Source: Candidatus Parendomicrobium reticulitermitis (GTDB lineage Bacteria > Elusimicrobiota > Endomicrobiia > Endomicrobiales > Endomicrobiaceae). Taken from it: DNA of 64,000 nucleotides. The stretch covers positions 26,023 through 90,022 of the forward strand of contig JAITTG010000087.1 of the NCBI GenBank assembly GCA_031287095.1. The letters are read 5' to 3'. The notes beneath the pieces are model-generated. The model worked only from the letters and a program-made list of their open reading frames with translations. It did no database searches and was not told where the DNA came from. Below, in pieces: positions 1 through 64,000 of this stretch; position 1 is the first letter of the stretch, and each line of letters starts with the position of its first letter. The position numbers and the translations under genes were made by a program.

Positions 1-470
1 GCTTGAAATAAAATGTTAGCGGCGATTACGGCTTTTTGACCCGACAAATCAATAATATCGTCTAATTTTACGCCCGGCTTAAAATGTCTCGGCTCGTAAA
101 ATTCATTATAAGCGGGCAGCGCGGTTTTAGGGATTACTCCTAAAATTTTTCCTTTTTGCAGCGCTATAGCGCAAGAATAAAGTTTGCTTTTAAATAAAAG
201 CGGAGCGCCTATAAAAATGAGAGTTTTTTTATTTATACTCGCTTTTCTGACGCTTTCTATCGCCGCAAGAGTTTCTTTAATTAGCGGCGAAGACAAAAAA
301 AGTTCTCCGCAAGTATATCCCGTTATAGACATTTCTGGAAAAACCAAAAGTTCTATGCCTAATAGGGACGCTTTGTTTATAAGTTTTATGATTTCTTTTG
401 CATTGTTTGCGGGATTTGCCAATGATATTTTTGGAGTTGCCGCCGCGGTTTTTATGAAGCCGTATTTCAT
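1..470 (-). CDS. nadE: NAD+ synthetase (glutamine-dependent), N-terminal CN-hydrolase domain; 3' part runs off the left edge
   Basis: Absent from the ORF track because it is edge-truncated. Minus-strand translation from the ATG at 470 gives MKYGFIKTAAATPKISLANPANNAKEIIKLINKASLLGIELLVFPEMSITGYTCGELF...IPKTALPAYNEFYEPRHF, a typical NadE nitrilase-like N-terminus. ATGA overlap with the stop of the upstream gene. Confidence 0.8.
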   Translation of the reverse strand, partial: MKYGFIKTAAATPKISLANPANNAKEIIKLINKASLLGIELLVFPEMSITGYTCGELFLSSPLIKETLAAIESVRKASINKKTLIFIGAPLLFKSKLYSCAIALQKGKILGVIPKTALPAYNEFYEPRHFKPGVKLDDIIDLSGQKAVIAANILFQ

Positions 471-1657
471 AGAGAGTCCTGTTTGAAATAATCAAAAATT
501 TGTTTGAAGTCTATGCCGCCTTTTTTCCTTTGAGCATAAGCGTCGTATATAGCTCGTTTTGATTTTATGAGCGTGTCCGATTTAATTCCGTATTCCAAAG
601 CCATAGCCGCTTCTATATAAGCGGACAATTTATCGCATATACTTATAAGTTTGCCGTCAAGGGTATTGTATTTGTCGTCGTTATAATTGCAGGCGTCGTC
701 TATAAATTTCACTTTTCCATTTTCCACAATTTTATCTTCAAATTCATTTTGAACAAAATATTTCATCTGAAAATGCCAATCGGAAGGAATGAGCGGCAAA
801 ATCCTTTCATTGACTTGTTTTTCTTCATAGAGTTTTATTATATCGCCAAGACCGTTAACGCTTGACTTTATAGGGCTGATGATATCTTTGGTTAATATCT
901 CAGGCAAATCGTGAAAAAGCGCGCAATAAAAATTATTGTAAATTCTTGTTTTAGAAACGCCCATCTGCATAGAAAAAATATAAGCAAAAATCGCCACTAT
1001 CAACATGTGTCCTAAAACCGTAGTCTTTGGAATTCTAAACGCTTGCGCCCATCTCTGTTGAAATCTGAGTTGTCCGCATAAATCCAAAAAACCGTAATAC
1101 TTTTTATTTATGACAAGTTTCCTTATGCCCGACAAATCGTCATAAGTTGCAAGACTTTCGTCTATTTCTTTTTTTGTGTTTTCAATCCCATAAATCATAG
1201 CGTTCCAAGGATATATGACGCCGAATTCCCATTTCGTCGACATACAATGCGCCGCCGCTAAAATTCTTTTTTCATGAGCGGCATAATTTTCGTCGCTAAA
1301 ATAAGTTGAAAGCCTGTTTTTAAAACCGCCGCCGAGTTTTGACATTTCAATATCTAAAATATCCAAAACCCAAGCGTTAATTTCTTTTTTCTTTTTAGAC
1401 ATCAATTCGTGAAACACTTCGGGCTTCAAATCGGTAAGCATTATTCTATGAAAAAACTCAAAAATTCCGCCTTCAATAAGTTGATTCCAATCAACTTCTT
1501 TGCCGTCCTCTTCTTCAAATTTAGCGACTATATAAGCGATAATCATTTTATGAGCCTGCTTATCAAGTTCAAAAAAATCAAAAGGGCGGACATGGTCGTT
1601 CCATCTCAATATATTTGCAGCCGAAAAAATCCTTAAAATCAATTCTTTTGTGAACAT
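467..1657 (-). CDS. HD-domain phosphohydrolase, family not recognised
   Basis: ORF 467..1717. Likely start is MFTKEL at 1657 behind a GGAGA SD. His/Asp motifs (GHMLIV, FHDLPE) fit the HD superfamily. Confidence 0.55.
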   Translation of the reverse strand: MFTKELILRIFSAANILRWNDHVRPFDFFELDKQAHKMIIAYIVAKFEEEDGKEVDWNQLIEGGIFEFFHRIMLTDLKPEVFHELMSKKKKEINAWVLDILDIEMSKLGGGFKNRLSTYFSDENYAAHEKRILAAAHCMSTKWEFGVIYPWNAMIYGIENTKKEIDESLATYDDLSGIRKLVINKKYYGFLDLCGQLRFQQRWAQAFRIPKTTVLGHMLIVAIFAYIFSMQMGVSKTRIYNNFYCALFHDLPEILTKDIISPIKSSVNGLGDIIKLYEEKQVNERILPLIPSDWHFQMKYFVQNEFEDKIVENGKVKFIDDACNYNDDKYNTLDGKLISICDKLSAYIEAAMALEYGIKSDTLIKSKRAIYDAYAQRKKGGIDFKQIFDYFKQDSL

Positions 1658-1784
1658 AACTATTCTCCGTTTTTTATATTTCCCCTCTCCCGCTTTCGCA
1701 TTATGCATTCCATGCATTCCGCCGCCTGCGGGCTTGACACGTAATTACAAACTCAAAACCCATAACGGCAACGAACAAATCCGC

Positions 1785-2486
1785 TTATTTTTTCATATAT
1801 TTTTTTCTTTCAGCGTCGGACATTTTTTCTATTGAATAGCGGAGCATTGTCCTCGGCATTATTTTGTGATATTTATCTAAAAAATCTCTCAAAACAAATA
1901 AATCTTTTTTGCCCACCTCTCTCAACATCCAACCCGCCGCTTTATGCATTAAATCATGTTTATGAGTTAAAAAATGTTTAGCGAGTTTTAGAATCTCCGT
2001 AAACTCGCCGCGCTTAATAAAGTAATAGGTTGCAACAACGCTGATTCTTTCTTTCCAAAGTTCGCCGGATTTAGCAAAATCAAGCATAAATTTTTTAGAA
2101 TTATTAAACCAAAAATCTCCCGCAATAGACGGCGCCGTCAAATCAACCAAATCCCAATTATTGATATATTTAGTATTGGCAAAATAAAATTTAGCGATTT
2201 TCTCTTTTGCGATTGTATCAGCCTTGCTATACTTATCAACCAAAATCAATAAAGCGGTAAGTCTAACTTCGTGAACTTTATTTTTCAAAAGAGCCGAAAT
2301 ATCGCTCAAAACCGCTTCTGCGCTATATTTTTTAGCAATTATCCTTTGCATAGGAACGGTCAATCCCCAAAACAAATCCCCTTCGCCATATTCCCCTTTG
2401 TCTGTCTTAAAAAAGCCGGAAAGATGTTTAGCGAGAGCCGAATTTTGCTTACCTTTCAGCTCTTTTAAAATTTTATCTTTAACCAT
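1785..2486 (-). CDS. DNA alkylation repair protein (AlkD-like HEAT-repeat glycosylase family)
   Basis: 233 aa. N-terminal ...LAKHLSGFFKTDKGEYGEGDLFWGLTVPMQR... and NNWDLVDL motifs are typical of the DNA alkylation repair enzyme family. Confidence 0.7.
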   Translation of the reverse strand: MVKDKILKELKGKQNSALAKHLSGFFKTDKGEYGEGDLFWGLTVPMQRIIAKKYSAEAVLSDISALLKNKVHEVRLTALLILVDKYSKADTIAKEKIAKFYFANTKYINNWDLVDLTAPSIAGDFWFNNSKKFMLDFAKSGELWKERISVVATYYFIKRGEFTEILKLAKHFLTHKHDLMHKAAGWMLREVGKKDLFVLRDFLDKYHKIMPRTMLRYSIEKMSDAERKKYMKK

Positions 2487-2842
2487 TGTTTCCCCCGCTC
2501 AATTTTTCTTCTATAAAATGGATTTTATGAAAAACGGGGGGTTTATGCAATTGAATAATTCACATTAAAGGCAGCGGCTTTTCTCGCAAGAGATACAAAA
2601 CAGCAACGACAAAAACGACAACGGCTTATCGCAAGTTGCGCAAATAGAATTTAACGGCAACGACCATGCAAGGAGCGCAAAACAATAAAAAACAAAAAAA
2701 TCCGAACCTTGCAGGGCGCAGGTTTCAAATCCGCCCGCTTGGACGAATGATGAAAATAAACGAAAAATGGGAAAAAAACGACGAACGACAAAAACGGACG
2801 AACGGTAAATAAAAAAGAAAAAAGACGACAAACCCAAACATT

Positions 2843-2876
2843 GTATGGGCGGGTTTCAAACCCGCCCGTCCGCACG
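2843..2876 (+). repeat. REP-like palindrome GTATGGGCGGGTTTCAAACCCGCCC, member of the GTAG-headed family
   Basis: Near-perfect palindrome GGGCGGGTTT/AAACCCGCCC. Related copies at 30630, 32442 and 29793, with degenerate ones at 2711 and 19615. Confidence 0.7.
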
Positions 2877-2952
2877 AAATTGCTCCTTTGCACAACCACA
2901 TAAAAATAGATGGGCATTGTCATTGTAACATCGTTGAATCTGCCGCATAATA

Positions 2953-2988
2953 AAAGCCCCCATCGCTTAATAGCGATGGAGGCTTTTA
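2953..2988. terminator. bidirectional stem-loop terminator downstream of the rubredoxin-fusion gene
   Basis: AAAAGCCCCCATCGC-TTAATA-GCGATGGAGGCTTTT; T-run on the minus strand after the stem. Confidence 0.6.
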
Positions 2989-3005
2989 TGTTTCGTTCTT
3001 TGATT

Positions 3006-3662
3006 TTACTTTTCCAATTTGAACATATCTTTTCCTACTGCGCAAATGGGACATTTCCAATCGGCTGGCAAGTCTTCAAATTTACCTTGCGAGCCGTCGT
3101 ATTTGTATCCGCAAACTGCGCATACCCAAACGCCTTCTGATTTTTCGTCCATAGTTGTATCCTCCTTTTGATATGTCGGCGCGGTTGATGGAGACTTGCC
3201 TTTGATTACTTTGTGATAATAGGCATAAGTCATCGCTTCACCGCCGATTTGTTGGGCGTCTGTCAATTCTGCAAAAAATAGAGTGTGCGTGCTTAACTCT
3301 TTTTTGTCTATCACTTTGCAAGACAGCCATCCGGTAATTCCATCTTTTAAAACAGGCATTTTATCTTTCGTCAATTCATAAGGAACCCCGTCAAATTTAT
3401 TGACATCTCTGCCTGATTTGAAGCCGAATTGTCCGATAATGCCGCCGTTTGCCTCCTGCGATAAAATGGAAATGCTAAACAGCCCGGCTTTCTTAATACA
3501 TTCATTAGTAAAATTCTTTTGATTGACGCAGACAGCAAGAATAGGCGGTTCTGAGACAACTTGCATAACGGAGTTCACCGCGCAGCCCGTCAATTTCTCT
3601 CCATTTTTGGCGCCTATGATATAGACCCCATAACTTAAATCTCTCAATGCTTTTGTATCCAT
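3006..3662 (-). CDS. flavin reductase-like domain fused to a C-terminal rubredoxin (high-molecular-weight rubredoxin type)
   Basis: N-terminal [12 protein letters not shown]...[10 protein letters not shown] flavin-reductase fold signature. C-terminal [12 protein letters not shown]...[10 protein letters not shown] with two CxxC pairs. Confidence 0.75.
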
Positions 3663-3709
3663 AATATCCTCCCGTTCCTCTTTATTTACATTTGGATTTT
3701 ATCAGTTTT

Positions 3710-5110
3710 TTACTTTATATCAAAATAATTTTTTATTCCGATTTTTTCTAAAAATTCCGGCTCGTGTGAGATTATTAGCATTGCGCCGGGGTATTGAGAT
3801 AGGATTTGCTCTATATGCGTTTTGGTTTCTAAATCTATATTGTTTGTTATTTCATCAAGCAATAATAATTTAGGAGTTTTGGCGGCTATTTTGGCAAGAC
3901 AAAGGCGGGCGCGTTCGCCGCCCGACAGCAAAAAAACTTTTTTATGAACTTCTTCATTTTTCTTAAATAAAAAATCATTTAAAAAATCTCTTATTTCTTC
4001 TTGTTTCCAATCCGTTATTTTAGAAATCGTCTCATAAACGGTATCCTCATTATTCAAATCGCTGTAATATTGGTCTAAATAGCCTATATCTTTTGCATCA
4101 GGCATTGACCAAAATCCTGTTTTTATAATTTGCGGATAGTTTAAAATGGCTTTAAACAGAGTGGTTTTTCCGCTGCCGTTGCCGCCTATAACCGCTAAAT
4201 GCTGATCGCCGTCTAAATTAAGATTTATATCTTTTAAAATAATTTTTTCATCATATCTTGCCGAGCCTCCGCTTATGGAAAGAATAGTTTTTGTCTCTAT
4301 TTTGGCATTGAGATGAAATTTGGGTTTTATTATATACGCTATATGCAAGTCCAACAGCGCTTCATTTAACGCTTGTCTTTTATCGGACAAATCCGCCTGT
4401 TTTGCACCTGCTGTTTTTCTGGCAGAACTCGCTTTTAAATCTCCCACCGCCGGCAGCCATCGTTTTTGCTCTACCAATTTTTCACCTCTTTGTTTGCTAT
4501 GCGCCGCTCTTTGCTGCTCTTTCATAAGCGATTTATGCGATTCTTTCTTCTCTCTTTTTATATCAGCAAGTTGATTTTGAAGGCTGAGCCTTTTTTGTTT
4601 TAAATCTCTAATATAATCGTCGTATTTGCCGTTGAAAATTTTTATGCGTCCCCCTTCTATATGCCAAATGGTATTGACGCAGTTCTTGAGCAATTCTTCA
4701 TCGTGAGAAACAATGAGCAAAGTTCCTCTATAGAATTCCAACATTTTCATAAGCGATCTGCGGTTTTTTAAATCCAAATGATTTGTAGGTTCGTCTAACA
4801 TCAAAATGTCCGGTTTTTGCACCAAAGCCGCGCTTAAACATTTATTAAATTTTTGCCCGCCGCTCAAATTTTCATAATCATAAATCAATTGTCCGACATA
4901 ACCAAAATTGAGATTTTTATTATTGAGAATTTCTCCTTCGGAAGGCTCAAAATCTCCTTTAATGATTTTTAAAAGCGTAGATTTTCCAGAGCCATTATTG
5001 CCTATGACGGCAATTCTGCAACCGTCCATAATCTGCGCGCTAAAATCTTCAAAACAAATTTTATTTGGAAAAGAAAGGCTGATATGATTTAAAAAAATTG
5101 GTTTTTGCAT
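3710..5110 (-). CDS. ABC-F type ATPase (two ABC cassettes with charged linker, no membrane domain)
   Basis: Two Walker A motifs (GNNGSGKST, GGNGSGKTT), two LSGG signatures and a K/E/R/Q-rich interdomain linker. Confidence 0.8.
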   Translation of the reverse strand: MQKPIFLNHISLSFPNKICFEDFSAQIMDGCRIAVIGNNGSGKSTLLKIIKGDFEPSEGEILNNKNLNFGYVGQLIYDYENLSGGQKFNKCLSAALVQKPDILMLDEPTNHLDLKNRRSLMKMLEFYRGTLLIVSHDEELLKNCVNTIWHIEGGRIKIFNGKYDDYIRDLKQKRLSLQNQLADIKREKKESHKSLMKEQQRAAHSKQRGEKLVEQKRWLPAVGDLKASSARKTAGAKQADLSDKRQALNEALLDLHIAYIIKPKFHLNAKIETKTILSISGGSARYDEKIILKDINLNLDGDQHLAVIGGNGSGKTTLFKAILNYPQIIKTGFWSMPDAKDIGYLDQYYSDLNNEDTVYETISKITDWKQEEIRDFLNDFLFKKNEEVHKKVFLLSGGERARLCLAKIAAKTPKLLLLDEITNNIDLETKTHIEQILSQYPGAMLIISHEPEFLEKIGIKNYFDIK

Positions 5111-5227
5111 TCGGCTATTATACTTTTTTTGATTTAATTAAGTTTTTTTGCTAATGTAGGCATCGTAACAAAACAATTCAATAAAGATTATTTGTTGGAA
5201 GCGTAGGGAAAGCCTATGCTGAGCTGG

Positions 5228-5389
5228 GCGGAGGAAACTCCGCAGGCACATTCCAATCCACGAATAATCGTCTTCGCCTATCTCATTTCGAGATGGGCTG
5301 ACGGCGATTACTATGGGTTATTGGAATGGCTCAAGGTCTTCGCCGTTTTTCTTATCATCGGCGCCCCCAGCGTAAATATATTTGGGGGC
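5228..5389 (+). promoter_or_regulatory. GC-rich three-hairpin leader candidate upstream of the UbiA-GT39 pair
   Basis: GCGGAG-GAAA-CTCCGC (5228-5243). Long imperfect hairpin closed by CATTCCAAT (5249-5257)/ATTGGAATG (5320-5328). GCCCCCA (5363-5369)/TGGGGGC (5383-5389) enclosing the putative TTG start. Confidence 0.3.
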
Positions 5390-6290
5390 ATTCTTGGAAA
5401 TATCGCCAAAATCAAAAATCAAATCCTATCTAAAACTATTTCGTATTCATCATTGGCTTAAAAACGCTCTTGTTTTTACGCCGCTTATTTTTGCCGTCAA
5501 ATTTTTTAATTTTGACTTGCTTATCAAAACCGCGTTTTGCTTTTTAGCCTTTTCTCTTCTTGCTTCCGCCATATATATAATCAATGACATTTTTGACGCT
5601 TCCAAAGACAAATTGCATAAAATCAAACATTTGCGTCCTATCGCAAGCGGTCAAATTTCTTGTCAAAATGCCGCATTCTGTTCAATAATCCTTATCGCAT
5701 TAGCTTTTATCGTCAATTTCTGCTTTGTCAAAGACCAATCTCTCGCATGGCTGTTTCTTGCCTTATATCTTTTTTCCAATATCGCTTATAGTTTAGGTTT
5801 AAAAAATATCCCGCTCATTGATTTGATTATTCTCGTCTGCGGCTTTTTATTGCGTATTTTATACGGCAGCCAAACCACAGGTATTCCGATTTCCAATTGG
5901 TTATATCTCGTGATTTTCGCATCCTCTTTCTTTATGGGATTAGGCAAACGCCGCAATGAGATTTTAACAAGCGGCGCTGATACAAGAGAAGTTTTAAAAC
6001 GATATGCCTTTGATTTCCTTGATAAAAGCCTTTATGTATGCCTCACTTTGACAGTGGTTTTTTATGCGATGTGGGCTATTGATGTTCAAGCCATGTCAAG
6101 ACATAGCATAAACCCAATTTGGACAGTCAGTTTAGTTCTCATTATTTGTCTGCGCTATTCAATGGTATTAGAAAACAAATCTTTTGGAGACCCCGTTGAT
6201 ATTTTGCTGCATGATGCAGTCTTAAAAACTCTCGTGTTTTTATACGCAATAATAATGTTTTTCGTCTTATACGGACAGACCGTAATATAA
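5382..6290 (+). CDS. UbiA-family prenyl-phosphate phosphoribosyltransferase (DPPR-synthase-like)
   Basis: HHWLKNALVFTPLIF and NDIFDASKDKLHKIKHLRPIASG motifs; polytopic membrane protein. No ATG near the 5' end, so the TTG start at 5382 (or 5394) is uncertain. Confidence 0.7.
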   Translation: MGAFLEISPKSKIKSYLKLFRIHHWLKNALVFTPLIFAVKFFNFDLLIKTAFCFLAFSLLASAIYIINDIFDASKDKLHKIKHLRPIASGQISCQNAAFCSIILIALAFIVNFCFVKDQSLAWLFLALYLFSNIAYSLGLKNIPLIDLIILVCGFLLRILYGSQTTGIPISNWLYLVIFASSFFMGLGKRRNEILTSGADTREVLKRYAFDFLDKSLYVCLTLTVVFYAMWAIDVQAMSRHSINPIWTVSLVLIICLRYSMVLENKSFGDPVDILLHDAVLKTLVFLYAIIMFFVLYGQTVI

Positions 6291-6304
6291 AAAAGGAGGA
6301 TTGT

Positions 6305-7855
6305 ATGGCAATAAGCAAATTGTGGAATTTTTTATTGATAAAGCAGGATAATAGTCAAGAAAGGATGATGGATATTTTTTGCGACATTTTTGTTCTCACT
6401 ATGGCAATTAAAATATTATTATCAATATCTGTGCCTATAACAAGCGATGAGGCGTATTTTGTTTTGTGGGGAAGATATCCCGCTTTGGGTTATTATGACC
6501 ATCCGCCTATGATAGGGTGGATTTTGTATCTTTTGCAATTGATATCTTCGTCAACGCTTATTATGCGCCTGCCCGCCATAGTTTTTAGTCAAATGATAAG
6601 TATCGGCATTTATATATTTTTAAAACAATTTGACGAATACAAAGCAGTCCTTGCGGCTCTTTTTTGGCTTGTTTCTCCAATAAATATATTAAATGTCCTT
6701 GTAACAACAGACGCTCCGCTGCTCTTGTTTTCTTTTCTGTCTGTGATTTCACTATATTATGCGGTCAATAAACAAAATTATTTGTTTTATATTCTTTCAG
6801 GTTTAAGTTTGGGGGCGGCTTTTCTTTCAAAGTATTTTGCCGTTCTATTGGGGCTTTCCTATCTTATATATTACATTGCCTCTGAAAAAACTTATCAAAA
6901 AACTATCGGCTTTATTATTATCTTTGCTATAGTTTTACCTTTTGGCGCTTTGAACTTCTATTATAACTATGAGAACGGCTGGACTAATATTATGTTTAAT
7001 CTAATAAACAGAAATCAAAATGAAAGTTTTAAAATCATCAAACCGATTGCTTTTATATTATGCCAATTGTATTTGCTTACTCCGCCGATAGTCTATTATG
7101 TTTTCAAAAAGCGCAAGAATTTAAGAGAACTTATTTTTGGAGACAGATATTTTAATTTTTTTGCTATTGCATTTATTGTCCCGCTTATGATATTTGCCGT
7201 AATATCATTAAAAAAAATGGTCGGTCTGCATTGGCTGCTTTCTTTTTATCCTATTGTCTATATATTGTCATTTATATTATTATCAAAGATAGAACTTTTA
7301 AAAAGCATTAGATTTATGGCGGTTTTTTCTTTCTTTCATATTCTGATTATTTTTATAGGACTTTCTTTACCTTTACCAATAATACAAAACAATAGAAATT
7401 ATCCTATAGTTATTGCGAGTATGTATCCAAAAATTATAATCAATTATTTCAAACAATATGAAAATGAGTTTTACTTTGCCGCTCCAAGTTATGCCGACTC
7501 TGCGATTTTTGAATTTTACTATCGCAAGCATGTTGCAGTTTTTGGGAGCGGCTCATACCATGCCCGCCAAGACGATATTTTGACAGACTGGATTGCTTTA
7601 AATGATAAAAATATTATGATTGTATGCCACTCGCGGCAAAACAAGGAAAAATATCAGCCCTTTTTTGAAAAAGTAGAAATAACGCAAGTTTCAATCAAAG
7701 GCGCGGCTTTTTATTTTGTATTTGGATATAACTTTGACTATGAGGCTTATAAGGATACAGTTCTGAGCGCTAATAAAAAGAATTTCTACAATATCCCAAA
7801 ATTCTTACCAATACCGCCAAGCAATAAGTATCAATTTGCCAAATACTTTAAATAA
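6305..7855 (+). CDS. GT-C fold glycosyltransferase, family 39 (ArnT/PMT-like)
   Basis: 516 aa polytopic protein with the N-terminal loop motif SDEAYFVLWGRYPALGYYDHPPMIGW typical of GT39/ArnT-like enzymes. Confidence 0.75.
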   Translation: MAISKLWNFLLIKQDNSQERMMDIFCDIFVLTMAIKILLSISVPITSDEAYFVLWGRYPALGYYDHPPMIGWILYLLQLISSSTLIMRLPAIVFSQMISIGIYIFLKQFDEYKAVLAALFWLVSPINILNVLVTTDAPLLLFSFLSVISLYYAVNKQNYLFYILSGLSLGAAFLSKYFAVLLGLSYLIYYIASEKTYQKTIGFIIIFAIVLPFGALNFYYNYENGWTNIMFNLINRNQNESFKIIKPIAFILCQLYLLTPPIVYYVFKKRKNLRELIFGDRYFNFFAIAFIVPLMIFAVISLKKMVGLHWLLSFYPIVYILSFILLSKIELLKSIRFMAVFSFFHILIIFIGLSLPLPIIQNNRNYPIVIASMYPKIIINYFKQYENEFYFAAPSYADSAIFEFYYRKHVAVFGSGSYHARQDDILTDWIALNDKNIMIVCHSRQNKEKYQPFFEKVEITQVSIKGAAFYFVFGYNFDYEAYKDTVLSANKKNFYNIPKFLPIPPSNKYQFAKYFK

Positions 7856-8201
7856 AAATCAATTTTAAAAACCTTTGATTTTTTTCAAGTTATTCTGTGT
7901 TTAAATTGAGAGTTTTGCGGACATCTAATATGAGGTAACTGATTGCATCTTTCATATCTATTGGTATGGCAAAAGACAAAGAAAAAAGCAATTCCTAACA
8001 ATACTGCGCCGTATTGCTGTTTTGCGCTCCTTGCGCGGTCGTTGTCTTCGTCGTTATCCCCTTTTGCGCTCCTTACGAGAAGTCATTGCCGTTATACTCC
8101 GTGCGATTGTTGTTGCCGTTTCAGAGATATTTTTTGCTATAATCTGTCTGTATTAAAAATATGGTTGGACTTTGAGTCCAATTCTAAAAAGGAGAAACAA
8201 A

Positions 8202-8831
8202 ATGAAAAAACTACTTGGTCTTACCGTTGTATTTGTTTTTGCTGTGATTTTGTCATCTTGCGGAGGAGGGGCGGCGCTTAAGAATGCCCCTAAGGTGACT
8301 ATTTTGGAAACTATGCCGTCTAATACCTCGACTCCTAAATGGGCGAATAAAACTGAAGATTTTTGGGAAGAAAAAGGCGCTTATTTTTATCGCGGTATAT
8401 CGGAAGGGATGACTAATGTTCAGGCTTCAAGAAGGGCGGCTCAAGCGGCGGCTTTTACCGCTTTGGCTGAACAAGTTAAAGTGACAGTGCGCAATGAATT
8501 CTCAAACGCTCTTGAAAGCACTTCCTATAATCCAAATTCAGGCGGATATCTTAAAGATGTTTTCTTTTCTGTCGTTGACAATCTCACTATAAGCGGGGCT
8601 GTTGTTGCAGAAAGTTATTCTCAACGGATATCTGAGGCGTCGGAAACTGAAAACAAACTCTATTGGCGCTCTTTTGTTTTATCAAGAATCAGCGCTGAAG
8701 ACTATAAAAAGTTAGTTCAAGCCGCTTTTGATAAGACAGAAAAACAAGTTGACGCTAATAAGAGCGCAAAAGAGTTGGCTAAAGAAGTGGAAAATAGATT
8801 TTTTGAAGTTCAAAACGCCAAACAACAGTAA
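8202..8831 (+). CDS. lipoprotein, LPP20-like
   Basis: ATG at 8202 behind AAGGAG. Signal peptide plus lipobox (VILSSC). GISEGMTNVQASRRAAQAAAFTALAEQV resembles the LPP20 lipoprotein core. Confidence 0.55.
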   Translation: MKKLLGLTVVFVFAVILSSCGGGAALKNAPKVTILETMPSNTSTPKWANKTEDFWEEKGAYFYRGISEGMTNVQASRRAAQAAAFTALAEQVKVTVRNEFSNALESTSYNPNSGGYLKDVFFSVVDNLTISGAVVAESYSQRISEASETENKLYWRSFVLSRISAEDYKKLVQAAFDKTEKQVDANKSAKELAKEVENRFFEVQNAKQQ

Positions 8832-8833
8832 AC

Positions 8834-9649
8834 ATGAAAGCGTTTAAAATTTTAACCATTTTAATAATCGCGGCTTTTTTGGGAGCATGCGCATCCGCTC
8901 CCAAAAAAGCCGTTTTAAATGACGACTCAAATCCGAGAAATCTTACTTGGCTTGGCAAAACTTGGGCTGAAGGCTCAACTCTATATGCCGGCGGCATATC
9001 GGGCGAAAGCGATAATTTGCAGCAAGCAAGACAGCAGGCTTATAGCGACGCTTTAAGAAAAATTGCCGAATATTCCGGCATAACAGTTTCCAATAACGCT
9101 TTTTTTGCCGTGTCTGCAAACAATGCAAGCTCAAGCGATTTATCCAATATGTCGGTAGAAGAAACTTCTCTATCAAAGGCGCAGATTAAAGAATTTGAAT
9201 ACGGCAAAACGCAAACTGGAAAATTTGTCGGATATGCCTTAGTTCAATATGATATGAGATTGCTTGAAGAAGAAAAGAAACGCAAAGAAGAATTAGAAAA
9301 ACAAAGAAAACAAGAAATGGAAAACCGCAAAAAATTAGGAAAACTCGCCATAATAGCTCCCCAAAAATTAAACTTGCTTGTCCCAGACTTAAAACAGTTT
9401 TTACAAAGCGAAGGATATTTAATTGCCGAAACAGGCGACTCTATAACAGTCAGCCTAATAAACGAAGAATACATAGAAAAAGGCAATTTATGGCTTGCGA
9501 CAATAAAGACTGAATTTAATCTAAAAGACAAAATTATAGTAAGTCAGGCGAGCGGCGTCGGAAAAACAAAATATGAGGCTTTAACAGAAGCTGTGAAAAG
9601 ATGGATAGATTATTTTAAAGACGATTACAAAGCGAAAGCAAAAGAATAG
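8834..9649 (+). CDS. lipoprotein, LPP20-like paralog with central charged coiled-coil
   Basis: Lipobox FLGAC. GISGESDNLQQARQQAYSDALRKIAEY parallels the upstream gene. EEEKKRKEELEKQRKQEMENRKK segment. Confidence 0.5.
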   Translation: MKAFKILTILIIAAFLGACASAPKKAVLNDDSNPRNLTWLGKTWAEGSTLYAGGISGESDNLQQARQQAYSDALRKIAEYSGITVSNNAFFAVSANNASSSDLSNMSVEETSLSKAQIKEFEYGKTQTGKFVGYALVQYDMRLLEEEKKRKEELEKQRKQEMENRKKLGKLAIIAPQKLNLLVPDLKQFLQSEGYLIAETGDSITVSLINEEYIEKGNLWLATIKTEFNLKDKIIVSQASGVGKTKYEALTEAVKRWIDYFKDDYKAKAKE

Positions 9650-9675
9650 TTTTATCATTAGTTCAATTTATAATG

Positions 9676-9713
9676 AAAACCCCATATCGCGGGATAGCGA
9701 TATGGGGTTTTTG
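9676..9713 (+). terminator. rho-independent terminator after the lipoprotein pair
   Basis: CCCCATATCGC-GGGATA-GCGATATGGGG followed by TTTTT. Confidence 0.8.
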
Positions 9714-9740
9714 TTTGGGTGGTTTTGAGAATCGGCAATT

Positions 9741-9793
9741 AGCCTTCTTGCGCAACCAACACATAAAAATGGACGGACATTGTCATTCTGCGC
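9741..9793 (-). repeat. solo right-end fragment of the TIR-MITE family (see 30777, 32641, 59917)
   Basis: AGCCTTCTTGCGCAACCAACACATAAAAATGGACGGACATTGTCATTCTGCGC is the reverse complement of the conserved MITE right end. Similar solo ends at 2881-2929 and 19279-19330. Confidence 0.65.
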
Positions 9794-9828
9794 CCGTCTT
9801 TTATTTAAGCAACAAGCGCCGCTTTTGT

Positions 9829-10773
9829 TTATGGCAATAGATTGCCGCCGGCTATATATATCTCATACCACTCTTTGTGGGTTAGGCGGATGTCCGTTGC
9901 TTGAAAACAATCTTTTAGCCTTTCGGTTTTTGTTGTGCCTGTTACCACCTGCATATTGGCAGGGTGGCGTAAAATCCACGCTACCGCTATTGCGTTTTTG
10001 CTTACCGAGTATTTTTTTGCAATTTCGCCTAATTTTTCATTTAACGCCGGGAATTTCTCATTGTCTATAAAACTGCCTTGGAATAATCCCGTTTGCGCTA
10101 TTTGAAACGGCGACCATGTCTGTATTGTAATGTCTTTTATACGGCAATACTCCACTATGCCGCCGTCGCGGTCTATCGCTCTGTCCGTATAGGATTGATT
10201 GACATGCAAATCTTGAGAAAGCATTGTGCAGTTTGTAATGCTGAGCTGCAATTGATTGATGACAATTGGTTGTTTGACGAATTTCCTTAACAATTCAATC
10301 TGCATAGGTTTTTGATTTGATACGCCAAACCAACGGACTTTCCCGCTCGAATGAAGTTTGTCAAAAGCCTCTGCGACTTGTTCAGGTTCTACTAAAATGT
10401 CGGGGCGGTGAAGCAATAGAGCGTCAATATAATCAGTTTTCAACCTTTTTAAACTTGCATCCACAGAATTTATAATCTCGTCTTTTGAGAAATCAAAAGC
10501 AACTGTTTTCCCATCGCCTTTAACTATACCGCACTTTGTTTGGAAAATTACAGATTCTCTTTTGATTTTTGTTTCGGCAAATGCTTGACCGAATAATTCT
10601 TCGCACTTTCCTAATTGATAAACATTGGCATGGTCAAAAAAATTGAAGCCGTTATCAACGCAAAAAGAGATGAAATCTCCTAATTCTTTTGGACTTAATG
10701 TGTGAATACGCATACAACCTACTGCAATCGACGGGACTTCCAATGTAGAAGTTCCGAGTTTGATTTTTTTCAT
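9829..10773 (-). CDS. aldo/keto reductase family oxidoreductase
   Basis: 314 aa; N-terminal KLGTSTLEVPSIAVGCMRI, FDHANVYQ and LLHRPD motifs are typical of AKRs. Confidence 0.8.
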   Translation of the reverse strand: MKKIKLGTSTLEVPSIAVGCMRIHTLSPKELGDFISFCVDNGFNFFDHANVYQLGKCEELFGQAFAETKIKRESVIFQTKCGIVKGDGKTVAFDFSKDEIINSVDASLKRLKTDYIDALLLHRPDILVEPEQVAEAFDKLHSSGKVRWFGVSNQKPMQIELLRKFVKQPIVINQLQLSITNCTMLSQDLHVNQSYTDRAIDRDGGIVEYCRIKDITIQTWSPFQIAQTGLFQGSFIDNEKFPALNEKLGEIAKKYSVSKNAIAVAWILRHPANMQVVTGTTKTERLKDCFQATDIRLTHKEWYEIYIAGGNLLP

Positions 10774-10903
10774 TTCTGCCCCCTTATTATTTAATGAGTC
10801 TGTTTAAAAAACAATTTCCTTCTCTTGCCGTTGCGGGTCAAGCCCGCAATTGACAAACCAAAAGTCCGCAGCCCGCGATAGAAACAGGTTTTTAAAAAAT
10901 TTC

Positions 10904-11617
10904 TTAATCTATTCCAAAAAATATCTCTATTATCAAAATGGCGCCTATTCCTGCAAAAAACATCAATGGAACTTTGCGGTTTTTTGATTTATGCGTTTGC
11001 GGGATTAAATCGGCGGCTGATAAAAATATGAAAGAACCGGCAGTTATAGCAAGCAAAATACCGAGTAGAGATTGAGTGATTGAGTCAAATAATAATATTC
11101 CGATAATAGCGCCTATTGGAGTAAAAGCGGCTGTGATGCCTGAAATCAATAAAACTTTCTTTTTTGAATGACGCAAGTGGACTAAAATAGCGGATATTGT
11201 AATGCCGTCGGGCAATTTGTGCAATAAAATAGCCAAAGTTGTAAGAATACCCAGTTGAGAATTTGCCGAAAATCCCACGGCTATTATAAGACCGTCTATA
11301 AAAGAATGAAGCGATAAGCCGACTGTTGAGAAAGCGTCCGTATGTTTTATACATTCTCCGTCATGGCAAGGGTGAAATAACAATATGAATTGCAAGAAGA
11401 ACATAATCATAAAGCCTACTAATACATAAAAAGGAGCATCTTGATTTATCGCCGCTCCCTCTGGAATTAAGTGAATAAAAGCAAGGGCAATCATCACTCC
11501 CGCCGCAAAATTGATTAGAAATAAAGAATTTTTTTCAGACCAAGTATGAAATTTTAAAACGAGCAAAGCCCCAAGCAGCGAAGACAAAGCCGCTATTATT
11601 GAATATATTATTGCCAT
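10904..11617 (-). CDS. ZIP family divalent-metal transporter (ZupT-like)
   Basis: Polytopic protein with the HSFIDGLIIAVGF and HKLPDGITISAIL signature helices. Confidence 0.8.
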   Translation of the reverse strand: MAIIYSIIAALSSLLGALLVLKFHTWSEKNSLFLINFAAGVMIALAFIHLIPEGAAINQDAPFYVLVGFMIMFFLQFILLFHPCHDGECIKHTDAFSTVGLSLHSFIDGLIIAVGFSANSQLGILTTLAILLHKLPDGITISAILVHLRHSKKKVLLISGITAAFTPIGAIIGILLFDSITQSLLGILLAITAGSFIFLSAADLIPQTHKSKNRKVPLMFFAGIGAILIIEIFFGID

Positions 11618-11710
11618 TTAGATTTTTCTCCTATTTACCGCTATTGCGCTTGCCTCGCAATTTGTTTTTAATCTGTCATTATGGGCATGACCCGCAACTC
11701 CATCTGTCGT

Positions 11711-12325
11711 TTAGTCTATATCATTGCCGTGAGATTTCGGGAATGTCCTGCAATGACTACGAGAATTGATTGTTTTTATTATTAAAAAGATTGTTTGAAT
11801 TAGAATTAGCGCCGCTATTGCAAATGATAAATATAAATCCCATACAAAATTTTGAGTTTTTTCAATTATTATAGAGCCTGCCGCAATCAATATAGCAAGT
11901 AAAATATAACACAAACATTTTTTAAAATCCGCCTTATAACCTTTTCTTAAAATCACAGCGCAAATTAAAAAGACTATCGCCGCCGCAATCGCAAATTTTG
12001 CCGCTAAAAGAGCATTGAAAGAATATGGAGCGCCCAATTTATTTAAGAGTTTTGCGATTATTATGATTGAAAAGAAAATTGCGGCGGCGCTGTTTAAAAT
12101 CACCGCTTTTAATTGAGCGCCTTTGAATTCCGACGATGCTGTTATTGAGATATTCAAATCAAATTCTTTTGAGAATTCAATTAAAATGTCTAATGCGCAG
12201 GTGAAAATAAAAAGAGAAAAACTCATCAAAGCAAAACTTCTTGAAAAATAATAGCCCGCCGCGCTTGCAAAAATCAAAATAAACAAAAGTGTTAAAACGG
12301 CGGGCAATTTATGCGGTTGTTTCAT
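11711..12325 (-). CDS. hypothetical polytopic membrane protein
   Basis: ORF 11711..12382. The internal ATG at 12325 (MKQPHKLPAVLTLLF...) avoids overlap with pyk. Several hydrophobic helices, no recognisable family. Confidence 0.45.
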   Translation of the reverse strand: MKQPHKLPAVLTLLFILIFASAAGYYFSRSFALMSFSLFIFTCALDILIEFSKEFDLNISITASSEFKGAQLKAVILNSAAAIFFSIIIIAKLLNKLGAPYSFNALLAAKFAIAAAIVFLICAVILRKGYKADFKKCLCYILLAILIAAGSIIIEKTQNFVWDLYLSFAIAALILIQTIFLIIKTINSRSHCRTFPKSHGNDID

Positions 12326-12332
12326 AAAATCC

Positions 12333-13367
12333 TTATCTGATAGAGGGCAATCTATATATATTTTGTTCTGTAAACTTCGCAATATTTCTCATAGTTTCAA
12401 CAGTCTTGACGGGGTATTTGCCGACGGCAGTCTCGGCTGACAGCATTACAAAATTTGAACCGTCTATGATAGCATTTGCCACATCGCTTACTTCCGCTCT
12501 TGTAGGAATAGGATTTTCCGTCATACTTTCAAGCATTTGAGTGGCGGTGATTACAAAGATATTTCTTGAACGACACTTTTTGATTATATATTTTTGGACG
12601 ACAGGCACAGTCCAAATGGGTATTGATATGCCCATATCGCCTCTTGCCACCATCACGCCGTCTGCGACATCAAGAATGCCGGGAAGATTGTCTATGCCGC
12701 TTCTGTCTTCTATTTTTGCCACAAGTTTGCATTTTGTATTGCCTTGCTCCCTTAAAATCTCTTGGAGAGGCAGCATATCTTGAGCGTTTCTGACAAAAGA
12801 ATTGGCTACAAAATCCACATTATGCTTTAAAGCAAAAAGCATATTGTCTCTGTCTTTTGTTTCCATAGGAGCAAAAACCAATTTTGCCTGCGGGATATTC
12901 ACGCCTTTATGGGATTTTAAAATATAGTCCATACCGACTTCCGCCGTCAATTCGTCTTTTTTAGACGAAAGGACTCTTAAATGCAAATTGCCGTCGTCTA
13001 TAAAAATGTCCATACCTTTTTTGATTGCTGTAAAAGAGTCGTTATAATCTATATAAATACGCTTATTATCGCTTGAAACTTTTTTATTTGTTAAGACTAT
13101 TTTTTGATGTTTTTTTAGGGGGATTTTATCGTTTTTAAATTTGCCCAATCTTATTCTGTGTCCTTCAAGGTCTGCAAGGACTTTGATTTTTTCTTTGCGT
13201 CCTTTGTTTAAAGCGTTTATGAGTTTGAAAGTATGCTCATATTCTTCATAAGTTCCATGCGAAAAATTTAGACGGACCACTGTCATTCCTGCTTCTGCCA
13301 TTTTCTTTAAAGTTTGCAAGGAATTGGTTGATGGACCTAAAGTGCAAACTATTCCTGTTTGTTGCAT
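12333..13367 (-). CDS. pyk: pyruvate kinase, short form lacking the C-terminal regulatory domain
   Basis: TGIVCTLGPST...MTVVRLNFSHGT...MVARGDMGISIP motifs. Only 344 aa, against roughly 470 aa for typical bacterial enzymes. Confidence 0.85.
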   Translation of the reverse strand: MQQTGIVCTLGPSTNSLQTLKKMAEAGMTVVRLNFSHGTYEEYEHTFKLINALNKGRKEKIKVLADLEGHRIRLGKFKNDKIPLKKHQKIVLTNKKVSSDNKRIYIDYNDSFTAIKKGMDIFIDDGNLHLRVLSSKKDELTAEVGMDYILKSHKGVNIPQAKLVFAPMETKDRDNMLFALKHNVDFVANSFVRNAQDMLPLQEILREQGNTKCKLVAKIEDRSGIDNLPGILDVADGVMVARGDMGISIPIWTVPVVQKYIIKKCRSRNIFVITATQMLESMTENPIPTRAEVSDVANAIIDGSNFVMLSAETAVGKYPVKTVETMRNIAKFTEQNIYRLPSIR

Positions 13368-13600
13368 GCGTATATATCTCCTTTTTTCATATTTTCCTTT
13401 CTCCCGCTTTGCGTCCCTCGCTCTCTTTTCAAGGCATACTTTTCAAAATTCCTCTCCCGTAGGAGAGAGTGTCGCGAAGCAACGGGCGAGCGCTCCCATA
13501 TCCCCTATAGTCTTGCAGGTAATAGGGGGCTATTAACAACATTAAACCATTAGGGTTTGAGTATAGCGACCGACTTTAGTATCCCTTCTCCCGTTTTTTA
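13368..13600 (-). promoter_or_regulatory. composite repeat-built leader of pyk (one 82-nt two-hairpin element at 13501-13580 plus a purine-rich proximal module)
   Basis: Collinear, module by module, with the proS leader at 21513-21802. The proximal 45 nt is nearly identical to those of proS and the HD gene. Confidence 0.6.
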
Positions 13601-13689
13601 GTATAAAAAAGAGAAAAGAATAGAGGGAGAAGACGGAAATGATTTTACAACTTTATATTCTTTTCTCTTTCCTTTTTTATCCGCTCTTT

Positions 13690-14379
13690 TTATTTAATGG
13701 GTTTTATCCAAAATTCGCCGGTTTCCGTTCTGTATAGTAGATATGAGGATTTCGGAGGTTTTATTGGGTCTTGGAAAATTTTTTTATCGGGAGCGTCTAT
13801 GTTTTCAATTTCAAAATCATCGAATTTTTTCTTTTTTATATCGTATTCAACTATTCCGATAGCGTTTTGTTTGTCGTTTTTTGCGCAAAAATAGAGTTTA
13901 TTATTGTCTTTATTGAAATAAATATAATTTTCAAACATTTGAACCATATAGTCTTTTGAAATAAGAGTTTGTTGGTCATTGTCAGATAGAATTAAAAAGT
14001 AGTCCATGCTTGAATACTTTTGATTTGTATTATTAAAAATATTGGGCTTTATGATTTCAATAAATATCCCTTTGTCTATATCAATTCTATTATTATTTCT
14101 ATCATTGCGCGGTATAACTTGATTCCAATATGAATCTAATTGCGCCTCATTTAAGACCAATCTTTTTAAAGCGTTGTTTTCATATTTATAAATTCTACGC
14201 GAAATCTGTTCATCGCCTTCATAAGTCCAAGAGGCTACAAAAAGAGCGTCATTGATAATAGCATAACCTTGAAATTGGAAATTTGGATCGGCTTCCAATA
14301 ATTGTTTAGCGCTATCTTTGCTAAAAACAAAGGCGGATATAAGGATCAGAATTAATAATGCAGATAATGTTTTTTTCAT
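13690..14379 (-). CDS. hypothetical secreted protein
   Basis: 229 aa with an N-terminal signal peptide (MKKTLSALLILILISAFVFS); no family recognised. Confidence 0.5.
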   Translation of the reverse strand: MKKTLSALLILILISAFVFSKDSAKQLLEADPNFQFQGYAIINDALFVASWTYEGDEQISRRIYKYENNALKRLVLNEAQLDSYWNQVIPRNDRNNNRIDIDKGIFIEIIKPNIFNNTNQKYSSMDYFLILSDNDQQTLISKDYMVQMFENYIYFNKDNNKLYFCAKNDKQNAIGIVEYDIKKKKFDDFEIENIDAPDKKIFQDPIKPPKSSYLLYRTETGEFWIKPIK

Positions 14380-14389
14380 TTCTTTGATT

Positions 14390-15691
14390 TTAAACTATTT
14401 TAGAGGCTTCGTCAAAAGAGAGATTTCTTGATAAAGCGGCTTTTGCTATGTCTTCATATTCGGCTTTTGATTTTTTGACGCCGTAGCCTTGCCCGGTTTT
14501 GACTTTGATTTTGCCCAGATCGCTATCTTTTTGGCTGATTTTGCGTTCCAATATATATCTTTGACATACAGTTTTACGAATTCCAAAACTCGTTGTGTGT
14601 TTTAACATAAGAGCTGCAAAAAAGTCCGCTTTATCTATGGGACATAAGCATTCAAGCAAGAAAGCAGGGCGGGTTTTCTTCATATATATAGGTATAGTGA
14701 AAACATCTAATGCGCCATTTTTTAGCAAAATCTCTGATGCAAAACCGACTGCCTCGCCTGTCATATCGTCAAGATTGCAAGATAGTTGCGCGATTTCATC
14801 ATTATCTCCATTTGCCATTTCTGAATGCTCTCCACCTTGCATCGTTCCTGAATGCCCCCCCCCTTGCGTCATTCCCGAATGTCTCTGTCGGGAATTGTTT
14901 CCCACACCATAAAAAGCTCTAATGCAATTGGCAATGTCAAAATCTTTTTTTCCCATACCATAACCGATTTTTTCTATTGTCATCTGGGGCAGAGGTTCAA
15001 AATATTGGACAAAATGTTTGAGAATCGCCGCGCCTGTCGGGGTGCAAAGTTCTCCTTTTATTTGACTGCTATAAATTGGAATGCCTTGCAAAATTAAAGC
15101 GGACGCCGGCGCAGGAACTGGCAAAATGCCGTGCGCGCAATGAACAAAACCGCTTCCAACATTTATAGGCGACGCTATTATTTCATTGCAATCCAATATT
15201 TCCATAAGCAAACATACCGCTGTAATATCTGCAATAGCGTCTTTTTGACCTATTTCGTGAAAATGTATTTGTTCAACCGGGCGGTTATGAACTTTGCTTT
15301 CTGCCTCTGCAATGATTTTGTATATGGACAAAGCATTATCTTTTGATTTTTGAGATATTGGAAATGATAATAGTATTTTTTCTATATCGGCAAATCCGCT
15401 GCCGTGATGCCCTTTATGCTTATGAGTTTCATCATGATGAGAATGATGATGTTCGGCTTCTATATCAAAATCTTTTGCTATTTCTTCTTGCCCATCTATG
15501 CTCACATTCATAAGAGTTCCGTTAATAGCGCATTTTTGAGTTTTTTGGGCTGTGATTTTTACTCCGTCAAGACCGAGAGAATTGATTTTTTGCAAAAAGC
15601 CGTCTTTATCATCTATCAATTCAAACAAAGCCGCCGTTAACATATCGCCCGCCGCGCCCATAGAGCATTGTAAATAAAGAATTTTTTTCAC
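14390..15691 (-). CDS. larC: nickel-pincer cofactor nickel insertase LarC
   Basis: N-terminal CSMGAAGDM motif, His-rich stretch EAEHHHSHHDETHKHKGHHG, LarC/DUF111 architecture, adjacent to larB. Confidence 0.85.
   Translation of the reverse strand: MKKILYLQCSMGAAGDMLTAALFELIDDKDGFLQKINSLGLDGVKITAQKTQKCAINGTLMNVSIDGQEEIAKDFDIEAEHHHSHHDETHKHKGHHGSGFADIEKILLSFPISQKSKDNALSIYKIIAEAESKVHNRPVEQIHFHEIGQKDAIADITAVCLLMEILDCNEIIASPINVGSGFVHCAHGILPVPAPASALILQGIPIYSSQIKGELCTPTGAAILKHFVQYFEPLPQMTIEKIGYGMGKKDFDIANCIRAFYGVGNNSRQRHSGMTQGGGHSGTMQGGEHSEMANGDNDEIAQLSCNLDDMTGEAVGFASEILLKNGALDVFTIPIYMKKTRPAFLLECLCPIDKADFFAALMLKHTTSFGIRKTVCQRYILERKISQKDSDLGKIKVKTGQGYGVKKSKAEYEDIAKAALSRNLSFDEASKIV
14808..14895 (+). 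repeat. hairpin-repeat insertion (GTCATTCCCGAATGTCTCTGTCGGGAAT) plus three 27-nt half-repeat units and a C9/G9 tract, all in frame inside larC
   Basis: 14868-14895 matches the intergenic copies at 30962 and 49797 almost perfectly. It is translated on the minus strand as NSRQRHSGMTQ-GGG-HSGTMQGGE-HSEMANG. Homopolymer at 14855-14863. Confidence 0.8.
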
Positions 15692-16458
15692 TTTGCGCTC
15701 TCCATTTTATTGATTAAACTCGCTATATATCCCGCGCCAAAACCATTGTCTATATTTACCACAGACACTCCATTAGCGCAAGAATTAAGCATAGAAAGCA
15801 AAGCGGAAATCCCGCCGAAATTAGCGCCATAACCTACGCTTGTAGGAACTGCTATCACAGGACAAGAAACAAGCCCGCCTATTACTGTTGCAAGAGCGCC
15901 TTCCATACCTGCAACTGCCACAATAGCGCGGGCTTTTACCAAAATATCTTGTTTTGATAAAAGTCTATGTAATCCTGCAACGCCCACATCATAAAGCCGT
16001 TCAACGCGATTCCCCAAAACTTCAGCCGTGATTGCCGCTTCTTCGCAAACTGACATATCGCTTGTGCCGCCTGAGGCTATTACTATCAACCCTTTTTGCT
16101 CTTTTTGCGCATATTTTGCAATACCGAGCGACGCTATCGGCGCGTATCTTAAATCTATATTTTGCGAGATTAAAAAATCCGCAGTTTTTTGAGAAATGCG
16201 CGTGATTAGAATATCCGTTAAACCCTTATCAAGCATATTTAAGACAATTTTTTTGATTTGTTCGTCGGTTTTATTTTTTCCATAAATCACCTCCCCTATG
16301 CCTTGCCGTAAGCCCCGATGATAATCAATATTGGCAAAACCCAAATCCTCAAAAGGCTGGACTTGGAGTTTAAGCAAAGCGTCATCGGCAGAAATTTTGC
16401 CGTCCGAGACGCTTTGTAATAATTTTAAGATTTCTTCTTTGTTATTTGATTTTGGCAT
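15688..16458 (-). CDS. larB: nickel-pincer cofactor biosynthesis protein LarB (PurE-like NaAD carboxylase/hydrolase)
   Basis: 256 aa with a C-terminal AIR-carboxylase-like fold (IVIASGGTSDMSV..., VAGMEGALATVIGG). 4-nt overlap with larC. Confidence 0.85.
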   Translation of the reverse strand: MPKSNNKEEILKLLQSVSDGKISADDALLKLQVQPFEDLGFANIDYHRGLRQGIGEVIYGKNKTDEQIKKIVLNMLDKGLTDILITRISQKTADFLISQNIDLRYAPIASLGIAKYAQKEQKGLIVIASGGTSDMSVCEEAAITAEVLGNRVERLYDVGVAGLHRLLSKQDILVKARAIVAVAGMEGALATVIGGLVSCPVIAVPTSVGYGANFGGISALLSMLNSCANGVSVVNIDNGFGAGYIASLINKMESAK

Positions 16459-16738
16459 TTGAATGTTTTGTTATGATTGCATTGATTATTTTGTATAAGA
16501 CGAAGAGTAATATTAAACCGACGATTCCTGCGCAGATATTGGACAAAGCGTTTTCTTTCATAAAAGGCATTGTATAATCGGTAAATATAGCGGTAGATTC
16601 TTCTACGCTTTGAGCAAAACCCATTTTAGCGGCTAAGAATTCTAGAGTGTCGGGCAAACCTGAAGCAAAAAGGCTTGCCAAAATAACTACCGCTATTGGA
16701 AAGGCATAAGCAAGCGCTTTTTTATTTATTTTCTTCAT
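16442..16738 (-). CDS. PDGLE-domain small membrane protein (CbiN/NikN-like partner of CbiM)
   Basis: 98 aa with two TM segments and an LPDTLE motif. Overlaps both cbiM and larB. Confidence 0.6.
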   Translation of the reverse strand: MKKINKKALAYAFPIAVVILASLFASGLPDTLEFLAAKMGFAQSVEESTAIFTDYTMPFMKENALSNICAGIVGLILLFVLYKIINAIITKHSNAKIK

Positions 16739-17414
16739 CCTGTCCTCCCATAATGTTATAAAAAACCTTTAATAAGACAATAGTGATTGCGCTTTCTAAA
16801 ACGGCAAAAACCAAATGAAGCCTCATCATATCGGAAAAAGCGCCCATAAAAGAGATTTTTCCCGACATTGACAACTCAAACAAACAAAATAAAGCCGCCA
16901 TCATCACAGAGAAAAAGCAAGCCGCGCAGACTGCCAAATAACAATTTTTTTCTTTCAACGCTTTGTATATATAATATGAGAGAAAAGAGCCTACAAAAGC
17001 CATATTCAATATATTTGCGCCAAGCGCAAGAATGCCGCCGTCTCCAAAAAAGAAAGATTGAACTATTAAGACTGAAGAAATTACTAAAACGCCCGCAAAA
17101 GGACCAACCAAAACCGCCGCAAAAACGCCGCCTATAAGATGAGCGGAAGTTGAAGATTGTATAGGTATATTAAACATCTGAAAAGCAAAAATCCAAATAG
17201 CGATAATGGCAAGTTTTTGAAAATACTGCTTTGCGCTTTTAGTAAAAGCCAAATGCCCGCCTGCAATTTTTTGACCATTGTTTCCTGCCAAAACGCCTAC
17301 CAAAACCGTTACTGCTTTTAAAACTTTACTAAAACAATATCCTAAAATACCCACTGCGCCCGCAAGCAACCCGCTTGCAAGATTACTGTTTAAAAATCCA
17401 TCTGGAATGTGCAT
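16722..17414 (-). CDS. cbiM: CbiM/NikM-type ECF substrate-capture subunit (Ni/Co uptake)
   Basis: Canonical MHIPDGFL N-terminus; polytopic membrane protein. Confidence 0.85.
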   Translation of the reverse strand: MHIPDGFLNSNLASGLLAGAVGILGYCFSKVLKAVTVLVGVLAGNNGQKIAGGHLAFTKSAKQYFQKLAIIAIWIFAFQMFNIPIQSSTSAHLIGGVFAAVLVGPFAGVLVISSVLIVQSFFFGDGGILALGANILNMAFVGSFLSYYIYKALKEKNCYLAVCAACFFSVMMAALFCLFELSMSGKISFMGAFSDMMRLHLVFAVLESAITIVLLKVFYNIMGGQDEENK

Positions 17415-17557
17415 GCTAAACCTCCATTTATTTTTTATTTACCGCTAATTCCCGCTTGTGCGTTTGACCCGCAACCTGCTTTTAAGCCGCCGCCTGCAGG
17501 TAAGACCTACAATCTCCTATATTATGCGGAGAGAGCAATGACGACAATACTTTTGCC

Positions 17558-18391
17558 TTATGCTTTATTGGCTTGTATTACATCTTTTGAAAGCGTTTCA
17601 TTCATACTTCCGCTACGATAACCCAAGATGTCCATAGTTATATAAGTAAAACCTATTTTTTTAAATTCATCATGTACTTTCTTGCGGTTTTGAAGAGCGC
17701 AAATCAGCGAAAAACCAGATTCGTCAGTCTCAATTCTTGCAAGATTATTGTGCATTCTCACTCTAACTTGTCTTATGCCCATATCCAAAAGAAATTGTTC
17801 GGCTTTGTCTATCATAGACAATTTTTCGGGCGTGATTTCTTCTCCATAGGGAAAACGAGAAGATAGGCATGCAAAAGATTGTTTATTCCAAGTGGAAAGC
17901 CCAAGTTCTTTTGAAAGAGTTCTGATTTCTTCTTTATTAAGTTGGGCAAAACGCAAAGGACTTTTGATTCCTTTTTCCGCAATAGCCTTTAAGCCGGGGC
18001 GAAAGTCGCCATTATCGTCCATATTGGAGCCTTCAAAAATATTGTCTATTTTATTTTGGACGGCTATGTCTTGGATTTTGGAAAACAATTCAGATTTGCA
18101 CAGATAACATCTATTGATAGGATTGCGGGAAAAGCCTTCTATATCTAATTCTTCGCTATCTACAATTATATGTTTGACGCCCTCTTTTTTGCAAAAAGCA
18201 ATAGTCTCATTTAATTCTCTTTGCGGAAAAGAGCAAGAACGGGCGGTGATTGCAATAGTCTTATCTCCCAAAATGTCATGGCTTACTTTTAATAAAAAAG
18301 TGGAATCCACTCCTCCGGAAAACGCCACAGCGGCATTCCCGCAAGATGATATATATTCCCGCAATTTTTGTTCTTTTTGGCTTATGTCCAT
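17558..18391 (-). CDS. larE: ATP-dependent sacrificial sulfur transferase LarE
   Basis: ORF 17558..18502. Likely start MDISQKEQKL at 18391. PP-loop AVAFSGGVDSTFLL and CYLCK motif; size (277 aa) fits LarE. Confidence 0.8.
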   Translation of the reverse strand: MDISQKEQKLREYISSCGNAAVAFSGGVDSTFLLKVSHDILGDKTIAITARSCSFPQRELNETIAFCKKEGVKHIIVDSEELDIEGFSRNPINRCYLCKSELFSKIQDIAVQNKIDNIFEGSNMDDNGDFRPGLKAIAEKGIKSPLRFAQLNKEEIRTLSKELGLSTWNKQSFACLSSRFPYGEEITPEKLSMIDKAEQFLLDMGIRQVRVRMHNNLARIETDESGFSLICALQNRKKVHDEFKKIGFTYITMDILGYRSGSMNETLSKDVIQANKA

Positions 18392-18932
18392 TTTTATTAC
18401 TTCCAATGTTTGTATATCATTAATTGACTGGCGGGATAATAGCAAAAAGCCTTGTAAAAGACAAACAAACTGCATTCTATAATTATGCCTACACAAACAC
18501 ACCTCTTGCCATCAGGCATGTTGAAGGGATTATTGCAGTGGAACGCAAAAATAGTAGAAAATTCAGCGTGATGAACGCAGTTTGCATATTAGATTCTGAC
18601 CCATAGGATGCGCAACAATTTACCCAAAAAATGAAAAAAATCCTATACTTATGTAAAAAAATAAATGATATGATATATAAATATACTATGGGCGTATAAA
18701 TATATAAATATGGGGGGTTTACGATATAATAGTTAAACATTAAATTGGACGATGTTGTAATGCAAAGGCTGGCAATATTGCCAAACTTACTGACAGGATA
18801 AAAACTTATTATGCCAAACAAGCAATTATACAGCATTTAGAAGATTTAAAAGATGGGGCAAGAGCGGAAGGAGAGATTGAAAGAATTGCCATAGGGTAAG
18901 AATAGGTTTATTCGTATGGATTATGAAAGAAA

Positions 18933-19157
18933 ATGGCTTATAGAGTTAAATTTTCGGCAATAGGACGAAAAGCATTTGCTAAATTAGACAATGCCATAAA
19001 AAGAGAAATCTCTCTTAAAAACCATGAGTCTTTTGGAAAATTGTTGCGATATGAATTTTTTGACTTATGTTGTTATCATATTGGAAGTTTTAGAGTTATC
19101 GCAAACATACAAAAAGTATTGGCAAATGCGACAAAATTTACAATTAAAACGAAATAA
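18933..19157 (+). CDS. RelE/ParE-like toxin, probably degenerate
   Basis: MAYRVKFSAIGRKAFAKLDNAIKREI... and ...YHIGSFRVIANI resemble the RelE/ParE N-terminus and the GdyRviy core, but the middle and C-terminus do not fit. The upstream antitoxin-like frame (18744-18899) has no start codon. Confidence 0.35.
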   Translation: MAYRVKFSAIGRKAFAKLDNAIKREISLKNHESFGKLLRYEFFDLCCYHIGSFRVIANIQKVLANATKFTIKTK

Positions 19158-19897
19158 CACCACATTGAATGAAACTTATGAAATTTATGAGGATGTTTTG
19201 AGAAAAACGCATTGATTATTGCGCGGGTTTCCATAAGTTTTTTGAAATTATTCTTAATAAATAAGATTTTTTCTCTTAGATCTCTTGCGCAACTAACACA
19301 TAAGAATAGATGGACACTGTGTGCCCTACAACTATGCGCAAGGTAAACTCAGTTGCAGAGCGCAGGCTCAGATCCGTCGCGGAATCCATTTAAAAGTTCG
19401 TCATTCTCGAATGTCCTTGTATGGAATCCACTTTTGCCTAAGGCTGCATGAAATGTCCCGCCCCAGCCTGCGGATATTCTAAATGCTGGTAAGTAGAACG
19501 GCAGATAGAAAAGATGGGAGAGAAAAGACAACAAAAATAAAAAACAAATCTATAGACGCGCTACGCGCGTAAAAACAGAAAAAGAGAAAAATTGAATCAA
19601 AATCCCCAAAAAACCGAACCTTGTATGGGCGAATTTCAAATCTGTCCACCGTTACAAAATGCAAAACCGAAAATTTGATGAAGTTGAAATTGAAAACACA
19701 TTGAAAAATAAATATGAAAATTGAAATCAAAAATATAAAAAATCTGAACCTTGTAGGGTGGTTTTAATACGCCGTTTTGTAAAAAGCCCAATCGTTTTGC
19801 AAAATCTTATATCACAAAAATTTGTAATCAAATTAAGAATATCTCCGACATTATCAAATTTCACAATTATTCATTTATTTGTTGCGATTTTTACAAA

Positions 19898-20251
19898 TTG
19901 ATAGAAAATGCTTCGGAGGACGATTTTATATATTGCGACCCGCCTTATATTGATAGATACAATGATTATTTTAACTCTTGGAATGAATATGATGAAAATA
20001 GGCTTTGCGTTGTTTTAAGCCAAACGAAAGCCAAATTTTTATTGTCCACTTGGCGCAGCAATAAATATAGGGAGAATGTTTACATAAAGAGTTTATGGAG
20101 CGGTTTCAATATAGACGCCAAAGAACATTTTTATCACTTGGGAGCGAGTGAAAAAAATAGAAATTCTATGACAGAGGCTCTCATTTCAAATTTTGTCAGC
20201 GATAATACTCAAAAAGATTTTTCTATTAAAAATATTCAATTGCCGTTATAA
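19898..20251 (+). pseudogene. 3' fragment of a Dam-type (D12 class) N6-adenine DNA methyltransferase
   Basis: The frame opens just before the DPPY motif ([16 protein letters not shown]). The whole N-terminal SAM-binding half is missing, and repeat debris lies upstream. Confidence 0.7.
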
Positions 20252-20340
20252 ATATAAACAACTTATGTAAAAGTTGAAATAAAATGAATAAAACATATTA
20301 TCTCCTGTTTGCATAATAGAATTTTAAATTAAAGGTATTT

Positions 20341-21426
20341 ATGAATACAAATTTATCTACTCAATCCCATTTAAATTATAGTCAAAGAGTTAATCTCGGC
20401 AGTTATTATACTAATCTTGAAATAGTTGATTTTATCTACGGGCTTTTAAAAAAGAATATCGCAAGTTTTAATGATTATTGTATTTTAGATACTTCTTGCG
20501 GGTATGGTTCTTTTTTTGGAACGGATTTGCCCAATAGAAGAATCGGCGCTGATATTGATTTGAACGCTTTAAAAGAAGCGCAAAAGAATTTTGACAGCAT
20601 TGAATTTTATCATCAAAATGGTTTGCAAAATATCAGCAGAACAAAATACGCCTTATCTCAAAAAGACAAACTTATAATAGTCGGCAACCCGCCTTATAAT
20701 GATAGAACTTCAATAATCAGGCATAGTATTAAACTTAATGATGCTGGCGCTATTGACGATGATGTAAATACAAGGGATTTAGGCATTTCCTTTATGCTTT
20801 CTTATAATAAACTTTGCGCTGATTTTGTATGCGTTTTGCACCCATTGTCATATCTAATTAAAAAATCAAATTTCTCGCTTTTAAAACCTTTTGCGAGCAA
20901 TTATCAACTTTTGGATTCCCTCATTATAAGTAGCGGAGTATTCTCGCAAACTTCAAAAACAATGTCATTTCCAATAATAATAGCGCTGTATAAAAGATGT
21001 CTTTTGGGTATGGATTATGAGTTCGTCAAACAATATGATTTCAAAACAAGTGAAAAGACAAAATTCAAATTGAAAGATTTTGATTCAATTGAACGCTATA
21101 TTGCAAAGTATCCAAACCAACAATCGGTGCGCGCGCAGGAAGCAGTTGCAAAATTTTGGACAATGAGAGATATAAATGCTTTAAAAAGAAATAGCACTTT
21201 TATTGATGAGATATGCTCAAATACTGTTTTTATTACAAAAGATAAATTTGATTATTATTGTTATGTTGACGTTTTTAAAGAATATGCCAAAAATATCCCG
21301 TATTATTTCGGCAATTGCGATGTGATGATAGACAATAAAAAATTTTTAGAATTAAGAGATTGTTTCAGATTTGAGAGCATTAAAAACAATCCTTGCTATC
21401 AAAAAAATTTGCTTTGCCATCGGTAA
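20341..21426 (+). CDS. N6-adenine DNA methyltransferase (gamma class, Eco57I/TaqI-like), no partner nuclease seen
   Basis: GSYYTNLEIVDFI, DTSCGYGSFF (motif I) and IIVGNPPYN (motif IV). Confidence 0.7.
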   Translation: MNTNLSTQSHLNYSQRVNLGSYYTNLEIVDFIYGLLKKNIASFNDYCILDTSCGYGSFFGTDLPNRRIGADIDLNALKEAQKNFDSIEFYHQNGLQNISRTKYALSQKDKLIIVGNPPYNDRTSIIRHSIKLNDAGAIDDDVNTRDLGISFMLSYNKLCADFVCVLHPLSYLIKKSNFSLLKPFASNYQLLDSLIISSGVFSQTSKTMSFPIIIALYKRCLLGMDYEFVKQYDFKTSEKTKFKLKDFDSIERYIAKYPNQQSVRAQEAVAKFWTMRDINALKRNSTFIDEICSNTVFITKDKFDYYCYVDVFKEYAKNIPYYFGNCDVMIDNKKFLELRDCFRFESIKNNPCYQKNLLCHR

Positions 21427-21512
21427 AACTACCTAAAGAAAAAATAGAGGGATATTTTAAAAATCTACTAGGAGAACATCGCGCCAATTAGAATAAAGAC
21501 ATTGCCTTGAAA

Positions 21513-21802
21513 AGGGGGTGAAGGACGCAATGCGGGAGAGGGGACGCTAAAGTCAATCGCTACCCCCAAACCCTGAAAGGATTTAATGTAGTTAATAACC
21601 CCATATTGCCTGCAAGGCTATGCGGGGACAACAGGAGCGCGTCGCGACCCTCACCCGTAGTTGCGCGACACCTTCTCCTTCTCAATAGTCCCTTTTCCTA
21701 TCATATCCTCTCATATGGGAGAGAGACTTTGAAAAGCATGCCTTGAAAAGAGGGAGAGGGTCGCGAAAGCAGGAGAGGAAAAATAAGGAAAAAGGAGATA
21801 TT
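21513..21802 (+). promoter_or_regulatory. composite repeat-built leader of proS (one 82-nt two-hairpin element at 21548-21628 plus a purine-rich proximal module at 21728-21802)
   Basis: Same module order as the pyk leader. Ends in AAAAAGGAGATATTATG. Confidence 0.6.
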
Positions 21803-23512
21803 ATGTATTTTTCAAAAATGTTTATTCCTACGCTTAAAGAGGCGCCGTCGGATGCGGATATTGTTTCGGCTAAACTTATGATTAGGGCGGGGATGATTAG
21901 GAAATTGGCGTCGGGATTATACGAGTATTTACCGCTTGGGCTTAAAAGTATTAGAAAAGTCGAACAAATAATAAGAGAAGAATTAAACGCTATCGGCGGA
22001 CAGGAAGTCAGTATGCCTTTGATTATGCCTAAGGAAATGTGGGAAGAGACTGGGCGCTGGAGCGTCTATGGCAAAGAGTTGTTTAGGCTTAAAGACAGAA
22101 AAAATGCCGAATTTTGTTTGGCGCCGACTCATGAAGAGGCTATTACAGATTTAGCCCGCAGAGAAATCCGCTCGTATAGACAATTGCCCGTGATGTTTCA
22201 TCAATTTACTGAAAAGTTTAGAGATGAAATCCGCCCGCGCTTTGGCATAATGCGCAGCCGCGAATTTCTTATGAGCGACGCTTATTCTTTTCATGCCGAC
22301 GAGGCTGATTTGGAAAGATATTATAGAGATATTTTTGCCGCCTATGAGAGAATTTGTAAAAGGTGCGGTTTTAAGTTTAGACCCGTAGAGGCGGCTTCAG
22401 GCGCAATCGGAGGCTCTTATTCTCATGAATTTATGGTTCTTGCAGATACGGGAGAAGAAGAAATTGCATGGTGTTCTTGCGGATATGGAGCAAATAGCGA
22501 GAAAGCCGAATGTTTAAAAAGAGAAATTGCAAAAGAAAATCCTCTGCCCAAAAAAGAAATAGAAACGCCCAATGCCGGGACTATTGAAGAAGTTTCAAAA
22601 TTACTAAATTCCAATGCTGAAAAATTCATTAAAACTTTAATCTATCTTGCCGATGGCAAAGCAATTGCCGTTTTAGTAAGAGGCGATGATGAAATAAATG
22701 AAATCAAACTTCAAAGCATTTTGTGCGCAAATGAAATTGTTTTAGCGGATGAGCAAACAGTTCAAAAAATCACAAATGCTCCTATAGGTTTTGCCGGTCC
22801 TATAGGTTTAAACAATATTCAAATCATCGCGGATTTAACCGTTCCGGAAATTCCCAATGCCATAACGGGCGCAAACAAAAAAGATTTTCATATAAAAAAT
22901 GTCAATTATGACAGAGATTATAAAGCCGATATAATAGCCGACATTAGAAAAGTCCGTCATGACGATATATGCCCCCGCTGCAAAAAAGAAAAATTGCAAT
23001 TTTCCCGAGGCATAGAAATCGGTCATACTTTTAAACTCGGCGTAAAATATTCAAAATCTATGAATGCCGTCTATCTTGATACAAACGGCAAAGAAAATCC
23101 CGTCGTTATGGGCTGTTACGGCATAGGCGTATCAAGAATTTTAGCCGCCACAATAGAGCAATCTCACGATGAAAACGGCATTATTTGGACTGACAATATC
23201 GCTCCTTTTGAAGTCTTAATAGTTCCGATAAATTTTGCCGACGCTAAAACAAAAGAAATAGTCAAACTGATATATAAAGAATTGACAGACAAAGGACTTG
23301 AAGTTTTGATAGACGATAGAGATGAAAGAGCGGGAGTAAAGTTTAAAGACGCGGATTTAATCGGCATTCCATACAGAATAACGATAGGCGAAAAAGCGCT
23401 CGTAAACGGCAATGTAGAATTTAAAGCCCGCCGCGATAGCAAAGAAGCCGTCAAACTTTTAAAACCTCAAGAAGCAATAGCGCAGATATTAAAAATCTAC
23501 GCTAAAAACTAA
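21803..23512 (+). CDS. proS: prolyl-tRNA synthetase (bacterial type with editing insertion)
   Basis: Start MYFSKMFIPTLKEAPSDA at 21803; the track ORF from 21743 reads through the leader. Class II motifs and the INS domain are present. Confidence 0.9.
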   Translation: MYFSKMFIPTLKEAPSDADIVSAKLMIRAGMIRKLASGLYEYLPLGLKSIRKVEQIIREELNAIGGQEVSMPLIMPKEMWEETGRWSVYGKELFRLKDRKNAEFCLAPTHEEAITDLARREIRSYRQLPVMFHQFTEKFRDEIRPRFGIMRSREFLMSDAYSFHADEADLERYYRDIFAAYERICKRCGFKFRPVEAASGAIGGSYSHEFMVLADTGEEEIAWCSCGYGANSEKAECLKREIAKENPLPKKEIETPNAGTIEEVSKLLNSNAEKFIKTLIYLADGKAIAVLVRGDDEINEIKLQSILCANEIVLADEQTVQKITNAPIGFAGPIGLNNIQIIADLTVPEIPNAITGANKKDFHIKNVNYDRDYKADIIADIRKVRHDDICPRCKKEKLQFSRGIEIGHTFKLGVKYSKSMNAVYLDTNGKENPVVMGCYGIGVSRILAATIEQSHDENGIIWTDNIAPFEVLIVPINFADAKTKEIVKLIYKELTDKGLEVLIDDRDERAGVKFKDADLIGIPYRITIGEKALVNGNVEFKARRDSKEAVKLLKPQEAIAQILKIYAKN

Positions 23513-23535
23513 AAAAATAGAAAGGAGAGTATCAC

Positions 23536-24924
23536 ATGAAGAAATTCTTTAAGTTAGAAGAAAACAAAACAACGGTAGGAATTGAAGTTTTAGCGGGGCT
23601 CACCACATTTTTTGCTATGGCTTACATCATTTTTGTAAATCCCTCAATTTTGTCTTTGACGGGTATGCCTTGGGGCGGAGTTTTTGCCGCTACTATTATA
23701 GGTTCGGCTTTGGGAACCTTGCTCGTCGCTCTTTACGCTAATGTTCCCTTCGCTTTCGCGCCGGGCATGGGTCTCAACGCTTTTTTCACATTCACTCTTT
23801 GCATGCAGATGGGATACACTTGGCAAGAAGCGCTTACAATAGACATCATCAGCGGAATAATTATCGTCATAATCACAGTGACAAAATTTAGAAAGACAAT
23901 AGTATTGTCAATTCCCGCTTTCTTAAAAGATTCTATCAGTTGCGGCATAGGCTTATTTATCGCCTATATCGGTTTAAAAAATGCGGGTTTTTTAAATTAT
24001 ATCGGCGATTCAGTCAATGGTTTAGTGAGCGGAAAAAGCATAGTGCCTACGCTTTCAAGTTTTGGCAACAATCATGCTTTGCTTGGTCTTATAGGTTTAG
24101 CGGTCATGGCTATTCTTATGGCAAGAAAAACGAAAGGCGCAATTTTTATCGGCATAATAATTACAACTATCATAGGCATACCTATGGGGATTGTAAATAT
24201 CTCAGAAGCAAAATTCTTTGATATAAGCTCGGCAGGCGCTATTAAAGATGTGGCTTTCGCAGCTTTTGGCGATAGCGGTTTTGCCTCGCTTTTTGCTCAA
24301 CCGGGCAGAGTGTTGATGACTATCACGGCAGTTCTTGCAGTTTTTCTATCGGCGACTTTTGACGCCATAGGAACATTTATAGGCACAGGCAAAATCAGCG
24401 GAATTTTTGACGATTCAGAAACTGCCGCAGTAAATAAAAAAGGCTTCAATACAAAATTTGAAAAAGCCTTATTTTGCGACGGCATAGCCTCGGCTACAGG
24501 CAGTTTGTTGGGAACGAGCACAGTCACCACTTATATAGAGAGCGCCGCAGGCATAGCGATAGGCGGCAAAACAGGTTTGACGAGCGCGGTAGTCGCCGTT
24601 CTTTTTCTTATATGTTTGCCTTTTGCCGGACTTTTCGGCATAGTTCCCGGCGAAGCGACAGCCCCCGCTTTAATCATAGTAGGCGTTTTGATGATGTCTG
24701 CCGTAGTAAGAATAAACTGGGCAGATATAGCCGAAGCCATCCCCGCCTTTTTAACAATCGCAATAATGGCTTTCTCATACAATATAAGTTATGGCATAGC
24801 GGCAGGTTTCATTTTTTACAGCCTAATCAAAATCTTTGGCGGCAAAATCAAAGAAGTCCATCCCATACTATTAACAGTAGCCGCCCTATTTCTAATAAAT
24901 TTCATAATAACAGCGCTGAAATAG
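23536..24924 (+). CDS. NCS2-family purine permease (AzgA/PbuG-like)
   Basis: 462 aa polytopic protein. N-terminal FKLEENKTTVGIEVLAGLTTFFAMAYIIFVNP is typical of guanine/hypoxanthine/adenine permeases. Confidence 0.8.
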   Translation: MKKFFKLEENKTTVGIEVLAGLTTFFAMAYIIFVNPSILSLTGMPWGGVFAATIIGSALGTLLVALYANVPFAFAPGMGLNAFFTFTLCMQMGYTWQEALTIDIISGIIIVIITVTKFRKTIVLSIPAFLKDSISCGIGLFIAYIGLKNAGFLNYIGDSVNGLVSGKSIVPTLSSFGNNHALLGLIGLAVMAILMARKTKGAIFIGIIITTIIGIPMGIVNISEAKFFDISSAGAIKDVAFAAFGDSGFASLFAQPGRVLMTITAVLAVFLSATFDAIGTFIGTGKISGIFDDSETAAVNKKGFNTKFEKALFCDGIASATGSLLGTSTVTTYIESAAGIAIGGKTGLTSAVVAVLFLICLPFAGLFGIVPGEATAPALIIVGVLMMSAVVRINWADIAEAIPAFLTIAIMAFSYNISYGIAAGFIFYSLIKIFGGKIKEVHPILLTVAALFLINFIITALK

Positions 24925-25003
24925 AAGCAAGGTAAAATAGCCCATAGTCTTATATATGTTTTCCCCTCTCCCTTGACGGGAGAGGAGGAATGCGGAGGTT
25001 AGT

Positions 25004-26467
25004 ATGACGGACATTAAAAAGATAAAACAAAATGGGAAAGTTTATACTCCGCAGTATATTGTTAACAATATGCTTGATTTTGTCGGATATACAGATGACA
25101 ATATTTTAAGCAAGCATATTGTTGACAATAGTTGCGGCGATGGCGCTTTTTTAACGCAAATAGTTGATAGATATTGCCGCGCTTTTTTAAGAAATAATTC
25201 CAATAAATTAAATTTGAAGAAAAATCTTGAAAAATACATTCATGGAATTGAGATTGAGCAAGAAGAAGCGCAAAACTGTAAAACCAATTTAAACAAAGTT
25301 GCCCAAAAATTTAAAATAAAAAATACCAATTGGAATATTATTTGCGGCGATTCATTAGAAATATCTGATTTTAACGGTAAAATGGATTTTGTCGTAGGCA
25401 ATCCGCCTTATGTCAGAGTTCATAATTTAATTGATAGTTATGACAAGGTAAAATCTTTTCAATTTGCAGGAGCGGGAATGACAGATTTATACATTGTGTT
25501 TTTTGAAATAGGATTTAATATGTTAAATCAAACGGGGAAAATGTGTTTAATTAGCCCAAGTTCATTTTTTAGAAGTAAATCAGGAAGCGTTTTAAGAAGT
25601 CATATAAAAAGAAAGCGCTGTTTATCAAAAGTCATAGATTTGGAACATTTTCAACCTTTTGAAGCGGCGGCATATACTGCGATTACAATGTTTGATAATA
25701 ATAAACATACGGATATTGATTATTATGTATATGATGGACTTAGTAAAAGTCCTCGTTATATTGAGCGGCTAAGTTATGATGATTTTTTTATAGACAATAA
25801 AATAGTTTTATCAAATAAAAAACAATTATCAATGCTGTTGAATATAGAAGATTATTATAAAAACTCATCTCCAAGAGAAATAGTAGTAAAAAATGGATTT
25901 GCCACATTAGCCGACGCCGCTTTTATCGGGGATATAGATATAAATGACGAATTTGTGATTGATATTATAAAAGCCTCAACTGGAAAATGGAAAAAATGTA
26001 TATTTCCTTACTTATGCAATGGAAAACCAATTTCTGAAATAGATTTACAAAAAAAACACAAAGCGGTGTATAACTATTTGTTAAATCAGAAAGAGCTATT
26101 GCTAAAACGGGACATTTTAAATAGAGGCGATTGGTTTTTGTTTGGAAGGACACAAGGCATAAATGATGTGTTCAGATATAAAATCGCAGTTAATTCAATA
26201 ATCAAAGATATTGCAAGCATAAAGATAAATGAAATTCCTTCCGGGAGCGCAGTATATAGCGGATTATATATTTTATCTCCTTACACATTTCATGACATAC
26301 AATCAGCTTTGTTATCTCAAGATTTTATTGATTATTTAAAACTGCTCAAAAATTATAAAAGCGGCGGATATTATACTATGTCGTCGCTTGAATTAGAAAA
26401 ATACCTGACTTACAAAATACAAGGTGCAATTTATGAACAACAAGAACTTTTTAGAAAAGTTAATTGA
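25004..26467 (+). CDS. type II N6-adenine DNA methyltransferase (Eco57I/TaqI-like, with C-terminal target-recognition domain)
   Basis: KVYTPQYIVNNML, DNSCGDGAFL (motif I) and FVVGNPPYVRVHN (motif IV). 487 aa. Confidence 0.8.
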   Translation: MTDIKKIKQNGKVYTPQYIVNNMLDFVGYTDDNILSKHIVDNSCGDGAFLTQIVDRYCRAFLRNNSNKLNLKKNLEKYIHGIEIEQEEAQNCKTNLNKVAQKFKIKNTNWNIICGDSLEISDFNGKMDFVVGNPPYVRVHNLIDSYDKVKSFQFAGAGMTDLYIVFFEIGFNMLNQTGKMCLISPSSFFRSKSGSVLRSHIKRKRCLSKVIDLEHFQPFEAAAYTAITMFDNNKHTDIDYYVYDGLSKSPRYIERLSYDDFFIDNKIVLSNKKQLSMLLNIEDYYKNSSPREIVVKNGFATLADAAFIGDIDINDEFVIDIIKASTGKWKKCIFPYLCNGKPISEIDLQKKHKAVYNYLLNQKELLLKRDILNRGDWFLFGRTQGINDVFRYKIAVNSIIKDIASIKINEIPSGSAVYSGLYILSPYTFHDIQSALLSQDFIDYLKLLKNYKSGGYYTMSSLELEKYLTYKIQGAIYEQQELFRKVN

Positions 26468-27134
26468 AGGATTTAAATCTTATCTTTCAACAGGCGCCAA
26501 TAGCAATGAAAAATTAAAAATTATCCATAGCGCGATATCGGAAGATATAAAGAATAGGCTCGGAAACAAATATCAAGTTTTTTCATTGGGGTTAGATAGC
26601 GGCAAAGAAAAACGAATTCAAGGAAGATATATTGATAAATGGGTTGATATAACTATTGCAATAGACGAAAAACCGATAGCGGGGATAGGATTTAAATTTG
26701 TTATGAGCAATTATCAACAGAATTCTAATAATTATTTTGAAACTATGTTGGGAGAAACAGTTAATCTTAGAGTTAATAAAATCCCATATTTTCAAATGCT
26801 TATTGTATTCGAAAAGACCCCGCGCTATAAAGATGGAGGAAAATTAAAGAATTTTGAAATTTTAAATAATGAAAATTTTAAAAAATACACAATTCTGTCA
26901 AAAGATAATATTGAAGTTTTTTTCCATACTCCAACAAAAATGTTAATTTATATCCTTAAACTTCCAGAAGCCGATAAGACCGTTGTTAGCAGAGAAAAGT
27001 ATGCAGAGTATTATAAAAATAAAAATTTTAAAGTATCTAATGCTTTTGATAATTTACAATTTGATTCAGGAGTGATATTAAACGATTTTGAGAAATTTAT
27101 TGAGAAAGCAGTTTCTTATATAAAAAGTATTTGA
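26433..27134 (+). CDS. putative cognate type II restriction endonuclease
   Basis: Overlaps the 3' end of the MTase gene (GTG 26424 or ATG 26433). About 234 aa and very AT-rich. Called from context only; I cannot place a clear PD-(D/E)xK motif. Confidence 0.35.
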   Translation: MNNKNFLEKLIEGFKSYLSTGANSNEKLKIIHSAISEDIKNRLGNKYQVFSLGLDSGKEKRIQGRYIDKWVDITIAIDEKPIAGIGFKFVMSNYQQNSNNYFETMLGETVNLRVNKIPYFQMLIVFEKTPRYKDGGKLKNFEILNNENFKKYTILSKDNIEVFFHTPTKMLIYILKLPEADKTVVSREKYAEYYKNKNFKVSNAFDNLQFDSGVILNDFEKFIEKAVSYIKSI

Positions 27135-27549
27135 GGCATAAATAATAGTTAGCCTACTCGTCGCGGCAAACGATGCCATCGACTACTCATGACAAATTTT
27201 ATCCGCATTCAGCAAAAACTTGCCATAAATAATGTATTTGATTGGAAAGATAAAGAAATTGCGGCGGCTAAAAGCCTTGTGAACGCTTGACTGAAAGTCA
27301 GTAAGATAAGGTTAAGAAGTTGATAACAGATTGAAAAATCAATTAAATTTTAGATAATGGAGATAAAAGCAAATGTCATCAACTACCCATGAAAATGAAA
27401 TAATTTTCTATCGGTCAAACAATACAATTCAACTATTTCAATTTTGGGAATAGTTCAAAGTGAAGGTAATATAAAACTTCCCAACTGCCTTATATAAATA
27501 TCCAACAGCGCCAAATGTTGCGGAAATAAAGCAAGAAAGGGGCATAAAA

Positions 27550-28392
27550 ATGGACAACAAAACAATGACAGTTTTTGAAAACTTTAAAATCAGAAAACAT
27601 TATGATGAGCAAAAAGAAAAGTGGTATTTTTCCGTGGTTGACATTATCGCCGCTTTAATTGGGCAGGATGATTATCAGAAAGCAAGAAATTATTGGAAGG
27701 TGTTAAAAAACAGATTGAAAAATGAAGGTGGAATTGAAACGGTTACAAATTGTAACCAGTTGAAAATGACAGCTTATGACGGCAAGGAGCGGCTTACCGA
27801 TGCCGCTGATGTAGAAACTTTGCTAAGGCTTGTTCAGTCTGTGCATTCTCCAAAAGCCGAGCCGATTAAATTATGGCTTGCAAAAACAGGATATGAGCGC
27901 ATAGAAGAAAGCGCAGACCCTGAAAAATCTATTGCCCGCGCCCGCAAAAACTGGGAAAAGCATGGTAGAAGCAAAACTTGGATACAAAGAAGAATGATGG
28001 GACAGGAAACCCGCAACAAATTGACGGATTATTGGAAAGAACATCAAGTAACTCAAGATGAGGAATTTGCGATTTTGACTAATATAATTCATCAAGAATG
28101 GTCAGATTTGACTGTCAAAGAGCATAAAAAATTAAAAGGCTTAAAGAGCCAAAATTTGCGAGACCACATGAGCGAAGCGGAACTTATTTTTACAGCATTG
28201 GCGGAGTTGTCAACAAGACAAATAGCCCAGACAGAACAAGCGATTGGAATGCCGCAAAATGCCAAAGCGGGTAAAAAAGGCGGCGCAATCGCCAAACAAG
28301 CAAGGCTTAAATTGGAACAAGAAACAGGCAAAAAAGTAATCACAGGGCAAAACTTTTTGCAGGCGAGCCGTCAAATTAAAAAATTACAATAG
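27550..28392 (+). CDS. Bro-N domain / DinD-like protein (phage antirepressor-like)
   Basis: N-terminal FENFKIRKHYDEQKEKWYFSVVDIIAAL (Bro-N-like). C-terminal half resembles DNA-damage-inducible protein D (FAILTNIIHQEW..., KGLKSQNLRDHMSEAEL). Confidence 0.6.
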   Translation: MDNKTMTVFENFKIRKHYDEQKEKWYFSVVDIIAALIGQDDYQKARNYWKVLKNRLKNEGGIETVTNCNQLKMTAYDGKERLTDAADVETLLRLVQSVHSPKAEPIKLWLAKTGYERIEESADPEKSIARARKNWEKHGRSKTWIQRRMMGQETRNKLTDYWKEHQVTQDEEFAILTNIIHQEWSDLTVKEHKKLKGLKSQNLRDHMSEAELIFTALAELSTRQIAQTEQAIGMPQNAKAGKKGGAIAKQARLKLEQETGKKVITGQNFLQASRQIKKLQ

Positions 28393-28400
28393 AGACAAAA

Positions 28401-29654
28401 ATGAACAAACCGCAACTTTTACTTCCTGCTGGAAATATGGACGCTTTTAAAACTGCCCTCTTATACGGCGCAGACGCCGTCTATGCCGGGTTGCCGTCTA
28501 TGAATTTGCGTTCAAGGGAAAATTTTCCTATTGAGGATTTACAGGAATGTATAAAAAAATCTCATAGTCTTGGCAAAAAAACATATCTTGCCTTAAATCT
28601 TTTTTCCCGCAATAAAGATATAGCGAAGTTAGACGCCGCTATTTCTACAATCAAATTTTTAAATCCCGACGGATTGATAATATCCGACCCGGGCATTTTT
28701 GCAAAAATCAAAAAAGAAATTCCAGACTTGCCTTTGAATGTCTCAACTCAGGCTAATGTTTGCTCTTGGCTTACTGTTGATTTTTGGCAAAAACAGGGGG
28801 CGGCTTTATGCGTTTTGGGACGAGAAGTTTCTTTTAAAGAGGCTGTAGAAATTAGAGAAAAATGTCCCGATACTAAACTTGAAATTTTTGTCCACGGCGC
28901 TATGTGCATCAGTTATTCAGGCAGATGTTTATTGTCCGCATTTATGGCTTCCCGCAGCGCTAATGCGGGGCTATGCGCCCACTCTTGCAGGTGGAAATAT
29001 AAAAGCAAATTGGTTTTGGAAGAAGAAATGCGCCCCAATGAATTTTTAGAACTTTATGAAGACGAGCAGGGCTCTTATATTTTAAATTCAAAAGATTTAT
29101 GCCTTATGCCAAAACTCAATCAAATTCTGTGCGCAGGTTTTGACTCTTTAAAAATAGAAGGCAGGAATAAAAGCGAATACTATATAGCCCAAACCGCCCG
29201 CGCTTATCGCAAAGCAATAGACGATTATTTTGAAAATCCAAAAGATTGGAAAGCAGACATTTATATGCAAGAACTTTTGACTTTGCAAAACAGAGGATAT
29301 ACTACGGCTTTTTTTGACGGCGTTCCAGACGGTTCTGATCAAAATTTTAACGATACGGCAAGCATTAGCGATTGGCAAAGTGCGGGAATAGTCAAAGGCT
29401 ATAAAGATTGCTTATTAGAAATTGAAGTGAAAAACAAAATTCAAAAAGGACAAGAAATAGAATTGTTATCCCCATATCAATTTGAACCGTTCAAAATTGT
29501 AATAGACAAAATGATTGATGGAAAAAACAATAAAGAAATAGATTTAATGTCTGCCGGCAAAACAGGACAAACAATAAAAATCCCAATCAAAGACGCCAAA
29601 TTGTTTCCAAAATATACTGTCGCTCGCAAGCGCTGTCCGTCATTGCAAGATTGA
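28401..29654 (+). CDS. peptidase U32 family protein
   Basis: MNKPQLLLPAGNMDAFKTALLYGADAVYAGL N-terminus and Cys-rich core (GAMCISYSGRCLLS...CAHSCRW). The last codons CPSLQD-stop lie in a GTCATTGC repeat. Confidence 0.8.
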   Translation: MNKPQLLLPAGNMDAFKTALLYGADAVYAGLPSMNLRSRENFPIEDLQECIKKSHSLGKKTYLALNLFSRNKDIAKLDAAISTIKFLNPDGLIISDPGIFAKIKKEIPDLPLNVSTQANVCSWLTVDFWQKQGAALCVLGREVSFKEAVEIREKCPDTKLEIFVHGAMCISYSGRCLLSAFMASRSANAGLCAHSCRWKYKSKLVLEEEMRPNEFLELYEDEQGSYILNSKDLCLMPKLNQILCAGFDSLKIEGRNKSEYYIAQTARAYRKAIDDYFENPKDWKADIYMQELLTLQNRGYTTAFFDGVPDGSDQNFNDTASISDWQSAGIVKGYKDCLLEIEVKNKIQKGQEIELLSPYQFEPFKIVIDKMIDGKNNKEIDLMSAGKTGQTIKIPIKDAKLFPKYTVARKRCPSLQD

Positions 29655-29904
29655 TTCGCAATCAGAATACAAACAATTTTAAAAGAGATTGGGCGGCATT
29701 TTCGTCATTGCGGGCTTGACCCGCAATCTCTGCTATCGCATTAGTTGTCAATTGCGCGCTTTGTCGTGTTTTCAGTCTGCGCATATCGCAGCGGCGGATT
29801 TCAAACCCGCCCAAAAAGTTGTCATTCTATACCGAGTCATTTTGTCTTGTCATTGCGCGTCCTGCGGCTTCACGCAGAATGACATATCAAAAAAGGAAAT
29901 TAAA

Positions 29905-30633
29905 ATGCCCCATTTTTATGTCTTACCTCAAAATACCGTCAATGGCAGTTTTTTTATGGAAGATGAACTCGCCCACTATGTTGCCGCCGTGCGTCGTTTT
30001 AAAGTCGGCGATGAAATAAATCTTTTTGACGGTCTTGGAAAATCTTTTAAGTGCGAAATTACAAGCATTGATAAAAACCGTATCAGCGGCAAAATTTTAT
30101 CTTCTTCGTATCAAAAGTCGTCTTTTGAAATCAATTTATATACCGCTATTCCCAAAGGCGAAAGATTTGAATGGCTTATAGAAAAATGCGCGGAACTCGG
30201 CATTTCAAAAATAATCCCTATAAATACTGCAAGAAGCGTTCTCACAGAAATTTCCGAAAACAAACTTGAAAGATTTAAAAGAATATCTATTTCGGCAAGT
30301 TCTCAATGCGGGCGCGCCGACATTATGGAAATTTGCCGTCCTTTGAATTTTCAAGACGCTTGCAAAAAAACCGTTTCAGACAAAACTATAAATATCTTGC
30401 CTTGGGAAAGTGAAAATAATCTGTCTATATTACAGGTTTTAAACGGAGAAACCTTAAAAGGCGGCAATGCCGCCGCTTTTATTGGACCCGAAGGCGGTTT
30501 TGAAAATTCTGAGATAGATTTTGCAAAAAGACTCGGCTTTCATACGGTAAGCCTTGGCAAAAACATTTTAAGGGTAGAAACCGCCGCCGTCGCTACAGCG
30601 GTATTAGTAATGTCGTCATTGCGCATATCGTAG
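29905..30633 (+). CDS. rsmE: 16S rRNA m3U1498 methyltransferase RsmE
   Basis: Start MPHFYV at 29905; the track ORF from 29689 reads through repeats. PUA-like N-terminus and a IGPEGGF SPOUT motif. The C-terminal SSLRIS is encoded by a repeat. Confidence 0.8.
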   Translation: MPHFYVLPQNTVNGSFFMEDELAHYVAAVRRFKVGDEINLFDGLGKSFKCEITSIDKNRISGKILSSSYQKSSFEINLYTAIPKGERFEWLIEKCAELGISKIIPINTARSVLTEISENKLERFKRISISASSQCGRADIMEICRPLNFQDACKKTVSDKTINILPWESENNLSILQVLNGETLKGGNAAAFIGPEGGFENSEIDFAKRLGFHTVSLGKNILRVETAAVATAVLVMSSLRIS

Positions 30634-30663
30634 GGGCGGGTTTCAAACCCGCCTATCCGCACG
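30630..30663 (+). repeat. GTAG-headed REP palindrome (GTAGGGGCGGGTTTCAAACCCGCC)
   Basis: Begins at the rsmE stop codon. Palindrome GGGCGGGTTT/AAACCCGCC preceded by GTAG. Confidence 0.75.
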
Positions 30664-30776
30664 ATTGACAAAAAACAAAAAGGCAAACGGCAGGCAAATA
30701 ATGATTTGCCGCTACAAACAACATAATATCGGTTGCGCAAGGGGACTAATCTACAACAATCAAGGACAATATCAAT

Positions 30777-31176
30777 AGACCTCTTGTATAATTGATATAC
30801 AAAAAATGTAAGAATATAAGGTTGTTATTGTGGACTTGCTATTCGTTGCGGGTTTGACCTGCGCGGTATAGAAAATATAAGCCATATTCAAATTAAGCGT
30901 CAATCTCGCAACCGCGGTAAAGCCGCGCCTATCGCATCATTCTCGAATGTTGCGCCAGCGCGTCATTCCCGAATGTCTCTGTCGGGAATCCATTTTTGCC
31001 ATTGCCTTTTTTAACTTGGATTCCCGATAACAAATTTCGGGAATGACGAATAAAAGGCTTGCCCTATTTTCAAGCGGGTTGATGACAACGGTAACTCGCT
31101 GTCATTGTGCGCCCCGCGATTTCGCGCAAAATGACAATGTCCGTCTATTTTTATATGTTGGTTGCGCAAGAGGTCT
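30777..31176 (+). mobile_element. non-autonomous TIR element (MITE), ~400 bp, carrying nested hairpin repeats
   Basis: Ends AGACCTCTTGT... and ...GCAAGAGGTCT are inverted repeats. Flanked by AAT (30774-30776) and AAT (31177-31179). Interior contains GTCATTCCCGA hairpins at 30962-30991 and 31018-31047. Confidence 0.7.
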
Positions 31177-31177
31177 A

Positions 31178-32329
31178 ATGAAAAAATTTTATATCTATTC
31201 TTTCGGCTGTAAAGTCAATCGTTATGAAACAGAACTCATATCGCAAAAATTAAAAAGCGGCGATTATGAAATAGCCGATACTCCCCAAGAGGCAGACGCA
31301 ATAATTTTTAATTCTTGTTCTGTCACAAACAATGCCGACAAAGAGTGTTTATATTTAATCAGGAAATCTTTAAAACTACCTCAAAAACCGCAAATCATTC
31401 TCACAGGGTGCCTTGCAATCAATAAATTTCAAGAGTTAAAAAAACTCTTTCCATCTATTGAAGTAATATCAGACAAAAAAACTTTATATTTACAGCCTGA
31501 CAATCAAAGCATAATCTCTTTTGAAAATCATCATCGCGCTTTTATCAAAATCCAAGACGGCTGCAATAGTTTCTGCTCATATTGCATAGTTCCTTATATA
31601 AGAAGCCAAATGTGGAGCAAGCAGCCGGAGGCTGTTCTTTCAGAAATAGAAAATCTCGTCAAAAACGGATACAGCGAAATAGTTTTGACAGGCATACACA
31701 TCGGCAAATACGAAGGCGGTATAGCCCCGCTGATAGAAAAAATAGTCAAAATCCCGTTGGATTTTAGAATCCGCATATCGTCCATAGAAATCAATGAAAT
31801 TAATGACTATCTATTGTCTTTGATGAAAGATTATGAAAACAAAATATGCTCTCACCTACACATACCATTACAATCAGGCAGCGGCGGTATTTTAAAATTG
31901 ATGAACAGACAATACGCAAGCGCCGTCTTTGAAAACAAAATCCAAAAAATTGCCGCTATGTTTAAAAACATAGCCATAACAACAGATATCATAGCTGGTT
32001 TTCCAAGCGAGACAAATGCTCAACACAAAGAAACTTGCGACTTTATAAAAAGAAATCCATTTTCAAGGCTGCACATTTTTAGATATTCAGACAGAAGCGG
32101 CGCAAAAGCCTCAAATTTCAAAAACAAAGTCCCGCCTCAAGAAATCAAAGCCCGTTCCAAAGAACTATTAGGAATAGACAAATCAAAAAGAAAAGACTTT
32201 TTAACGGCAAATACAGGCTCAACAAGAAAAGCAGTCAGCATATCTCCCAATGCATCTCTAACAGACAATTACATAACCATTTCAAACGCCGCATATCAAA
32301 AAGGCATTTTTGATATTAAAATAGAATAG
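31178..32329 (+). CDS. mtaB: radical-SAM methylthiotransferase, MtaB/MiaB-like
   Basis: Start MKKFYIYSFGCKVNRYE at 31178; the track ORF from 31043 reads through the MITE. UPF0004 domain and a CNSFCSYC rSAM cluster. Confidence 0.8.
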   Translation: MKKFYIYSFGCKVNRYETELISQKLKSGDYEIADTPQEADAIIFNSCSVTNNADKECLYLIRKSLKLPQKPQIILTGCLAINKFQELKKLFPSIEVISDKKTLYLQPDNQSIISFENHHRAFIKIQDGCNSFCSYCIVPYIRSQMWSKQPEAVLSEIENLVKNGYSEIVLTGIHIGKYEGGIAPLIEKIVKIPLDFRIRISSIEINEINDYLLSLMKDYENKICSHLHIPLQSGSGGILKLMNRQYASAVFENKIQKIAAMFKNIAITTDIIAGFPSETNAQHKETCDFIKRNPFSRLHIFRYSDRSGAKASNFKNKVPPQEIKARSKELLGIDKSKRKDFLTANTGSTRKAVSISPNASLTDNYITISNAAYQKGIFDIKIE

Positions 32330-32441
32330 ATATCTTGCAAAACACAAAAATTCATTGAAATCAAAAACGCATTGAAAAAACAATATGAAAGATGAAATCA
32401 AGAATATAAAAATATGAAAATCCCAAAAACCCATGAAACTT

Positions 32442-32476
32442 GTAGGGCGCGGGTTTTCAACTCGCCCACCCTTACG
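32442..32476 (+). repeat. GTAG-headed REP palindrome, degenerate
   Basis: GTAGGGCGCGGGTTTTCAACTCGCCCACCCTTACG. The upstream AT-rich module (32330-32440) recurs at 19650-19740. Confidence 0.6.
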
Positions 32477-32640
32477 AATTAGATGATTAAATGCGAGGTT
32501 TCTTAAAAGCGGACAGAAACAAAAACCGGACGAGAAATCGTCTTAAAATTAAATAAAACCATCCACAAATAAGGATAATTGCGGGTAGTTTTTATGTTTT
32601 ATAAGCAAATAGCAAGCAAACAATTGAATATAGATGCAAT

Positions 32641-32799
32641 GGACCTCTTGCATAACTGATATACAAAAAATGTAAGAATATAAGATTGCCGTTGTGCGCT
32701 AACAGAACTCATCAGTGCGAAAACAAGATTGTCATTCTGCGCGAAGCCGTAGAATGACACTATCCCTCTATTTTTATGTGTTGGTTGCGCAAGAGATCT
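32641..32799 (+). mobile_element. non-autonomous TIR element (MITE), minimal 159-bp copy
   Basis: GGACCTCTTGC...GCAAGAGATCT termini. AAT at 32638-32640 and at 32800-32802. Internal GTCATTCTGCG/CGTAGAATGAC hairpin. Confidence 0.7.
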
Positions 32800-32806
32800 A
32801 ATGGAT

Positions 32807-32858
32807 AAAAAACCGCGCAGGCTAAAAGCGTAATGCTTTTGGTTTGCGCGGTTTTTTT
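32807..32858 (+). terminator. compound stem-loop with flanking A/T runs
   Basis: AAAAACCGCGCA...TGCGCGGTTTTTTT with an inner AAAAGC-GTAAT-GCTTTT hairpin. Confidence 0.5.
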
Positions 32859-32890
32859 GTTTGGCGGGGGCAAGAGCAAAAGAGCAAGGT

Positions 32891-33028
32891 ATGGGAAACG
32901 CAAAGAAGGCGGTAATTGAGACTAAAAGGAGCGGCAAGACGGCGTTGATAATGCGGGAGATGGCGATAAGGGCGGCAAAAGAGGCAGACCATGTGATGTT
33001 TAGGGTTAAGATGGCGTATGTAAAGTAA
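32891..33028 (+). pseudogene. 45-aa remnant with a P-loop-like KRSGKT, possibly the tail of a phage packaging ATPase gene
   Basis: MGNAKKAVIETKRSGKTALIMREMAIRAAKEADHVMFRVKMAYVK. Not in the ORF track. Sits immediately 5' of the portal-like frame. Confidence 0.25.
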
Positions 33029-33029
33029 G

Positions 33030-34355
33030 TTGAAAGACTTCTTTCCAACGCCCGCGCCTTTAAGGTCTGTCAAAAGCAACAGAACGCTAATTCCAAAGCC
33101 TGAACTTGATTTATACAGAGGCGAAGCCGACGATATAGCGAATATATCTAACCGCATAAAAATACTTGTAAAAGCAATCAAGGCGAACGGGTTTTATCCC
33201 GCAAGGTTTAAAGATTCAATAACGAAACTTGAAAACACCGACGACACGGAGTTGATAGCCGTAGATTTTGCCGACGATATTAGAGATTTAGGCGGCATAG
33301 ACAAGATGTTTCATTACAAGCCGATAGCGCAGTTTGAGCAAGTGGCAAAAGGATTATACGCTCAACAACAAAACTTAATCCAAGAGATATACGAGATAAC
33401 AGGGATAAGCGACATAATGCGCAACATATCCAAAGAAGAGACAGCCACAGCAACAAGACAAAAAGGCAAGTTTGGAAGTTTAAGATTACAACAAAGACAA
33501 TCGGCGTTAAACAATTACATCAAATCAATCTATACCATAGCGACAGAGTTAGTTTGCGAGTTATTTGACATAGACGCGTTAAAAGAAATCACATCAATGG
33601 CATTGCCTACAAACCAAGAACTTGCAGACTTTCAAACAAAACAGCAAACCGTTCAATCGCAATTTCAATCGGCAATGCAAGCCTATCAACAACAAATGCA
33701 ACAAGCGCAAGCGCAAGGACGGCAGTTGCAAATACAGGCTCCGCAACAACCGCAGGTTGCGCCGGAAGTATTAAAGTATTTTTCAAATCCCACATGGGAG
33801 AAGTTAAAGGAATACATAGAAGACAGCCGTTTACGCTCTTATTTGCTTGATGTAGAGACAAATTACAGCGTATGGGAGACAGATTTAGAAACGCAAAAAT
33901 CGCGCACAGAGTTATTTACAACAATTACGGACACCATACAAAAAGCGTCGCCGATAATAGCGGCAACGCCTGAACTTGCGGACATTTATATGAAGTTGAT
34001 TAGTTTCACCATAGACGGCTTTAAAGTATCAAGAAGCCTAAAGAACGGCATAGAGGACGCGTTGTTAGAGATAGTAGAGAACATAAAAAAGAAACAAGCG
34101 CAGCCTCCGCAACAACAGCCTGACGCTCAAATGCTGCTTGCGCAAGCGGAGATGAAAAAAGCGGAAGCGGAAGGCATAGTAGCAAAAGCAAGAATGCAGG
34201 AAGCTCAAGTAAAAGCAATGCAAGCGCAGGCGGAACTGCAACTTGAGCAAGCCAAAGTAAATATAGACACGCAAGCCAAACAAGCCGACATTCAACTTAA
34301 AGCGCAAAAGAATCAGATAGAGGCGGCAAAGCCGCTTTTTCCACAAACGATATAG
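33030..34355 (+). CDS. phage portal-like protein, probably N-terminally truncated
   Basis: TTG-initiated frame. Has ITGISDIMRN, a YLLDVETNYSV core and a long Q/A/K-rich C-terminal coiled coil of the kind seen in portal barrels. Gene order (portal, post-portal protein, scaffold) supports the call. Confidence 0.5.
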   Translation: MKDFFPTPAPLRSVKSNRTLIPKPELDLYRGEADDIANISNRIKILVKAIKANGFYPARFKDSITKLENTDDTELIAVDFADDIRDLGGIDKMFHYKPIAQFEQVAKGLYAQQQNLIQEIYEITGISDIMRNISKEETATATRQKGKFGSLRLQQRQSALNNYIKSIYTIATELVCELFDIDALKEITSMALPTNQELADFQTKQQTVQSQFQSAMQAYQQQMQQAQAQGRQLQIQAPQQPQVAPEVLKYFSNPTWEKLKEYIEDSRLRSYLLDVETNYSVWETDLETQKSRTELFTTITDTIQKASPIIAATPELADIYMKLISFTIDGFKVSRSLKNGIEDALLEIVENIKKKQAQPPQQQPDAQMLLAQAEMKKAEAEGIVAKARMQEAQVKAMQAQAELQLEQAKVNIDTQAKQADIQLKAQKNQIEAAKPLFPQTI

Positions 34356-34366
34356 GGTTATAAAAG

Positions 34367-35419
34367 ATGGATTACAAAGACATCACCCAACCCATACAAG
34401 CGGGCTTTAACAATTCAGATATAGGCATAGCGTTTAACCGCTCAATGCCGCGACCTGAAGAATACGAAAGATTAAGTCCGTTTAAAAAAGCGATAGCGGC
34501 AGGGGCAAGCATGGTAAGCGACAGTCCCGTATATATGCTTGGCGGGTTATTGGGCGCAGTAGCGGGCGGAGCGGGCGCGCCGATAGGAGCATTAGGATTA
34601 CAAAGAGGATATAGGCAATACTTAAACGAATTATACGGCAATGATGAAAACAGAAATACTGATATTATTTCAAGAGGCGCAAGGGTAGGCAGGGAGAGTT
34701 TATACGGAGCGGGCGAGGGTTTAGCGACGCAAAAAGCGGCTCAACTTTTAGGCAGCTTTGCTCCGCTTGTTTTAAACAAAATCGTAAATAAAAGAGTTCC
34801 GACGGTGAATGTAACTGACGATATGCTTATAAAACTTGAAAACAATTTACCTAATGGAATAAATAATCCTTTTTATAAATTCGTGCAAGACAATAGAAAA
34901 TGGATAGAGATGAAGCCTCAAATGGAATCAAATGCAGAAAGATATATCAACAATAAATTTGGAGTGAACAATTTAGACACTGCGGTAAAGGTAAAGTCGC
35001 CGATAGAGGATATAAACATAACGCCTGAATATTTGCAAAAACTTGTAAATCACCCGAGGGATATTCACAGAAACGAATTTGTTCCAGAGGCTTTGGCAAC
35101 TTTGGAAAGACCAAATCAGATTGTCAAAGATGCGCAAGGAAGGAATAATTATTTTAAATTGTTTTATGATGGAAAGTTTAAGCCTCATTTAAGCGGCGTT
35201 TCGCAGAAAGCAGATGAAACATTTTTCAATACAAGTTTTCCATTACAAGGCAGAAATATCACAAAAAGAATAGCGGGCGATACTATTTACCAAAAAAAAG
35301 ACGCCCCGCGGTGGGTAACACCGCGTGCGTCGACCCAATATATAGTAAATAATTCAAAAAGAATCAACGAGACAATGCGGAAATTGCTGGGCAGTTTTTA
35401 CAAGAAATATAAAAAGTAA
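34367..35419 (+). CDS. post-portal virion protein: Gly-rich membrane-like segment plus AT-rich C-terminal domain resembling phage PBECR-type nuclease modules
   Basis: Occupies the MuF/gp7 position. GGLLGAVAGGAGAPIGALG segment. C-terminal ...ITPEYLQKLVNHPRDIHRNEFVPEALATLERPNQIVKD... Composition switches from GC-rich to AT-rich near 34790. Confidence 0.45.
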   Translation: MDYKDITQPIQAGFNNSDIGIAFNRSMPRPEEYERLSPFKKAIAAGASMVSDSPVYMLGGLLGAVAGGAGAPIGALGLQRGYRQYLNELYGNDENRNTDIISRGARVGRESLYGAGEGLATQKAAQLLGSFAPLVLNKIVNKRVPTVNVTDDMLIKLENNLPNGINNPFYKFVQDNRKWIEMKPQMESNAERYINNKFGVNNLDTAVKVKSPIEDINITPEYLQKLVNHPRDIHRNEFVPEALATLERPNQIVKDAQGRNNYFKLFYDGKFKPHLSGVSQKADETFFNTSFPLQGRNITKRIAGDTIYQKKDAPRWVTPRASTQYIVNNSKRINETMRKLLGSFYKKYKK

Positions 35420-35488
35420 TCTGTGAGGTTCCACTCCACAAAAGATTTACAGGCAGTCAAACAAACAAAAGGAAAACAGGAGGAAGCA

Positions 35489-36601
35489 ATGGAAAACGAA
35501 GAAATTAACCCGACGGTAGAAGACGGAGCAATCCCTCAGGAGACGCAATCGGAACAAACGCAAGTAGAGGGGGACGCAGGCAAACCGACTGAGGTCAACC
35601 CATCCAAGAACGCTTTACAACTTGCCCTTGAAAAAGCGCAGAAGGAAATTGACGATAAAGACGCAGAGGAACAAAAGGCAAAACAAAAAGGAGCAGACGG
35701 CAAACAAGGCAAGGCGCAACCCAAGAAAGACGGCGAAAACAAAGACGATGACAAAACAAAAACGGACGACGGCAAAACTCCAAAGGTTCAAGACAAAGGC
35801 GGCAAGCAAGAGTTTGCGCCGCAAGAGCATTGGACTGACGAGCAGAAGGAGTTTTTTAACGGATTAGAACCGCAAAATCAAAAGAAAGTTTTAGATATGT
35901 ATAAGGGCATTCAAAAGGTTTACGAGAAAAAGACGCTTGACTTATCCAAACAGCAAAAGAGTTATGAGCAATTCAACAAAGCGTTTGAACCTTACGAGGA
36001 CATTTTCAAAAAGCAAAACATAGACAAAGGCGCATATATCAAGCAGATGATAGATTTAGACAGGCAGGCGACTGCAAATCCTGTGGAGTTTGCGATAAAG
36101 TTTATGCAGTCAAGGGGATTAAATTTAGACCACATAATTGCGGGCATACAACAGATGTCAAGCCCCGAGTATCAGCACATAGCGCCGTTAAAACAGAAAT
36201 TAGAAAGTTTGCAAAAGCAAATAGAAAGCGAGACCTCAAACAAAGAGTCTGTCAAGTTTGAGGGATTGATAGAAGAGTTTAAAAACGAGACGGACGAGTC
36301 GGGAAATTTGGCGCATCCATATTTTGACGAAGTGCAGGAACAAATGGCGCAAATCTCTACTGCTACTGGGGAGACAGACCTTGCCAAGATATACGAGCAA
36401 GCGTTATGGACTACGCCGGAAGTAAGAGCAAAGTTGATAGAAGCGGAAAAGCAAAAAGTAGCGCAGGCAAAACAAAAGGAAGACCAAGCAAAAAAGACGC
36501 AAGCGGCGGCGGGCTTGCACATCAAGAATTCAGCGGCTCCAGCCAATCCTCCCAAAAAGCAAGGATTGAGGAGCATAATAGAAGAACTTGATGGAGAATA
36601 A
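35489..36601 (+). CDS. phage scaffolding-like protein
   Basis: ATG at 35489 behind AGGAGG. Highly charged K/E/D/Q-rich, helix-prone, 370 aa, located after the portal module. Confidence 0.45.
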   Translation: MENEEINPTVEDGAIPQETQSEQTQVEGDAGKPTEVNPSKNALQLALEKAQKEIDDKDAEEQKAKQKGADGKQGKAQPKKDGENKDDDKTKTDDGKTPKVQDKGGKQEFAPQEHWTDEQKEFFNGLEPQNQKKVLDMYKGIQKVYEKKTLDLSKQQKSYEQFNKAFEPYEDIFKKQNIDKGAYIKQMIDLDRQATANPVEFAIKFMQSRGLNLDHIIAGIQQMSSPEYQHIAPLKQKLESLQKQIESETSNKESVKFEGLIEEFKNETDESGNLAHPYFDEVQEQMAQISTATGETDLAKIYEQALWTTPEVRAKLIEAEKQKVAQAKQKEDQAKKTQAAAGLHIKNSAAPANPPKKQGLRSIIEELDGE

Positions 36602-36618
36602 ACCGTCGTAAAGAAAAC

Positions 36619-36948
36619 TAAAGTCAATCGCCACAATCAAACCCTGAAAGGGTTTAATGAAGTTAATAACCCCGTATTGCCTGCAAGGCTATGCGGGGGC
36701 GATAAAGTCAATCGCAACAATCAAACACTGAAAGGGTTTAATGCAGTTAATAACCCCGTATTGCCACAGGCTATGCGGGGACGATAAAGTCAATCGCCAC
36801 AACCAAACCCTGAAAGGGTTTAATGCAGTTAATAACCCCGTATTGCCGCAGGCTATGCGGGGACGATAAAGTCAATCGCCGCACCCAAACCCTGAAAGGG
36901 TTTAATGTAGTTAATAACCCCGTATTGCCTGCAAAGGCTATGCGGGGA
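36619..36948 (+). repeat. four tandem copies of the 82-nt two-hairpin leader element
   Basis: Copies at 36619-36702, 36703-36784, 36785-36866 and 36867-36948. Stems conserved, linker and loop variable. Ends 15 nt before the rSAM ATG. Confidence 0.9.
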
Positions 36949-36963
36949 CACAAGGAAACCAAA

Positions 36964-38031
36964 ATGCAAAACTTTTTAAGGAACAAAATCAAAACCATTT
37001 TTATAAGTCTTGGCGGCGGGTGTAATTTGTCATGCTCTTATTGCTCGCAAAAAAAAGAACACATAGAAAACATAGCCGTCGTCAACAAAGACATATATAG
37101 ATTTATCAAAGAGCATGCGTCTTATCACAGCAAATCCGACAAATTAAAAGTCTTATTTTACGGCGGCGAACCGCTTTTATATTTTGACAAAATCAAAACC
37201 ATTGCCAAAAAAATCAAAAGCAAAAAAATACATTTCACAATAATCACCAACGGCAAACTATTAAATCAGGAAATAGTAAAGTTTTTAAATAAATATAAAT
37301 TCGGCGTTCAAGTGTCTTGGGACGGGCGGGCAAGTTTAGAAAGCAGAGGCTTTGACGCCGTGAAAGAAAAAAAGGATTTATTGTTTAAACTAAACTCAAT
37401 GTCGTTCTCGTCTATTATCACGGACAAATTGAGATTAAAAGATTTAGTTGAGGATATTGAAACATTCAATACAGAGTATGCCAAACGCAATAACGGGCGT
37501 ATTGCTAATGCAATAGTTGACGCTGTTAGAGACAGAAATAATGCCGCAGGACGCATAGATTACAATGTATTAGAGCAAGACATGAGAGACTTGATTAAAA
37601 GCGTATTTGTAGAAGGTAAAAACGAGTCGTTTAAATATTGGTTTAATTTAGAGTTTAAAAATTTAAGAAACTTTATAACCGTTTATAAAGACAAACAAAG
37701 CGTCCTGTCTCCTTGCCCTGAAGGTTTGCAGCATATCAGCATAAATTTGAAAGGAGACATTTTGCATTGCCATAATGCAAGCGGCATAAACGGGACTATA
37801 TACAGCGATTATTATGAGTATTTAAGCAAGGTATTGAGTAAAACCAAGTCCTGTCAAGAAGGCGCTTTCTGCGAAGTATATTCATTATGTAAAGGCGGGT
37901 GCAAACTTGCCAATGCGCTCGGCGAAAATACGGACATATATTGCCAATCGCGCAAAGCGTTGTTAAAACCGATTTTAGAGTTTGTATCTTATTTACATTA
38001 TGCGCTAACAAAGGAGGTTGTAAATGTTTGA
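36964..38031 (+). CDS. radical SAM enzyme with C-terminal SPASM-like Cys cluster domain
   Basis: GCNLSCSYC (CX3CX2C), a GGEPLL motif, and C-terminal CPEGLQHISINLKGDILHC...CQEGAFCEVYSLCKGGC...C. Start at 36964; the track ORF from 36823 reads through the repeat array. Confidence 0.8.
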   Translation: MQNFLRNKIKTIFISLGGGCNLSCSYCSQKKEHIENIAVVNKDIYRFIKEHASYHSKSDKLKVLFYGGEPLLYFDKIKTIAKKIKSKKIHFTIITNGKLLNQEIVKFLNKYKFGVQVSWDGRASLESRGFDAVKEKKDLLFKLNSMSFSSIITDKLRLKDLVEDIETFNTEYAKRNNGRIANAIVDAVRDRNNAAGRIDYNVLEQDMRDLIKSVFVEGKNESFKYWFNLEFKNLRNFITVYKDKQSVLSPCPEGLQHISINLKGDILHCHNASGINGTIYSDYYEYLSKVLSKTKSCQEGAFCEVYSLCKGGCKLANALGENTDIYCQSRKALLKPILEFVSYLHYALTKEVVNV

Positions 38032-38827
38032 AATTAGAAATAATACGCAAACCCAAAATTCAAAAGATGAGACAAAATTAAGTTTAAATTTAAAAGGACA
38101 AAAACTCTTTATCAATGTAGAAAGAGAGGACGCTCAATTTAACGAAGTATTAAATTTAAAATCTTATTCTATGTATAAAGTATTTCAGACAGATAATGAA
38201 CCTATATACTTTGTAGATGTCAACAGAATAACTTCGCTATTTAGACTGCCCAGAAAAGATTATAAGCAATTGCCAAATGACTCGGGCTATATCTTTTCCA
38301 TTAAAACGGGAATGATTTCAGACAGCGTCCGCGATATTCTAATAGACAATAAAGACATAAAAAAAGAAAACATCAAAATAATATCGGATATGCCTTACAA
38401 TCAATCGGATTTAGACTTTAAACTAAAACTCGCCATGCAAGACAAAACGCTTCTTGATTACTTTTCTCTATCTGCAAACGGGCAGGAATACAAAGCCGAC
38501 AGCGCAGGCAATAATATAGACGGCGATTTTGACAAACCGATAATCCCGCTTTATACCGATGGCAAAAGCAATTTACCCTTTGCAGAGTTTGTCATTCAAA
38601 AATATCTGCGCCGTTTTGAAGCGCCTTTAAACAGAGACATAGACAATGACGAAGTAACCGTTGAAAGTTCGGCTGGTTTAGTAAATACGCGGCGCGCATA
38701 TATGCAAAACGGCATTACAAAATTCAGGCTTTATCCTTTCGGTTATGAGGGCAAAATCAAAATCAAAATCGGACGGCGTTGGTATGAAAACTTAAACGAA
38801 TACAATTTAATTTTAGGCGGCGCATAA
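38024..38827 (+). CDS. hypothetical protein, translationally coupled to the rSAM gene
   Basis: 8-nt overlap with the rSAM stop. 267 aa, no Cys, very AT-rich like the rSAM gene. No family recognised. Confidence 0.5.
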   Translation: MFEIRNNTQTQNSKDETKLSLNLKGQKLFINVEREDAQFNEVLNLKSYSMYKVFQTDNEPIYFVDVNRITSLFRLPRKDYKQLPNDSGYIFSIKTGMISDSVRDILIDNKDIKKENIKIISDMPYNQSDLDFKLKLAMQDKTLLDYFSLSANGQEYKADSAGNNIDGDFDKPIIPLYTDGKSNLPFAEFVIQKYLRRFEAPLNRDIDNDEVTVESSAGLVNTRRAYMQNGITKFRLYPFGYEGKIKIKIGRRWYENLNEYNLILGGA

Positions 38828-38834
38828 AATAATG

Positions 38835-38862
38835 GCAGGGGCGAACCTATATGTTCGCCCGC
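38835..38862 (+). repeat. REP palindrome GCAGGGGCGAAC-CTATAT-GTTCGCCC
   Basis: Stem variant of the GGGGCAGAC...GTCTGCCCC family; both arms changed together. Confidence 0.7.
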
Positions 38863-38886
38863 AAAACAAACAACAGGAGGCAACAA

Positions 38887-39678
38887 ATGAACGGACAATT
38901 TACCAATCCCGCGCCGCAAATATACGGCGACGGAATTTTTGCAAACTATGTTAGGAACTCAAAAAACGCAAGCGGCAACGCTTTAGCCGCCGCATTACAA
39001 GCGGACGCCGACAAAAAGAAATCAATGCAAAATCCCGGCGGTAAAAGTTATGCGACAAGCAAACTTGAAGAAGCGGGCAAAATGGGCGCGGGCTATGTAA
39101 GCGGTTTAGCAAATGTATTAGCGGGCGTTTCGCAAGGGCATGACGCAAACAAACAAAAAGAATACGACGCGTATAAAAACGAGAAATTAGCAAACGCCAT
39201 GGCTACAGGCGACGCTTCAAGCGCGGTAGAGTTTGACGCGGACTTGGCAAAAACTTTAGCCGAAAACAATCTCAAAAAACAACAAGCCGCCGAGAAAATG
39301 GCTTTTGATAAAGAAATGAATCAAAGCAATCAAGATTATGATTATCAAAAAGTATTAGGCAGTTACGGACAGCAAAGCAAAGAAAACGCCGCTCAAAGAA
39401 AACTCCAATGGGACATAGCAAACCTAAAAGACGCAAGCGCAGGCGGCGGCGATGACAAGACAATAGCGGGAATGCCCGAGAAAGCCTTTTATGAGTTATA
39501 CAACAAATTAAGTCCGAAAGACCAAGCGCAAGTATTGCAAAAACCCGACCTTATACACGCAAGCAAAAACAGAGGCTTTTTTGGTTCAAAACTCGGCGCA
39601 GGCAAACATAGCGCGGTATTGGGCAAAGGCGCGCCTCAAACAGCGCAAAATCCCTACGCGTCAAAATATGGCTTTTAA
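38887..39678 (+). CDS. low-complexity A/K/Q/G-rich phage protein (internal virion protein-like)
   Basis: ATG at 38887 behind AGGAGG. GC-rich like the phage backbone. The last 11 codons are duplicated downstream of the REP at 39680. Confidence 0.45.
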   Translation: MNGQFTNPAPQIYGDGIFANYVRNSKNASGNALAAALQADADKKKSMQNPGGKSYATSKLEEAGKMGAGYVSGLANVLAGVSQGHDANKQKEYDAYKNEKLANAMATGDASSAVEFDADLAKTLAENNLKKQQAAEKMAFDKEMNQSNQDYDYQKVLGSYGQQSKENAAQRKLQWDIANLKDASAGGGDDKTIAGMPEKAFYELYNKLSPKDQAQVLQKPDLIHASKNRGFFGSKLGAGKHSAVLGKGAPQTAQNPYASKYGF

Positions 39679-39679
39679 T

Positions 39680-39706
39680 GTAGGGGCGAACCCATGTGTT
39701 CACCCG
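39680..39706 (+). repeat. GTAG-headed REP palindrome inserted at a gene junction
   Basis: GTAGGGGCGAAC-CCATGT-GTTCACCCG, flanked by diverged ~33-nt direct repeats (39646-39678 and 39710-39741). Confidence 0.75.
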
Positions 39707-39753
39707 TCTCAAAATCCCTATGCGGGAAATATAGTTTTTAACAAGAGGATTAT

Positions 39754-42207
39754 ATGAATAAAAATTTAGCGCAGATTAGAAACAATGTAGGCATAATGCT
39801 ATCCAAAGGCGCGCCGGAAGAGGATATAGACGGCTATTTAGCCAGCGTAGGCTCAAACGCCGACGAAATCAAAAACTATAAAGACCCGGGCATAGTATCT
39901 GCCGGCTTGTTTGCAAATGCCGCCGAAGGCGCGACAGTAGGTCTTGCCGATGTGTTATACGGCGCAGGCGGCGCGTCATTAAAGAAGTTCAAAGACGCCG
40001 TCAGCGGCAACGATAACAGTCCCAAAATAACAAGGGGGCTTTCAGGTTTTACTCTTATAAACGACGGCGACAATAAATTGAGGCAAGCCACAAAAGAGGA
40101 AGACGACGCAAACAAAGCGTCATGGAGCAACCTATTTAACGAATACAGAAAAGACTTTAACGATACCAAAAATCAATACAATGATTATCACGGCGCAATC
40201 GGCACGGTGGCAGATGTGGCGGGCAGTTTTGCTCCTATCATATTAACAGGCGGCGCGGGAGCATTAGTCAAAGGCGGCGCAACGGCTGGCAAAGCGGGTT
40301 TAGGTCAATTAGCAAAACAAGGATTTAAAACAGGCGGCAAATGGGGCGGCGCTTACGGCGCGGGCAATGGTTTAACAGAAGGGGACGAATTGTCAATCGG
40401 CAACGCTTTATTAGGCGGCGCAACAGGTTTAGGTATGGGAGCGGCAGGCGGGGCATTATTGCCTGTATTGGGTTCTTTTGCGGGCAAAGCGATAAAACCT
40501 TTTACAAAGCAAGGCAAGTTTGACAGATTCGCAAAAAAAATCGGGATGGATAAAATTGACGAGTCAATAGAAAACAATAGACCGCTTATAGAGAATGCCG
40601 ATGAGAATATAATGTCAATGGCGGAAGGAGCAGGTCTTAATAATGTCGGCGCCCGTCAAATACTGCATGACTATGCCAATATAAGAAAAGGACAGCAAGT
40701 AGGCATAATTGACGACCAAATAAATAATACTTTTGGCGCAAAAGGCGCAGACGCAGTGACAAGAGAGATTGAGGAAGCGGGTAAAAGAGAGTATCAAATG
40801 CTTTATGATAAGGCACTAAACCAGCCTCACGGCGTTATACCTAATTTAGAACCAACCTTAAAAAACCCGCGCATTGCCAAAGCGTTAAAAGTAGTCCGCA
40901 AAGAATATCCCGAATACGACCAATTTCCAGACACGCATATACAAGTGCTTGACTTAGTTAAACAACAATTAGACGACGATATAGCCAAAGCGGTGAATTT
41001 TAATGAAAAGTTAAAAGCAGGCTTTTTACTTGAAGCAAAAGATAATTTAGTAGCGAAACTTGATAAAGCGTCGCCAATATACAAAGAGGCAAGAGGTTCA
41101 TTTGCCGGCATGAAAGATTTGCAATCTTTTGTTGATAAAGGCAGAAACTACAACAAAATGACAAGAGAAGAGATAGAGGAATTATCTAAAACTTTAACGC
41201 CGGAAAACAAAAAAGCCTTTAATGCCGGCATAAGAGAAACGCTTATAAAGAACCTTGACGACGGGGCAAAGAGCGAGGGTGTAAATGTTGCAAGGCGGGT
41301 ATTTGACGACAGCACTTTACGCAAACTTGAAGGATTGGGCATAGACGATTTTCAACAATTAAAAGACATCATGCTTAAAGAAAGGCAAACAATGCAAAAC
41401 ATCAATCGCTTTGCAAGCGGCAGTCAAACAGCGGAACGAGAAGCCGATAAACAATTTAGGCAAGCCTTGCCTGTAAAAATGATTTTTAACCCAATCCGCA
41501 CAGCTAAGAAACTTACAGAAAAAGCATATTTAAAAGCATTAGGTTTAGGCGATGAAGAGATTGCAAGATATTTGACAAATACAGGCGCGCTTGCGAAAGC
41601 AAGGAGCGGAGGAACATCAAGCCGTGTAAATATCAATCCAGTATTTACAAAAGGCTATTCTGCCACGCAACTCAAAGATAAGGCAATAAAAAATGAAATA
41701 CGAGATAAATATGCCGATTGGTATAAGAATAATTTACAAGGTGAGAAATATCAAAAAGAAGGGTTAGAAAGCGATATAGATTTTAATAGATTTGGTAAGA
41801 ACGAACCTCAAAGCAATAGCGCTTATATAAATAAGTTGGACTTTGGAAAGTATGCAAAAGAATTGATTGATACAGGTAAATTAAGTGGTCAAAAGAAACT
41901 GAAACACCCAAGTGAGCGATATAAGTATTTTAAGAATATTTATACTCCCGTAGAATATAACGGAAAGAAAATGAAATCAAGCATATTTTTAGGTAAAAAT
42001 AAATTTGATTCAGGCTATACCTATCACGATTTTTCGCCTATGGATTATAGTGTCATTGGGGATTATCTTTATAACAGACCAGCAGATAATAAACTCAATG
42101 ATATAACAAAGTTACTTGGAAGTTTTGCAGGAATAAAACAAGATTTAGTAAGTAATCCTATCAGAAAACTGCTTGGAAGTTATGAATATTTATTAAGGAA
42201 AAAATAA
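39754..42207 (+). CDS. large multi-domain virion protein (polyvalent/ejection-protein-like) with an AT-rich C-terminal module
   Basis: 817 aa. Gly-rich segment at aa 150-245. Composition switches to AT-rich near 41640. LGSFA-type motif recurs four times. Confidence 0.45.
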   Translation: MNKNLAQIRNNVGIMLSKGAPEEDIDGYLASVGSNADEIKNYKDPGIVSAGLFANAAEGATVGLADVLYGAGGASLKKFKDAVSGNDNSPKITRGLSGFTLINDGDNKLRQATKEEDDANKASWSNLFNEYRKDFNDTKNQYNDYHGAIGTVADVAGSFAPIILTGGAGALVKGGATAGKAGLGQLAKQGFKTGGKWGGAYGAGNGLTEGDELSIGNALLGGATGLGMGAAGGALLPVLGSFAGKAIKPFTKQGKFDRFAKKIGMDKIDESIENNRPLIENADENIMSMAEGAGLNNVGARQILHDYANIRKGQQVGIIDDQINNTFGAKGADAVTREIEEAGKREYQMLYDKALNQPHGVIPNLEPTLKNPRIAKALKVVRKEYPEYDQFPDTHIQVLDLVKQQLDDDIAKAVNFNEKLKAGFLLEAKDNLVAKLDKASPIYKEARGSFAGMKDLQSFVDKGRNYNKMTREEIEELSKTLTPENKKAFNAGIRETLIKNLDDGAKSEGVNVARRVFDDSTLRKLEGLGIDDFQQLKDIMLKERQTMQNINRFASGSQTAEREADKQFRQALPVKMIFNPIRTAKKLTEKAYLKALGLGDEEIARYLTNTGALAKARSGGTSSRVNINPVFTKGYSATQLKDKAIKNEIRDKYADWYKNNLQGEKYQKEGLESDIDFNRFGKNEPQSNSAYINKLDFGKYAKELIDTGKLSGQKKLKHPSERYKYFKNIYTPVEYNGKKMKSSIFLGKNKFDSGYTYHDFSPMDYSVIGDYLYNRPADNKLNDITKLLGSFAGIKQDLVSNPIRKLLGSYEYLLRKK

Positions 42208-42355
42208 AAAAAGAGTCGTTCAACGGCTTGCACTCAAAGGCAAGATATTAAAGCGACTCTTTTCTTACACGCGTGCTGGCGAGTGAATTCCCTCACCAAC
42301 GATAAGTGAATATATAAAAAATCTTTTTTAATGTCAACAAATAGGAGGTCACAAA

Positions 42356-42661
42356 ATGCAACAAATACCAATCCACACAGACGGCAAACCTGAAGGCGAG
42401 ATGTCGGCGTTTTGCCTATGCAAAGAGGGCAACGGCGCAGTTCTTGAAACCATAGGTTTAACAGAAGGACAAATCCAAATTGAAATGACGACATTTCAAG
42501 ACAATTACAAGTCTTGCGCAGACGACGACGGCAACCCCTTAATAATCACGCCGACAGACAATTTGATAGTTGAATTAGAAAACGCGCCATACTACATAAG
42601 GGCGATGTATGACGGCGCCCAAGACGCAAGCGAAATAACAATAGTATTAAGGAGGCAATAA
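42356..42661 (+). CDS. hypothetical small acidic phage protein
   Basis: 101 aa, strong AGGAGG SD. Its stop overlaps the next start (TAATG). Confidence 0.45.
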   Translation: MQQIPIHTDGKPEGEMSAFCLCKEGNGAVLETIGLTEGQIQIEMTTFQDNYKSCADDDGNPLIITPTDNLIVELENAPYYIRAMYDGAQDASEITIVLRRQ

Positions 42662-42963
42662 TGGGATTTTGGAAAAAACATTTCGGCAAAACCAGCGGCG
42701 CAGTAAAAGCCGCATGGGGCAAAATAACAGGCGACATAGATGCTCAAACGGACTTGAAAGATAAACTTGACGGCAAAGCAGACATTGCCAACACTTACAC
42801 AAAAGCCGAGACAGACGAAGAAATAACAAACGCTCAATTAGCAACACAGCAATGGCTTCCTGCGGTTGATACAAAAGCATTTGTCATATTTATCAAGGAG
42901 CGTATATTCTATAAGTTTGATTGCTATGTTTACATCGGATTCTTTTTCCTCGTGTCTTTGTAA
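42661..42963 (+). pseudogene. N-terminal fragment of a phage tail-fibre-like protein
   Basis: DIDAQTDLKDKLDGKADIANTYTKAETDEEITNAQ is a common tail-fibre N-terminal pattern. After about aa 72 the frame turns into AT-rich nonsense, which marks a deletion junction. Confidence 0.45.
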
Positions 42964-42989
42964 ACAGCCGGTAGTGGGCGTTGAACAAT

Positions 42990-43304
42990 TTAGATATTTT
43001 CTTTGTTATTACATTTTGTTATTGATTTATATTTAAAGTTTCCGAGAATGATTTCAATGTTTAAAAAATTTAATGCAAATAGATATGTTTTATGTCTTTG
43101 AACAGAAGCAATCCCTATATATTTTGCTAATGCAGAAAAGTGTATGATTTCTGCATTTGTTTTATCATCAGTATCATTTAAAAAAGATTCAATAAGCGTT
43201 CTATAATTAATCCATTTTATAGGACTCTTAAACTTGCGCTGATAAATGTTTATTTTATGATAGTAATTAAATCCATCTATTAACGCTAAAATTCTGTTTT
43301 TCAT
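42990..43304 (-). pseudogene. NYN-domain (LabA-like) protein fragment
   Basis: MKNRILALIDGFNYYH... N-terminus is typical of NYN nucleases. Only about 104 aa, ending before the usual C-terminal part. Confidence 0.4.
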
Positions 43305-43553
43305 ATTATTACCCTTTATGCAAAAAAAGAGGGGCAACTCTAATGAGTTTCCCCGACCGCTTAATAAAATGGAGTGTAAGGAAAAGGCGCTCGCATCTCA
43401 CGCCTGCCGCCAGATATGCGCCCTTTATTCATTGCGCGGCGGCTGCAACTTGCGAGAAGCCTTTGTTGTTGTATAACGCATCATAACCAACTCCTGTCCA
43501 AAAATAGTAAAATACTCCCTTTGAAAAAATCACATACAAGGAGTTAAACTCAA

Positions 43554-46385
43554 ATGGACATCATCAAAATTCGCGGCGCGCGCCAGCACAATCTTAAAAA
43601 TATTGACTTGGATATTCCAAGAAATAAATTGGTTGTAATCACGGGACTTTCAGGTTCGGGTAAATCTTCTCTTGCTTTTAATACTATTTATGCCGAAGGG
43701 CAGAGGAGATATGTAGAGTCTCTTTCCGCTTATGCCCGCCAATTTTTAGAATTGCTTGAAAAACCCGATGTTGATATTATAGAAGGTCTTTCTCCCGCCA
43801 TATCTATAGAGCAAAGAAATCCGTCGCATAATCCTCGTTCCACTGTAGGCACTGTCACAGAAATTTATGATTATTTGAGGCTTTTATTTGCAAGAGTAGG
43901 CGTTCCTCATTGCCCTAAATGCGGTAAGGAAATTCACCCGCAATCAGCGCAGCAAATCATTGATGAAGTGATGAAAATTGCGGAAGGTTCTCTGATACAT
44001 ATATTGTCGCCTCTCATCAAAGGGCATACCGGAACTTACGAAGAACTTTTTGCCCGTCTTGCTAAAAGCGGATATACGAGAGTGAGAGTAGACGGTAAAG
44101 TTTATAATCTGGAAGATAAAATAGCGTTGGACAGATACAAAAAACACAGCATAGACATAGTTGTGGACAGAATAAAAATGAATGATACGGCAAGAGCAAG
44201 AGTTGCAAGTTCTATTGAGACGGCATTAAAAGAATCAAAAGGTCTTGCGGCGGCGGCTATTGTCTCAAAGGATGGAAAAGTTTTGTCCGAACAGATTTTT
44301 AGCGAAAAATATTCTTGTATAGATTGCGGTATAAGCATTTTAGAAATTGAGCCGCGCTTATTTTCTTTCAATACCCCTTTTGGCGCTTGCCCTGAATGCT
44401 CAGGTCTTGGCAATAAAATTGAAATTGATGAAAATTTAGTAGTGCCGGACAAAAAAAGAGCGATAAAATACGGAGCAATCGCCGCTTGGTCTGAGCCTAT
44501 TACCACAAGAACAAATAGATGGAAAAATTCTTGGGGCGGCTATTATTGGGATTTATTAAGCGAGGCGGCAAAACGCAACAAAATCCCGCTTGAAAAACCT
44601 TGGGAAGAATTGTCAAGAAAGCAGCAAGAGATTATGTTATACGGCGACGGCGGTTTTGAAGGCGTGATTACCAATATGAAGCGCCGTTACGACGAGACAG
44701 AATCCGATTTTGTCCGCGAAGAAATTTTTAATAAGTATATGAGTTCAAAAATTTGCCCGTCTTGCAAAGGCAAAAGGTTAAAAAAAGAGGCTCTGTCTGT
44801 TCTTATAGACAATAAGTCCATAGCCGATATTACAAAAATGTCAGTAGAGCAAAGTTTAAAATTTTTTGGCGAGATTGAATTCAGCGCAAAAAACAAAATC
44901 ATCAGCAAAGCCGTATTAAAAGAAATCAAAGACAGGCTGTTTTTTCTAAACAATGTCGGGCTTGGCTATTTGAGTTTGGCAAGGGAAAGCGGCACGCTTT
45001 CAGGCGGGGAGGGGCAAAGGATACATCTTGCCACGCAAATCGGCTCTGGTCTTACGGGAGTTTTATATGTTTTAGACGAGCCTTCTATCGGTCTTCATCA
45101 AAGAGACAATGATAAATTGCTTGAAACTTTAAGAAAACTCAGAGATTTAGGAAATTCGTTGATAGTGGTAGAGCATGACGAGGACACAATAAGAGCGGCG
45201 GATTTTGTTATTGATTTAGGTCCCGGCGCGGGAACGCATGGCGGGCAAATCACCGGGATAGGAACGCCGTCAGATATAATCAAATCTAAAAAATCTATCA
45301 CGGGACAATATCTAAACGGCAAACTCAGCATCCCTCTTCCCAAAAAGAGAAAACAGCCGTCTGGCAAATGCTTGAGCGTCAAAGGCGCGTCTCATTTCAA
45401 TTTAAAAAATATAAATATTGATATACCGCTCGGTTTATTTGTCTGCATAAGCGGAGTGTCGGGCAGCGGAAAATCCACTTTGGTTCATGAAATCATATAT
45501 AAAAATCTTGCTCAGTCCATTTATGGCTCAAAGGCTCAGCCCGGAAAATTCAAAGAGATGAATGGTATGGAAAATATAGACAAAGTTGTAATTGTCGACC
45601 AATCTCCCATAGGCAGAACGCCGCGTTCAAATCCCGTCACCTATACGGGCGCATTTACTATCGTCAGAGATTTGTTTGCTCAAATGCCTGAGTCCAAAGC
45701 GAGAGGTTATACTTCCGGCAGATTTTCTTTTAATGTTAAAGGCGGCAGATGCGAAAATTGTCAAGGCGACGGAACTTTAAAAATAGCGATGCAATTTCTG
45801 CCCGACCTTTATGTCAATTGCGACATTTGCAACGGTAAAAGGTTTAATGACGAGACTTTGCAAATAAAATATAAAGGTAAAAACATATACGAAATTTTGG
45901 ATATGACTATAGAAGAAGGCGTTAAATTCTTTGAAAACATTCCAACGCTAAAAAGAATTTTAGAAACAATAAACGATGTGGGATTAGGCTATATAAAACT
46001 CGGACAACCCGCCACAACTCTTTCCGGCGGCGAAGCCCAAAGGGTAAAACTTGCATCAGAACTTTCCAAAAGAGCCACAGGCAGAACAATTTACATTCTT
46101 GACGAGCCGACAACTGGCTTACATTTTGCCGATGTAGGAAAACTTTTAGAAGTTTTGCAGCGGCTAACTTATGCGGGCAACACAGTTTTGGTAATAGAGC
46201 ATAATTTAGATGTGTTAAAAACCGCAGATTGGATAATAGATTTAGGTCCTGAAGGCGGCGAAGCCGGGGGCAAAATAATCGCTGCGGGATCTCCCGAACA
46301 AATAATAAAAAACCAAAAATCATGGACAGGGCAGTATTTGAAAGCGCATATAGGACAAAAGAAATTGTCGTCATTGCGGACTTGA
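43554..46385 (+). CDS. uvrA: excinuclease ABC subunit A
   Basis: 943 aa. [42 protein letters not shown], two ABC modules and Zn-finger Cys pairs. The last codons SSLRT-stop lie in a repeat. Confidence 0.95.
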
Positions 46386-46449
46386 CTTGAAAAAGTCCAC
46401 AAAGCATTTTGAGGCAAACGACGGAGATTGCGGCTCAAGCCTGCAATGA
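46369..46449 (+). repeat. 81-bp double-hairpin element with GTCATTGCGG...CCTGCAATGAC inverted termini
   Basis: Overlaps the uvrA stop. Homologous element at 48207-48285 overlapping the tgt stop. Single hairpins at 29639, 29704, 30615, 58120, 10830 and 11675. Confidence 0.75.
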
Positions 46450-46554
46450 CAAAACTGATTGTAAGATGACGCTATAAATTATTTATAAATTTTTAGTTTT
46501 CTCGTTCAATATGATATAATTGCCGCGGTTTTGAAGCATTGTCGGCAGTTCTTT

Positions 46555-46646
46555 GGAGGGGTCGCATAGTTGGCCTAGTGCGCTGGTTTGCTAAACCGGT
46601 ATACGGATGAAAGTCCGTATCGAGGGTTCAAATCCCTCCCCCTCCG
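46555..46646 (+). tRNA. tRNA-Ser (anticodon GCU), class II with long variable arm
   Basis: GGAGGGG acceptor pairing with CCCCTCC. Anticodon loop TT-GCT-AA on a CTGGT/ACCGG stem. Variable arm hairpin ATACGGA/TCCGTAT. T-arm GAGGGTTCAAATCCCTC. CCA not encoded. Confidence 0.9.
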
Positions 46647-46722
46647 TCCGTTTTTGACGAGATATGATGCGGTAAAGTCCGCCTTAAAAAAGATATTCAA
46701 AATCAGGAAATACTATAAATCA

Positions 46723-46757
46723 AACACCTTTCGGTATTTTGCCGAAGGTGTTTTTTG
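46723..46757 (+). terminator. rho-independent terminator after tRNA-Ser
   Basis: AACACCTTTCGG-TATTTT-GCCGAAGGTGTT followed by a T-run. Confidence 0.75.
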
Positions 46758-47081
46758 TTCAAAAAAATAGCAAAAGTTAATCAGCGTTTCCTTGCGATTG
46801 CAATGAATGCAATTGTGCGCCATGCGGTAATGCGCAGGATAAATTCCGTCGCAGAATTCATTTTATGCAGATATTCAAGTCTTTGTTGTTAGCAGTAAAA
46901 ACAAAGTTGAAAAAGATTTAATTATATAGATTCTGCGATTTTGCGCAGAATGACATGGTTTGTTTAGCATGGAATGACAGGCTCTGTGTTTTGCGTCGTA
47001 ATTGCAGGTCAAGCCTGCAACTGATAGATTAAGAGTATTCAATGAGTTAATCATGTTTTCTCGAAAGAATAAGGGTAAAAA

Positions 47082-48221
47082 ATGCAAATAGGAGATTGGC
47101 AGTTTTTAAAAAAATCTTCCGAGTGCCGCGCAAGATTGGGGAAAGTTTTTACTTTGCGCGGTATTATTGATACGCCCGCTTTTATGCCTGTGGGAACGCA
47201 AGGCAGCGTTAAGGGCGTGCCTATGGAATTTTTAAAGAATTCTAAAGCGCAGATTATTCTTGCTAATTCTTATCACTTATATTTGCGTCCGGGAACTGAA
47301 ATTGTCAAAAATGCCGGCGGCATACAAAAATTTAATTCTTGGGATAAACCTATGCTTACCGATTCCGGCGGGTTTCAAATTTTTAGTTTAAACGATATTA
47401 GGAAAATCAAAGACGACGGAGTAGAATTCAAATCCCATATAGACGGCTCAACTCACTTTTTTTCTCCCGAAAAATCTATGCAAATTCAAAAAGATATAGG
47501 CGCGGATATTATCATGGCTTTTGACGATTGCACTCCTTATCCCGCCGATTATGACTATGCAAAAAAGTCTATGGAATTAAGCCTCAAATGGGCGGCAAGA
47601 TGTAAAGAAGAATTTTATAAAGACGATTCTTGCGATAGGCAGGCGCTTTTTGGAATTGTGCAAGGCTCTGTTTATGATGATTTACGCAAAATCAGCGCTG
47701 AATCTATGCAGGAAATTGATTTTGTAGGCTATGCCATAGGCGGTCTTTCCGTAGGCGAGCCGAAAGAGGATATGCGCAGAATTTTAGATAATATATGTCC
47801 AATTTTGCCTGATAATAAAGCGCGCTATCTTATGGGCGTTGGTATGCCTGAGGATTTATGGGAATGCGTTGAGCGGGGAATAGATATGTTTGATTGCGTA
47901 ATCCCGACGAGAAATGGGCGCAATGGACAGGTTTTTACAAGTCAAGGCAAAATCAATATAAGAAATGCCCAATATAGACAAGACTTTACCGCTCTTGACC
48001 CAGACTGCGATTGTCCCGCCTGCAAAGGATATACAAAAGCATATCTCAATCATTTAGTCCGCGCCCAAGAAACTTTATATCTCGCTCTTTTATCCGTCCA
48101 CAATATATATTTTATGCTAAATCTAATGGAAAAAATAAGGCAATCCCTTGCTAACGACGCATTCTTTGAAGCCAAAACAAATTTTTTCAAAAATTATTAT
48201 AAGTCGTCATTACAAGTTTGA
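47082..48221 (+). CDS. tgt: queuine tRNA-ribosyltransferase
   Basis: TPAFMPVGTQGSVKG, LTDSGGFQ and a CDCPAC zinc motif. The C-terminal SSLQV-stop is encoded by a repeat. Confidence 0.95.
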   Translation: MQIGDWQFLKKSSECRARLGKVFTLRGIIDTPAFMPVGTQGSVKGVPMEFLKNSKAQIILANSYHLYLRPGTEIVKNAGGIQKFNSWDKPMLTDSGGFQIFSLNDIRKIKDDGVEFKSHIDGSTHFFSPEKSMQIQKDIGADIIMAFDDCTPYPADYDYAKKSMELSLKWAARCKEEFYKDDSCDRQALFGIVQGSVYDDLRKISAESMQEIDFVGYAIGGLSVGEPKEDMRRILDNICPILPDNKARYLMGVGMPEDLWECVERGIDMFDCVIPTRNGRNGQVFTSQGKINIRNAQYRQDFTALDPDCDCPACKGYTKAYLNHLVRAQETLYLALLSVHNIYFMLNLMEKIRQSLANDAFFEAKTNFFKNYYKSSLQV

Positions 48222-48342
48222 CCCGCAATATTCCCGCGAAGCGTTTTGAGGCAAACAATAACGGAGATTGCGGGGCAAGACAGCAGGCGGCGGAAGGTAA
48301 AAACGGATTTTTAGGCAGCCTCGTTTATCACAAGGAATTATT

Positions 48343-49716
48343 ATGCAAAATACAAACAAAGCGGGAAATTATCGTTGGTTTATATGCAGTCTATTGTTTA
48401 TTTTAGCAATGCTAAATTATCTTGATAGGCAGACTTTAAGCCTTTTGCATCCTTTTTTGGCGGATAAATATAATTGGACAAATAATGACTATGCAAATAT
48501 CACGGGAACATTTCAACTGACTTATGCCGTAATGTATTTATTTGCAGGCAGATTTGCGGATTGGTTCGGCGCAAGAAAAACTTTGGTTTTATCCGCTGTA
48601 TTATGCTCAGCCGCGACAATAATGCACATTTTTTCAATTTATATAGGAAATGGTCTATCTCTTATGTTCGAAGCCGCAGGGATAACAATTTCTTTTTCAG
48701 TAATCGGTTTTATGTTTTCAAGATTTTTGCTCGCGGCAGGTTCCGCCCCGATTTTTCCAACTGAGTTAAAAGTTGTGTCTTTGTGGTTTCCCGACAAAGA
48801 GCGCTCGTCGGCAACAGGCGTATATATATCGGGCGCAAGCGCGGGAGCGATTATTGCGCCGCTGATAATTCCTCCAATAGCGCAAAAATTCGGCTGGGAA
48901 AGCGCTTTTATTGTTGCGGGCGCAAGCGGTCTTTTATGGTTATTTTTTTGGATTGCTTATTATCATAGTCCCGATATTCTTTTAAAGAAAAATAAAATCA
49001 AACAAAACGAATATGATTATATAAATGAAAATAAAAACGAGACGCAATACAATGCGAAATCCAATGAGAAAAAAATAGGCTGGACAGCCCTTCTGCAATG
49101 CCGCCAAACTTGGGCTTTGATTATCGGCAGATTTATGACGGACGGTATATGGTGGTTTTTTATTTTTTGGCTGCCGGGATATTTAAAATCCACATATGGT
49201 ATGCAGGGCAAAGAGGTAATGTTTCCTTTGGCGGTACTATTTACCATGACCACAATAGGAGCGCTGATAGGAGGGTATATACCTTCAATTTTTATCAAAA
49301 GAGGAATGGATGTTTATGCCAGCAGAATGCGGAGTTTATTTATTTTTGCTTTCATTCCCGCAATTGCTTTTCTTGCTCAACCGTTAAGTCCGATAAGTTA
49401 TTGGCTGCCTATACTGACAATAGGAACGGCTCTCGCAGGACAGCAAGCATGGTCTGCAAATCTTGTTGTGTCAACGACGGATATGTTTCCCAAAAAAAAT
49501 GTCGCTTCTCTTGCGGGTCTTGGCGGTCTTGCCGCAGGGGTGGGAGGAATCACTTTAGCCAAAACCGCAGGCTATTTGCTTGACTATTACGGCGCGCTCG
49601 GTAAAACCGCAGACGCTTACACAATAATTTTTTCTTTCTGCGCAAGTTCCTGCATAGTCTCATGGTTTATAATGAAAGCATTGGTTCCCAAATTTCAATT
49701 CGCCTTTGAAAACTGA
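48343..49716 (+). CDS. MFS transporter (ExuT/ACS-family-like sugar-acid transporter)
   Basis: 457 aa, 12-TM pattern, NYLDRQTLSLL N-terminal motif. Confidence 0.7.
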   Translation: MQNTNKAGNYRWFICSLLFILAMLNYLDRQTLSLLHPFLADKYNWTNNDYANITGTFQLTYAVMYLFAGRFADWFGARKTLVLSAVLCSAATIMHIFSIYIGNGLSLMFEAAGITISFSVIGFMFSRFLLAAGSAPIFPTELKVVSLWFPDKERSSATGVYISGASAGAIIAPLIIPPIAQKFGWESAFIVAGASGLLWLFFWIAYYHSPDILLKKNKIKQNEYDYINENKNETQYNAKSNEKKIGWTALLQCRQTWALIIGRFMTDGIWWFFIFWLPGYLKSTYGMQGKEVMFPLAVLFTMTTIGALIGGYIPSIFIKRGMDVYASRMRSLFIFAFIPAIAFLAQPLSPISYWLPILTIGTALAGQQAWSANLVVSTTDMFPKKNVASLAGLGGLAAGVGGITLAKTAGYLLDYYGALGKTADAYTIIFSFCASSCIVSWFIMKALVPKFQFAFEN

Positions 49717-49796
49717 CACATAAAGAATTGCCGTAAAATATAGCGAGCGCTTCATGACAAACCTGAATTCACATTCCCAAATGCCGCGCCTGCTGC

Positions 49797-49826
49797 GTCA
49801 TTCCCGAATGTCTCTGTCGGGAATCC
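49797..49826 (+). repeat. hairpin repeat GTCATTCCCGA-ATGTCTCTG-TCGGGAATCC
   Basis: Identical to 30962-30991 and nearly identical to 14868-14895 inside larC. Degenerate copies at 19399 and 59990-60060. Confidence 0.8.
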
Positions 49827-49926
49827 ATTTTCAAATAAAAAAGAAGTTTGGAGTTAATCAGTGTTTCCTTAAATCTCCGAAACTGCTAAAATCAATAAAA
49901 CAATCGCATCATAGGTAGTAAAAACA

Positions 49927-50130
49927 ATGATTAAAATCAAAGTCAATGGTAAAGAAAAAGAAATCGCGGATAATGTCCCGATTTTTAATTTTTTGTCTGA
50001 AAACAAAATTGTTTTGGACGGCGTTTTTGTCGGCTATAACGGCGCTGTGATTGCCAAAAATAAACTTGGCGGGATTATTCTAAAAAATGGCGATATTTTG
50101 GAAATTATCAGAATTGCTGCGGGCGGATAA
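49927..50130 (+). CDS. thiS: ThiS/MoaD-like sulfur-carrier protein
   Basis: 67 aa ending in GG (…IIRIAAGG), beta-grasp size. No thiF/G/H neighbours in the window. Confidence 0.6.
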   Translation: MIKIKVNGKEKEIADNVPIFNFLSENKIVLDGVFVGYNGAVIAKNKLGGIILKNGDILEIIRIAAGG

Positions 50131-50234
50131 AAAGGAAAACAGACATATGATAGACCCCTCGCCCGTCTGACTTTGCAGACGCCCTCTCCCCCAAGGGGCG
50201 AGGGGAAAGAGGAAATAAGGAAATAAAGGAAAAA

Positions 50235-51428
50235 ATGAAAAAGATTATTTTAAAGGCTGGAGAAGGTAAAAGAGTTAAGAGCGGGCATAAGTGGGTGTTT
50301 TCTAATGAAATTAAAATGCTGCAAAATTCTGAAAGCGAAATTGAAAAAGATGGACAAAAAGATTCTGTTTTTGCTTTGCTCTATGACAATAATGAGGCTT
50401 TTATAGCGAAAGGTTTTTATAATCCGCATTCTTTGATTGCGTTTAGGTTATTGTCTCTTCAAGATGAAAAAATAGACATTGAGTTTTGGAAAAAGAAAAT
50501 ATCCGCCGCTAATGATTTGAGAAAACAAATATATCCAAAATCAAAATCTTATAGAGCGGTTTTTAGCGAGTCGGACAATATGCCGTCTGTGATTATTGAC
50601 AAATTCGGCGATTATCTCAGCGTTCAATTTAATTGCGCGGGAGCAGACGCTTGCAAGGAAGATATACTTTCCGCCGCAAAAGAGATTTTCAAATCAAAAG
50701 GCATTTATATAAGAAATGATTCCTCTCTTAGAAAATTTGAAAACCTGCCAAACGAAAACGCCGTTTATTTCGGAAACATTCCAAAAGAGATAGAGATAGA
50801 AGAAAATGGATTGAAATTTTATATCGATTTGCTTGAAGGGCAAAAGACGGGATTTTTCTTTGACCAAAGAGACAACAGAACAAAACTTGCCTCTTATGCA
50901 AAGGATAAAAAAGTTTTAGATTGTTTCTGCCATACTGGCGCTTTTGGAATTTATGCAAAAGCCGCCGGCGCAAAAGATATTGTTTTTGTTGATTCGTCAA
51001 GACCCGCGCTTGAACTTGCAGAAAAGAATTTTAACGCTAATAATTTCAAGGATTTCAACGGCATAGAAGCGGACGCTTTGGCTTATTTAGAATCTGCCCA
51101 AGCCCAAAAAGAAAAGTTTGACATAATAAATATAGACCCGCCAAGCCTCATAAAAAACAAAAAAGATTTCAACGCAGGTTATAAACTCTATGCAAAAATC
51201 AATGCGGCGGCAATAGCTTTGTTAAACAACGGCGGAATTTTGGCTTCTTCTTCTTGCTCACATCATTTATCCTATAAAGATTTTAACGCTATGCTTGGAG
51301 AGGCGGCGTCAAAAGCAAAAAGGACAGTTCAAATTTTAGAATATGGATTTCAAGCCAAAGACCATCCAATCCTTCCTTTGATGCCCGAAACGCAATATCT
51401 CAATTTTGCTATTGCTATTGCGAGGTAA
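50235..51428 (+). CDS. class I SAM-dependent rRNA methyltransferase, RlmI-like (PUA + MTase)
   Basis: 397 aa. KAGEGKRVKSGHKWVFSNEI N-terminus, GQKTGFFFDQRDNR, DPPS motif. Confidence 0.75.
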   Translation: MKKIILKAGEGKRVKSGHKWVFSNEIKMLQNSESEIEKDGQKDSVFALLYDNNEAFIAKGFYNPHSLIAFRLLSLQDEKIDIEFWKKKISAANDLRKQIYPKSKSYRAVFSESDNMPSVIIDKFGDYLSVQFNCAGADACKEDILSAAKEIFKSKGIYIRNDSSLRKFENLPNENAVYFGNIPKEIEIEENGLKFYIDLLEGQKTGFFFDQRDNRTKLASYAKDKKVLDCFCHTGAFGIYAKAAGAKDIVFVDSSRPALELAEKNFNANNFKDFNGIEADALAYLESAQAQKEKFDIINIDPPSLIKNKKDFNAGYKLYAKINAAAIALLNNGGILASSSCSHHLSYKDFNAMLGEAASKAKRTVQILEYGFQAKDHPILPLMPETQYLNFAIAIAR

Positions 51429-51429
51429 T

Positions 51430-52161
51430 ATGGAATTGTCCGCTTATTCAATTATTTTACTTGCTATAGCCGCTTTTCTTACGGGAGTAAATAAGACGGG
51501 ATTTCCCGGGCTTGGAATAATAGTTGTGATAATTCTGCCTATGATAATGCCTGCAAAAGCGTCGACTGGATATTTGCTTCCTCTTTTGATTTTTGGAGAT
51601 ATCGCCGCCGTGTGTTATTGGCGTAATCAAGCGTTATGGAAAGTAATAGGCAGGCTTATGCCTTGGGTTGTCATAGGTATAATAATCGGATTTTTTCTAA
51701 TGAATATGATCCCCGACGAATCCTATTCTCATATTTTCGGAGCAATCATAGTAATTTTATTTTCTTTGGATATGGCGCGCAGATATTTTAATATACCTAT
51801 TCCTATGGGCAAATCTGGTGTTACGGCTTTTCTTGGAACTCTTGCCGGCATTATGACTATGATGATAAATGCGGCGGGACCGGTTATGATATTGTATCTT
51901 TTGGCTATGGACATATCAAAAGAACATTTTGTGGCGACTTGCGCTTGGACTTATTTTATTTTTAATTTAGTAAAACTGCCGCTGAGTTATAGCCAAGGTT
52001 TGATTACGGCTGAATCTCTTATGCTAAATTTTAAAGCCGCCCCCTTTGTTTTGCTCGGCGGTATAGTTGGTATTATTTTTATGAACAAAATTCCTACGAA
52101 GTATTTTAATACGGCTATACGGGTTTTTACTTTTTTGGGCGCAATAAAACTGTTTTTTTAA
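51430..52161 (+). CDS. TauE/SafE-family anion exporter
   Basis: ATG at 51430, just after the rlmI-like stop. Polytopic, FLTGVNKTGFPGLG motif. Confidence 0.65.
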   Translation: MELSAYSIILLAIAAFLTGVNKTGFPGLGIIVVIILPMIMPAKASTGYLLPLLIFGDIAAVCYWRNQALWKVIGRLMPWVVIGIIIGFFLMNMIPDESYSHIFGAIIVILFSLDMARRYFNIPIPMGKSGVTAFLGTLAGIMTMMINAAGPVMILYLLAMDISKEHFVATCAWTYFIFNLVKLPLSYSQGLITAESLMLNFKAAPFVLLGGIVGIIFMNKIPTKYFNTAIRVFTFLGAIKLFF

Positions 52162-52183
52162 TTTTTTTATAAGAGGGGTATTT

Positions 52184-52927
52184 ATGGACAATATGATAGA
52201 AATGCAAAATGTATCTATGAGTTTTGGCGCTTTAGAAGTTCTTAAAGGTATTTCTCTCAGCATAAAAAGAGCGTCAAAAACCGTAATCATAGGACCTTCA
52301 GGCTCAGGCAAAAGCACTCTATTGCGCTGCATAAATTTATTTGAAAGACCTCAAAAAGGCGGCATAATAATAGACAATGAAGAGATTACTCATTTAAGAC
52401 ATAAAGATTTGTGCAGAATTCGTCAATCCATAGGCATGGTATTTCAAGATTTTAATCTTTACGCTCATAAAACAGTTCTTGAAAATCTTTGTTTAGCGCC
52501 CGTCTTGTTAAAAAAGGAAAAATATAAAGATGCAAAAGAGCGCGCTTTAATGCATCTTGAACAAGTTGATTTGATTGATAAAGTTAATTCTTATCCTTCT
52601 CAACTTTCAGGCGGGCAGCAGCAAAGGGTTGCAATAGCGAGGGCTTTAAACATGGAGCCAAAAATTCTTTTGTTTGACGAGCCGACTTCCGCTCTTGACC
52701 CAGAAATGATTAGCGAAGTTTTAAATATCATGACTAAGGTCGCTCAAGAAGATATCACTATGATTTTTGTAACTCACGAAATGGGTTTTGCGTCAAATAT
52801 AGCCGACAGAGTGCTTTTTTTAAACGAAGGAATTATTGCCGAAGATGGAGCGCCGAGCGAAGTGTTTAATAATCCAAAAAACGAGAGGACAAAACAGTTT
52901 TTCAGCAAAATTTTAAAGCACACATAA
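52184..52927 (+). CDS. polar amino-acid ABC transporter ATP-binding protein (GlnQ-like)
   Basis: [41 protein letters not shown]. Confidence 0.9.
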   Translation: MDNMIEMQNVSMSFGALEVLKGISLSIKRASKTVIIGPSGSGKSTLLRCINLFERPQKGGIIIDNEEITHLRHKDLCRIRQSIGMVFQDFNLYAHKTVLENLCLAPVLLKKEKYKDAKERALMHLEQVDLIDKVNSYPSQLSGGQQQRVAIARALNMEPKILLFDEPTSALDPEMISEVLNIMTKVAQEDITMIFVTHEMGFASNIADRVLFLNEGIIAEDGAPSEVFNNPKNERTKQFFSKILKHT

Positions 52928-53377
52928 TAGGTGCGGCGAAGCCGCGATTACACACGACTGGCTCTAAGTTAAGTGCGACTAGAAGGTCGCTTTGCCTTTT
53001 GGCGTCTTTTGACACAATTTGTCTGCTTGGATAGCGCCGCTATACGCGCGCAGACAAATTCTGCCAAAATACGCTCAAAATGCTTCGCGGAGCGCGGCTC
53101 ATACACAAAGAGAAAAGGCGACAAAAACCAAAAACAAAACCACAGAAACCCAGAAACTTGTAGGGGTGTGGTTCTTTTATTTTCGCCGTTTTGCATCACT
53201 TGCGAGAAGCAGTTAGTCGTTGCAGTTGATTCCCCTTCACGAGTGAAGGGGTGGACGCGTAGCGGACGGGGTAGTAACGCCGTTTGACGCAAAGCGGCAT
53301 TTGCCGTTTCTTGCGAAAGGGCGGCGGGCTTGCCCGACGGGGTAGCGTCGGTATTATTAAATAAAAAGGAGGCAGTA

Positions 53378-54151
53378 ATGAAGAAAATTCTAAGTTTGTT
53401 GTGCGTATGCGTTGTAGCATTGTTTGTTGCGGCTTGTTCATCGTCTAATTCTGTGGACAAAATCAAAAAGGCGGGAGTTTTAAAAGCGGGAGTAAAAGAA
53501 GATGTGCCGAAATTTGGTTTTTTAAATCCTTCCACAAATAAACACGAAGGTTTTGAAATAGAACTTGCCGAAAAGATTGCCCAAAAACTTCTCGGCGATT
53601 CTTCAAAAATTACATTTACAGGCGTGACTGCTAAAACAAGAGGGCCTCTTTTAGACACAGGCGAACTTGATATAGTGGCGGCGACTTTTACTATTACAGA
53701 AGAGCGCAAAAAGAGTTATGAATTTTCCGACGCGTATTTTACGGACGGCGTAGGCATAATGGTTAAGAAAAACGCGAACATAAACGCGTTTAAAGATTTG
53801 AACGGAAAAGAAATAGGCGTCGCTCAAAGCGCGACTACTAAAAAAGCCCTTCAAACCGCGGCTGATGCCGTTGGTATAAAAGTGAAATTTTCAGAATACG
53901 CCACTTATCCGGATTTAAAAGCCGCTCTTGATTCAGGGAGAGTCAGCGCTTTTTCAGTGGACAAAGCCATTTTGATGGGTTATATGGAAGACAGCGTCAA
54001 ACTTCTTGACGAAACTTTTGACGCTCAAGAATACGGAGTAACCATAAAGAAAGGCAATACCGATTTATTGGCGGTAGTAAATGAAGTAATCCGCGATTTA
54101 GTAAAAAGCGGCGAGATGGACAAATTGTTGAAAAAACATCAGTTGAAATAA
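53378..54151 (+). CDS. amino-acid ABC transporter substrate-binding lipoprotein
   Basis: ATG at 53378 behind AAGGAGG. Lipobox VAACSS. Family 3 SBP pattern (KAGVLKAGVKEDVPKFGF...). Confidence 0.85.
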   Translation: MKKILSLLCVCVVALFVAACSSSNSVDKIKKAGVLKAGVKEDVPKFGFLNPSTNKHEGFEIELAEKIAQKLLGDSSKITFTGVTAKTRGPLLDTGELDIVAATFTITEERKKSYEFSDAYFTDGVGIMVKKNANINAFKDLNGKEIGVAQSATTKKALQTAADAVGIKVKFSEYATYPDLKAALDSGRVSAFSVDKAILMGYMEDSVKLLDETFDAQEYGVTIKKGNTDLLAVVNEVIRDLVKSGEMDKLLKKHQLK

Positions 54152-54165
54152 ATAGTAATAACACG

Positions 54166-54195
54166 GTAGGGGCAGACCCATGTGTCTGCCCCTAG
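54166..54195 (+). repeat. GTAG-headed REP palindrome GTAGGGGCAGAC-CCATGT-GTCTGCCCCTAG
   Basis: Perfect 9-bp arms. Inverted copy at 62748-62775; stem variants at 38835, 39680 and 55516. Confidence 0.8.
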
Positions 54196-54208
54196 TAAAG
54201 GAAAAAGC

Positions 54209-54868
54209 ATGTTTGCACTATTCAAATGGAAAGCGTTGTTTTCAAGTTGGGATATATTTGCAGTGGGATTTGCGATAACTGTTTTGGTATCGCTTATTTC
54301 CTTGATTGCTACGCTTTCTATTAGTTTAATCGTCGGCATAATTCGTTGTTCCAATCTTAAAAAAACTAAGAAATTCGCAAATTGGTATATATCTTTTTTT
54401 CAAAACACTCCTTTAGTAGTTCAAATAATTTTTCTTTATAATGTTTTGCCTCACCTTGGCATAGTTTTCAGCCCGTTTATCTGCGGCTGTATAGGTCTTT
54501 CTTTATATACGGGCGCTTTTGGCGCGACTGTTATAGAAGCCGCGATTTTAGCCGTTCCCAAAGGACAATTTGAAGCGTCATATTCGCAAGGCATGTCTTA
54601 TTTGCAGAGCATGTATCATATTATTTTGCCTCAAGCGGCAAAAATTGCTCTGCCTCCTATGACTAATCAAACAGTCAATTTGATAAAAAATTCTTCAGTT
54701 TTGGCTATGATAGCGGGCGGGGATTTGATGTATAGAGCGGATTCTTGGGCGGGAGAAAATCTTTTTTATGGACCGAGTTTTATAATCACAGGACTATTAT
54801 ATTTGTCTCTTTGTCTGCCTTTGTCAAAATTCGCGCAAAATCTTGAAAAGAAGGTGAAAGCAAAATGA
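54209..54868 (+). CDS. amino-acid ABC transporter permease
   Basis: HisM/GlnP-type permease with an EAA-like loop (EASYSQGMSYLQSMYHIILPQA). Confidence 0.85.
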   Translation: MFALFKWKALFSSWDIFAVGFAITVLVSLISLIATLSISLIVGIIRCSNLKKTKKFANWYISFFQNTPLVVQIIFLYNVLPHLGIVFSPFICGCIGLSLYTGAFGATVIEAAILAVPKGQFEASYSQGMSYLQSMYHIILPQAAKIALPPMTNQTVNLIKNSSVLAMIAGGDLMYRADSWAGENLFYGPSFIITGLLYLSLCLPLSKFAQNLEKKVKAK

Positions 54869-55491
54869 AAATGGTTTTTACCTATGAAAACATAATTTTT
54901 TTATTCAGAGGCTTGCAGATTACTTTGACAATCGCCTTCTCAACCATTGCTTTGAGTTTTGTTTTCGGCTCAATATTAGGCATAGCGAGGTTTTCAGGCA
55001 AAGGCATTCTTGCAAAACTTGCCGCTATTTATATTGATACTGTTAGAAATATCCCTTTGCTCCTTTTTATAATAGGGTTTAGATTTACTCTGCCGCTTCC
55101 TCCCGTAGCGTCGGCAATAGCGTCTATGACGGTTTTTACTTCCGCTATGGTCGCAGAAATTGTCCGCGGCGGGCTTCATTCTGTGGCGCATGGGCAATGG
55201 GAAGCGGCGTATTCGCAAGGTTTTTCTTATATAGGAACGATGCTTCATATCATTTTGCCTCAAGCAGTAAAGAAAATTTTAAAACCGCTTATGTCTCAAT
55301 TTGTCACAGCGATTAAAGACACTTCTTTTTGCGCAATAATTGCCGTTCACGAATTGATGTATAGCGGGATGATAATAATGGGAAAATTCGTCACTTCAAC
55401 GCAAGCAATCGTCTTATACGCTTTAATAGCGCTTATATATTTCACATTAAACACAGCGTTGTTAAAACTCTCAAATAAAATAAAATTCTAA
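54865..55491 (+). CDS. amino-acid ABC transporter permease, second subunit
   Basis: 4-nt overlap with the previous gene. EAAYSQGFSYIGTMLHIILPQA loop. Confidence 0.85.
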   Translation: MKMVFTYENIIFLFRGLQITLTIAFSTIALSFVFGSILGIARFSGKGILAKLAAIYIDTVRNIPLLLFIIGFRFTLPLPPVASAIASMTVFTSAMVAEIVRGGLHSVAHGQWEAAYSQGFSYIGTMLHIILPQAVKKILKPLMSQFVTAIKDTSFCAIIAVHELMYSGMIIMGKFVTSTQAIVLYALIALIYFTLNTALLKLSNKIKF

Positions 55492-55595
55492 ATTTTATTT
55501 CTGTCAGAAAAGAATGTAGAGACGCGCTATATGCGCGTCCCAAGACGGCAAAGAGACAAACCCTCAATAATTAACGCCAAAGGGTAAAGGTAATC

Positions 55596-58055
55596 GTGAA
55601 AAAAGAAATATCTCAATTTTTAAATCTTGTCAGCAGACCTTCAAGATATATCAACAATGAATTAAATTCGCATCCTGCCGATATGGAAGCAAACTTTTCT
55701 ATTTGTTTGTGTTTTCCCGATGTTTATGAAGTCGGCGCGTCAAATCTCGGCGTTGAAATCCTCTATCATTTAATCAATGAAAAAAAACTTGCAAGGTGCG
55801 AAAGATGTTTTGCTCCCGATACCGACATGGAAGAGATTTTAAGAGAGCGCAATCTTGATTTGTTTTCTTTAGAATCAAATAGCGGTTTAAAAACCTTTGA
55901 TATAGTGGGGTTTTCAATTCAATGCGAACTGACCGCGACTAATATAGTCAATATGCTGGATTTATCTAAAATCACTTGTTTTGCAAAAGTTCGAAAAGAA
56001 AAAGAGCCTTTAATAATCGGCGGCGGACCGGCTCTAACAAATCCAGAACCTTTCTGCGATTTCTTTGACCTTTTTGTTTTGGGAGACGGCGAAGAGGCTA
56101 TAGAAGACATTATAAATCTATGCAAAGAGTTCAAAGGAAAAATTTCCAGAAAAGAATTGTTAAGAAAACTTTCAGATATAGAAGGCGTTTATGTCCCGTC
56201 TCTATATGATGTTTTATACAATGACGATAATACAATCAAATCAGTCCGTCCCATAGACGAAAGCGTAAAATCAGTAATCAATAAAAGGGTTTTAGACCTT
56301 TCAAAATCTTATTTTCCAAGCAAAAAAATCGTCCCTTTTGCAGAGACAGTCCACAATAGATTAAATATAGAGGTGGCAAGAGGCTGTCCCGGACTTTGCC
56401 GTTTTTGCCAAGCGTCAAAATATTACCGTCCATGGAGGCAAAGACCTATTGAAACTTTGCTCCAACTTGTCAAAAGCGGCATAGAGGCGACGGGATATGA
56501 AGAAATCGCTTTCTCGTCTTTATCTTGCAGCGATTATCAAAATTTAGACAAATTGCTTATAGAAACAAATAAACTCTACGGCGATTCAAAACTCAATATC
56601 TCTTTGCCGTCTTTAAGATGTAATGAGCGTTCAATCCATATAGCCCAATATATCAATAGAAGCAAAAGACCGACTCTTACTTTTGCTCCCGAGGCGGGAA
56701 CAGACAGATTGAGAAATGTTATAGGCAAATATATAAGCGAAAAACAGATAGTCAATACTTTGCTGTCTGCAAATAAAATGGGATGGGAGACGGTAAAACT
56801 TTATTTTATGATAAGTCTTCCGACAGAAACTCAAGAGGATATAGAGGCTATAGATAAATTGCTGCGATTAGTAAAGGAAAACGCGAAATCTTTAAATTTT
56901 ACAATCACAGTTTCGCCTTTCGTGCCGAAATCTCAGACGGCATTTCAATGGCATTCTATGCTTGACAGCGAGAAAATCAAAGAGAAAATAGATTGGCTAA
57001 AATCTAATGTGAATGCAGATATCAAGGCTCATAATCACGCGGCGAGCGTTTTTGAGGCTTTTATAGCCAAAGGCGACAGAAGAATTTCCGCAACTATTTA
57101 TAAAGCATGGCAAAAAGGCGCGAAATTTGACCAATGGGCTGACAAATTCAACGCAGACATTTGGAATGAAGCGCTAAAAGAAAGCGGTATAGACTTAAAT
57201 TTTTATGTGTATAGAGAAAGAAAAGCCGATGAAATTTTCGCTTGGGATCATCTAAATTTCGGCGCAAGCAAAAAAGATTTATACGAACAGTTTATAAAAG
57301 GAATAAATGAGAAAGCGGACGCAGATACAAGCGCATTTTCTCAAAAAGAAAGCGCCTTGCCGTCCTTGCCTCAAGATTACACGGAGCCAAAACTTGAATA
57401 TATAGAGCCGCAAATGCGTATAAGAATGCGTTTTTCCAAAAAAGGTTCGGCTCGTTTTATATCCCATTTAGAGCATATAGAAGTTTTAAGAAGGGCGGTC
57501 AGAAGGGCGGGTTTGCCATTAGCATTTTCAGGCGGTTTTAGTCCGCAAGTCAAAGCGTCATATACTCAGCCGGTATCCACAGGACAAGAGAGTTTAAGCG
57601 AATATATGGAATTGTTTTTACTTAAAAAAGTTGAAATCAATACTATACGAGAAACAGTATCAAAAGCCTTACCCAATGGTTATGAACTTTTAGCCGTCAA
57701 AAGAGTTCCTCTATTATTTCCGTCATTGGACTCATTGATTAGCGCTATGGAATTTAGAATCCTTAACACAGGTTTGACTAAAGTTGAACTCAGAACTTTC
57801 CTTGCGCAAGACAAAATCATATATCTCAAAGAAAAGAAAGGACAAATAAAAGAGATAGACTTAAAAGCATTTATAAAATCCATGAGATTTGAAACAAACG
57901 CTCTAATTTTGTTGCTTAAATTTGACCGCGGCGTCTTTGTAAAGCCTGAGATGGTTTTAGGCGCTATATTCAAAAATTCAAAATGGCGCGATCTAATCAT
58001 AGAAAGAAGCAATATATACATAGAAACCACAGACGGCGCGCTGCACACGCCGTAA
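55596..58055 (+). CDS. radical SAM protein with B12-binding-like N-domain fused to a DUF2344-like C-terminal domain
   Basis: GTG start. 819 aa. SRPSRYINNELNS N-terminus and CPGLCRFCQ cluster. C-terminal RIRMRFSKKGSARFISHLE region resembles DUF2344. Confidence 0.7.
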   Translation: MKKEISQFLNLVSRPSRYINNELNSHPADMEANFSICLCFPDVYEVGASNLGVEILYHLINEKKLARCERCFAPDTDMEEILRERNLDLFSLESNSGLKTFDIVGFSIQCELTATNIVNMLDLSKITCFAKVRKEKEPLIIGGGPALTNPEPFCDFFDLFVLGDGEEAIEDIINLCKEFKGKISRKELLRKLSDIEGVYVPSLYDVLYNDDNTIKSVRPIDESVKSVINKRVLDLSKSYFPSKKIVPFAETVHNRLNIEVARGCPGLCRFCQASKYYRPWRQRPIETLLQLVKSGIEATGYEEIAFSSLSCSDYQNLDKLLIETNKLYGDSKLNISLPSLRCNERSIHIAQYINRSKRPTLTFAPEAGTDRLRNVIGKYISEKQIVNTLLSANKMGWETVKLYFMISLPTETQEDIEAIDKLLRLVKENAKSLNFTITVSPFVPKSQTAFQWHSMLDSEKIKEKIDWLKSNVNADIKAHNHAASVFEAFIAKGDRRISATIYKAWQKGAKFDQWADKFNADIWNEALKESGIDLNFYVYRERKADEIFAWDHLNFGASKKDLYEQFIKGINEKADADTSAFSQKESALPSLPQDYTEPKLEYIEPQMRIRMRFSKKGSARFISHLEHIEVLRRAVRRAGLPLAFSGGFSPQVKASYTQPVSTGQESLSEYMELFLLKKVEINTIRETVSKALPNGYELLAVKRVPLLFPSLDSLISAMEFRILNTGLTKVELRTFLAQDKIIYLKEKKGQIKEIDLKAFIKSMRFETNALILLLKFDRGVFVKPEMVLGAIFKNSKWRDLIIERSNIYIETTDGALHTP

Positions 58056-58340
58056 GCAAGCGATAGTTACTCTTTGAATGTTTTTAATCTGTAATTGCGG
58101 ATTTTGGTTCTGTCAATTGCGGGCTTGAACTCGCAATCTCTGCCGTGTTTTTGCCGTATAAATGATATTCGCCTTTTATTTCATCGTCATTTTAGATGAT
58201 TAAGTGCGGTTTCTTTATTTTATAGTTATTTTGTGGTATGCTTATTTAAAATCTGTTGTTTTTATCGTTTTGCGCGCTTTGCGCAGTCTTTGTCGTTAAA
58301 TTTTCTCGCATTCCTTGCGAGAAACTATTAGGAGTTTTTT

Positions 58341-58961
58341 ATGTTAAAAATCAAAACAATAGTTTCAGGTCAAATTCAAGTAAATTGCTATATTGTATAT
58401 GACGCCGATACAAAAGCCGCCGTCATCATAGACCCGGGCGAAGAAGGAGATAAAATCACATCAGAAATAGAAAAAGACGGCTTAAAACCTGAAATGTTAA
58501 TCAATACGCATGGACATTTTGACCATATTCTTTCCGATGACCAAATAAGAAAGCATTTTAATATACCGCTTGCCGCTCATACAGAGTCCGTCCCAATACT
58601 TTTAGACCCTCAAAAAAACGCATCAGTCTTTTTCGGCTTTCCTGTATCAATCAAAAAGCCCGATATTCTTTTAGCAGATAATCAAGTTGTGGAACTTCCT
58701 TGGACAAAATTCAAAGTAATACACACGCCGGGACATACAAAAGATAGTATTTGCTTATTATTTGACGATTTTTTAATCACAGGCGATACGCTTTTTGCGG
58801 GCGATATAGGACGCACAGATTTAGCCGACGGAAGTTATGGACAAATTATCCAATCTTTGCAAAAAATCAAACAACTCTCTCCAAGTCTTACAATTTATCC
58901 CGGACATGAAGAAAGTTCCACCCTTGATTTTGAATTAAAAAATAACAAATATCTGAGATAA
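58341..58961 (+). CDS. MBL-fold metallo-hydrolase (glyoxalase II-like)
   Basis: THGHFDH metal motif; 206 aa. Confidence 0.8.
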   Translation: MLKIKTIVSGQIQVNCYIVYDADTKAAVIIDPGEEGDKITSEIEKDGLKPEMLINTHGHFDHILSDDQIRKHFNIPLAAHTESVPILLDPQKNASVFFGFPVSIKKPDILLADNQVVELPWTKFKVIHTPGHTKDSICLLFDDFLITGDTLFAGDIGRTDLADGSYGQIIQSLQKIKQLSPSLTIYPGHEESSTLDFELKNNKYLR

Positions 58962-58963
58962 AA

Positions 58964-59848
58964 ATGCTCGACATTTCAAAATCATTAGATAATTTCATTT
59001 CCTATATAATAGTAGAAAAAGGCTTGTCAAAAAATACCGCGCTTGCTTACAAATCAGATTTATTAAAATTTATTGATTTTTCAACTAAAAAAGGCGTCCA
59101 AATTGAGAGTCTTTCTCATCAAGACATAACAGACTTTTTGTGGGATATGAAAGTCAAAAAATTTAAGCCGCGCTCGATTTATAGAATGACTGAATCCATC
59201 AGACAATTTTATAAATTCCTGCACATAGAAGATTTTATAGATAATAATCCAACCGAATTTCTCGCCATACCAAAAATTCCCGAAGATTTGCCAAAACTTT
59301 TGACATTAGAAGAAATGAAACTTTTATTAAATTCTGTCAATAAAAGCGATATCAGAAGCGTCAGAAACCGCGCTATGCTTGAACTGCTTTATGCCTGCGG
59401 AATAAGAGTGTCTGAACTCGTCAATTTAAAATTCTCAAATATAAATCTTGACGATAATTTTATACAAGTAATCGGCAAGGGATCAAAAGAGAGGATAGTT
59501 CCTTTTGGAGAGACGGCTAAAAAATATCTAAATTTATATTTAAAAATGAGAAGACCTTATTCAACTGTGAGCGAATTTATATTTATTTCGCGGCTTGGCA
59601 AAAAAATGTCAAGAATTGCATTTTGGCAGCAATTAAAACAAATAGCGCTGCAAGCGGGCATTTATAAGAATATCACTCCTCACACTTTTAGGCATTCTTT
59701 TGCGAGTCATTTTTTATCGGAAGGGGCTGATATAAGATTTGTTCAAGAGATGTTAGGACACAGCTCCATAGCCACAACGCAAATTTACACACACATAAGC
59801 AATAGCGAAATCCGACAAAAACACAAACAATATCACCCGAGAGGGTAA
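58964..59848 (+). CDS. xerD: site-specific tyrosine recombinase XerD-like
   Basis: SAM-like N-domain. Catalytic region RNRAMLELLYACGIRVSEL...HTFRHSFASHFL...LGHSSIATTQIYTH. Confidence 0.85.
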   Translation: MLDISKSLDNFISYIIVEKGLSKNTALAYKSDLLKFIDFSTKKGVQIESLSHQDITDFLWDMKVKKFKPRSIYRMTESIRQFYKFLHIEDFIDNNPTEFLAIPKIPEDLPKLLTLEEMKLLLNSVNKSDIRSVRNRAMLELLYACGIRVSELVNLKFSNINLDDNFIQVIGKGSKERIVPFGETAKKYLNLYLKMRRPYSTVSEFIFISRLGKKMSRIAFWQQLKQIALQAGIYKNITPHTFRHSFASHFLSEGADIRFVQEMLGHSSIATTQIYTHISNSEIRQKHKQYHPRG

Positions 59849-59916
59849 GGAAACGCGAATTAATTTATTGAATGCCTTTAGCCATGCGCAATGACGAGTT
59901 AACTATATTTGATAAT

Positions 59917-60128
59917 AGCCCTCTTGCATAACTGGTATACAAAGAATGTAAGAATATATCTATTGTCATTGCCAAAAATCGCCCACAATGCGTCATTTCC
60001 GAAAGTTGTTATCGGAAATCCAAGTTAAAAACAACGGCAAGTGGATTCCCGACAAAGACGCTCGGGAACGGCGGAGGCGCACAATGACAATGTCCGTTTA
60101 TTTTATATGTCGGTTGCGCAAGAAGTCT
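59917..60128 (+). mobile_element. non-autonomous TIR element (MITE), 212-bp copy with nested hairpin repeats
   Basis: AGCCCTCTTGC...GCAAGAAGTCT termini. AAT at 59914-59916 and at 60129-60131. Confidence 0.7.
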
Positions 60129-60153
60129 AATTAGCGTTTCCATAAGTTTTGCG

Positions 60154-60198
60154 AAAAAAATCCTCTGCAATTTCAATTCGTTTGCAGAGGATTTTTTT
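60154..60198. terminator. bidirectional rho-independent terminator
   Basis: AAAAAAATCCTCTGCAA-loop-TGCAGAGGATTTTTTT. Lies downstream of tRNA-Gln on the minus strand. Confidence 0.8.
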
Positions 60199-60234
60199 AT
60201 ATTTCATATAAAAATTTAAGAAAATGCCGCCAAA

Positions 60235-60306
60235 CTGCCCGACCAGGACTCGAACCTGGACTATCTTGCTCCAGAGGCAAGCGTGTTACCATTACACTAT
60301 CGGGCA
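60235..60306 (-). tRNA. tRNA-Gln (anticodon CUG)
   Basis: Minus-strand sequence TGCCCGATAGTGTAATGGTAACACGCTTGCCTCTGGAGCAAGATAGTCCAGGTTCGAGTCCTGGTCGGGCAG. U1-A72 pair and G73 discriminator as in bacterial tRNA-Gln. Anticodon loop CT-CTG-GA. Confidence 0.85.
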
Positions 60307-60316
60307 ATTATTTCTC

Positions 60317-60649
60317 TCATTTCTCTTCTATTTTCTCTTGATGTTTTGACTCTTCTATATCCTCAGCCTCTTTGGGTTTTTCCGCTTGCGGTTTTGCCGC
60401 TTCGTCGGCGTAATTTATTTGCAGATTTGAGATTGTCGAAGATAATGTCTCTTCTTCTTTTTTTGTTAGATTGCCTTTTGTTTTTTCTTTTAACATCAAC
60501 AGAGTATCTATTGTGAATTTTGCGCCGTCTAAGTCTCTGCTAATTTTACCGTCAACTGGACTTGGAACTTTGCCGAGTTGATACCAACAAGTTGAGGCAA
60601 ACATTGTGATTAAATTAAATAAATTTAGATTAAAATCTTTTTCTTCCAT
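60317..60649 (-). CDS. DUF1844-like small protein
   Basis: Start MEEKDFNLN at 60649; the MRGHKEIQ extension in the track comes from the repeat. LGKVPSPVDGKISRDLDGAKFTIDTLLMLKEKTKGNLT fits the DUF1844 pattern. Confidence 0.6.
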   Translation of the reverse strand: MEEKDFNLNLFNLITMFASTCWYQLGKVPSPVDGKISRDLDGAKFTIDTLLMLKEKTKGNLTKKEEETLSSTISNLQINYADEAAKPQAEKPKEAEDIEESKHQEKIEEK

Positions 60650-60665
60650 TTGTATCTCCTTGTGT

Positions 60666-60907
60666 CCCCGCATAGCCTTGCGGGCAATATCGGGTTATTA
60701 ACGACATTAAACCCTTTCAGGGTTTGGGTGGCGATCGGTCTATCATCCCCGCATAGCCTGCGGCAATACGGGGTTATTAACAACATTGAACCCTTTCAGT
60801 GTTTATGGGTGGTAAATTGGTCTATCATCCCCGCATAGCCTGCGGCAATGCGGGGTTATCAACGACATTAAACCCTTTCAGTGTTTGGTTGTGACGATTG
60901 ATTTTAG
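60666..60907 (-). repeat. three tandem copies of the 82-nt two-hairpin leader element
   Basis: Copies at 60666-60746, 60747-60828 and 60829-60907. Co-oriented with DUF1844. The last copy ends 16 nt before the ATG. Confidence 0.9.
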
Positions 60908-61118
60908 CACTGATGCTATGTGATGCTATGTGTTACGCTGTCAACTGCAGGCTTGACCCATGTCTTGTGCCGTCGTCGTGCGCAATCCCCGCAATGACAA
61001 ACCTAATCTTGCGACAACAAACCTAAACCCGCACAAAATCCAAAGATTGCGATGACAAACCTAATCCCGTAATTGACGGCGTTGCAAGTCTGTAATTGAC
61101 GATAAAAACATATCTTTC

Positions 61119-62600
61119 TTATTTAAAAAATCTGTCTTTCGCTATTTTTATGCGGCGGTTTGTTTCATTTTTGCCGAGCAATTCCATTAAATGAAATAGG
61201 CTTGGTCCTTGCGTCCTGCCGCTCACCGCCACTCTTATGGGATGAAAAACTTGTCCTGTTTTTAAACCTTTTTGCTCGGCTAAATCTCTTGCAAATTGTT
61301 CAAGCGCAGACGCTGAAAAATCGTTTTGATTTTCAAGTTTTTGGGAGCATTCATTTATAACTATTTTTGCGCTGTCTTTGCTTTTGTCTGACAAAAATAC
61401 TTTCTGAACCGCCTCTTCTTTATAATCCACTTCTTTAACAAAGAAAAAATCCACAAGATTTGGAATTTCGCTAAGCGTTTTGATTTTATCGTGTTCTAAT
61501 TCCATCGCTTTCTTTAAGACTTCTTTATCCCAACCGTCTATTATCTTTTCATTATTCGTATATTTGATCCAATCCATAAAAAGAGAATATGCTTCATCTA
61601 TGGATTTTGAACGGATTTTTTCGCCGTTTAGCCACAATAGTTTTGCGGGGTCAAAAGTTGAAGAACTTCCGCCGCAGCCTTCAAGAGAAAACTTCTCTTC
61701 CAACTCTTTCATAGTAAAAATCTGCTGACTATCGCTTGTTGACCAACCCAAAAGAGCGAGATAATTTAGCAAAGCCTCCGCCAAATACCCCTCTTTTTGA
61801 TAATCTAAAACGGAAGTATGCCCGTGTCTTTTAGAAAGTCTTGCGCCGTCTGAACCCATAATCATAGCCGTGTGCGCAAATTTTGGCAAATCCCAACCAA
61901 ATGCTTGATATAAATGCAATTGGCGGGGCGTATTTGAAACATGGTCGTCGCCTCTTATTATATGAGTCATATCCATAAGATGGTCGTCTATGACGCAGGC
62001 AAAATTATAAGTTGGAACGCCGTTTGCTTTTGCTATTACAAAATCGTCAAGCAAAGCATTGTCAAATTCAACTTTGCCCCTTATAATATCGTCCAAAACC
62101 ATTTTGCCGTCTTTGGGCATTCTAAAACGAATTACAGGCTTCCTGCCTTGTTTTTCCAACTCTTGTCTTTGACCAATGGCGAGATTTGAGCAATGACCGT
62201 CATATTTTGGGGGCTTCTTTTGCAATTGAGCGAGTTTTCTCATCTGCTCAACTTCTTCGGGAGCGCAATAGCAAGGATAAGCCAAATTCTTGTCCAATAA
62301 TTCGTCAATATATTTTTGATATATTCCGAGATTTTTTCTTTTCATCTGATAATATGGAGCGTATTTTTCAGGCTCATTGCCGGGACCTTCGCCCCAATCA
62401 AGTTTTAACCATTTTAAAGCGTCAATAATCACTTGCGTGGAAGCATCCGTTGAGCGCGCTTCGTCGGTATCTTCTATTCTCAAAACAAAAGTTCCGCCTT
62501 GATTCTTTGCAAAAAGATAATTAAACAGCGCGGTGCGAACCCCGCCTATATGCAAATCCCCGGTAGGAGACGGCGCAAATCGAACTCTGACATTATTCAT
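61119..62600 (-). CDS. gltX: glutamyl-tRNA synthetase
   Basis: [16 protein letters not shown] (HIGH) and RLSKRHG (KMSKS-like). 493 aa. Confidence 0.95.
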
Positions 62601-62613
62601 AACGGCTCCTTGT

Positions 62614-62745
62614 TCCCCGCGTATAGTCTTGCAGACAATACGGAGTTATTAACGACATTAACCTCTTTCGGAATTTAATTGCAGCGATTGATTTTAGTAT
62701 CCCCGCAGCCTTATTAACAGCCCTAAACTCTTTTAGGATTTAGCG
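62614..62745 (-). repeat. one full and one internally deleted copy of the leader element upstream of gltX
   Basis: Full copy at about 62614-62697 and a degenerate copy at 62699-62745, followed by a REP palindrome at 62748-62775. Confidence 0.75.
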
Positions 62746-62792
62746 TTGCGGGCAGACACATGGGTCTGCCCCTACAAATCAATCAGCGTCTT

Positions 62793-64000
62793 TTATAGTA
62801 AAAATGTGTTGATTTTTGGGAATATTACAGCCAAAAAATATACTAATAGGAAACCTATAAAAAATGGCAATTGCCCTTTTACTATCTGTCCTATGGACAT
62901 TTTTGTAAAACTCGCCGCGGCAAATAAACTTACCGCAACAGGAGGCGTCATTGTGCCTACCACTCCGCCCATTGAGACTATTATTCCAAAATGTATTCCA
63001 GATAATCCCAAACTTTGGGCTACCGGCCATAATATAGGAACTAATAATACGCATATCGCTATGCCGTCCATAAAAGTCCCAAATATCACTACTATAACGG
63101 CTATTATAATAGCAAACAACATCGGCGAAAGAGACATAGATTGTATAGCCTCAACCAAAGAATTGGAAATCCCCGATATTGTAAATACCCAAGAAAAAGC
63201 CGTTGAAGCTCCTATTATAAAAAGAAGCATAGCGCTTGATTTGGCGGAATTTAACATTATAGAAACGACATTTTTTTTATTGAGAGTTTTATAGACAAAA
63301 AGCCCTACAAATAAAGCAAACACTGCCGCTATCGCTCCGGATTCCGTAGGAGTTAAAAGTCCAGAATATATGCCTCCCAAAATAATAATAGGCATAAGCA
63401 AGGCTGGAATTGAGCCGAAGAAACTTTTAAATAAATCCGAAAGTGAAAATTTTTCCGTATTTTTGGGCCACTTTTCCTTATAAGCAAAGAAAATGCAAAG
63501 CCCTATAAGCATAACTGCCACCATAGTTCCCACTCCAATACCCGCTTTAAACATATCTCCAACGGAATTATTTGTGATTGTGCAATAGACTATCATTATT
63601 ATGCTTGGCGGTATTATTGGACCTAAACCGCCCGATACGACAAATAAGCCCGCCGCTCTTTCCTTATTATATCCCAGCGCTATCATTTCGGGATAAAGCA
63701 TAGAGCCTATGGCTATAACAGTAGCTGGAGCAGACCCTGACAATGCCGCAAAAAAAACGCAAGCCAAAACTGCGGCATAAGCAAGACCGCCTCTGACATT
63801 GCCTATTATATGGTTGGCAAAAGTTACAAGTTTCTTCGATATGCCGCCTTCTGTCATAATATTTCCTACCAAAACAAAGAAAGGTATAGCCATAATAGAA
63901 CTCACATCAAGAGAAGTAAAAATCCTTTGAGGCATTGCTGAAAGCGGAATATCTAAAGAAAACATAGTAAGCATTGTGGAAGCGCCAAGCGAAATAGCGA
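62793..64000 (-). CDS. dctM: TRAP transporter large permease (DctM-like); 5' end beyond the right edge
   Basis: The frame stays open upstream of the track's Met at 63974 (…AISLGASTMLTMFSL…). AIPFFVLVGNIMTEGGIS motif. Polytopic. Confidence 0.8.
   Translation of the reverse strand, partial: AISLGASTMLTMFSLDIPLSAMPQRIFTSLDVSSIMAIPFFVLVGNIMTEGGISKKLVTFANHIIGNVRGGLAYAAVLACVFFAALSGSAPATVIAIGSMLYPEMIALGYNKERAAGLFVVSGGLGPIIPPSIIMIVYCTITNNSVGDMFKAGIGVGTMVAVMLIGLCIFFAYKEKWPKNTEKFSLSDLFKSFFGSIPALLMPIIILGGIYSGLLTPTESGAIAAVFALFVGLFVYKTLNKKNVVSIMLNSAKSSAMLLFIIGASTAFSWVFTISGISNSLVEAIQSMSLSPMLFAIIIAVIVVIFGTFMDGIAICVLLVPILWPVAQSLGLSGIHFGIIVSMGGVVGTMTPPVAVSLFAAASFTKMSIGQIVKGQLPFFIGFLLVYFLAVIFPKINTFLL

Follow-up and report, generated by a model that had tools for sequence, protein, structure and literature searches.

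The question raised by this locus is why pyk and proS, one encoding a glycolytic enzyme and the other a tRNA synthetase, should begin with the same leader. An earlier note on this DNA had read the likeness as a mobile or recombining 5' UTR/promoter cassette or as the mark of one regulator acting on both genes. We analyzed the whole stretch of 64,000 nucleotides, referred to as the window. Here pyk is encoded on the minus strand at 12333–13367 (NCBIfam equivalog TIGR01064, E 5e-132; protein accession MDR3049533.1) and proS on the plus strand at 21803–23512 (NCBIfam equivalog NF006625, E 1e-235; MDR3049543.1). The closest homologues of the window's proteins all belong to Endomicrobium or Endomicrobiia. 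The Pyk protein has 344 aa and is without the C-terminal domain, which is normal in this clade, as nearly all listed homologues measure 313–371 aa.

Local alignment of the two intergenic regions gave a score of 176 compared to 19.9 ± 2.6 for shuffled sequences (z about 61), and the colinear alignment spans about 270 nt. Each of the module patterns was likewise found far more often than expected from shuffles. The likeness of the pyk and proS leaders is therefore real and beyond chance. SD sequences of this lineage often lie in a GA-rich, A-rich context such as AAAAAGGAGATA, and a further GA-rich leader lies at 50206–50242; a chance or low-complexity likeness of purine-rich, SD-proximal sequences is nevertheless refuted by the alignment statistics and the module counts, and its probability is close to nil.

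The single module order described for both leaders in the earlier note was borne out. In gene orientation they run from a GA-rich piece (CGGGAGARGGGAY) through an 82-nt element, a GGAGCGC..GCGCGACAC segment and a short CUCUCC/GGAGAG hairpin to TTTGAAAAGYATGCCTTGAAAAGAG..CGC..AAAGCRGGAGA, a purine-rich tract (AAAAAGGAGATAT) and the ATG. We designate the GA-rich module A, the 82-nt element B, the segment following it C and the short hairpin D. As delimited by alignment to proS, the composite pyk leader covers 13368–13594 on the minus strand and adjoins the ATG at 13367. It begins with a GA-rich remnant directly 5' of B (ACGGGAGAAGGGAT, 13581–13594), corresponding to the last 13–14 nt of module A, which is all that is left of the distal A in pyk. 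B follows at 13499–13580 (75.3 bits with a covariance model of the element, E 1e-16), its hairpins degraded, then C at 13469–13497 (GGGAGCGC...CGCGACAC), D at 13451–13468 with a predicted 7-bp stem, the proximal A at 13395–13448 (TTTTGAAAAGTATGCCTTGAAAAGAG...CGCAAAGCGGGAGAAAGGA) and the purine-rich tract at 13371–13394 (AAAATATGAAAAAAGGAGATAT), which includes the SD AAAAAGGAGATA. The composite proS leader covers 21500–21802 on the plus strand and adjoins the ATG at 21803. Its modules are the distal A (21500–21545), B (21546–21629, 99.6 bits), C (21634–21672, GGAGCGCG...GCGCGACAC, assigned by sequence and alignment to pyk), D (21673–21726), which contains a CU-rich 35-nt insertion relative to pyk in addition to a CCUCUC/GGGAGAG hairpin, and the proximal A (21728–21779) followed by the purine-rich tract and SD (to 21799). 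Module A (TGCCTTGAAAAGRG...GCGGGAGAGG) is hence found twice in proS, at 21503–21544 and 21739–21780, forming a 42-nt direct repeat around B-C-D. On the chromosome the leaders of the two genes are inverted repeats separated by 8.1–8.2 kb. One inverted repeat (I4) has its arms at 13374–13467 and 21708–21801 (94 nt, 78%) and covers the proximal A of both genes; the other (I20) pairs the proximal A of pyk with the distal A of proS (13395–13436 and 21503–21544; 42 nt, 83%). Over the aligned modules the two leaders are about 78–85% identical, that is, about 15–22% different.

The 82-nt element is the part of the composite that recurs most widely. By repeat finding, TRF and pattern search we detected 10 copies at five loci in the window. 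A covariance model built from 13 copies picks out exactly these 10 at 75–106 bits, the next match reaching 25 bits. Single copies precede pyk, proS and gltX, the last at 62615–62698 on the minus strand (84.5 bits, ending 14 nt before the ATG at 62600); next to it, at 62699–62762 on the same strand, lies a possible degenerate partial copy (10.7 bits, E 1.4). Four tandem copies precede a radical SAM/SPASM gene on the plus strand (36617–36949, 98–106 bits; TRF period 82 x 4.0 with 92% matches) and end 16 nt before its ATG at 36964, and three tandem copies on the minus strand (60664–60908) precede a DUF1844 gene and likewise end 16 nt before its start codon at 60649. All 10 copies share the strand of the gene that follows them. 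In front of the radical-SAM, DUF1844 and gltX genes the final unit is 14–17 nt from the ATG, with GCGGGGA(A/C)(A)CAAGGAG running into the SD; only at pyk and proS is the element set off from the ATG, by 134 and 175 nt, respectively, which correspond to the C-D-A part. Tandem copies are 87–95% identical to one another. The pyk copy is the most diverged, with 58–76% identity to the others and the lowest model score (75 bits), whereas the proS copy is nearest to the gene-proximal, fourth copy of the radical-SAM array (92%) and only 76% identical to that of pyk.

To determine the occurrence of the element in other organisms we searched 185,579 species genomes, one per species, with an exact 20-nt core pattern. 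True copies outside the window were found in Endomicrobium sp. Hs463_bin78 only. This MAG carries four full copies and one partial copy, two at L005, one at L006 and one plus the partial copy at L007. Each of its elements lies just before an SD, and at three places the ATG follows 14–17 nt downstream. The three full MAG copies with 5' flank (both at L005 and the one at L007) follow a GA-rich (GGAAAGA)n tract that is similar to CGGGAGARGGGAY in the leaders of pyk and proS. Twenty of the 23 loci returned by the genome scan were single chance matches in unrelated taxa, which scored at most 25 bits compared to 75–106 bits for true copies. The strict core pattern gave no match in JGI metagenome contigs, and none was obtained in the viral contig scan. 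Taking window and MAG together, the element is co-oriented with the gene at all eight loci at which a downstream gene is visible (random-orientation chance about 0.004); L006 is left out of this count as its downstream gene lies beyond the contig end. At six of the eight loci with a visible ATG the element or array ends 14–17 nt before it. The carrier genes are functionally unrelated and comprise pyk, proS, gltX, the DUF1844 gene, radical-SAM genes and a LUD-domain gene. The radical-SAM genes that follow the element in the MAG are not homologous at the BLASTP level to the one in the window.

We also assessed how the element folds. Two hairpins are supported by RNAalifold and by explicit counts of pairs: hairpin 1 is AAACCCU-GAA-AGGGUUU and hairpin 2 is CCCCGUAUUGCC-(U)GCA(A)-GGCUAUGCGGGG. 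The linker between them, UUUAAUGNNGUUAAUAA, is single-stranded and almost invariant across the two species. Over the 18 pairs of both hairpins 92.7% of 234 cells are paired, compared to 26–51% when the partners are slid by 1–3 columns. Changes on both sides were found at five pairs, compared to 1.4 in shuffles, and none of 500 shuffles reached five. Hairpin 1 covaries in the Endomicrobium MAG copies (C-G to U-A and U-A to C-G), and the gltX copy shows C-G to U-A in both hairpins. Canonical copies fold with z-scores of -2.7 to -5.2, whereas the copies of pyk, proS and gltX fold no better than shuffles (z -0.57, -1.23 and -0.26). For pyk the minimum free energy fold differs from the canonical two-hairpin fold. 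In hairpin 2 of this copy a double compensatory change had been claimed. A 7-bp CCCCUAU/AUAGGGG stem can indeed be drawn, but only in a shifted register: relative to the canonical copies there is a G to C change in the 5' arm and a 1-nt deletion plus a G to A change in the 3' arm, and the apical GCC/GGC helix is broken (A.C and C.A). This is the decay of a repeat copy and poor evidence for selection on structure; the genuine covariation sits in copies other than that of pyk.

The remaining modules have a narrower distribution. Sensitive BLAST of both leaders against the 64-kb window and all related loci revealed no further full copies of modules A, C and D, module C being confined within the window to pyk and proS. 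An exception is the proximal stretch of about 38 nt (AAAGCGGGAGARRGGAAAATAW.AAAAAAGGAGA), a third copy of which (AAAGCGGGAGAGGGGAAATATAAAAAACGGAGAATA) lies at 1658–1696 on the minus strand and adjoins the start codon (1657) of an HD-domain gene. It aligns to the pyk leader with a score of 42 and to the proS leader with 41, while shuffles give about 17 ± 2.5 (z about 10). The repeat status of modules A, C and D is based on three copies of A plus the partial copy at the HD-domain gene. The full A-B-C-D-A composite occurs twice in the 64-kb window and in none of the relatives. Alignments of module A or of C-D-A to the consensus of B, carried out with the idea that they might be diverged 82-nt units, remained at shuffle level (z -0.7 to 1.1), and the composite is therefore not supported as a heterogeneous tandem array. 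A leader peptide or pseudogene remnant in C-D-A was discarded as well, since the 35-nt indel between the copies breaks the frame, and the composite contains no conserved ORF. The pattern of module A had 22 matches in metagenomes, most of which fall into an unrelated protein-coding gene (motif CLEKGEKGG), and none extends along module A.

Could the repeats be portable promoters, supplying initiation signals to genes that lost their own promoter after a rearrangement? In the window proS is split from the greA operon kept in relatives, and one tandem junction reads TTGCCA-18-TAAAGT, matching nine of 12 consensus positions. This lone junction match is however at chance level (one compared to a shuffle mean of 0.6), the copies of the Endomicrobium MAG are without a -35-like hexamer at the matching place, and the DUF1844 array shows no sigma-70-like site. 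Neither a sigma-70-like promoter nor an intrinsic terminator was found in the pyk or proS leader, so the promoter part of the earlier proposal found no support, and we regard a promoter cassette as very unlikely. A leader of the riboswitch or T-box type was rejected on similar grounds. There is no terminator-like site as part of an expression platform, folding of the whole leaders shows no extra stability over shuffles (z 0.05 for pyk and -1.57 for proS), and the element is not conserved at the orthologous proS, pyk, gltX and DUF1844 loci. With gathering thresholds, Rfam 15 reported two tRNAs only for the whole window, and permissive Rfam scans of the radical-SAM array and the proS leader gave chance-level hits of at most 19 bits (E at least 0.7).

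Comparison of these orthologous loci is most informative for a close relative (JGI sample 3300042601), in which Pyk and GltX show 95% and 92% amino-acid identity, respectively. Its pyk locus (L050) has neither the element nor the composite, and its gltX and DUF1844 genes (L053) have short leaders with other small repeats but without the 82-nt element. The same absence of element and composite was noted at two further pyk loci (L051 and L052) and at the proS genes of more distant relatives with 76–78% identity (L024, L025/L026 and L027). Upstream of pyk the likeness between window and close relative ends at the SD AAAAAGGAGATA, which is present in both. As element or composite are absent at all four comparable loci, they represent a lineage-specific gain. 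Together with the multi-copy nature of the family, this absence from orthologous pyk, gltX, DUF1844 and three proS loci supports the proposal of a mobile or recombining 5' UTR cassette. The identity of window and close relative is 62% at the four-fold degenerate pyk sites (38% raw divergence). The divergence of about 15–22% between the two leaders is lower than the 38% at neutral sites and fits a duplication after the split of the two lineages, provided that the copies evolve neutrally.

The gene order around both leaders suggests yet another origin, in which they would be by-products of a chromosomal rearrangement, inverted repeats that either remained at or gave rise to the ends of an inverted or inserted segment of about 8 kb (13.7–21.4 kb), with no role as leaders. 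The inverted copies, 8.1–8.2 kb apart (I4, I20), enclose a larC/larB/cbiM/larE-like block together with restriction-modification remnants, and synteny breaks at both pyk and proS. In L025/L026 greA directly precedes proS with a gap of 8 nt and in L024 one methyltransferase gene lies between them, so that these relatives share the order greA-then-proS; in the window proS is preceded by the restriction-modification remnants instead. The gene further upstream of pyk is a different one in every relative examined. Given the inverted flanks and the synteny breakpoints, the leaders may have taken part in, or originated from, such an event. As an account of the leaders themselves this is improbable, however. 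For both genes the SD and ATG mark the exact end of the shared block, a third gene, situated outside any segment of this kind, carries the proximal module as well, the 82-nt module is equally start-proximal at loci outside 13.7–21.4 kb, and a divergence of about 22% speaks against a recent inversion.

A shared regulator was the second proposal of the earlier note. A dedicated cis-regulatory RNA would then reside in the 82-nt unit, or in the GA-rich tracts and their repeated GGA motifs, and serve as the operator for one trans-acting RNA-binding protein or RNase governing one post-transcriptional regulon. The strict orientation and start-proximal position, the covarying stems, the nearly invariant linker UUUAAUGNNGUUAAUAA in two species and the fact that two of the carriers are aminoacyl-tRNA synthetases are in line with this idea. 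Against it, the element is absent at orthologous loci even at 92–95% amino-acid identity, its copy number varies from one to four with tandem copies still 87–95% identical, the carrier genes are functionally unrelated, the copies of pyk, proS and gltX are degraded (fold z -0.3 to -1.2) and no known RNA family matches. From these sequence features one regulator acting on pyk and proS appears less likely, and we consider a dedicated regulon of this kind unlikely.

We instead favor, with a probability of roughly 60%, that the leader common to pyk and proS was assembled from repeat modules specific to this lineage and copied as a 5' cassette, and does not go back to an ancestral regulatory leader. 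According to this reading the block of about 230–290 nt would have been duplicated between the pyk and proS loci, or recombined between them, as a unit, after the lineage had split from its closest sampled relative. The leader copies would then have decayed, and the 82-nt copy of proS was possibly homogenized by gene conversion with other copies.

The 82-nt unit itself is best supported as a new family of start-proximal, co-oriented and structured interspersed or tandem repeats of some Endomicrobium-like genomes. Several known families were considered for comparison. MIRUs are reportedly mobile units whose insertion at start codons leaves expression of the downstream gene intact (PMC12548453). 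Like a MIRU, the unit is a short direct repeat of some tens of nucleotides, single or in tandem, intergenic and oriented with the flanking gene, and its placement is MIRU-like too, with one to four tandem copies, co-orientation at 8/8 loci and a distance of 14–17 nt to the ATG at 6/8. MIRUs however contain a short ORF whose translation is coupled, through a -4 overlap, to that of the gene behind it. No conserved ORF exists in the 82-nt unit: its sole ATG, located in the linker, reads ATG-TAG in four copies and the frames differ elsewhere, and no conserved frame of the unit ends at the gene start. It furthermore abuts or supplies the SD and folds into two covarying hairpins, unlike a MIRU, and the two share no sequence similarity and belong to different phyla.

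BOX elements are intergenic, predicted to fold on transcription and thought to affect co-transcribed genes (PMC3049150). Like the pneumococcal BOX with its boxA-boxB(n)-boxC organization, the composite is modular with one module in variable tandem number; the pyk and proS leaders carry A, B, C and D in colinear order, and B forms arrays of one, three and four. BOX elements have complementary terminal modules, resemble MITEs and follow no strict rule of start-codon adjacency or orientation. The pyk/proS composite differs in that it is without a terminal inverted repeat, its whole-leader folds are not significant and it has two copies in the window; there is no evident sequence relationship. REP/BIME, ERIC and Correia-type repeats are multi-copy, structured, intergenic and co-transcribed and can alter mRNA stability or processing (PMC3049150). 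The 82-nt family is multi-copy, structured and intergenic as well, but those repeats are palindromic or bounded by terminal inverted repeats, are often located 3' of genes or between convergent genes and occur in both orientations, whereas the members of the 82-nt family are asymmetric, always lie 5' of a gene and point in its direction. A MITE was also rejected. The unit ends ACTAAAGTC... and ...GCGGGGAC are mutually non-complementary, no consistent flanking duplication was found at the five window loci or at four MAG loci, and the 42-nt module A flank of proS is far too long for a target-site duplication. No mobility machinery, transposase link or terminal inverted repeat was identified for the element. 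Lacking a coupled ORF it is not a MIRU, and lacking complementary termini it is neither BOX-like nor a MITE. As each specific family departs from the unit in at least one defining property, we file it as a new family of small bacterial intergenic repeats.

Owing to its location immediately 5' of the SD and start codon in gene orientation, the 82-nt unit is presumably transcribed as part of the 5' UTR, and the element would thus be carried on the mRNA. A hairpin 5' of the SD, an AU-rich linker and an SD that is kept suggest a generic module of 5' UTR stabilization or translation. The intact unit would then be an expression module of general use, rather than a sensor specific to one gene, and would place a stable hairpin immediately ahead of the SD, where it may remain as a protective 5' end once RNase has cut in the AU-rich linker. 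Insertions might be kept because they bring or preserve a functional SD. At minimum, by analogy to what has been proposed for MIRUs (PMC12548453), insertion may be tolerated because the ribosome-binding site stays intact. An invariant linker and covariation in the stems are expected of a functional RNA and not of a purely selfish repeat, so that a real regulatory function is possible. In its strongest form, which we judge unlikely, the 82-nt unit would be a mobile cis-acting RNA operator that inserts specifically at the SD/start junction, presents the AU-rich linker UUUAAUGNNGUUAAUAA between its two covarying hairpins and is recognized by a trans-acting protein or RNase. If this were true, spread of the element would wire unrelated housekeeping genes into a common circuit of post-transcriptional control or mRNA stabilization, and the pyk/proS composite would be an elaborated version within a regulon assembled by a mobile RNA element.

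In summary, the likeness of the pyk and proS leaders is probably explained by repeat-driven turnover of 5' UTRs and not by co-regulation, which guards against over-reading leaders shared between genes of a MAG. The repeats behind it form a previously undescribed structured family of Endomicrobium-like termite-gut bacteria that is located strictly at gene starts and in gene orientation. Elements of this type are able to rewrite ribosome-binding regions, to interrupt metagenome assemblies and to give rise to tandem arrays of variable number, and they may also provide portable 5' stabilizer or SD modules.

The 82-nt two-hairpin unit occurs as a tandem array at two loci, with four copies at 36617-36949 directly before the gene for a radical SAM/SPASM protein and three copies at 60664-60908 directly before the DUF1844 gene. 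Pairwise identity among the copies in these arrays ranges between 71 and 95%, and both arrays may vary in copy number and may give rise to breaks in the assembly. In the third copy of the radical SAM array the single-stranded linker between the hairpins contains an ATG (36823) that is in frame with the radical SAM/SPASM gene, which is why the ORF listing calls a 402-aa ORF at this locus. This in-frame linker ATG is a likely source of mis-annotated gene starts. Another gene behind a copy of the element is found in Endomicrobium sp. Hs463_bin78 (locus L005, 2429-2560), where the reading frame begins MEIKKKILVGGG and is then broken where seven G follow one another. A shift of 1 nt would connect the interrupted gene to the 340-aa radical-SAM ORF; the homopolymer could be phase-variable, or the interruption could come from an error in the assembly.

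Between the composite leader of pyk and the gene upstream of it lies a perfect 15-nt inverted repeat on the minus strand (13605-13675; arms 13608-13622 versus 13656-13670, GGAAAGAGAAAAGAA / TTCTTTTCTCTTTCC-like). It runs from a GA-rich to a CU-rich arm followed by a run of T, and may serve the upstream gene as an AU-rich terminator. The GA-rich arm is similar to the (GGAAAGA)n tract located 5' of the element in the Endomicrobium MAG. The proximal GA-rich module of the pyk and proS leaders, including its Shine-Dalgarno (SD) sequence, was also detected on the minus strand at 1658-1696, before a gene for an HD-domain protein (467-1657), a copy absent from the earlier note. A further GA-rich leader with multiple SD-like motifs is formed by the purine-rich repeat (AAAAAGGA)x4.5 at 50206-50242, directly upstream of an ATG.

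Pyruvate kinase of this clade, in the window (12333-13367) and in all relatives, is about 344 aa long. Of the 476 positions of the model only 2-338 are matched, and the enzyme therefore lacks the usual C-terminal domain. Conserved neighbors downstream of pyk are a protein of unknown family of about 191 aa and a ZIP transporter. The two leader copies, which are inverted relative to each other, enclose a segment (13690-21426) that codes for a LarC-like nickel insertion protein, a LarB-like AIR carboxylase, a PP-loop (LarE-like) protein, PDGLE and CbiM transport components, and DNA methyltransferase fragments (a D12 fragment of 117 aa and an Eco57I-like protein of 361 aa). A methyltransferase gene also lies shortly before proS in a more distant relative (L024), so restriction-modification genes may have a hot spot here.

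The genome is unusually repeat-rich. Several further families of short palindromic intergenic repeats, for example GCGTCATTCCCGAATGTCTCTGTCGGGAATCC, GGGCGGGTTTCAAACCCGCCC, TCGTCATTGCGGGCTTGACCCGCAAT and GGGCAGACCCATGTGTCTGCCCC, are present in the window with 4-8 copies each (example sites: 14845-14895, 30939-30989 and 49774-49824; 2840-2877 and 30627-30664; 29702-29727 and 48204-48229; 54170-54194 and 62750-62774), and a close relative carries variants of two of the families (L053, 70-100 and 1670-1695). A longer repeated block containing CAATAGACCTCTTGTATAATTGATATACAAAAAATGTAAGAATATAAGG and TTTTATATGTTGGTTGCGCAAGAGGTCTAAT is located in at least five places of the window in both orientations (30731-31188, 32637-32811, 59913-60140, 9729-9793 and 19267-19324), and may represent a further mobile element or the termini of such an element.

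Follow-up and report, generated by a model that had tools for sequence, protein, structure and literature searches.

We analyzed a window of 64 kb of an Endomicrobia-like genome, and all coordinates given here are positions in this window. The locus consists of larC and the genes upstream of it:

14390..15691, minus strand: larC, 433 aa, intact in frame 0 in the ORF list, with a GTG start codon that overlaps the larB stop codon
15688-16458, minus strand: larB, upstream of larC (Pfam match)
16442-16738, minus strand: PDGLE/CbiN-like gene, upstream of larC (Pfam match)
16722-17414, minus strand: cbiM, upstream of larC (Pfam match)
17558-18502, minus strand: PP-loop LarE-like gene, upstream of larC (Pfam match)
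15688..18502, minus strand: operon context upstream of larC as a whole (larB, PDGLE/CbiN-like, cbiM, and PP-loop LarE-like)

The larC product matches the Pfam family PF01969 (Ni_insertion/LarC) at 1e-130, with residues 5-428 placed on profile positions 1-373 of 375. Sequence alignment against the PDB returned full-length LarC (12bi, 8e-56) and LarC2 (6bwo, 1e-19). With Foldseek, the C-terminal domain was identified with 6bwo (TMt 0.81); the PDB matches from this search covered the LarC2 domain only, and full-length LarC 12bi was not among them. For this reason, the mapping of the interdomain linker rests on sequence alignment together with AlphaFold. Genomic association points to the same family, with larB, the LarE-like gene, and a nickel transporter directly upstream of larC, and the orthologous locus (L120) has the gene order cbiM-PDGLE-larB-larC, as in the window. 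Judged by its sequence, the larC product belongs to the LarC family (CTP-dependent cyclometallase), with both the LarC1 and the LarC2 domains present.

Are the residues needed for catalysis kept? In the window LarC, E131, H135, H143, H145, E146, D151, D155, H187, and E214 stand on invariant columns of the alignment. These columns correspond to E104, H108, H116, H118, E119, D124, D128, H160, and E187 of M. thermoacetica LarC with a constant offset of +27, a correspondence that was taken from the alignment rather than from structure superposition and that covers the alanine-scanned residues fitting this offset. In M. thermoacetica LarC, these residues of the His-rich nickel site and the acidic pocket are essential by alanine scanning (PMC13510736). 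With its intact ORF, its conserved catalytic residues, and an intact syntenic cluster around it, the window larC appears to be functional.

Inside this gene lies a block of repeat sequence with the following parts:

14816..14896, minus strand: inserted repeat block, 81 nt, 27 codons, LarC residues 266-292, NSRQRHSGMTQGGGHSGTMQGGEHSEM
14868..14895, unstranded: 28-nt REP hairpin unit, stem 14871-14878 / 14888-14895, 9-nt loop, CGTC tag at 14867-14870
14843..14869, unstranded: 27-nt unit 2, CGTTCCTGAATGCCCCCCCCCTTGCGT, corresponding to the one unit that precedes the 28-mer in intergenic copies
14816..14842, unstranded: 27-nt unit 1, CATTTCTGAATGCTCTCCACCTTGCAT, including the ATG of M292 (14816-14818)
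14855..14863, minus strand: G9 tract (C9 on the plus strand), codons 277-279, GGG GGG GGG

The larC reading across the block is ...NNSRQRHSGMTQGGGHSGTMQGGEHSEMANG.... The 28-nt sequence GTCATTCCCGAATGTCTCTGTCGGGAAT is present at 14868, 30962, and 49797 with 0 mismatches, and shuffled windows gave 0 matches. The original prediction had described the larC copy as almost identical to the other two; the identity is in fact exact. Its view that the repeat is read in frame on the minus strand of larC, together with two further 27-nt units, agrees with the ORF and the codon reading. Its placement of the segment at residues 265-296 was right in position but not in the exact bounds, which are residues 266-292 by codon mapping and 269-296 for the low-confidence segment in AlphaFold. 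Direct comparison of units 1 and 2 showed 21/27 positions alike, and Tandem Repeats Finder reported a period of 27 nt with 2.6 copies at 14816-14886. Unit 1 is probably a tandem duplication, made either in situ or before insertion. The larC hairpin alone, with its 8-bp stem and 9-nt loop, folds at -10.2 kcal/mol (z = -3.2). At the borders of the larC copy, no target-site duplication or direct repeat and no second inverted arm were visible.

Seven members of this repeat family could be aligned in the 64 kb, and every one of them is intergenic except the larC copy. The other features of the family are as follows:

30939..30989, plus strand: intergenic copy, the identical 28-mer preceded by one 26-nt unit; ORFs end at 30633 and start after 31043
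31020..31048, minus strand: inverted partner of 30962-30989, with which it makes up a REP dimer
49774..49824, plus strand: intergenic copy, the identical 28-mer preceded by one 27-nt unit
19377..19427, plus strand: diverged intergenic member, 63% in the repeat-family alignment
59969..60019, plus strand: diverged intergenic member, with an inverted partner at 60039-60076

CGTCATT and the stem-loop are found in all seven copies except the most diverged one, with CGTCATT at 14867, 19399, 30961, 49796, 59991, and, on the minus strand, 31042. There are two inverted dimers, 30962/31048 and 59994/60076, the first of which folds at -43.4 kcal/mol (z = -8.5). By its tag, its palindrome, and its multiple copies, which are intergenic and in part dimeric, the element is a CGTC-tagged REP-type hairpin. 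A sister REP family provides the stop codons for three genes of the window. No Y1 transposase was found among the ∼25 window ORFs scanned with Pfam; CGTC-tagged REPs, unlike the RAYT-associated GTAG REPs, come without a dedicated transposase beside them. The 28-mer is 100% identical in three copies, whereas the adjacent units are just 65-86% alike. Concerted evolution, or selection acting on the hairpin, may lie behind this difference, which a purely passive-passenger model does not explain.

Comparison with orthologues delimited the insertion. The block is missing from 22/23 aligned homologues, including the two closest, P0002 (69% identity) and P0003 (61%). The distance between the linker anchors is 45 aa in the window LarC versus a mode of 16-20 among the 116 homologues measured; only 1 of these 116 has a linker as long, and a few natural linkers span 30-47. 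In the AlphaFold model, pLDDT falls below 50 only at residues 79-97 and 269-296, and the insert is flanked by strands 256-264 and 298-307, which are the last strand of LarC1 and the first strand of LarC2. Query residues 268-301 form an unaligned interdomain gap in the alignment with 12bi, and the L. plantarum LarC2 crystal construct 6bwo aligns from window residue 298. Cryo-EM of LarC revealed a 13-residue flexible linker at the LarC1-LarC2 position (PMC13510736). AlphaFold, the 12bi and 6bwo alignments, and Foldseek thus bear out the claim that the insertion sits in a linker at the LarC1-LarC2 junction. The accompanying statement that larC of L. plantarum is split at this same junction (LarC1, 1-271; LarC2, 272-412) and needs a programmed frameshift is likewise correct (PMC13510736). 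These data support the conclusion that the block is an in-frame insertion of an intergenic-type hairpin repeat into the LarC1-LarC2 linker.

The explanation that we consider likely is a tolerated insertion of a selfish repeat into a length-plastic tether, with an in-frame REP copy, a full-length LarC, and a G9 tract that is incidental. We infer that a CGTC-tagged REP-type palindrome, otherwise intergenic in this genome, was copied into larC and landed in the DNA for the flexible tether between LarC1 (nickel-binding) and LarC2 (CTP-binding). The product would be a full-length LarC whose tether is longer by ∼27 residues. Because the unit is 27 nt, or 9 codons, both the element and its internal tandem duplication keep the reading frame. 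The 81-nt block is open (free of stops) in 4/6 frames, and the frame in use encodes a peptide rich in Gly, Ser, Thr, His, and Met, with predicted disorder. Tolerance of the insertion would follow from the 27-nt unit, the absence of stops in these frames, the disordered peptide, and the variable length of the linker.

A less benign possibility is that larC is decaying, the repeat having crippled the tether and left a pseudogene in the making, or that the segment is an assembly artifact caused by the repeat. Genomes rich in selfish repeats often hold decaying genes. In M. thermoacetica LarC, every linker alteration tested (deletion, shortening, rigidification, or replacement) cut activity to <10%; lengthening was not tested there (PMC13510736). 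Since those changes were costly, a threefold lengthening may not be neutral. Decay is difficult to reconcile, however, with a 433-aa ORF that is uninterrupted, with invariant LarC residues that are all kept, with adjoining lar and cbi genes that are intact, and with the existence of natural LarCs that have equally long linkers. As for an artifact, larC continues in one frame on either side of the segment, and a repeat-mediated misjoin would not yield this. We regard decay or misassembly as very unlikely, and we expect the insert-bearing LarC to have retained activity.

Could the repeat peptide instead have been kept because it is helpful? One role might be that of an extra nickel-binding or hand-off arm beside the cleft between the domains; another might be to lengthen the tether and so give LarC1 a wider range of movement. 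The insert peptide (RHSGM..HSGTM..HSEM) brings 4 His, 4 Met, and acidic residues, with His and Met in a regular HSxM spacing. LarC needs His-rich nickel sites and a flexible linker, and an intermediate analogue binds the cleft beside the linker (PMC13510736). Short His-containing tandem repeats also occur in other LarC linkers, such as those of P0085 and P0097, and the ORF is intact although the tract is hypermutable. The HS.M pattern, however, is the automatic translation of the palindrome CATTCnnGAATG, so selection is not needed to account for it. Moreover, the insert is missing in all relatives found and therefore carries no signal of conservation, and the segment is predicted to be disordered and free of contacts. 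Such exaptation seems improbable to us.

The G9 tract at 14855-14863 had been singled out as conspicuous, and the window-wide run count agrees: no other homopolymer in the 64 kb is as long, no other run of G or C reaches 7 (the next longest is 6), and runs of A or T do not exceed 8. From composition, ∼0.01-0.04 C9 or G9 runs are expected in the window, and GGG is the rarest Gly codon (11%). G/C tracts of at least 8 are hypermutable in many bacteria. Three Gly codons of the rarest type in a row, forming the longest homopolymer, would be unusual if purely incidental. The reading-frame computation also confirmed that a change of ±1 in the tract leaves an N-terminal-only product, with a stop after 309 aa when one G is lost and after 296 aa when one G is gained. 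Such a slip would truncate LarC just past LarC1, at the LarC1/LarC2 border, which is where the frameshift site of L. plantarum lies (PMC13510736).

These properties raise the possibility of a phase-variable contingency locus, in which slippage at G9, in DNA or during transcription, would reversibly toggle between full-length LarC and LarC1 only and so tune nickel-pincer cofactor synthesis. Such a locus would parallel, at the DNA level, the larC1/larC2 frameshift of L. plantarum. Unit 1 also contains a GGAG that precedes the in-frame ATG of M292 (14816-14818) by 11 nt and could permit a separate LarC2; translation would terminate a few codons away from this repeat-borne GGAG-N11-ATG. In its fullest form, a repeat-delivered switch would produce a LarC1 fragment through slippage of DNA or RNA polymerase at G9, with reinitiation at M292 yielding a complete LarC2. 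If true, one selfish insertion would have recreated the split larC1/larC2 of L. plantarum as a phase-variable state controlling the supply of nickel-pincer cofactor. We hold this fullest form to be highly improbable and a G9 contingency locus in general to be unlikely. Truncated LarC1-only homologues of this lineage were absent among the top protein matches. The window has no other long G/C tract and thus no sign of a genome-wide contingency strategy, and cofactor-biosynthesis genes are not typical phase-variable genes.

Searches for regulatory signals also argue against a switch. Around the tract, 126 nt of RNA folded no better than shuffled sequence (z = +0.74), so a stimulatory structure is not indicated; Rfam gave zero matches around the tract even at E up to 1; and promoter-like sites around larC were not above shuffle expectation. 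These null results spoke against a promoter inside the gene, a terminator, and a frameshift stimulator, all of which we rejected. The origin of the tract appears trivial, since it lies in a G+C-rich spacer in which the intergenic units are similar: they have a GCCGCGCC-type sequence where the larC unit has G9, and unit 1 has an interrupted tract, GGTGGAGAG. In one repeat unit of larC, this spacer forms G9 and is translated as three glycines. The tract is a real slippage-prone site and probably an incidental mutational hot spot.

A poly-G sequencing artifact was considered and rejected, as the tract is internal, exactly 9 nt long, and in frame. The G-rich runs at the extreme end of contig L119, unlike the larC G9, may be artifacts. 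A second assembly of this larC allele was sought among 5.8 billion proteins, and the search returned the window's own protein only, the next match being at 69%. The protein cluster of the window LarC holds two entries, both from the same 122,910-nt contig and differing only in the translation of the start codon. An allele-specific 36-mer matched 0 metagenome contigs, and two proteins from the ends of the window, looked up by exact sequence, had no record. Variation in the length of G9 would make this an unusual, phase-variable case of cofactor biosynthesis; a fixed length would make it an ordinary tolerated insertion.

Tolerated insertion of REP-type repeats is also consistent with what is seen in other genes and lineages. 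In the closest orthologue, larC has a different REP dimer, which lies in frame in the His-rich loop. The two arms of this dimer, 25 nt each, are perfectly inverted; one of them, extended by the base before it, agrees with the window copy at 29702 at 25/26 positions. A methylase from Bacteroidota has the hairpin of the window larC in frame between its Eco57I and TaqI_C domains, and other large, unrelated proteins of other phyla also contain it in frame. In other phyla, the base preceding GTCATT is T in 59% and C in 32% of copies. Two sister lineages have different repeats at different permissive sites of larC, which illustrates that these elements readily colonize disordered loops. The insertion described here shows clearly how a selfish repeat of the REP type can become part of an enzyme in a bacterium that does not belong to the Proteobacteria. 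Its site is the segment that cryo-EM and mutagenesis singled out in 2026 as critical for catalysis by LarC; the insert therefore provides a natural test of how well a threefold lengthening of this tether is tolerated.

How does the larC element compare with known systems? The CGTC-tagged REP superfamily includes Neisseria dRS3 (CGTC-1) and Rickettsia conorii RPE-6/RPE-4 (Di Nocera et al. 2013, PMC3733652). Like the larC family, CGTC REPs are 25-30-nt stem-loops with CGTC at one end, are present in multiple copies that are mostly intergenic, often form inverted dimers, lie near or overlap the 3' ends of ORFs, and are occasionally intragenic. CGTC/GTAG REPs have been recorded within genes, where they usually form dimers or groups that code for 20-30 aa (PMC3733652). 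The larC family differs in its host, as Elusimicrobiota/Endomicrobia are outside the five phyla listed in that study (PMC3733652), and the larC copy differs in being a single hairpin after two 27-nt half units rather than a dimer. The larC hairpin shares the termini ATTCCC...GGGAAT with dRS3, but it reads ATTCCC-N13-GGGAAT, whereas the 20-bp dRS3 consensus is ATTCCC-N8-GGGAAT (PMC1797815). We rejected identity with dRS3 because of this spacing (a center of 13 nt versus 8 nt).

MITEs (Correia/NEMIS, ERIC, RUP, and Nezha) resemble the larC family in being short non-coding repeats with inverted arms, and in-frame intragenic fusions are known for some of them (PMC10969869). The larC copy, in contrast, has neither the 15-30 bp terminal inverted repeats nor the target-site duplication of MITEs, and no parent IS was identified. 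With no target-site duplication and one arm only, the MITE class was rejected for the larC element.

The contingency loci of Neisseria, Haemophilus, Campylobacter, and Helicobacter resemble larC in having a G/C run of 9 within an ORF that is truncated by a change of ±1. The window larC, however, encodes a cofactor-biosynthesis enzyme rather than being a surface or restriction-modification gene, and there is one such tract in the 64 kb. The L. plantarum larC1/larC2 pair has in common with the window gene the LarC1/LarC2 boundary, at which a frameshift decides between LarC1 only and full-length LarC. In L. plantarum, the ORFs are out of frame and recoding makes LarC, whereas the window larC is fused and a shift could only destroy it. 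Since the window LarC is full length in frame 0, no recoding is needed. G GGG GGG formally fits X XXY YYZ, but with a single ORF and a fold at z = +0.74, the gene does not qualify for programmed -1 frameshifting.

A parallel in behavior can be drawn with the Rickettsia palindromic elements (RPEs), which are known as in-frame insertions in protein-coding genes (Ogata et al. 2000, reviewed in PMC10969869). As in RPE-bearing genes, a selfish palindrome is read in frame as part of a metabolic or housekeeping enzyme, where it occupies a surface or linker site that fits the fold, and the same gene of a sister lineage bears a different element at another site. The window larC displays an RPE-like phenomenon, with an in-frame repeat, an intact ORF, and a fold-compatible position. 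RPE-1-type elements are ∼100-150 bp long and specific to Rickettsia, whereas the larC insert is only 81 nt; given this size and the different phylum, homology of the insert to RPE-1 is unlikely. In-frame insertion of REPs is a kind of event already known from other bacteria, and an insertion of the kind already described (PMC3733652) is the simpler explanation and covers all observations.

The last gene of the cluster, whose order (PP-loop LarE-like, cbiM, PDGLE, larB, larC) is identical in an orthologous contig, L120, is the following:

14390..15691, minus strand, larC, 433-aa ORF, Pfam Ni_insertion (1e-130) over residues 5-428

Its product matches full-length LarC of Moorella thermoacetica (PDB 12bi, 8e-56) and the LarC2 domain of Lactobacillus plantarum (PDB 6bwo, 1e-19), and the top homologues in the protein search carry Endomicrobium or Elusimicrobiota annotation. 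By sequence, its identification as LarC is unambiguous. The original prediction held that a repeat otherwise found between genes lies inside larC, joined to further 27-nt half-repeat units, and both points were confirmed. The 28-mer GTCATTCCCGAATGTCTCTGTCGGGAAT occurs at 14868, 30962 and 49797 with 0 mismatches (the shuffled window gave 0), and Tandem Repeats Finder detected a 27-nt period with 2.6 copies at 14816-14886. Each intergenic copy (30962 and 49797) is accompanied by one upstream 26/27-nt unit; thus, the larC copy has one unit more. The half-units in larC are identical at 21/27 positions by our own count, and each is less like the intergenic units. Codon arithmetic places the extra block at LarC residues 266-292 (window 14816-14896, 81 nt).

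Is this block an insertion, and where in the protein does it lie? Of the 23 homologues in a 24-LarC alignment, 22 lack the segment SRQRHSGMTQGGGHSGTMQGGEHSEM, namely, the two closest orthologues, P0002 (69%) and P0003 (61%), and 20 more; the block is an in-frame insertion relative to LarC orthologues. The distance between the NCxRxF and NxDD anchors is 45 residues here versus 16-20 in most of 116 homologues; among these, it reaches 47 in one Spirochaete protein and 30-35 in three. From this spread of distances, the LarC tether is naturally length-plastic, with the window tether at the extreme. The AlphaFold2 model (built with an alignment) has a mean pLDDT of 80 and falls below 50 only at a His-rich loop (79-97) and at residues 269-296, which are bordered by strands 256-264 and 298-307. 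The alignment to PDB 12bi covers two domains and leaves query residues 268-301 in the gap between them; the C-terminal domain can be superposed on 6bwo, the LarC2 structure (TMt 0.81). A 2026 cryo-EM study described a flexible LarC1-LarC2 linker of 13 residues at the corresponding place (PMC13510736). Sequence and predicted structure thus support an in-frame repeat at the LarC1/LarC2 junction, within the linker, as had been proposed. The parallel drawn with L. plantarum also stands, since LarC1 (1-271) and LarC2 (272-412) each have their own ORF there, and a programmed frameshift links the two (PMC13510736).

Short tandem amino-acid repeats were also seen in other LarC linkers (SHAAG/SHAAN, GTEGTEGT and NTAA-D-NTAA, in homologues P0085, P0097, P0032 and P0002), which makes the LarC tether a hot spot for small duplications in general.

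How would such an insertion be tolerated? The unit of 27 nt equals 9 codons, so neither its insertion nor its tandem duplication shifts the reading frame. The 81-nt block is free of stops in four of the six frames, and the frame in use gives a Gly/Ser/Thr-rich peptide predicted by AlphaFold2 to be disordered. The 9-codon unit, the few stops and the disordered peptide would together account for tolerance. In Moorella LarC, deleting the linker, cutting it from 13 residues to 7, making it a rigid helix or replacing it with GGGGS left <10% activity in every case (PMC13510736). Because every alteration tested had this effect, the insertion lies in a functionally sensitive element; the alterations tried included no lengthening (PMC13510736). 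Nine Moorella residues are essential by mutation (E104, H108, H116, H118, E119, D124, D128, H160 and E187; PMC13510736). Since their counterparts in the window protein (constant +27 offset) fall in invariant alignment columns, the LarC with the insert looks otherwise functional. Loss of function or an artefact is very improbable. Exaptation of a His/Met-rich tether is unlikely as well, as the HS.M motif is the automatic translation product of the small palindrome CATTCnnGAATG and therefore needs no selective explanation.

The block also contains the predicted homopolymer, which we recovered at the expected place:

14855-14863, minus strand (C9 on the plus strand), G9 tract, codons 277-279, GGG GGG GGG

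In a window of 38% G+C, this is the sole G/C run of ≥7 in 64 kb (∼0.01-0.04 such runs expected), and GGG is the rarest Gly codon (11%). Runs of A or T reach at most 8 nt, with ∼2.6 runs of ≥9 expected from composition, so that no other homopolymer in the window, whatever its base, is as long as the larC C9. G/C tracts as long as this one are prone to slippage, which makes the G9 site a genuine hot spot for mutation. Loss of one G leads to a stop after 309 aa and gain of one G to a stop after 296 aa, both leaving LarC1 only, which agrees with the N-terminal-only product foreseen for a change in tract length. Slippage of this kind could make the tract an on/off or ratio switch for LarC. We consider this improbable, because a regulatory switch is superfluous for explaining the data, the tract coincides with the repeat unit's G+C-rich spacer (intergenic units there read GCCGCGCC...) and full-length LarC is already in frame 0. 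No recoding is therefore needed, in contrast to L. plantarum, which needs it for full-length LarC. The sister larC unit reads GGT GGA GAG at the tract position, as would be expected if a G-run had decayed under AT bias, either direction of change being possible. Neither an RNA structure nor an Rfam family was found around the tract, promoter-like sites around larC were at chance level only, and the collections searched gave a single assembly of the larC allele.

At the extreme end of L119, the contig with the larC of P0002, a G-rich stretch (3250-3337) contains G7 and G8 runs, which may reflect a poly-G artefact of sequencing or else a coding region rich in Gly and Arg.

Seven members of the repeat family align in the window, all intergenic but the larC copy. 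The hairpin core has an 8-bp stem (ATTCCCGA/TCGGGAAT) and a 9-nt loop (-10.2 kcal/mol, z = -3.2), with CGTC directly before it in 6/7 copies, the exception being the most diverged. Inverted dimers at two window loci fold as long hairpins, one at -43 kcal/mol. A sister REP family, CGTCATTGCGGG-CTTGA-CCCGCAAT, shares the layout of the larC element's family, and three copies lie over gene 3' ends:

29637-29662, sister REP, loop TGA as stop codon, ORF end at 29654
46368-46393, sister REP, loop TGA as stop codon, ORF end at 46385 (uvrA)
48204-48229, sister REP, loop TGA as stop codon, ORF end at 48221

Because the loop TGA is the stop codon, the last ∼5 codons of these three genes are repeat-encoded.

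In-frame REP insertion in proteins is a recurrent phenomenon. The larC of L119 has a linker without the insert and carries a sister-REP dimer in frame in its His-rich loop (L119 215-282, reading RHCGLDPQSPTMDEIAGQARND). The two 25-nt arms, CGTCATTGCGGGCTTGACCCGCAAT, are perfectly inverted 17 nt apart and form a -57.8 kcal/mol hairpin within the coding region; one arm plus the preceding base is identical to window 29702-29727 at 25/26 positions. The hairpin of the larC family lies in frame in a Bacteroidota enzyme, between its Eco57I methylase and TaqI_C domains (L055, Pfam-confirmed), within a 3144-aa protein (L148), in two orthologous 300-500-aa proteins (L121/L122) and within long ORFs in L070/L078 and L087. 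The degenerate motif GTCATTCCCGA-N9-TCGGGAAT occurs at at least 118 genome loci in many phyla; the matches listed for GTCATTCCCGA-N9-TCGGGAAT(CCA) include Nitrospirota, Omnitrophota, Elusimicrobiota, Ignavibacteria, Zetaproteobacteria, Methylococcales and Leptospiraceae. Thirty metagenome contigs (G+C 33-55%) contain the exact 28-mer together with its loop, and its occurrence across distant hosts suggests horizontal spread or strong shared constraint. No transposase for the hairpin was identified, and no Y1 transposase was found among ∼25 Pfam-scanned window ORFs.

Other repeats were also observed in the window. An 82-nt tandem family forms arrays of ≤4 units (36619-36949, 60665-60886, 21531-21637, 62622-62697 and 13506-13545), adjoining genes that include ProRS, GluRS and pyruvate kinase. 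Each of the first three, checked in detail, has AAGGCTATGCGGGGACA..AGGA as its end, with a gene start downstream. The repeat had no Rfam match at the gathering threshold or at E up to 1, and may be a repeated leader or a promoter plus RBS-carrying element. Composite intergenic mosaics (30773-31186, 32637-32809 and 59913-60131; partial inverted copies at 9738-9793 and 19267-19324) run from a 60-nt repeat through REP hairpins to a 55-60-nt repeat ending in RBS-like AGAGG plus ATG, and are reminiscent of Neisseria NIME arrays. A D12-class adenine methyltransferase fragment and two Eco57I-type methylase-like ORFs (19898-21426 and 25004-26467) adjoin repeat-rich spacers and are probably restriction-modification remnants.

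The features of the larC element agree with those of the CGTC-tagged REP superfamily (Di Nocera et al.), which counts Neisseria dRS3 as CGTC-1 and also includes Rickettsia RPE-6 and RPE-4, and for which a dedicated transposase is not known (PMC3733652). The dRS3 consensus is ATTCCC-N8-GGGAAT (PMC1797815). The larC insert shares these termini but has a centre of 13 nt, and we therefore rejected its identity with dRS3 itself. Intragenic CGTC-tagged REPs have been catalogued, mostly paired as dimers or in groups that encode 20-30 aa (PMC3733652). The larC insert is an intragenic CGTC-type REP/RPE-like insertion of a kind already known, with a modest added interest that comes from where it sits in the LarC tether and from its G9 tract.

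Follow-up and report, generated by a model that had tools for sequence, protein, structure and literature searches.

Two genes of a decayed prophage, p350 and p817, probably encode carriers with exchangeable end modules, the design of phage polyvalent proteins, which is stranded here in a remnant. Both ORFs are as the sequence-only reading had described them, with lengths of 350 and 817 aa (Table 1; positions refer to the window, the whole stretch of 64,000 nucleotides analyzed). The conserved core of the p817 type would act as the carrier, with a phage-specific add-on held at its end or at an internal site, and p350 would combine a different, shorter Gly-rich anchor with a PBECR2 module of the type seen elsewhere on p817-type carriers. 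The finding is mostly accounted for by known biology and is ordinary in kind; a short conserved motif in the C-terminal tail is the sole new feature of this otherwise known phage design.

Table 1. Features of the prophage remnant and of the p350 and p817 proteins
Feature	Position	Strand	Basis or remark
Portal protein, C-terminal fragment	33030..34355	+	About the first 280 profile positions absent
p350 (350 aa)	34367..35419	+	Gly-rich N-terminal anchor, PBECR2-type module, C-terminal tail
p350 N-terminal part, aa 1-140, Gly-rich segment GGLLGAVAGGAGAPIGALG	34367..34786	+	Kin to N-terminal regions of LPD38-type polyvalent proteins
QLLGSFAP, p350 aa 126-133	34742..34765	+	10-20 residues before start of module homology
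PBECR2-type predicted RNase module, p350 aa ~145-318	34799..35320	+	Pfam PF18810, relatives, AF2
p350 C-terminal tail helix ...MRKLLGSFYKKYKK	35354..35416	+	AF2 helix 330-349, pLDDT ~80; hydrophobic moment 0.58
Scaffold-like protein	35423..36601	+	Homology to G014 and L002 genes
Radical-SAM gene and 267-aa ORF, AT-rich	36823..38827	+	Pfam Radical_SAM, phrog_1802; GC 0.35
p275	38851..39678	+	Positional equivalent of gene 5' of p817-family genes in relatives
p817 (817 aa)	39754..42207	+	phrog_5880-family virion protein, C-terminal LPD3 cassette, double tail
p817 conserved family core, aa ~48-616	39895..41601	+	phrog_5880, homologue alignments
p817 Gly-rich, moderately hydrophobic region, aa 150-250	40201..40503	+	VAGSFAP and VLGSFAG at its edges
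LPD3 domain, p817 aa ~641-775	41674..42078	+	Pfam PF18798, AF2, BFVD Foldseek
p817 double C-terminal tail ...TKLLGSFAGIKQDLVSNPIRKLLGSYEYLLRKK	42079..42204	+	Kept in G017 and G013; GC3 0.119
p101, small backbone-linked gene	42356..42661	+	Homologue downstream of P0002
Tail (fiber) protein, N-terminal fragment	42661..42963	+	Right end of remnant

Two carriers and their end modules

Residues 53 to 610 of p817 match most of the phrog_5880 family model (E = 4.9e−26; profile positions 58 to 615 of 661), and the alignments of this core to P0002 (48%), P0003 (39%), the G014 protein, and P0004 stop near aa 612 to 616. The LPD3 domain beyond it scored above the cut-off of 27 for Pfam PF18798 (E = 8.3e−10; 39.3 bits, and 43.2 bits in a six-frame search) and was modeled by AF2 with a pLDDT of about 90. 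A Foldseek search of BFVD with this domain gave 10 matches at E ≤ 0.001 (E = 1.8e−8 to 5e−4) to phage polyvalent/LPD3 proteins, including proteins named LPD3 and PolyVal ART, with TM scores (query) of 0.49 to 0.58. In the PDB, Foldseek found no nuclease or toxin fold for it (best E = 0.036). LPD3 has no assigned function in the literature (PMC5512222).

Judging from sequence similarity, the C-terminal domain of p350 belongs to PBECR2, a phage family of predicted BECR-type RNases. The direct match of aa 197 to 309 to Pfam PF18810 (PBECR2) has an E value of 7.9e−5 and, with 23.3 bits, lies under the curated cut-off of 27.1. The module has 34 relatives in the library, 10 of them at E ≤ 1e−10, and it matches, at E = 1e−13 to 1e−38, homologues that themselves pass the cut-off. 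P0022 (50.1 bits), P0023 (61.3), P0021 (35.9), P0019 (32.5), P0017 (32.2), and P0004 (29.6) all exceed the cut-off. The AF2 model of the module (pLDDT > 90) consists of a helix (233 to 247) followed by strands (251 to 254, 260 to 268, 272 to 280, 286 to 291, and 305 to 309), in agreement with the published definition of the PBECR fold (PMC5512222). [quoted passage not shown] The near-invariant residues of the p350 module are R235, K264, and T289. In an alignment of 25 sequences, R235, which opens the helix, and T289, which lies in strand 4, each show at least 90% conservation and fit this pattern, with PBECR2 as a candidate for the Arg family. The best Foldseek match of the module in the PDB was a CDI toxin (6cp9_A; E = 0.11, probability 0.47), and neither a BECR fold nor any other reached E ≤ 0.001. 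The proposal that both C-terminal domains are of a nuclease or toxin type was supported for p350, as a member of a predicted RNase family, but not for LPD3.

The N-terminal part of p350, modeled by AF2 with a pLDDT below 50, gave HMMER matches to P0034 (E = 3.5e−7; query residues 8 to 123), P0046 (4.5e−4), and P0048 (1e−3). The best of these relatives, P0034, carries Pfam LPD38, which, like PBECR2, is a phage-only domain (PMC5512222). The Gly-rich segments of both proteins had been read as membrane-like; they are Gly rich, but their hydrophobicity is only moderate, the best 19-residue Kyte-Doolittle windows reaching 1.0 to 1.2.

The comparison of homologues revealed the variable C termini that the sequence-only reading had anticipated. 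Proteins with a p817-type core have no end module, LPD3, PBECR2, or an inserted ADP-ribosyltransferase: P0002 has the core without an add-on, P0003 the core with LPD3, P0004 and P0018 a C-terminal PBECR2 (sharing 33% and 40% identity, respectively, with that of p350), and P0010 an ART-PolyVal domain inserted in the carrier. P0016, G017, and G013 are short forms made of a Gly-rich part and a module.

The abrupt drops in GC content near position 34790 in p350 and 41640 in p817 are real, and they coincide with breaks in homology: the homology of the p350 module begins at aa 140 to 148 (nucleotides 34784 to 34808), and in p817 the core homology ends at about aa 616, and homology of the LPD3 type sets in at about aa 641. 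In p350, GC and GC3 fall from 0.467 and 0.421 (aa 1 to 140) to 0.352 and 0.348 (aa 141 to 350). In p817, they fall from 0.484 and 0.471 (aa 1 to 259) to 0.398 and 0.349 (aa 260 to 629) and then to 0.306 and 0.267 in the LPD3 part. Since third codon positions shift too, Gly and Ala content does not fully explain the change. The GC-rich N-terminal parts resemble the other backbone phage genes (GC3 of 0.43 to 0.48), and the C-terminal module of p350 is host-like (host genes have a GC3 of 0.34 to 0.37, and the genome a GC of 0.377); an AT content above that of both phage backbone and host is confined to the LPD3 part with its tail. This mosaic composition probably marks cassette exchange.

A remnant of a podovirus-type prophage

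Both genes lie in what is left of a podovirus-like prophage, at positions 33030 to 42963. Its portal fragment matches phrog_12082 (E = 2.7e−84; profile positions 280 to 696 of 715), and aligns with residues 241 to 649 of the 652-aa portal of prophage G014; the genome has no other portal match. The TerL, major head protein, adaptor, and nozzle of this lineage are absent across the whole assembly; because of these absences and the truncated portal, we regard the element as a remnant. In fuller relatives, the genes are ordered as terminase, portal, scaffold, major head protein, adaptor, nozzle, fiber, a gene of about 275 aa, and the p817-family gene. The scaffold-like protein is 38% identical to the product of a 439-aa gene that is flanked in G014 by the portal and major head protein genes and 25% identical to that of a 322-aa gene of L002. 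By the gene order of these two relatives, the radical-SAM gene and the 267-aa ORF fill the slot of major head protein, adaptor, and nozzle. p275 showed weak phmmer matches, in a small database, to proteins of L003 (256 aa; 4e−4) and G014 (275 aa; 5e−3). The fiber fragment, protein-like over about 70 residues only, matches a tail protein family (phrog_25379; E = 7e−5) and, weakly, Pfam PTR.

p350 lies directly after the portal gene, and the phrog_5880 genes of related phages sit in the late virion-structure module. From the latter position and the Gly-rich, weakly hydrophobic N-terminal region, we infer that p817 is a virion protein, either internal or ejected; a search for similarity to solved ejection or core proteins found none. 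Gene position likewise suggests packaging of both proteins in the virion and their delivery to the host. Probably as in polyvalent proteins, the add-on enzymes would ride in the virion and act inside the newly infected cell, for example by cleaving host or defense RNA, and such action would not require an immunity partner. In this genome, which has lost the components for assembling a particle, the two genes would be stranded. The remnant has also acquired host repeats, and the p350 and p817 ORFs are intact despite the loss of the capsid genes. Alternatively, intact ORFs in an element lacking a capsid could be kept for host-side use.

Very improbable, in our view, is a polymorphic-toxin system, in which a conserved delivery part would carry swapped C-terminal toxins against competing bacteria and the 101-aa ORF would be the immunity protein: conserved N-terminal parts with variable C-terminal modules, the common occurrence of BECR-type RNases as polymorphic-toxin tips (PMC5512222), and the CDI toxin as best (nonsignificant) PDB neighbor of the p350 model would fit it, but the 4 nt that separate p350 from the scaffold gene leave no room for another gene, G017 and G013 share no common downstream partner, and both genes are placed among virion genes. 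p101 was rejected as an immunity protein for LPD3, its homologue (57% identical) being adjacent to and downstream of P0002, which has no cassette. Pfam and NCBIfam matches revealed no MuF, Rhs, CDI/CdiA, PAAR, or secretion-system domains. The architecture of polymorphic toxins was found in part, as variable modules on a conserved core but not as a linked immunity gene, and for want of such a gene we favor the polyvalent-protein design.

The recurring motif and the C-terminal tail

All six motif sites reported earlier in p350 and p817 are present; a seventh, RGSFAGM, lies at aa 448 of p817, and another, VLGSYG, in the 275-aa ORF. When the residues of the two proteins were shuffled 20,000 times, the expected counts were 0.45 for GS[FY], 0.04 for LGS[FY], and 0.003 for LLGS[FY], compared with 7, 5, and 4 observed, and none of the shuffles matched these counts. 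The 2.16-Mb genome, taken as all its stop-to-stop frames of 80 aa or more, contains LLGS[FY] 7 times, 4 of them in p350 and p817. The codons differ between copies, so the motif is not a DNA repeat.

The suggestion that LLGSF marks a module boundary failed: as a conserved exchange boundary it was rejected, the aligned internal positions of homologues lacking it or having a degenerate form. Outside the locus, conservation holds for the C-terminal tail but not for the internal sites, except that the VAGSFAP site of p817 is conserved in the family as G[SG][FIL][AI]P (the VLGSFAG site is not). The conserved form of the tail is [RK]LLGS[FYL], located 11 to 37 residues from the C terminus. A clear tail outside the window was found in two related prophage proteins only, with two copies in G017 and one in G013; another 28 LPD3 proteins, all from the same bacterial family, lack it. 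The tail is probably a C-terminal helix under selection, specific to this lineage and traveling with the cassettes, and its role would most likely be virion loading or membrane attachment.

By analogy with encapsulins, the tail might be a virion-loading signal that docks cargo inside the procapsid, on coat, scaffold, or portal, a reading that we put forward tentatively. The tail ends both p350 and p817 although the domains preceding it are unrelated, G017 and G013 share it, two of these four proteins carry it twice, basic residues come after it, and LPD3 proteins outside this phage lineage do not have it. Encapsulin targeting peptides are likewise short and C-terminal, with a widely conserved GSL in a hydrophobic-G-S-hydrophobic pattern followed by Arg/Lys, and sometimes occur in two copies (PMC7925596). 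The likeness, however, spans five residues only, and an aromatic residue replaces Leu in most copies of the tail. The partner in the shell would have the HK97 fold, which encapsulin shells have in common with phage coats, but the window holds no shell gene, the coat gene that would encode the docking partner being missing; moreover, the distant relatives P0004, P0016, and P0002 have no tail, and P0003 and P0018 carry a loose version.

No more firmly held is the reading in which the tail, like the internal GSFA(G/P) sites, would be a membrane or helix-packing element, a small-residue motif of the GxxxG type within an amphipathic helix that tethers the protein to the inner membrane or bundles with the Gly-rich segments; we consider it possible. 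GS[FY]AG follows the GxxxG pattern; it borders the Gly-rich hydrophobic region and is also present in the tails, which are predicted to be helical, with hydrophobic moments of 0.49 to 0.58 and flanking Lys/Arg. MinD and FtsA have C-terminal membrane-targeting helices with which the proposed tether can be compared. The first copy of the p817 tail has a low hydrophobic moment (0.33), however, and the Gly-rich segments are weakly hydrophobic.

A more specific form of the loading reading is improbable, namely, that the tail, single or doubled and with its basic residues, would be a capsid-targeting peptide that loads exchangeable effector cassettes into the procapsid, a counterpart of the GSL-type encapsulin peptides. 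Least credible is a site at which a maturation protease would free the modules: the motif is short and recurs near domain edges, and polyvalent proteins are often processed (PMC5512222), but no prohead protease or MPTase domain was found in the window or the related loci examined, relatives use a separate scaffold protein, and most sites follow the module instead of marking its junction with the carrier, so that a cut would remove only 10 to 35 residues.

Relation to known phage systems

Polyvalent proteins were described by Iyer, Burroughs, Anand, de Souza, and Aravind in 2017 in portal-bearing phages, with extensive domain mosaicism in orthologues and predicted delivery by the virion (PMC5512222). 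As in those proteins, effector domains (PBECR, LPD3, and ART-PolyVal) are fused here to proteins encoded amid virion genes, and we found at least two distinct domains, neighboring portal and scaffold genes, and mosaic orthologues, in a minimal two-part case. Unlike polyvalent proteins of up to 15 domains, p350 and p817 have one add-on each and no MPTase; the carrier is a short Gly-rich anchor in p350 and a structural protein of the phrog_5880 type in p817, and the conserved LLGS[FYL] tail follows the module.

p350 resembles MuF-family head proteins (of the Mu gp30/F and SPP1 gp7 type) in its place after the portal gene and its C-terminal BECR-type module, but no MuF domain was detected in it, its N-terminal part is related to LPD38-type proteins, and G014, a related prophage, lacks a gene in this place. 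The p817 family resembles podovirus core or ejection proteins (T7 gp14/15/16 and P22 gp7/20/16) in its location late in the module, after the tail genes, and in L001 its gene adjoins that of a very large virion protein. p817 is also large, with helical content and Gly-rich hydrophobic segments; it has no sequence similarity to any solved structure, and gene position is the only link.

phrog_5880, a family of unassigned function, thus probably carries exchangeable cassettes (a predicted RNase, LPD3, or an ADP-ribosyltransferase), with one cassette type moving between two different carriers, which would add small two-part proteins to the known range of polyvalent proteins. Should the tail be a loading or membrane signal, it would offer a handle to study or, in laboratory phages, to engineer cargo packing in tailed-phage heads and could connect cargo loading in phages and encapsulins. 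Matches to p817 were present in 5 of 61 relatives, a sporadic spread that fits a mobile element.

Carriers with exchangeable modules

The two proteins p350 and p817 (350 and 817 aa) are encoded by open ORFs exactly as the sequence-only reading had claimed (see table). Both are carriers of the virion type whose effector cassettes can be exchanged, left behind in a prophage that has decayed. Residues 53 to 610 of p817 fall into phrog_5880 (E = 4.9e-26), a family to which no function is assigned. Beyond this core, the C-termini vary across homologues, which end with nothing, with LPD3 or with PBECR2, in keeping with the variation proposed from the sequence. The homologue P0002 (48% identity to p817) stops shortly beyond the core and lacks an extra domain, P0003 carries LPD3, P0004 and P0018 carry a PBECR2 module, and P0010 has an ART-PolyVal domain inserted mid-protein. 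In the short forms, P0016 and the proteins of the relatives G017 (G017:C30, 463 aa) and G013 (G013:C239, 387 aa), the Gly-rich N-region runs straight into a module of the PBECR2 or LPD3 type.

The breaks in composition and in homology coincide, both pointing to cassette exchange. The start of module homology in p350 agrees with the GC drop near 34790. In p817, core homology stops at around aa 616 and LPD3-type homology with the short forms starts at around aa 641, bracketing the drop near 41640. Backbone phage genes (portal, scaffold, and the ORFs of 275 and 101 aa, p275 and p101) have a GC3 of 0.43-0.48 and host genes one of 0.34-0.37 (genome GC, 0.377). Set against these values, the GC3 of the segments shows that the breaks are real and not merely an effect of Gly and Ala codons. 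The C-terminal modules had been described as compositionally foreign, which is strictly true of the LPD3 part only, since the p350 module is host-like in composition.

Features of the remnant and of related loci (window coordinates unless a locus is named)
Feature	Coordinates	GC	GC3	C-terminal sequence or remark
Palindromic host repeat	32700-32760			...GTCATTCTGCGCGAAGCCGTAGAATGAC...; also within 5' extensions of ORFs 29689 and 31043
Prophage remnant	33030-42963			flanked by a MtaB/MiaB-like gene and uvrA
p350, 350 aa	34367-35419			...MRKLLGSFYKKYKK
p350 aa 1-140		0.467	0.421	
p350 aa 141-350		0.352	0.348	
Start of p350 module homology	34784-34808			aa 140-148
AT-rich radical-SAM gene and overlapping 267-aa ORF (p267)	36823-38827			in the relatives' major head protein/adaptor/nozzle slot
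p817, 817 aa	39754-42207			...TKLLGSFAGIKQDLVSNPIRKLLGSYEYLLRKK
p817 aa 1-259		0.484	0.471	
p817 aa 260-629		0.398	0.349	
p817 LPD3 part		0.306	0.267	
p817 tail		0.278	0.119	
115-aa ORF, minus strand	42990-43337	0.24		very AT-rich
G017 short form				...SRLLGSYAGRISARKANDKNSLLNKLLGSYAENIDQHKW
G013 short form				...RRLLGSLYPVMKYIWEKENRDY
Small gene before G017 short form	L010 (G017:C30) 2056-2511			140 or 151 aa
Small gene before G013 short form	L007 (G013:C239) 1033-1455			140 or 151 aa

The PBECR2-type module of p350

A word-index search with p350 matched only p350 itself; its 34 relatives emerged when 1.84 billion representatives were searched exhaustively with HMMER. Almost all align through aa 140-340, at varied positions in proteins of 132 to 2314 aa, some of which additionally carry LPD38, LPD3, GGDEF or sigma-70 domains. 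The direct Pfam PBECR2 match of p350 is below the cut-off (23.3 vs 27.1 bits), which several of the relatives exceed. The closest to p350 are the short form P0016 (43% identity), the full p817-type carrier P0018 (40%) and P0017 (38%; 1643 aa), which combines a Gly-rich N-segment, a PBECR2-type module, an HExxH region and LPD38. AlphaFold2 predicts aa 141-318 with confidence (pLDDT above 90), as one helix and then five strands. Two residues vary hardly at all among the aligned relatives: R235, where the helix begins, and T289, on strand four. They agree with the Arg variant of the BECR active-site pattern (PMC5512222). In a Foldseek search of the PDB with this model, the best match was not significant (CDI toxin 6cp9_A; E = 0.11). 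The nuclease/toxin-type C-domain proposed for p350 is a PBECR2-type module and may act as an RNase.

Over aa 8-123, the N-part is similar to the N-terminal regions of LPD38-type proteins (P0034, E = 3.5e-7), so that p350 has the look of a large polyvalent protein's first quarter. In the relative G014, scaffold follows portal with no gene in between, making p350 an accessory gene particular to this phage.

The LPD3 module of p817

Pfam LPD3 covers residues 647 to 747 of p817, with a score (39.3 bits) that passes the curated cut-off. An alignment of 31 sequences went into the AlphaFold2 model of aa 620-817, in which this domain is confidently predicted (pLDDT ~90, pTM 0.73) to have one long helix, further short ones and a long antiparallel sheet of three strands. 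Foldseek retrieved ten phage polyvalent/LPD3 proteins among predicted viral structures (E = 1.8e-8 to 5e-4) and nothing significant in the PDB, where the neighbours were generic NTF2- or cystatin-like proteins (best E = 0.036). Iyer et al. placed LPD3 among the domains of elusive function (PMC5512222), and we found no later characterization in the literature. Given the lack of a significant PDB match and this elusive function, a nuclease or toxin at the C-terminus of p817 was not borne out. The C-part alone matched only itself in a word-index search, and a profile of LPD3 plus tail, run on 122 genomes of the class, recovered only the three proteins already known. Sequence searches of the PDB gave no similar solved structure for the core profile and nothing for the LPD3 profile.

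Beyond the window, the source genome (G000) has five more LPD3 matches (contigs C38, C45, C87, C106 and C123), whose open frames measure 283 to 2446 aa. Within the bacterial family, 20 of 89 genomes have the domain, both as stand-alone genes of ~160 aa and as part of giant frames of up to 4625 aa.

Polyvalent proteins rather than polymorphic toxins

The scaffold gene begins 4 nt after p350, and G017 and G013 have no downstream gene in common. The candidate immunity protein p101 was rejected because a 57%-identical homologue lies downstream of P0002, which has no cassette. These observations leave the modules of p350 and p817 with no immunity partner, and the polymorphic-toxin architecture suggested earlier does not fit. 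The label of phage polyvalent proteins (PMC5512222) fits both, and they are a tidy new example of this known kind of system.

The p817 family lies late in the structural module, after fibre or nozzle genes, in four related loci (L001, L002, L044 and L051). One relative's gene adjoins that of a 1814-aa virion protein, and another's is at a prophage end beside bacterial smpB and uvrD. From this late position we infer that p817 is an internal or ejected virion protein; p350 would likewise be packaged and ejected.

p817 had no tblastn match among 50,697 deposited phage genomes, and viral and metagenome contigs contained no hit to a degenerate DNA pattern encoding DDGAKSEGVN. Searches of genome, viral and metagenome collections for related loci with p817 or alignments confirmed no relatives, a sequencing-run look-up returned nothing, and PADLOC and NCBIfam had no match for p350, p817 or p101.

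The recurring motif and the C-terminal tail

All six motif sites quoted in the sequence-only reading are present, and we found a seventh in p817 (RGSFAGM, aa 448), plus VLGSYG in p275. In p350 and p817 together, GS[FY] was observed 7 times (0.45 expected), LGS[FY] 5 times (0.04) and LLGS[FY] 4 times (0.003), counts reached by none of 20,000 residue shuffles. Codons differ between copies, which excludes a DNA repeat and places the recurrence at the protein level. Genome-wide (all frames of at least 80 aa, 2.16 Mb), 4 of the 7 LLGS[FY] occurrences are in these two proteins. Across 89 family genomes, a DNA pattern for K-LLGS[FY] matched only at the rate of its reversed control.

The instances are of different kinds. 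VAGSFAP (p817 aa 155-161) is conserved in the family as G[SG][FIL][AI]P, where the Gly-rich region starts, and QLLGSFAP of p350 resembles this site. VLGSFAG (p817 aa 238-244) is not conserved among homologues, and RGSFAG is a chance resemblance, homologues having ARQ[SA]F. The motif had been considered a possible module boundary, and it is not the point of module exchange. Conservation beyond the locus is true of the C-terminal tails, which are found in G017 and G013 and are the small new feature of this system.

Looser tail versions occur in P0003 (YILGRMFGG) and P0018 (NILAGMIGK), and the tail is absent from P0004, P0016 and P0002. It is also missing from 28 further LPD3 proteins of this bacterial family, whether these end there or run on, so it is not part of LPD3. 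By rough weights, a tail without specific function takes what the other readings leave. Two roles appear about equally doubtful. As a membrane or helix-packing element, the tail would draw on its predicted helical and amphipathic character (hydrophobic moments of the terminal copies, 0.49-0.58). As a virion-loading element, it might be compared, as a lead only, with encapsulin targeting peptides, which are C-terminal and have a GSL core followed by a basic residue (PMC7925596). A protease site, akin to the processing site once suggested, is very improbable.

The small gene preceding each short-form LPD3 gene with a tail is one that we take, judging by the appearance of its sequence alone, to be a putative cell-wall peptidase. 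The context of these genes is unlike that of the long p817-type genes.

The prophage remnant

The portal ORF, the sole portal match in the assembly, covers only positions 280-696 of the 715-position profile, and the right end is an N-terminal fragment of a tail protein (~70 residues). Another genome of this bacterial family, G014, holds a fuller relative (locus L044), in which the genes run terminase, portal, scaffold, major head protein (phrog_9953), adaptor-like tail protein, 522-aa nozzle-position protein, fibre-like protein, 275-aa gene and p817 homologue. L002, a 35-kb metagenomic phage contig, shares this gene order. At the end of its contig, the C-terminus of the G014 homologue (G014:C42 1-300) enters a perfect LTSTPNSRQA repeat of several copies, making the end module unreadable.

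The window has no major head protein, adaptor or nozzle, and the terminase, coat, adaptor and nozzle proteins of G014 had no tblastn match anywhere in the assembly. The radical-SAM gene in their slot belongs to phrog_1802 and matches PADLOC pVip models by the generic radical-SAM core only. p267 had no family match, and was rejected as a small coat protein since it has no similarity to the relatives' coat proteins. Only 5 of 61 related genomes carry a p817 homologue, as expected of a mobile element.

Copies of the palindromic host repeat surround the remnant's left edge and lie upstream of neighbouring genes; the remnant itself also contains host repeats, suggesting long residence. With the 115-aa ORF, only the N-terminal half of HEC-09, a PADLOC candidate-defence model, is matched (positions 2-93 of 203; E = 1.5e-10), and this ORF probably represents a truncated gene where the remnant ends.

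Follow-up and report, generated by a model that had tools for sequence, protein, structure and literature searches.

REPs are single palindromes of 20-40 nt with a GTAG head, which typically occur as inverted pairs and are linked to RAYT genes, and REP/BIME sequences that lie in operon transcripts can stabilize or attenuate the mRNA. ERIC and Correia elements are inverted-repeat (MITE-like) elements of 100-150 bp with target duplications. MIRUs, as reportedly set out by Supply et al. in 1997, are tandem units of 40-100 bp in operon spacers. REP and BIME sequences are extragenic hairpin repeats, and ERIC and Correia elements have orientation-dependent effects on co-transcribed mRNA, exerted via RNase E or RNase III sites (PMC3049150). 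MIRUs are placed at start codons in such a way that downstream expression is preserved, by means of a small ORF that is coupled, at -4 nt spacing, to the start of the downstream gene (PMC12548453). The BOX element of Streptococcus pneumoniae is a modular composite, boxA-boxB(n)-boxC, with an internal module that varies in tandem; it is predicted to form stem-loops when transcribed, is thought to influence co-transcribed genes, and clusters with other repeats (PMC3049150). BOX has terminal inverted repeats, is found in both orientations and is enriched between convergent genes (PMC3049150).

The 82-nt repeat described here works most like pneumococcal BOX and is also MIRU-like, while being a member of neither. 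As with BOX, it is an intergenic repeat that varies in tandem number and appears to be modular, with unit layouts L-S-S-L and S-S-L and a distinct head and tail. Unlike BOX, it has no inverted termini, it lies sense-only between co-directional genes at the loci sampled, and the whole 82-nt unit is amplified; no sequence relation between BOX and the element has been shown. As in MIRU, tandem units lie at start codons in the spacers of operons and run in the same direction as the genes on either side, but the element has no conserved ORF, ends in a Shine-Dalgarno sequence, belongs to a different phylum and has no sequence similarity to MIRU. Like REP and BIME sequences, it is extragenic, hairpin forming, multi-copy and found in mosaics with other motifs; unlike REPs, it is 82 nt long, with two unrelated hairpins, direct tandem copies and no conserved GTAG. 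The inverted-repeat ends and target duplications of ERIC and Correia elements are absent, and the orientation dependence of those elements is a plausible reason for the orientation bias seen here. The sequence family is new and undescribed, and its kind is well known. Its only unusual traits are the sense-only orientation and the ribosome-binding-site tail, which rest on five or six loci.

A four-unit array at a radical SAM gene

Within the window, by which we mean the whole 64-kb stretch of DNA analyzed, array A occupies positions 36619-36949 on the plus strand, where Tandem Repeats Finder (TRF) reports a period of 82, 4.0 copies, 92% matches and a score of 533. The array and its immediate surroundings read as follows.

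35423-36601, plus strand: upstream ORF of 392 aa, no family match, within a prophage remnant
36619-36702, plus strand: array A unit 1, subtype L, hairpin-2 loop TGCAA (TRF; nhmmer, 96 bits; covariance model, 109.7 bits)
36703-36784, plus strand: array A unit 2, subtype S, loop ACA, with AAACAC making hairpin 1 weaker (TRF, nhmmer, covariance model)
36785-36866, plus strand: array A unit 3, subtype S, loop GCA (TRF, nhmmer, covariance model)
36867-36949, plus strand: array A unit 4 (terminal), subtype L, loop TGCAAA (TRF, nhmmer, covariance model)
36950-36963, plus strand: 3' tail of array A, ACAAGGAAACCAAA, in which ACAAGGAA is the Shine-Dalgarno site of the radical SAM gene
36964-38031, plus strand: radical SAM gene, 355 aa from ATG 36964 (Pfam PF04055/PF13353; phrog_1802)

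The four units, of 82-84 nt each, abut directly head to tail, and a gap of 17 nt separates the first of them from the stop of the upstream ORF (36601). Each unit runs from a head, TAAAGTCAATCGC, through a variable linker, a 6-bp hairpin (hairpin 1) and a conserved linker, AATGnnGTTAATAA, to a 12-position hairpin (hairpin 2). By pair counting, hairpin 1 (AAACCC/GGGTTT) has six pairs per copy, or five in copy 2, and the 12 positions of hairpin 2 comprise, in every copy, 10 Watson-Crick pairs, one G-T pair and one T-T mismatch. The predicted fold of unit 1 has two hairpins at -30 kcal/mol (z -3.4), and the Shine-Dalgarno sequence ACAAGGAA of the radical SAM gene is unpaired in the predicted fold. 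For the core motifs, the window has 3 and 8 occurrences versus 0 in 100 shuffles.

A first-pass annotation, made from the letters of the sequence, had described the four-copy array with its unit boundaries, the linker variants CACAAT, AACAAT, CACAAC and CGCACC, the loops TGCAA, ACA, GCA and TGCAAA, a lone AAACAC change in copy 2 and two hairpins per copy. The sequence bears out each of these points, with TRF agreeing on the array and pair counting on the hairpins, for which RNAalifold independently returns the same helices.

Array A lies within a prophage remnant that holds an N-truncated portal gene (phrog_12082, 3e-84), a PBECR2 domain and the phage-type radical SAM gene; the remnant has a high AT skew, and its neighbors are an mtaB-like gene and uvrA. 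Homologues of the radical SAM protein are 350-356 aa long. The public annotation starts the gene at ATG 36823, inside unit 3 of array A, which yields a protein of 402 aa, and this gene call is probably 47 residues too long. The homologues L007 and L008 (39-40% identity) have a different neighborhood and offer no empty-site comparison for array A.

Copies across the window

Searches with nhmmer and with an unfiltered covariance model agree on 10 full copies at 5 loci in the 64-kb window, which also contains one partial copy. These copies are 64-95% identical to one another, and the loci hold 1, 1, 1, 3 and 4 units. Apart from array A, they are the following.

13497-13578, minus strand: solitary diverged copy E, 129 nt 5' of the pyk ATG (13367) (nhmmer, covariance model)
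21548-21631, plus strand: solitary copy B, subtype L, 171 nt 5' of the proS ATG (21803) (nhmmer, covariance model)
60662-60906, minus strand: array C, three units, between gltX and DUF1844 (nhmmer, covariance model; TRF, 60665-60886)
60825-60906, minus strand: array C unit C1, subtype S
60743-60824, minus strand: array C unit C2, subtype S
60662-60742, minus strand: array C unit C3, subtype L
62613-62696, minus strand: solitary diverged copy D, with the tail AACAAGGAG just 5' of the gltX ATG (62600) (nhmmer, covariance model)
62711-62749, minus strand: degenerate partial copy upstream of D, hairpin 1 region retained and hairpin 2 collapsed (nhmmer, E 5e-4)

The covariance model with filters off found no further copies in the window. 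Its only new match, at 9616-9711 (23 bits), is an ordinary bidirectional terminator-like hairpin. The names pyk, proS, DUF1844, gltX and radical SAM, assigned to the flanking genes beforehand, are supported by Pfam. The element occupies spacers of both housekeeping and prophage-derived (foreign) genes.

The first-pass annotation had also placed the element just 5' of the start codon at all of these genes. At the radical SAM gene, DUF1844 and gltX this is so, with 14-16 nt between the end of hairpin 2 and the ATG; at proS (171 nt) and pyk (129 nt) it is not, and a second repeat lies in between. The B (proS) and E (pyk) loci have in common a composite of ~270 nt, 74% identical end to end, in which a purine-rich repeat stands on either side of the 82-nt element and the GC hairpin that follows it, with a Shine-Dalgarno site last. 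Because both copies sit in one composite, proS and pyk are not independent examples.

Two unit subtypes are distinguished by the hairpin-2 loop. L units have a loop of 5-6 nt (TGCAA) and include A1, A4, B, C3, D, E and a copy in Endomicrobium sp. Hs463_bin78 described below; S units have a 3-nt loop (GCA or ACA) and include A2, A3, C1 and C2. S units are closer across arrays than to the L units within the same array: identity to C1 is 88-90% for A2 and A3 and 82% for C3, and A4 is closest to B, at 94%. Array A is laid out as L-S-S-L and array C as S-S-L, each with an L unit last, although there are two arrays to judge from. The same caution, two arrays only, goes with the BOX-like character of this layout, in which S units are internal, an L unit is last and a distinct tail follows.

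At least four other REP-like palindrome families are present in the same window, in both orientations relative to genes. The genome has classical REP-like sequences with GTAG heads.

Orientation and tail

All five loci in the window lie between co-directional genes, and both nhmmer and the covariance model place every copy in the sense orientation, as had been claimed for 5 of 5 loci. The genes of the window form five strand blocks, and the orientation of the element flips with them (E minus, B plus, A plus, C minus, D minus). As orientation changes with gene strand, it follows transcription and not a fixed replication direction; GC skew follows gene strand in the window too. The Hs463_bin78 copy is also sense-oriented, which brings the known loci to six in total. 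With B and E sharing a composite, the orientation rule amounts to ~5 independent events, for a two-sided p of about 0.03-0.06. Spacers in the window are almost all co-directional, and because all loci lie between co-directional genes, a position 5' of a start is indistinguishable from one 3' of the upstream stop.

The last unit of an array, or a solitary copy, can be followed by a short tail, which is GGGGACACAAGGAA at A, GGGGACACAAGGAG at C, and GGGGAACAAGGAG at both D and the Hs463_bin78 copy. In array C, the sequence ACACAAGGAG is found just 5' of the DUF1844 ATG (60649). The consensus of the last-unit tails is A(C)ACAAGGAR; it provides the Shine-Dalgarno site at A, C and D, where it lies 5-7 nt from the ATG. 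The motif ACAAGGAR occurs 6 times in the window, preceding the start of 3 of the 3 element-abutted genes versus 2 of ~50 others (Fisher p about 4e-4). Copy B retains ACAACAGGAG with no start codon after it, and at the element-free orthologous sites in a close relative the Shine-Dalgarno sequence is AAAAAGGAG instead. Going by these sequences, we assign the tail to the element with moderate confidence; the tail ACAAGGAG could also be a preferred insertion target and not a part of the element.

Folding, conservation and covariation

RNAalifold predicts both hairpins from all 11 known copies, and 87.9% of the pair cells in these copies are standard pairs. Individual copies differ by age. The young copies beat shuffles in folding, with z from -1.9 to -5, whereas the diverged solitary copies do no better than shuffles (B, z -0.32; D, z +0.41; E, z -0.25). 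Sense and antisense folding energies are similar. A strand-of-folding test, with 10 G-U cells versus 7 A-C cells, separates neither sense from antisense nor RNA from DNA.

Invariance of the stems in array A had been read as the pattern expected from selection on structure. This reading is not supported, as the copies are recent duplicates, 89-95% identical, in which the stems are no more invariant than the head, the hairpin-1 loop or the unpaired mid-linker. Across all loci, the unpaired 14-nt mid-linker AATGnnGTTAATAA has a mean majority fraction of 0.92, compared to 0.92-0.94 for the stems. Covariation, which had been put forward as a test of the structure, is weak: the RNAalifold covariation term across the 11 related copies is +0.58, meaning no net support, and the compensatory changes are three in number, each in a single sequence. 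These involve three pairs with one change each, all in D or E, a result reached by 3 of 500 shuffles. The occurrence of compensatory changes in old copies, together with the conserved unpaired linker, is a hint of constraint beyond neutral decay.

Distribution in relatives and sequence collections

By protein matches, the closest relatives are Endomicrobium MAGs, and site occupancy differs between them. In L002, which has a GltX 92% identical and the same gltX-DUF1844 arrangement, the element is found neither upstream of gltX nor in the 105-nt spacer; both the gltX upstream region and the gltX-DUF1844 spacer carry other REP-like hairpins there. Among more distant relatives, the proS spacer of L003 is 32 nt long and the element is absent from it. 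Unrelated sequence takes its place upstream of proS in L004 and around gltX in L005 and L006, and no copy is present in ~70 kb of other Endomicrobium loci.

Beyond these relatives, a degenerate pattern that recovers 8 of the 10 window copies gave one match in 185,579 species genomes, in Endomicrobium sp. Hs463_bin78. This copy follows a moeB/thiF-like gene, lies 40 nt from the contig end and has the tail AACAAGGAG. Metagenome contigs, scanned with two degenerate patterns, and viral contigs had no match, nor did phage and plasmid records searched with blastn. Across all collections scanned, the element was found in only two genomes, its known range being one narrow Endomicrobium-related lineage.

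Comparison with described classes

The statement in the first-pass annotation that this is not a described RNA family agrees with Rfam at both thresholds used. At gathering score, the whole window yields two tRNAs only, and on the array at E<=10 the best matches reach 16-19 bits versus thresholds of 46-80. A literature search for Endomicrobium repeats gave no match.

Several classes can be set aside on the anatomy and distribution of the element. A conserved riboswitch-like leader is contradicted by absence from the orthologous gltX, DUF1844 and proS sites in relatives, and a CRISPR array is excluded by units that abut head to tail without spacers. The element is not a MITE, since its ends, TAAAGTCAATCGC and GCGGGGAC(A), are not complementary and the flanks of the 5 loci show no common duplication. 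It does not match a REP or REPIN either, as the unit is 82 nt long with two different hairpins, all copies are direct tandem, and GTAG is found in 2 of 10 copies (A4 and B). No transposase was found among the 20 window ORFs scanned against Pfam. As with MIRU, dispersed units co-oriented with their genes lie in co-directional spacers (5 of 5 window loci and Hs463_bin78), but the MIRU-type coupled internal small ORF is excluded, with no conserved ORF present. A coding or peptide role is likewise excluded: the period of 82 nt is not divisible by 3, and the ORFs that begin at a conserved ATG differ in both reading frame and length, with ATG-TAG in copies A4 and B. A CsrA-type GGA-loop decoy is ruled out by the lack of GGA in either loop.

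Scans of all loci for signals of separate transcription were negative. The best promoter-like sequence is a single 9-of-12 match, within shuffle expectation, and on neither strand is there a terminator in the form of a hairpin with a following T run; hairpin 2 is followed by ACGATAAAG, not by a T run.

Discussion

We consider it likely that the element is a lineage-specific, non-coding, small interspersed repeat of a composite, BOX/MIRU/BIME-like kind, which can be amplified in tandem and is co-transcribed and tolerated by way of its ribosome-binding site. Such an element would spread into the spacers of transcription units, and its arrays would grow and shrink by unequal recombination or slippage. 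It would be transcribed within the flanking mRNA, as suggested by the lack of a promoter or terminator in the units themselves. The tail of the final unit, A(C)ACAAGGAR, would act as the ribosome-binding site of the downstream gene, such that insertion into a tight intercistronic spacer would spare downstream translation. As judged from sequence features, co-transcription and tolerance through a supplied ribosome-binding site are probable, and the latter would parallel the tolerance of MIRU through its coupled small ORF.

The stable hairpin located 3-5 nt upstream of the ribosome-binding site may stabilize the downstream cistron or insulate it. REP, BOX, ERIC and Correia elements offer analogies (PMC3049150) that make an influence on mRNA stability or on translational insulation plausible, and such an influence would be a by-product or modulatory and not a dedicated regulatory circuit. 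What most likely lies behind the sense-only bias is either selection against antisense copies within transcription units or a requirement that the tail point toward the gene. An antisense copy would place a GC hairpin and then UUAUUAAC inside the operon, with no ribosome-binding site, and would be selected against.

It is possible, if rather doubtful, that the element acts as a portable cassette between cistrons. This would be a mobile and structured RNA module that carries a Shine-Dalgarno sequence of its own and puts it in place of the native ribosome-binding region of the gene behind it, with the number of internal S units tuning mRNA stability or translational coupling. We find it unlikely that the element is a 5'-UTR RNA dedicated to cis regulation. 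Such a structured leader, to which a common protein or sRNA might bind, would co-regulate pyk, proS, gltX, DUF1844 and the radical SAM gene, and its effect would scale with copy number. The sense orientation at every locus would fit such a regulator, as would the end of hairpin 2 at 14-16 nt before the ATG of three genes with the Shine-Dalgarno sequence unpaired. The linker AATGnnGTTAATAA, unpaired and conserved like the stems, would suit a binding site, and the three compensatory changes carried by D and E, both diverged copies, point the same way. A dedicated role is nevertheless contradicted by the absence of the element at orthologous gltX, DUF1844 and proS in relatives, its narrow range of two genomes across the collections scanned, its variable copy number, the location of one array in prophage-derived DNA, and the distance to the start codon at proS (171 nt) and pyk (129 nt), where a further repeat intervenes. 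The covariation term of +0.58, the failure of B, D and E to fold better than shuffles, and the lack of a functional link among the target genes argue against it as well.

The hairpins might alternatively be recognition sites for an enzyme, in which case the element would be a single-stranded hairpin DNA element of REP/RAYT type or an IS200/IS605 miniature, moved by a trans-acting Y1 (HUH) transposase, with the insertion mechanism setting its orientation. The directional unit, with two different subterminal hairpins and no terminal inverted repeats, is in keeping with this idea, and so are the classical GTAG-headed REP-like sequences in the genome, the differing occupancy between relatives, and the about equal numbers of G-T (10) and A-C (7) cells, which leave the fold not clearly RNA-strand specific. 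Yet the orientation of the element changes with gene strand three times in 64 kb, unlike replication-strand-directed insertion, only 2 of the 10 copies have GTAG, the copies are direct tandem and never inverted pairs, and no transposase gene was identified beside any copy among the 20 window ORFs scanned. Weighing these, we find mobilization by a Y1 transposase unlikely, a little less probable than the 5'-UTR regulator. That the units are tandem sRNA genes, each transcribed separately, is very improbable: their sRNA-like size, tandem order and stable hairpins would allow it, but the promoter-like 9-of-12 match is within shuffle expectation, hairpin 2 leads into ACGATAAAG with no hairpin and T run on either strand, and there is no Rfam match.

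The small interspersed repeat that we favor adds an undescribed family to the poorly studied phylum Elusimicrobiota, in the Endomicrobium lineage, and the intergenic DNA of the source MAG emerges as a mosaic of at least five repeat families. It opens no new regulatory principle. Its arrays could serve as VNTR-like strain-typing markers for uncultured symbionts, and, if the tail is real, the element would be an example of a repeat that invades tight operons without silencing the downstream genes. Were the cassette explanation true, it would represent a third route for a selfish repeat in operons, besides the coupled ORF of MIRU and neutral 3' placement, in which a site encoded by the element, placed immediately behind a protective hairpin, would direct translation of the downstream cistron, and it would naturally generate variation in expression in a lineage of gut symbionts undergoing genome reduction.

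The radical SAM gene and its setting

A prophage remnant with an unusually high AT skew (0.27-0.35) occupies about 33030-43000 of the window, flanked by an mtaB-like gene and uvrA. It includes a phage-type radical SAM (rSAM) gene, a portal truncated at its N-terminus (phrog_12082), a protein with a PBECR2 domain and an 817-aa protein with an LPD3 domain. The public rSAM protein, MDR3049555.1 (402 aa; 36823-38031), starts at an ATG within A3, the third unit of the repeat array preceding the gene; rSAM homologues are 350-356 aa long, and a Shine-Dalgarno site lies 5' of the ATG at 36964. The N-terminal 47 residues annotated in MDR3049555.1 are probably an artefact derived from the repeat.

The nearest rSAM homologues, at loci L007 and L008, share 39-40% identity, and directly 5' of them are ORFs with Cys-rich C-termini (...NCNCGCC...), that of L008 being absent from the gene calls:

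L007, about 2490-2521: Cys-rich C-terminal end of the ORF
L008, about 4230-4278: Cys-rich C-terminal end of the ORF

Together, ORF and homologue resemble a precursor peptide paired with its radical SAM maturase; the window's rSAM gene has no ORF of this kind next to it.

Other repeats and hairpins

Besides the 82-nt element, the window holds four REP-like palindromic families, oriented both ways relative to genes, and a two-part module in three copies, CAATAGACCTCTTGYATAAYTGATATACAAAAAATGTAAGAATATAAG followed at variable distance by AATGACAATGTCCGTCTATTTTTATATGTTGGTTGCGCAAGAGGTCTAATG:

10830-10853, 11675-11698, 29704-29727, 46427-46450, 48206-48229: family GTCATTGCGGGCTTGACCCGCAAT
14868-14895, 19400-19427, 30962-30989, 49797-49824, 60045-60072: family GTCATTCCCGAATGTCTCTGTCGGGAAT
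2843-2867, 29788-29812, 30630-30654: family GTAGGGGCGGGTTTCAAACCCGCCC
39680-39705, 54166-54191, 62750-62775: family GTAGGGGCAGACCCATGTGTCTGCCC, found too in the close relative's locus L002 (about 1670-1695)
30773-31186, 32637-32809, 59913-60131, all +: CAATAGACCTCTTGYATAAYTGATATACAAAAAATGTAAGAATATAAG/AATGACAATGTCCGTCTATTTTTATATGTTGGTTGCGCAAGAGGTCTAATG module

The module looks promoter- or leader-like, with two of its three copies terminating at candidate start codons. Between convergent genes at 9676-9712 lies a bidirectional terminator-like hairpin, AACCCCATATCGC-GGGATA-GCGATATGGGGTTTTTGTTT, the sole additional match in the window (23 bits) of the covariance model built from the 82-nt element; its stem opens with AACCCCATAT, as does hairpin 2 of copy B, the element upstream of proS.

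Repeat-laden upstream regions

Several repeat types are piled up in the gltX-DUF1844 spacer, which measures 469 nt in the window versus 105 nt in the close relative; beside array C of the 82-nt element it carries 3.6 copies of a 20-nt, TAGGTTTGTCATTGCG-like tandem repeat (60997-61066).

A composite upstream region of ~270 nt, 74% identical, is common to proS and pyk:

21500-21802, +: upstream of proS
13368-13600, -: upstream of pyk

The purine-rich repeat ATGCCTTGAAAAGAGGGAGAGGGTCGC, which occurs again at 21502-21528, is part of it, together with the 82-nt element and a GC-rich hairpin; several GGAG motifs in it resemble Shine-Dalgarno sites. An entire upstream module appears to have been duplicated between unrelated genes.
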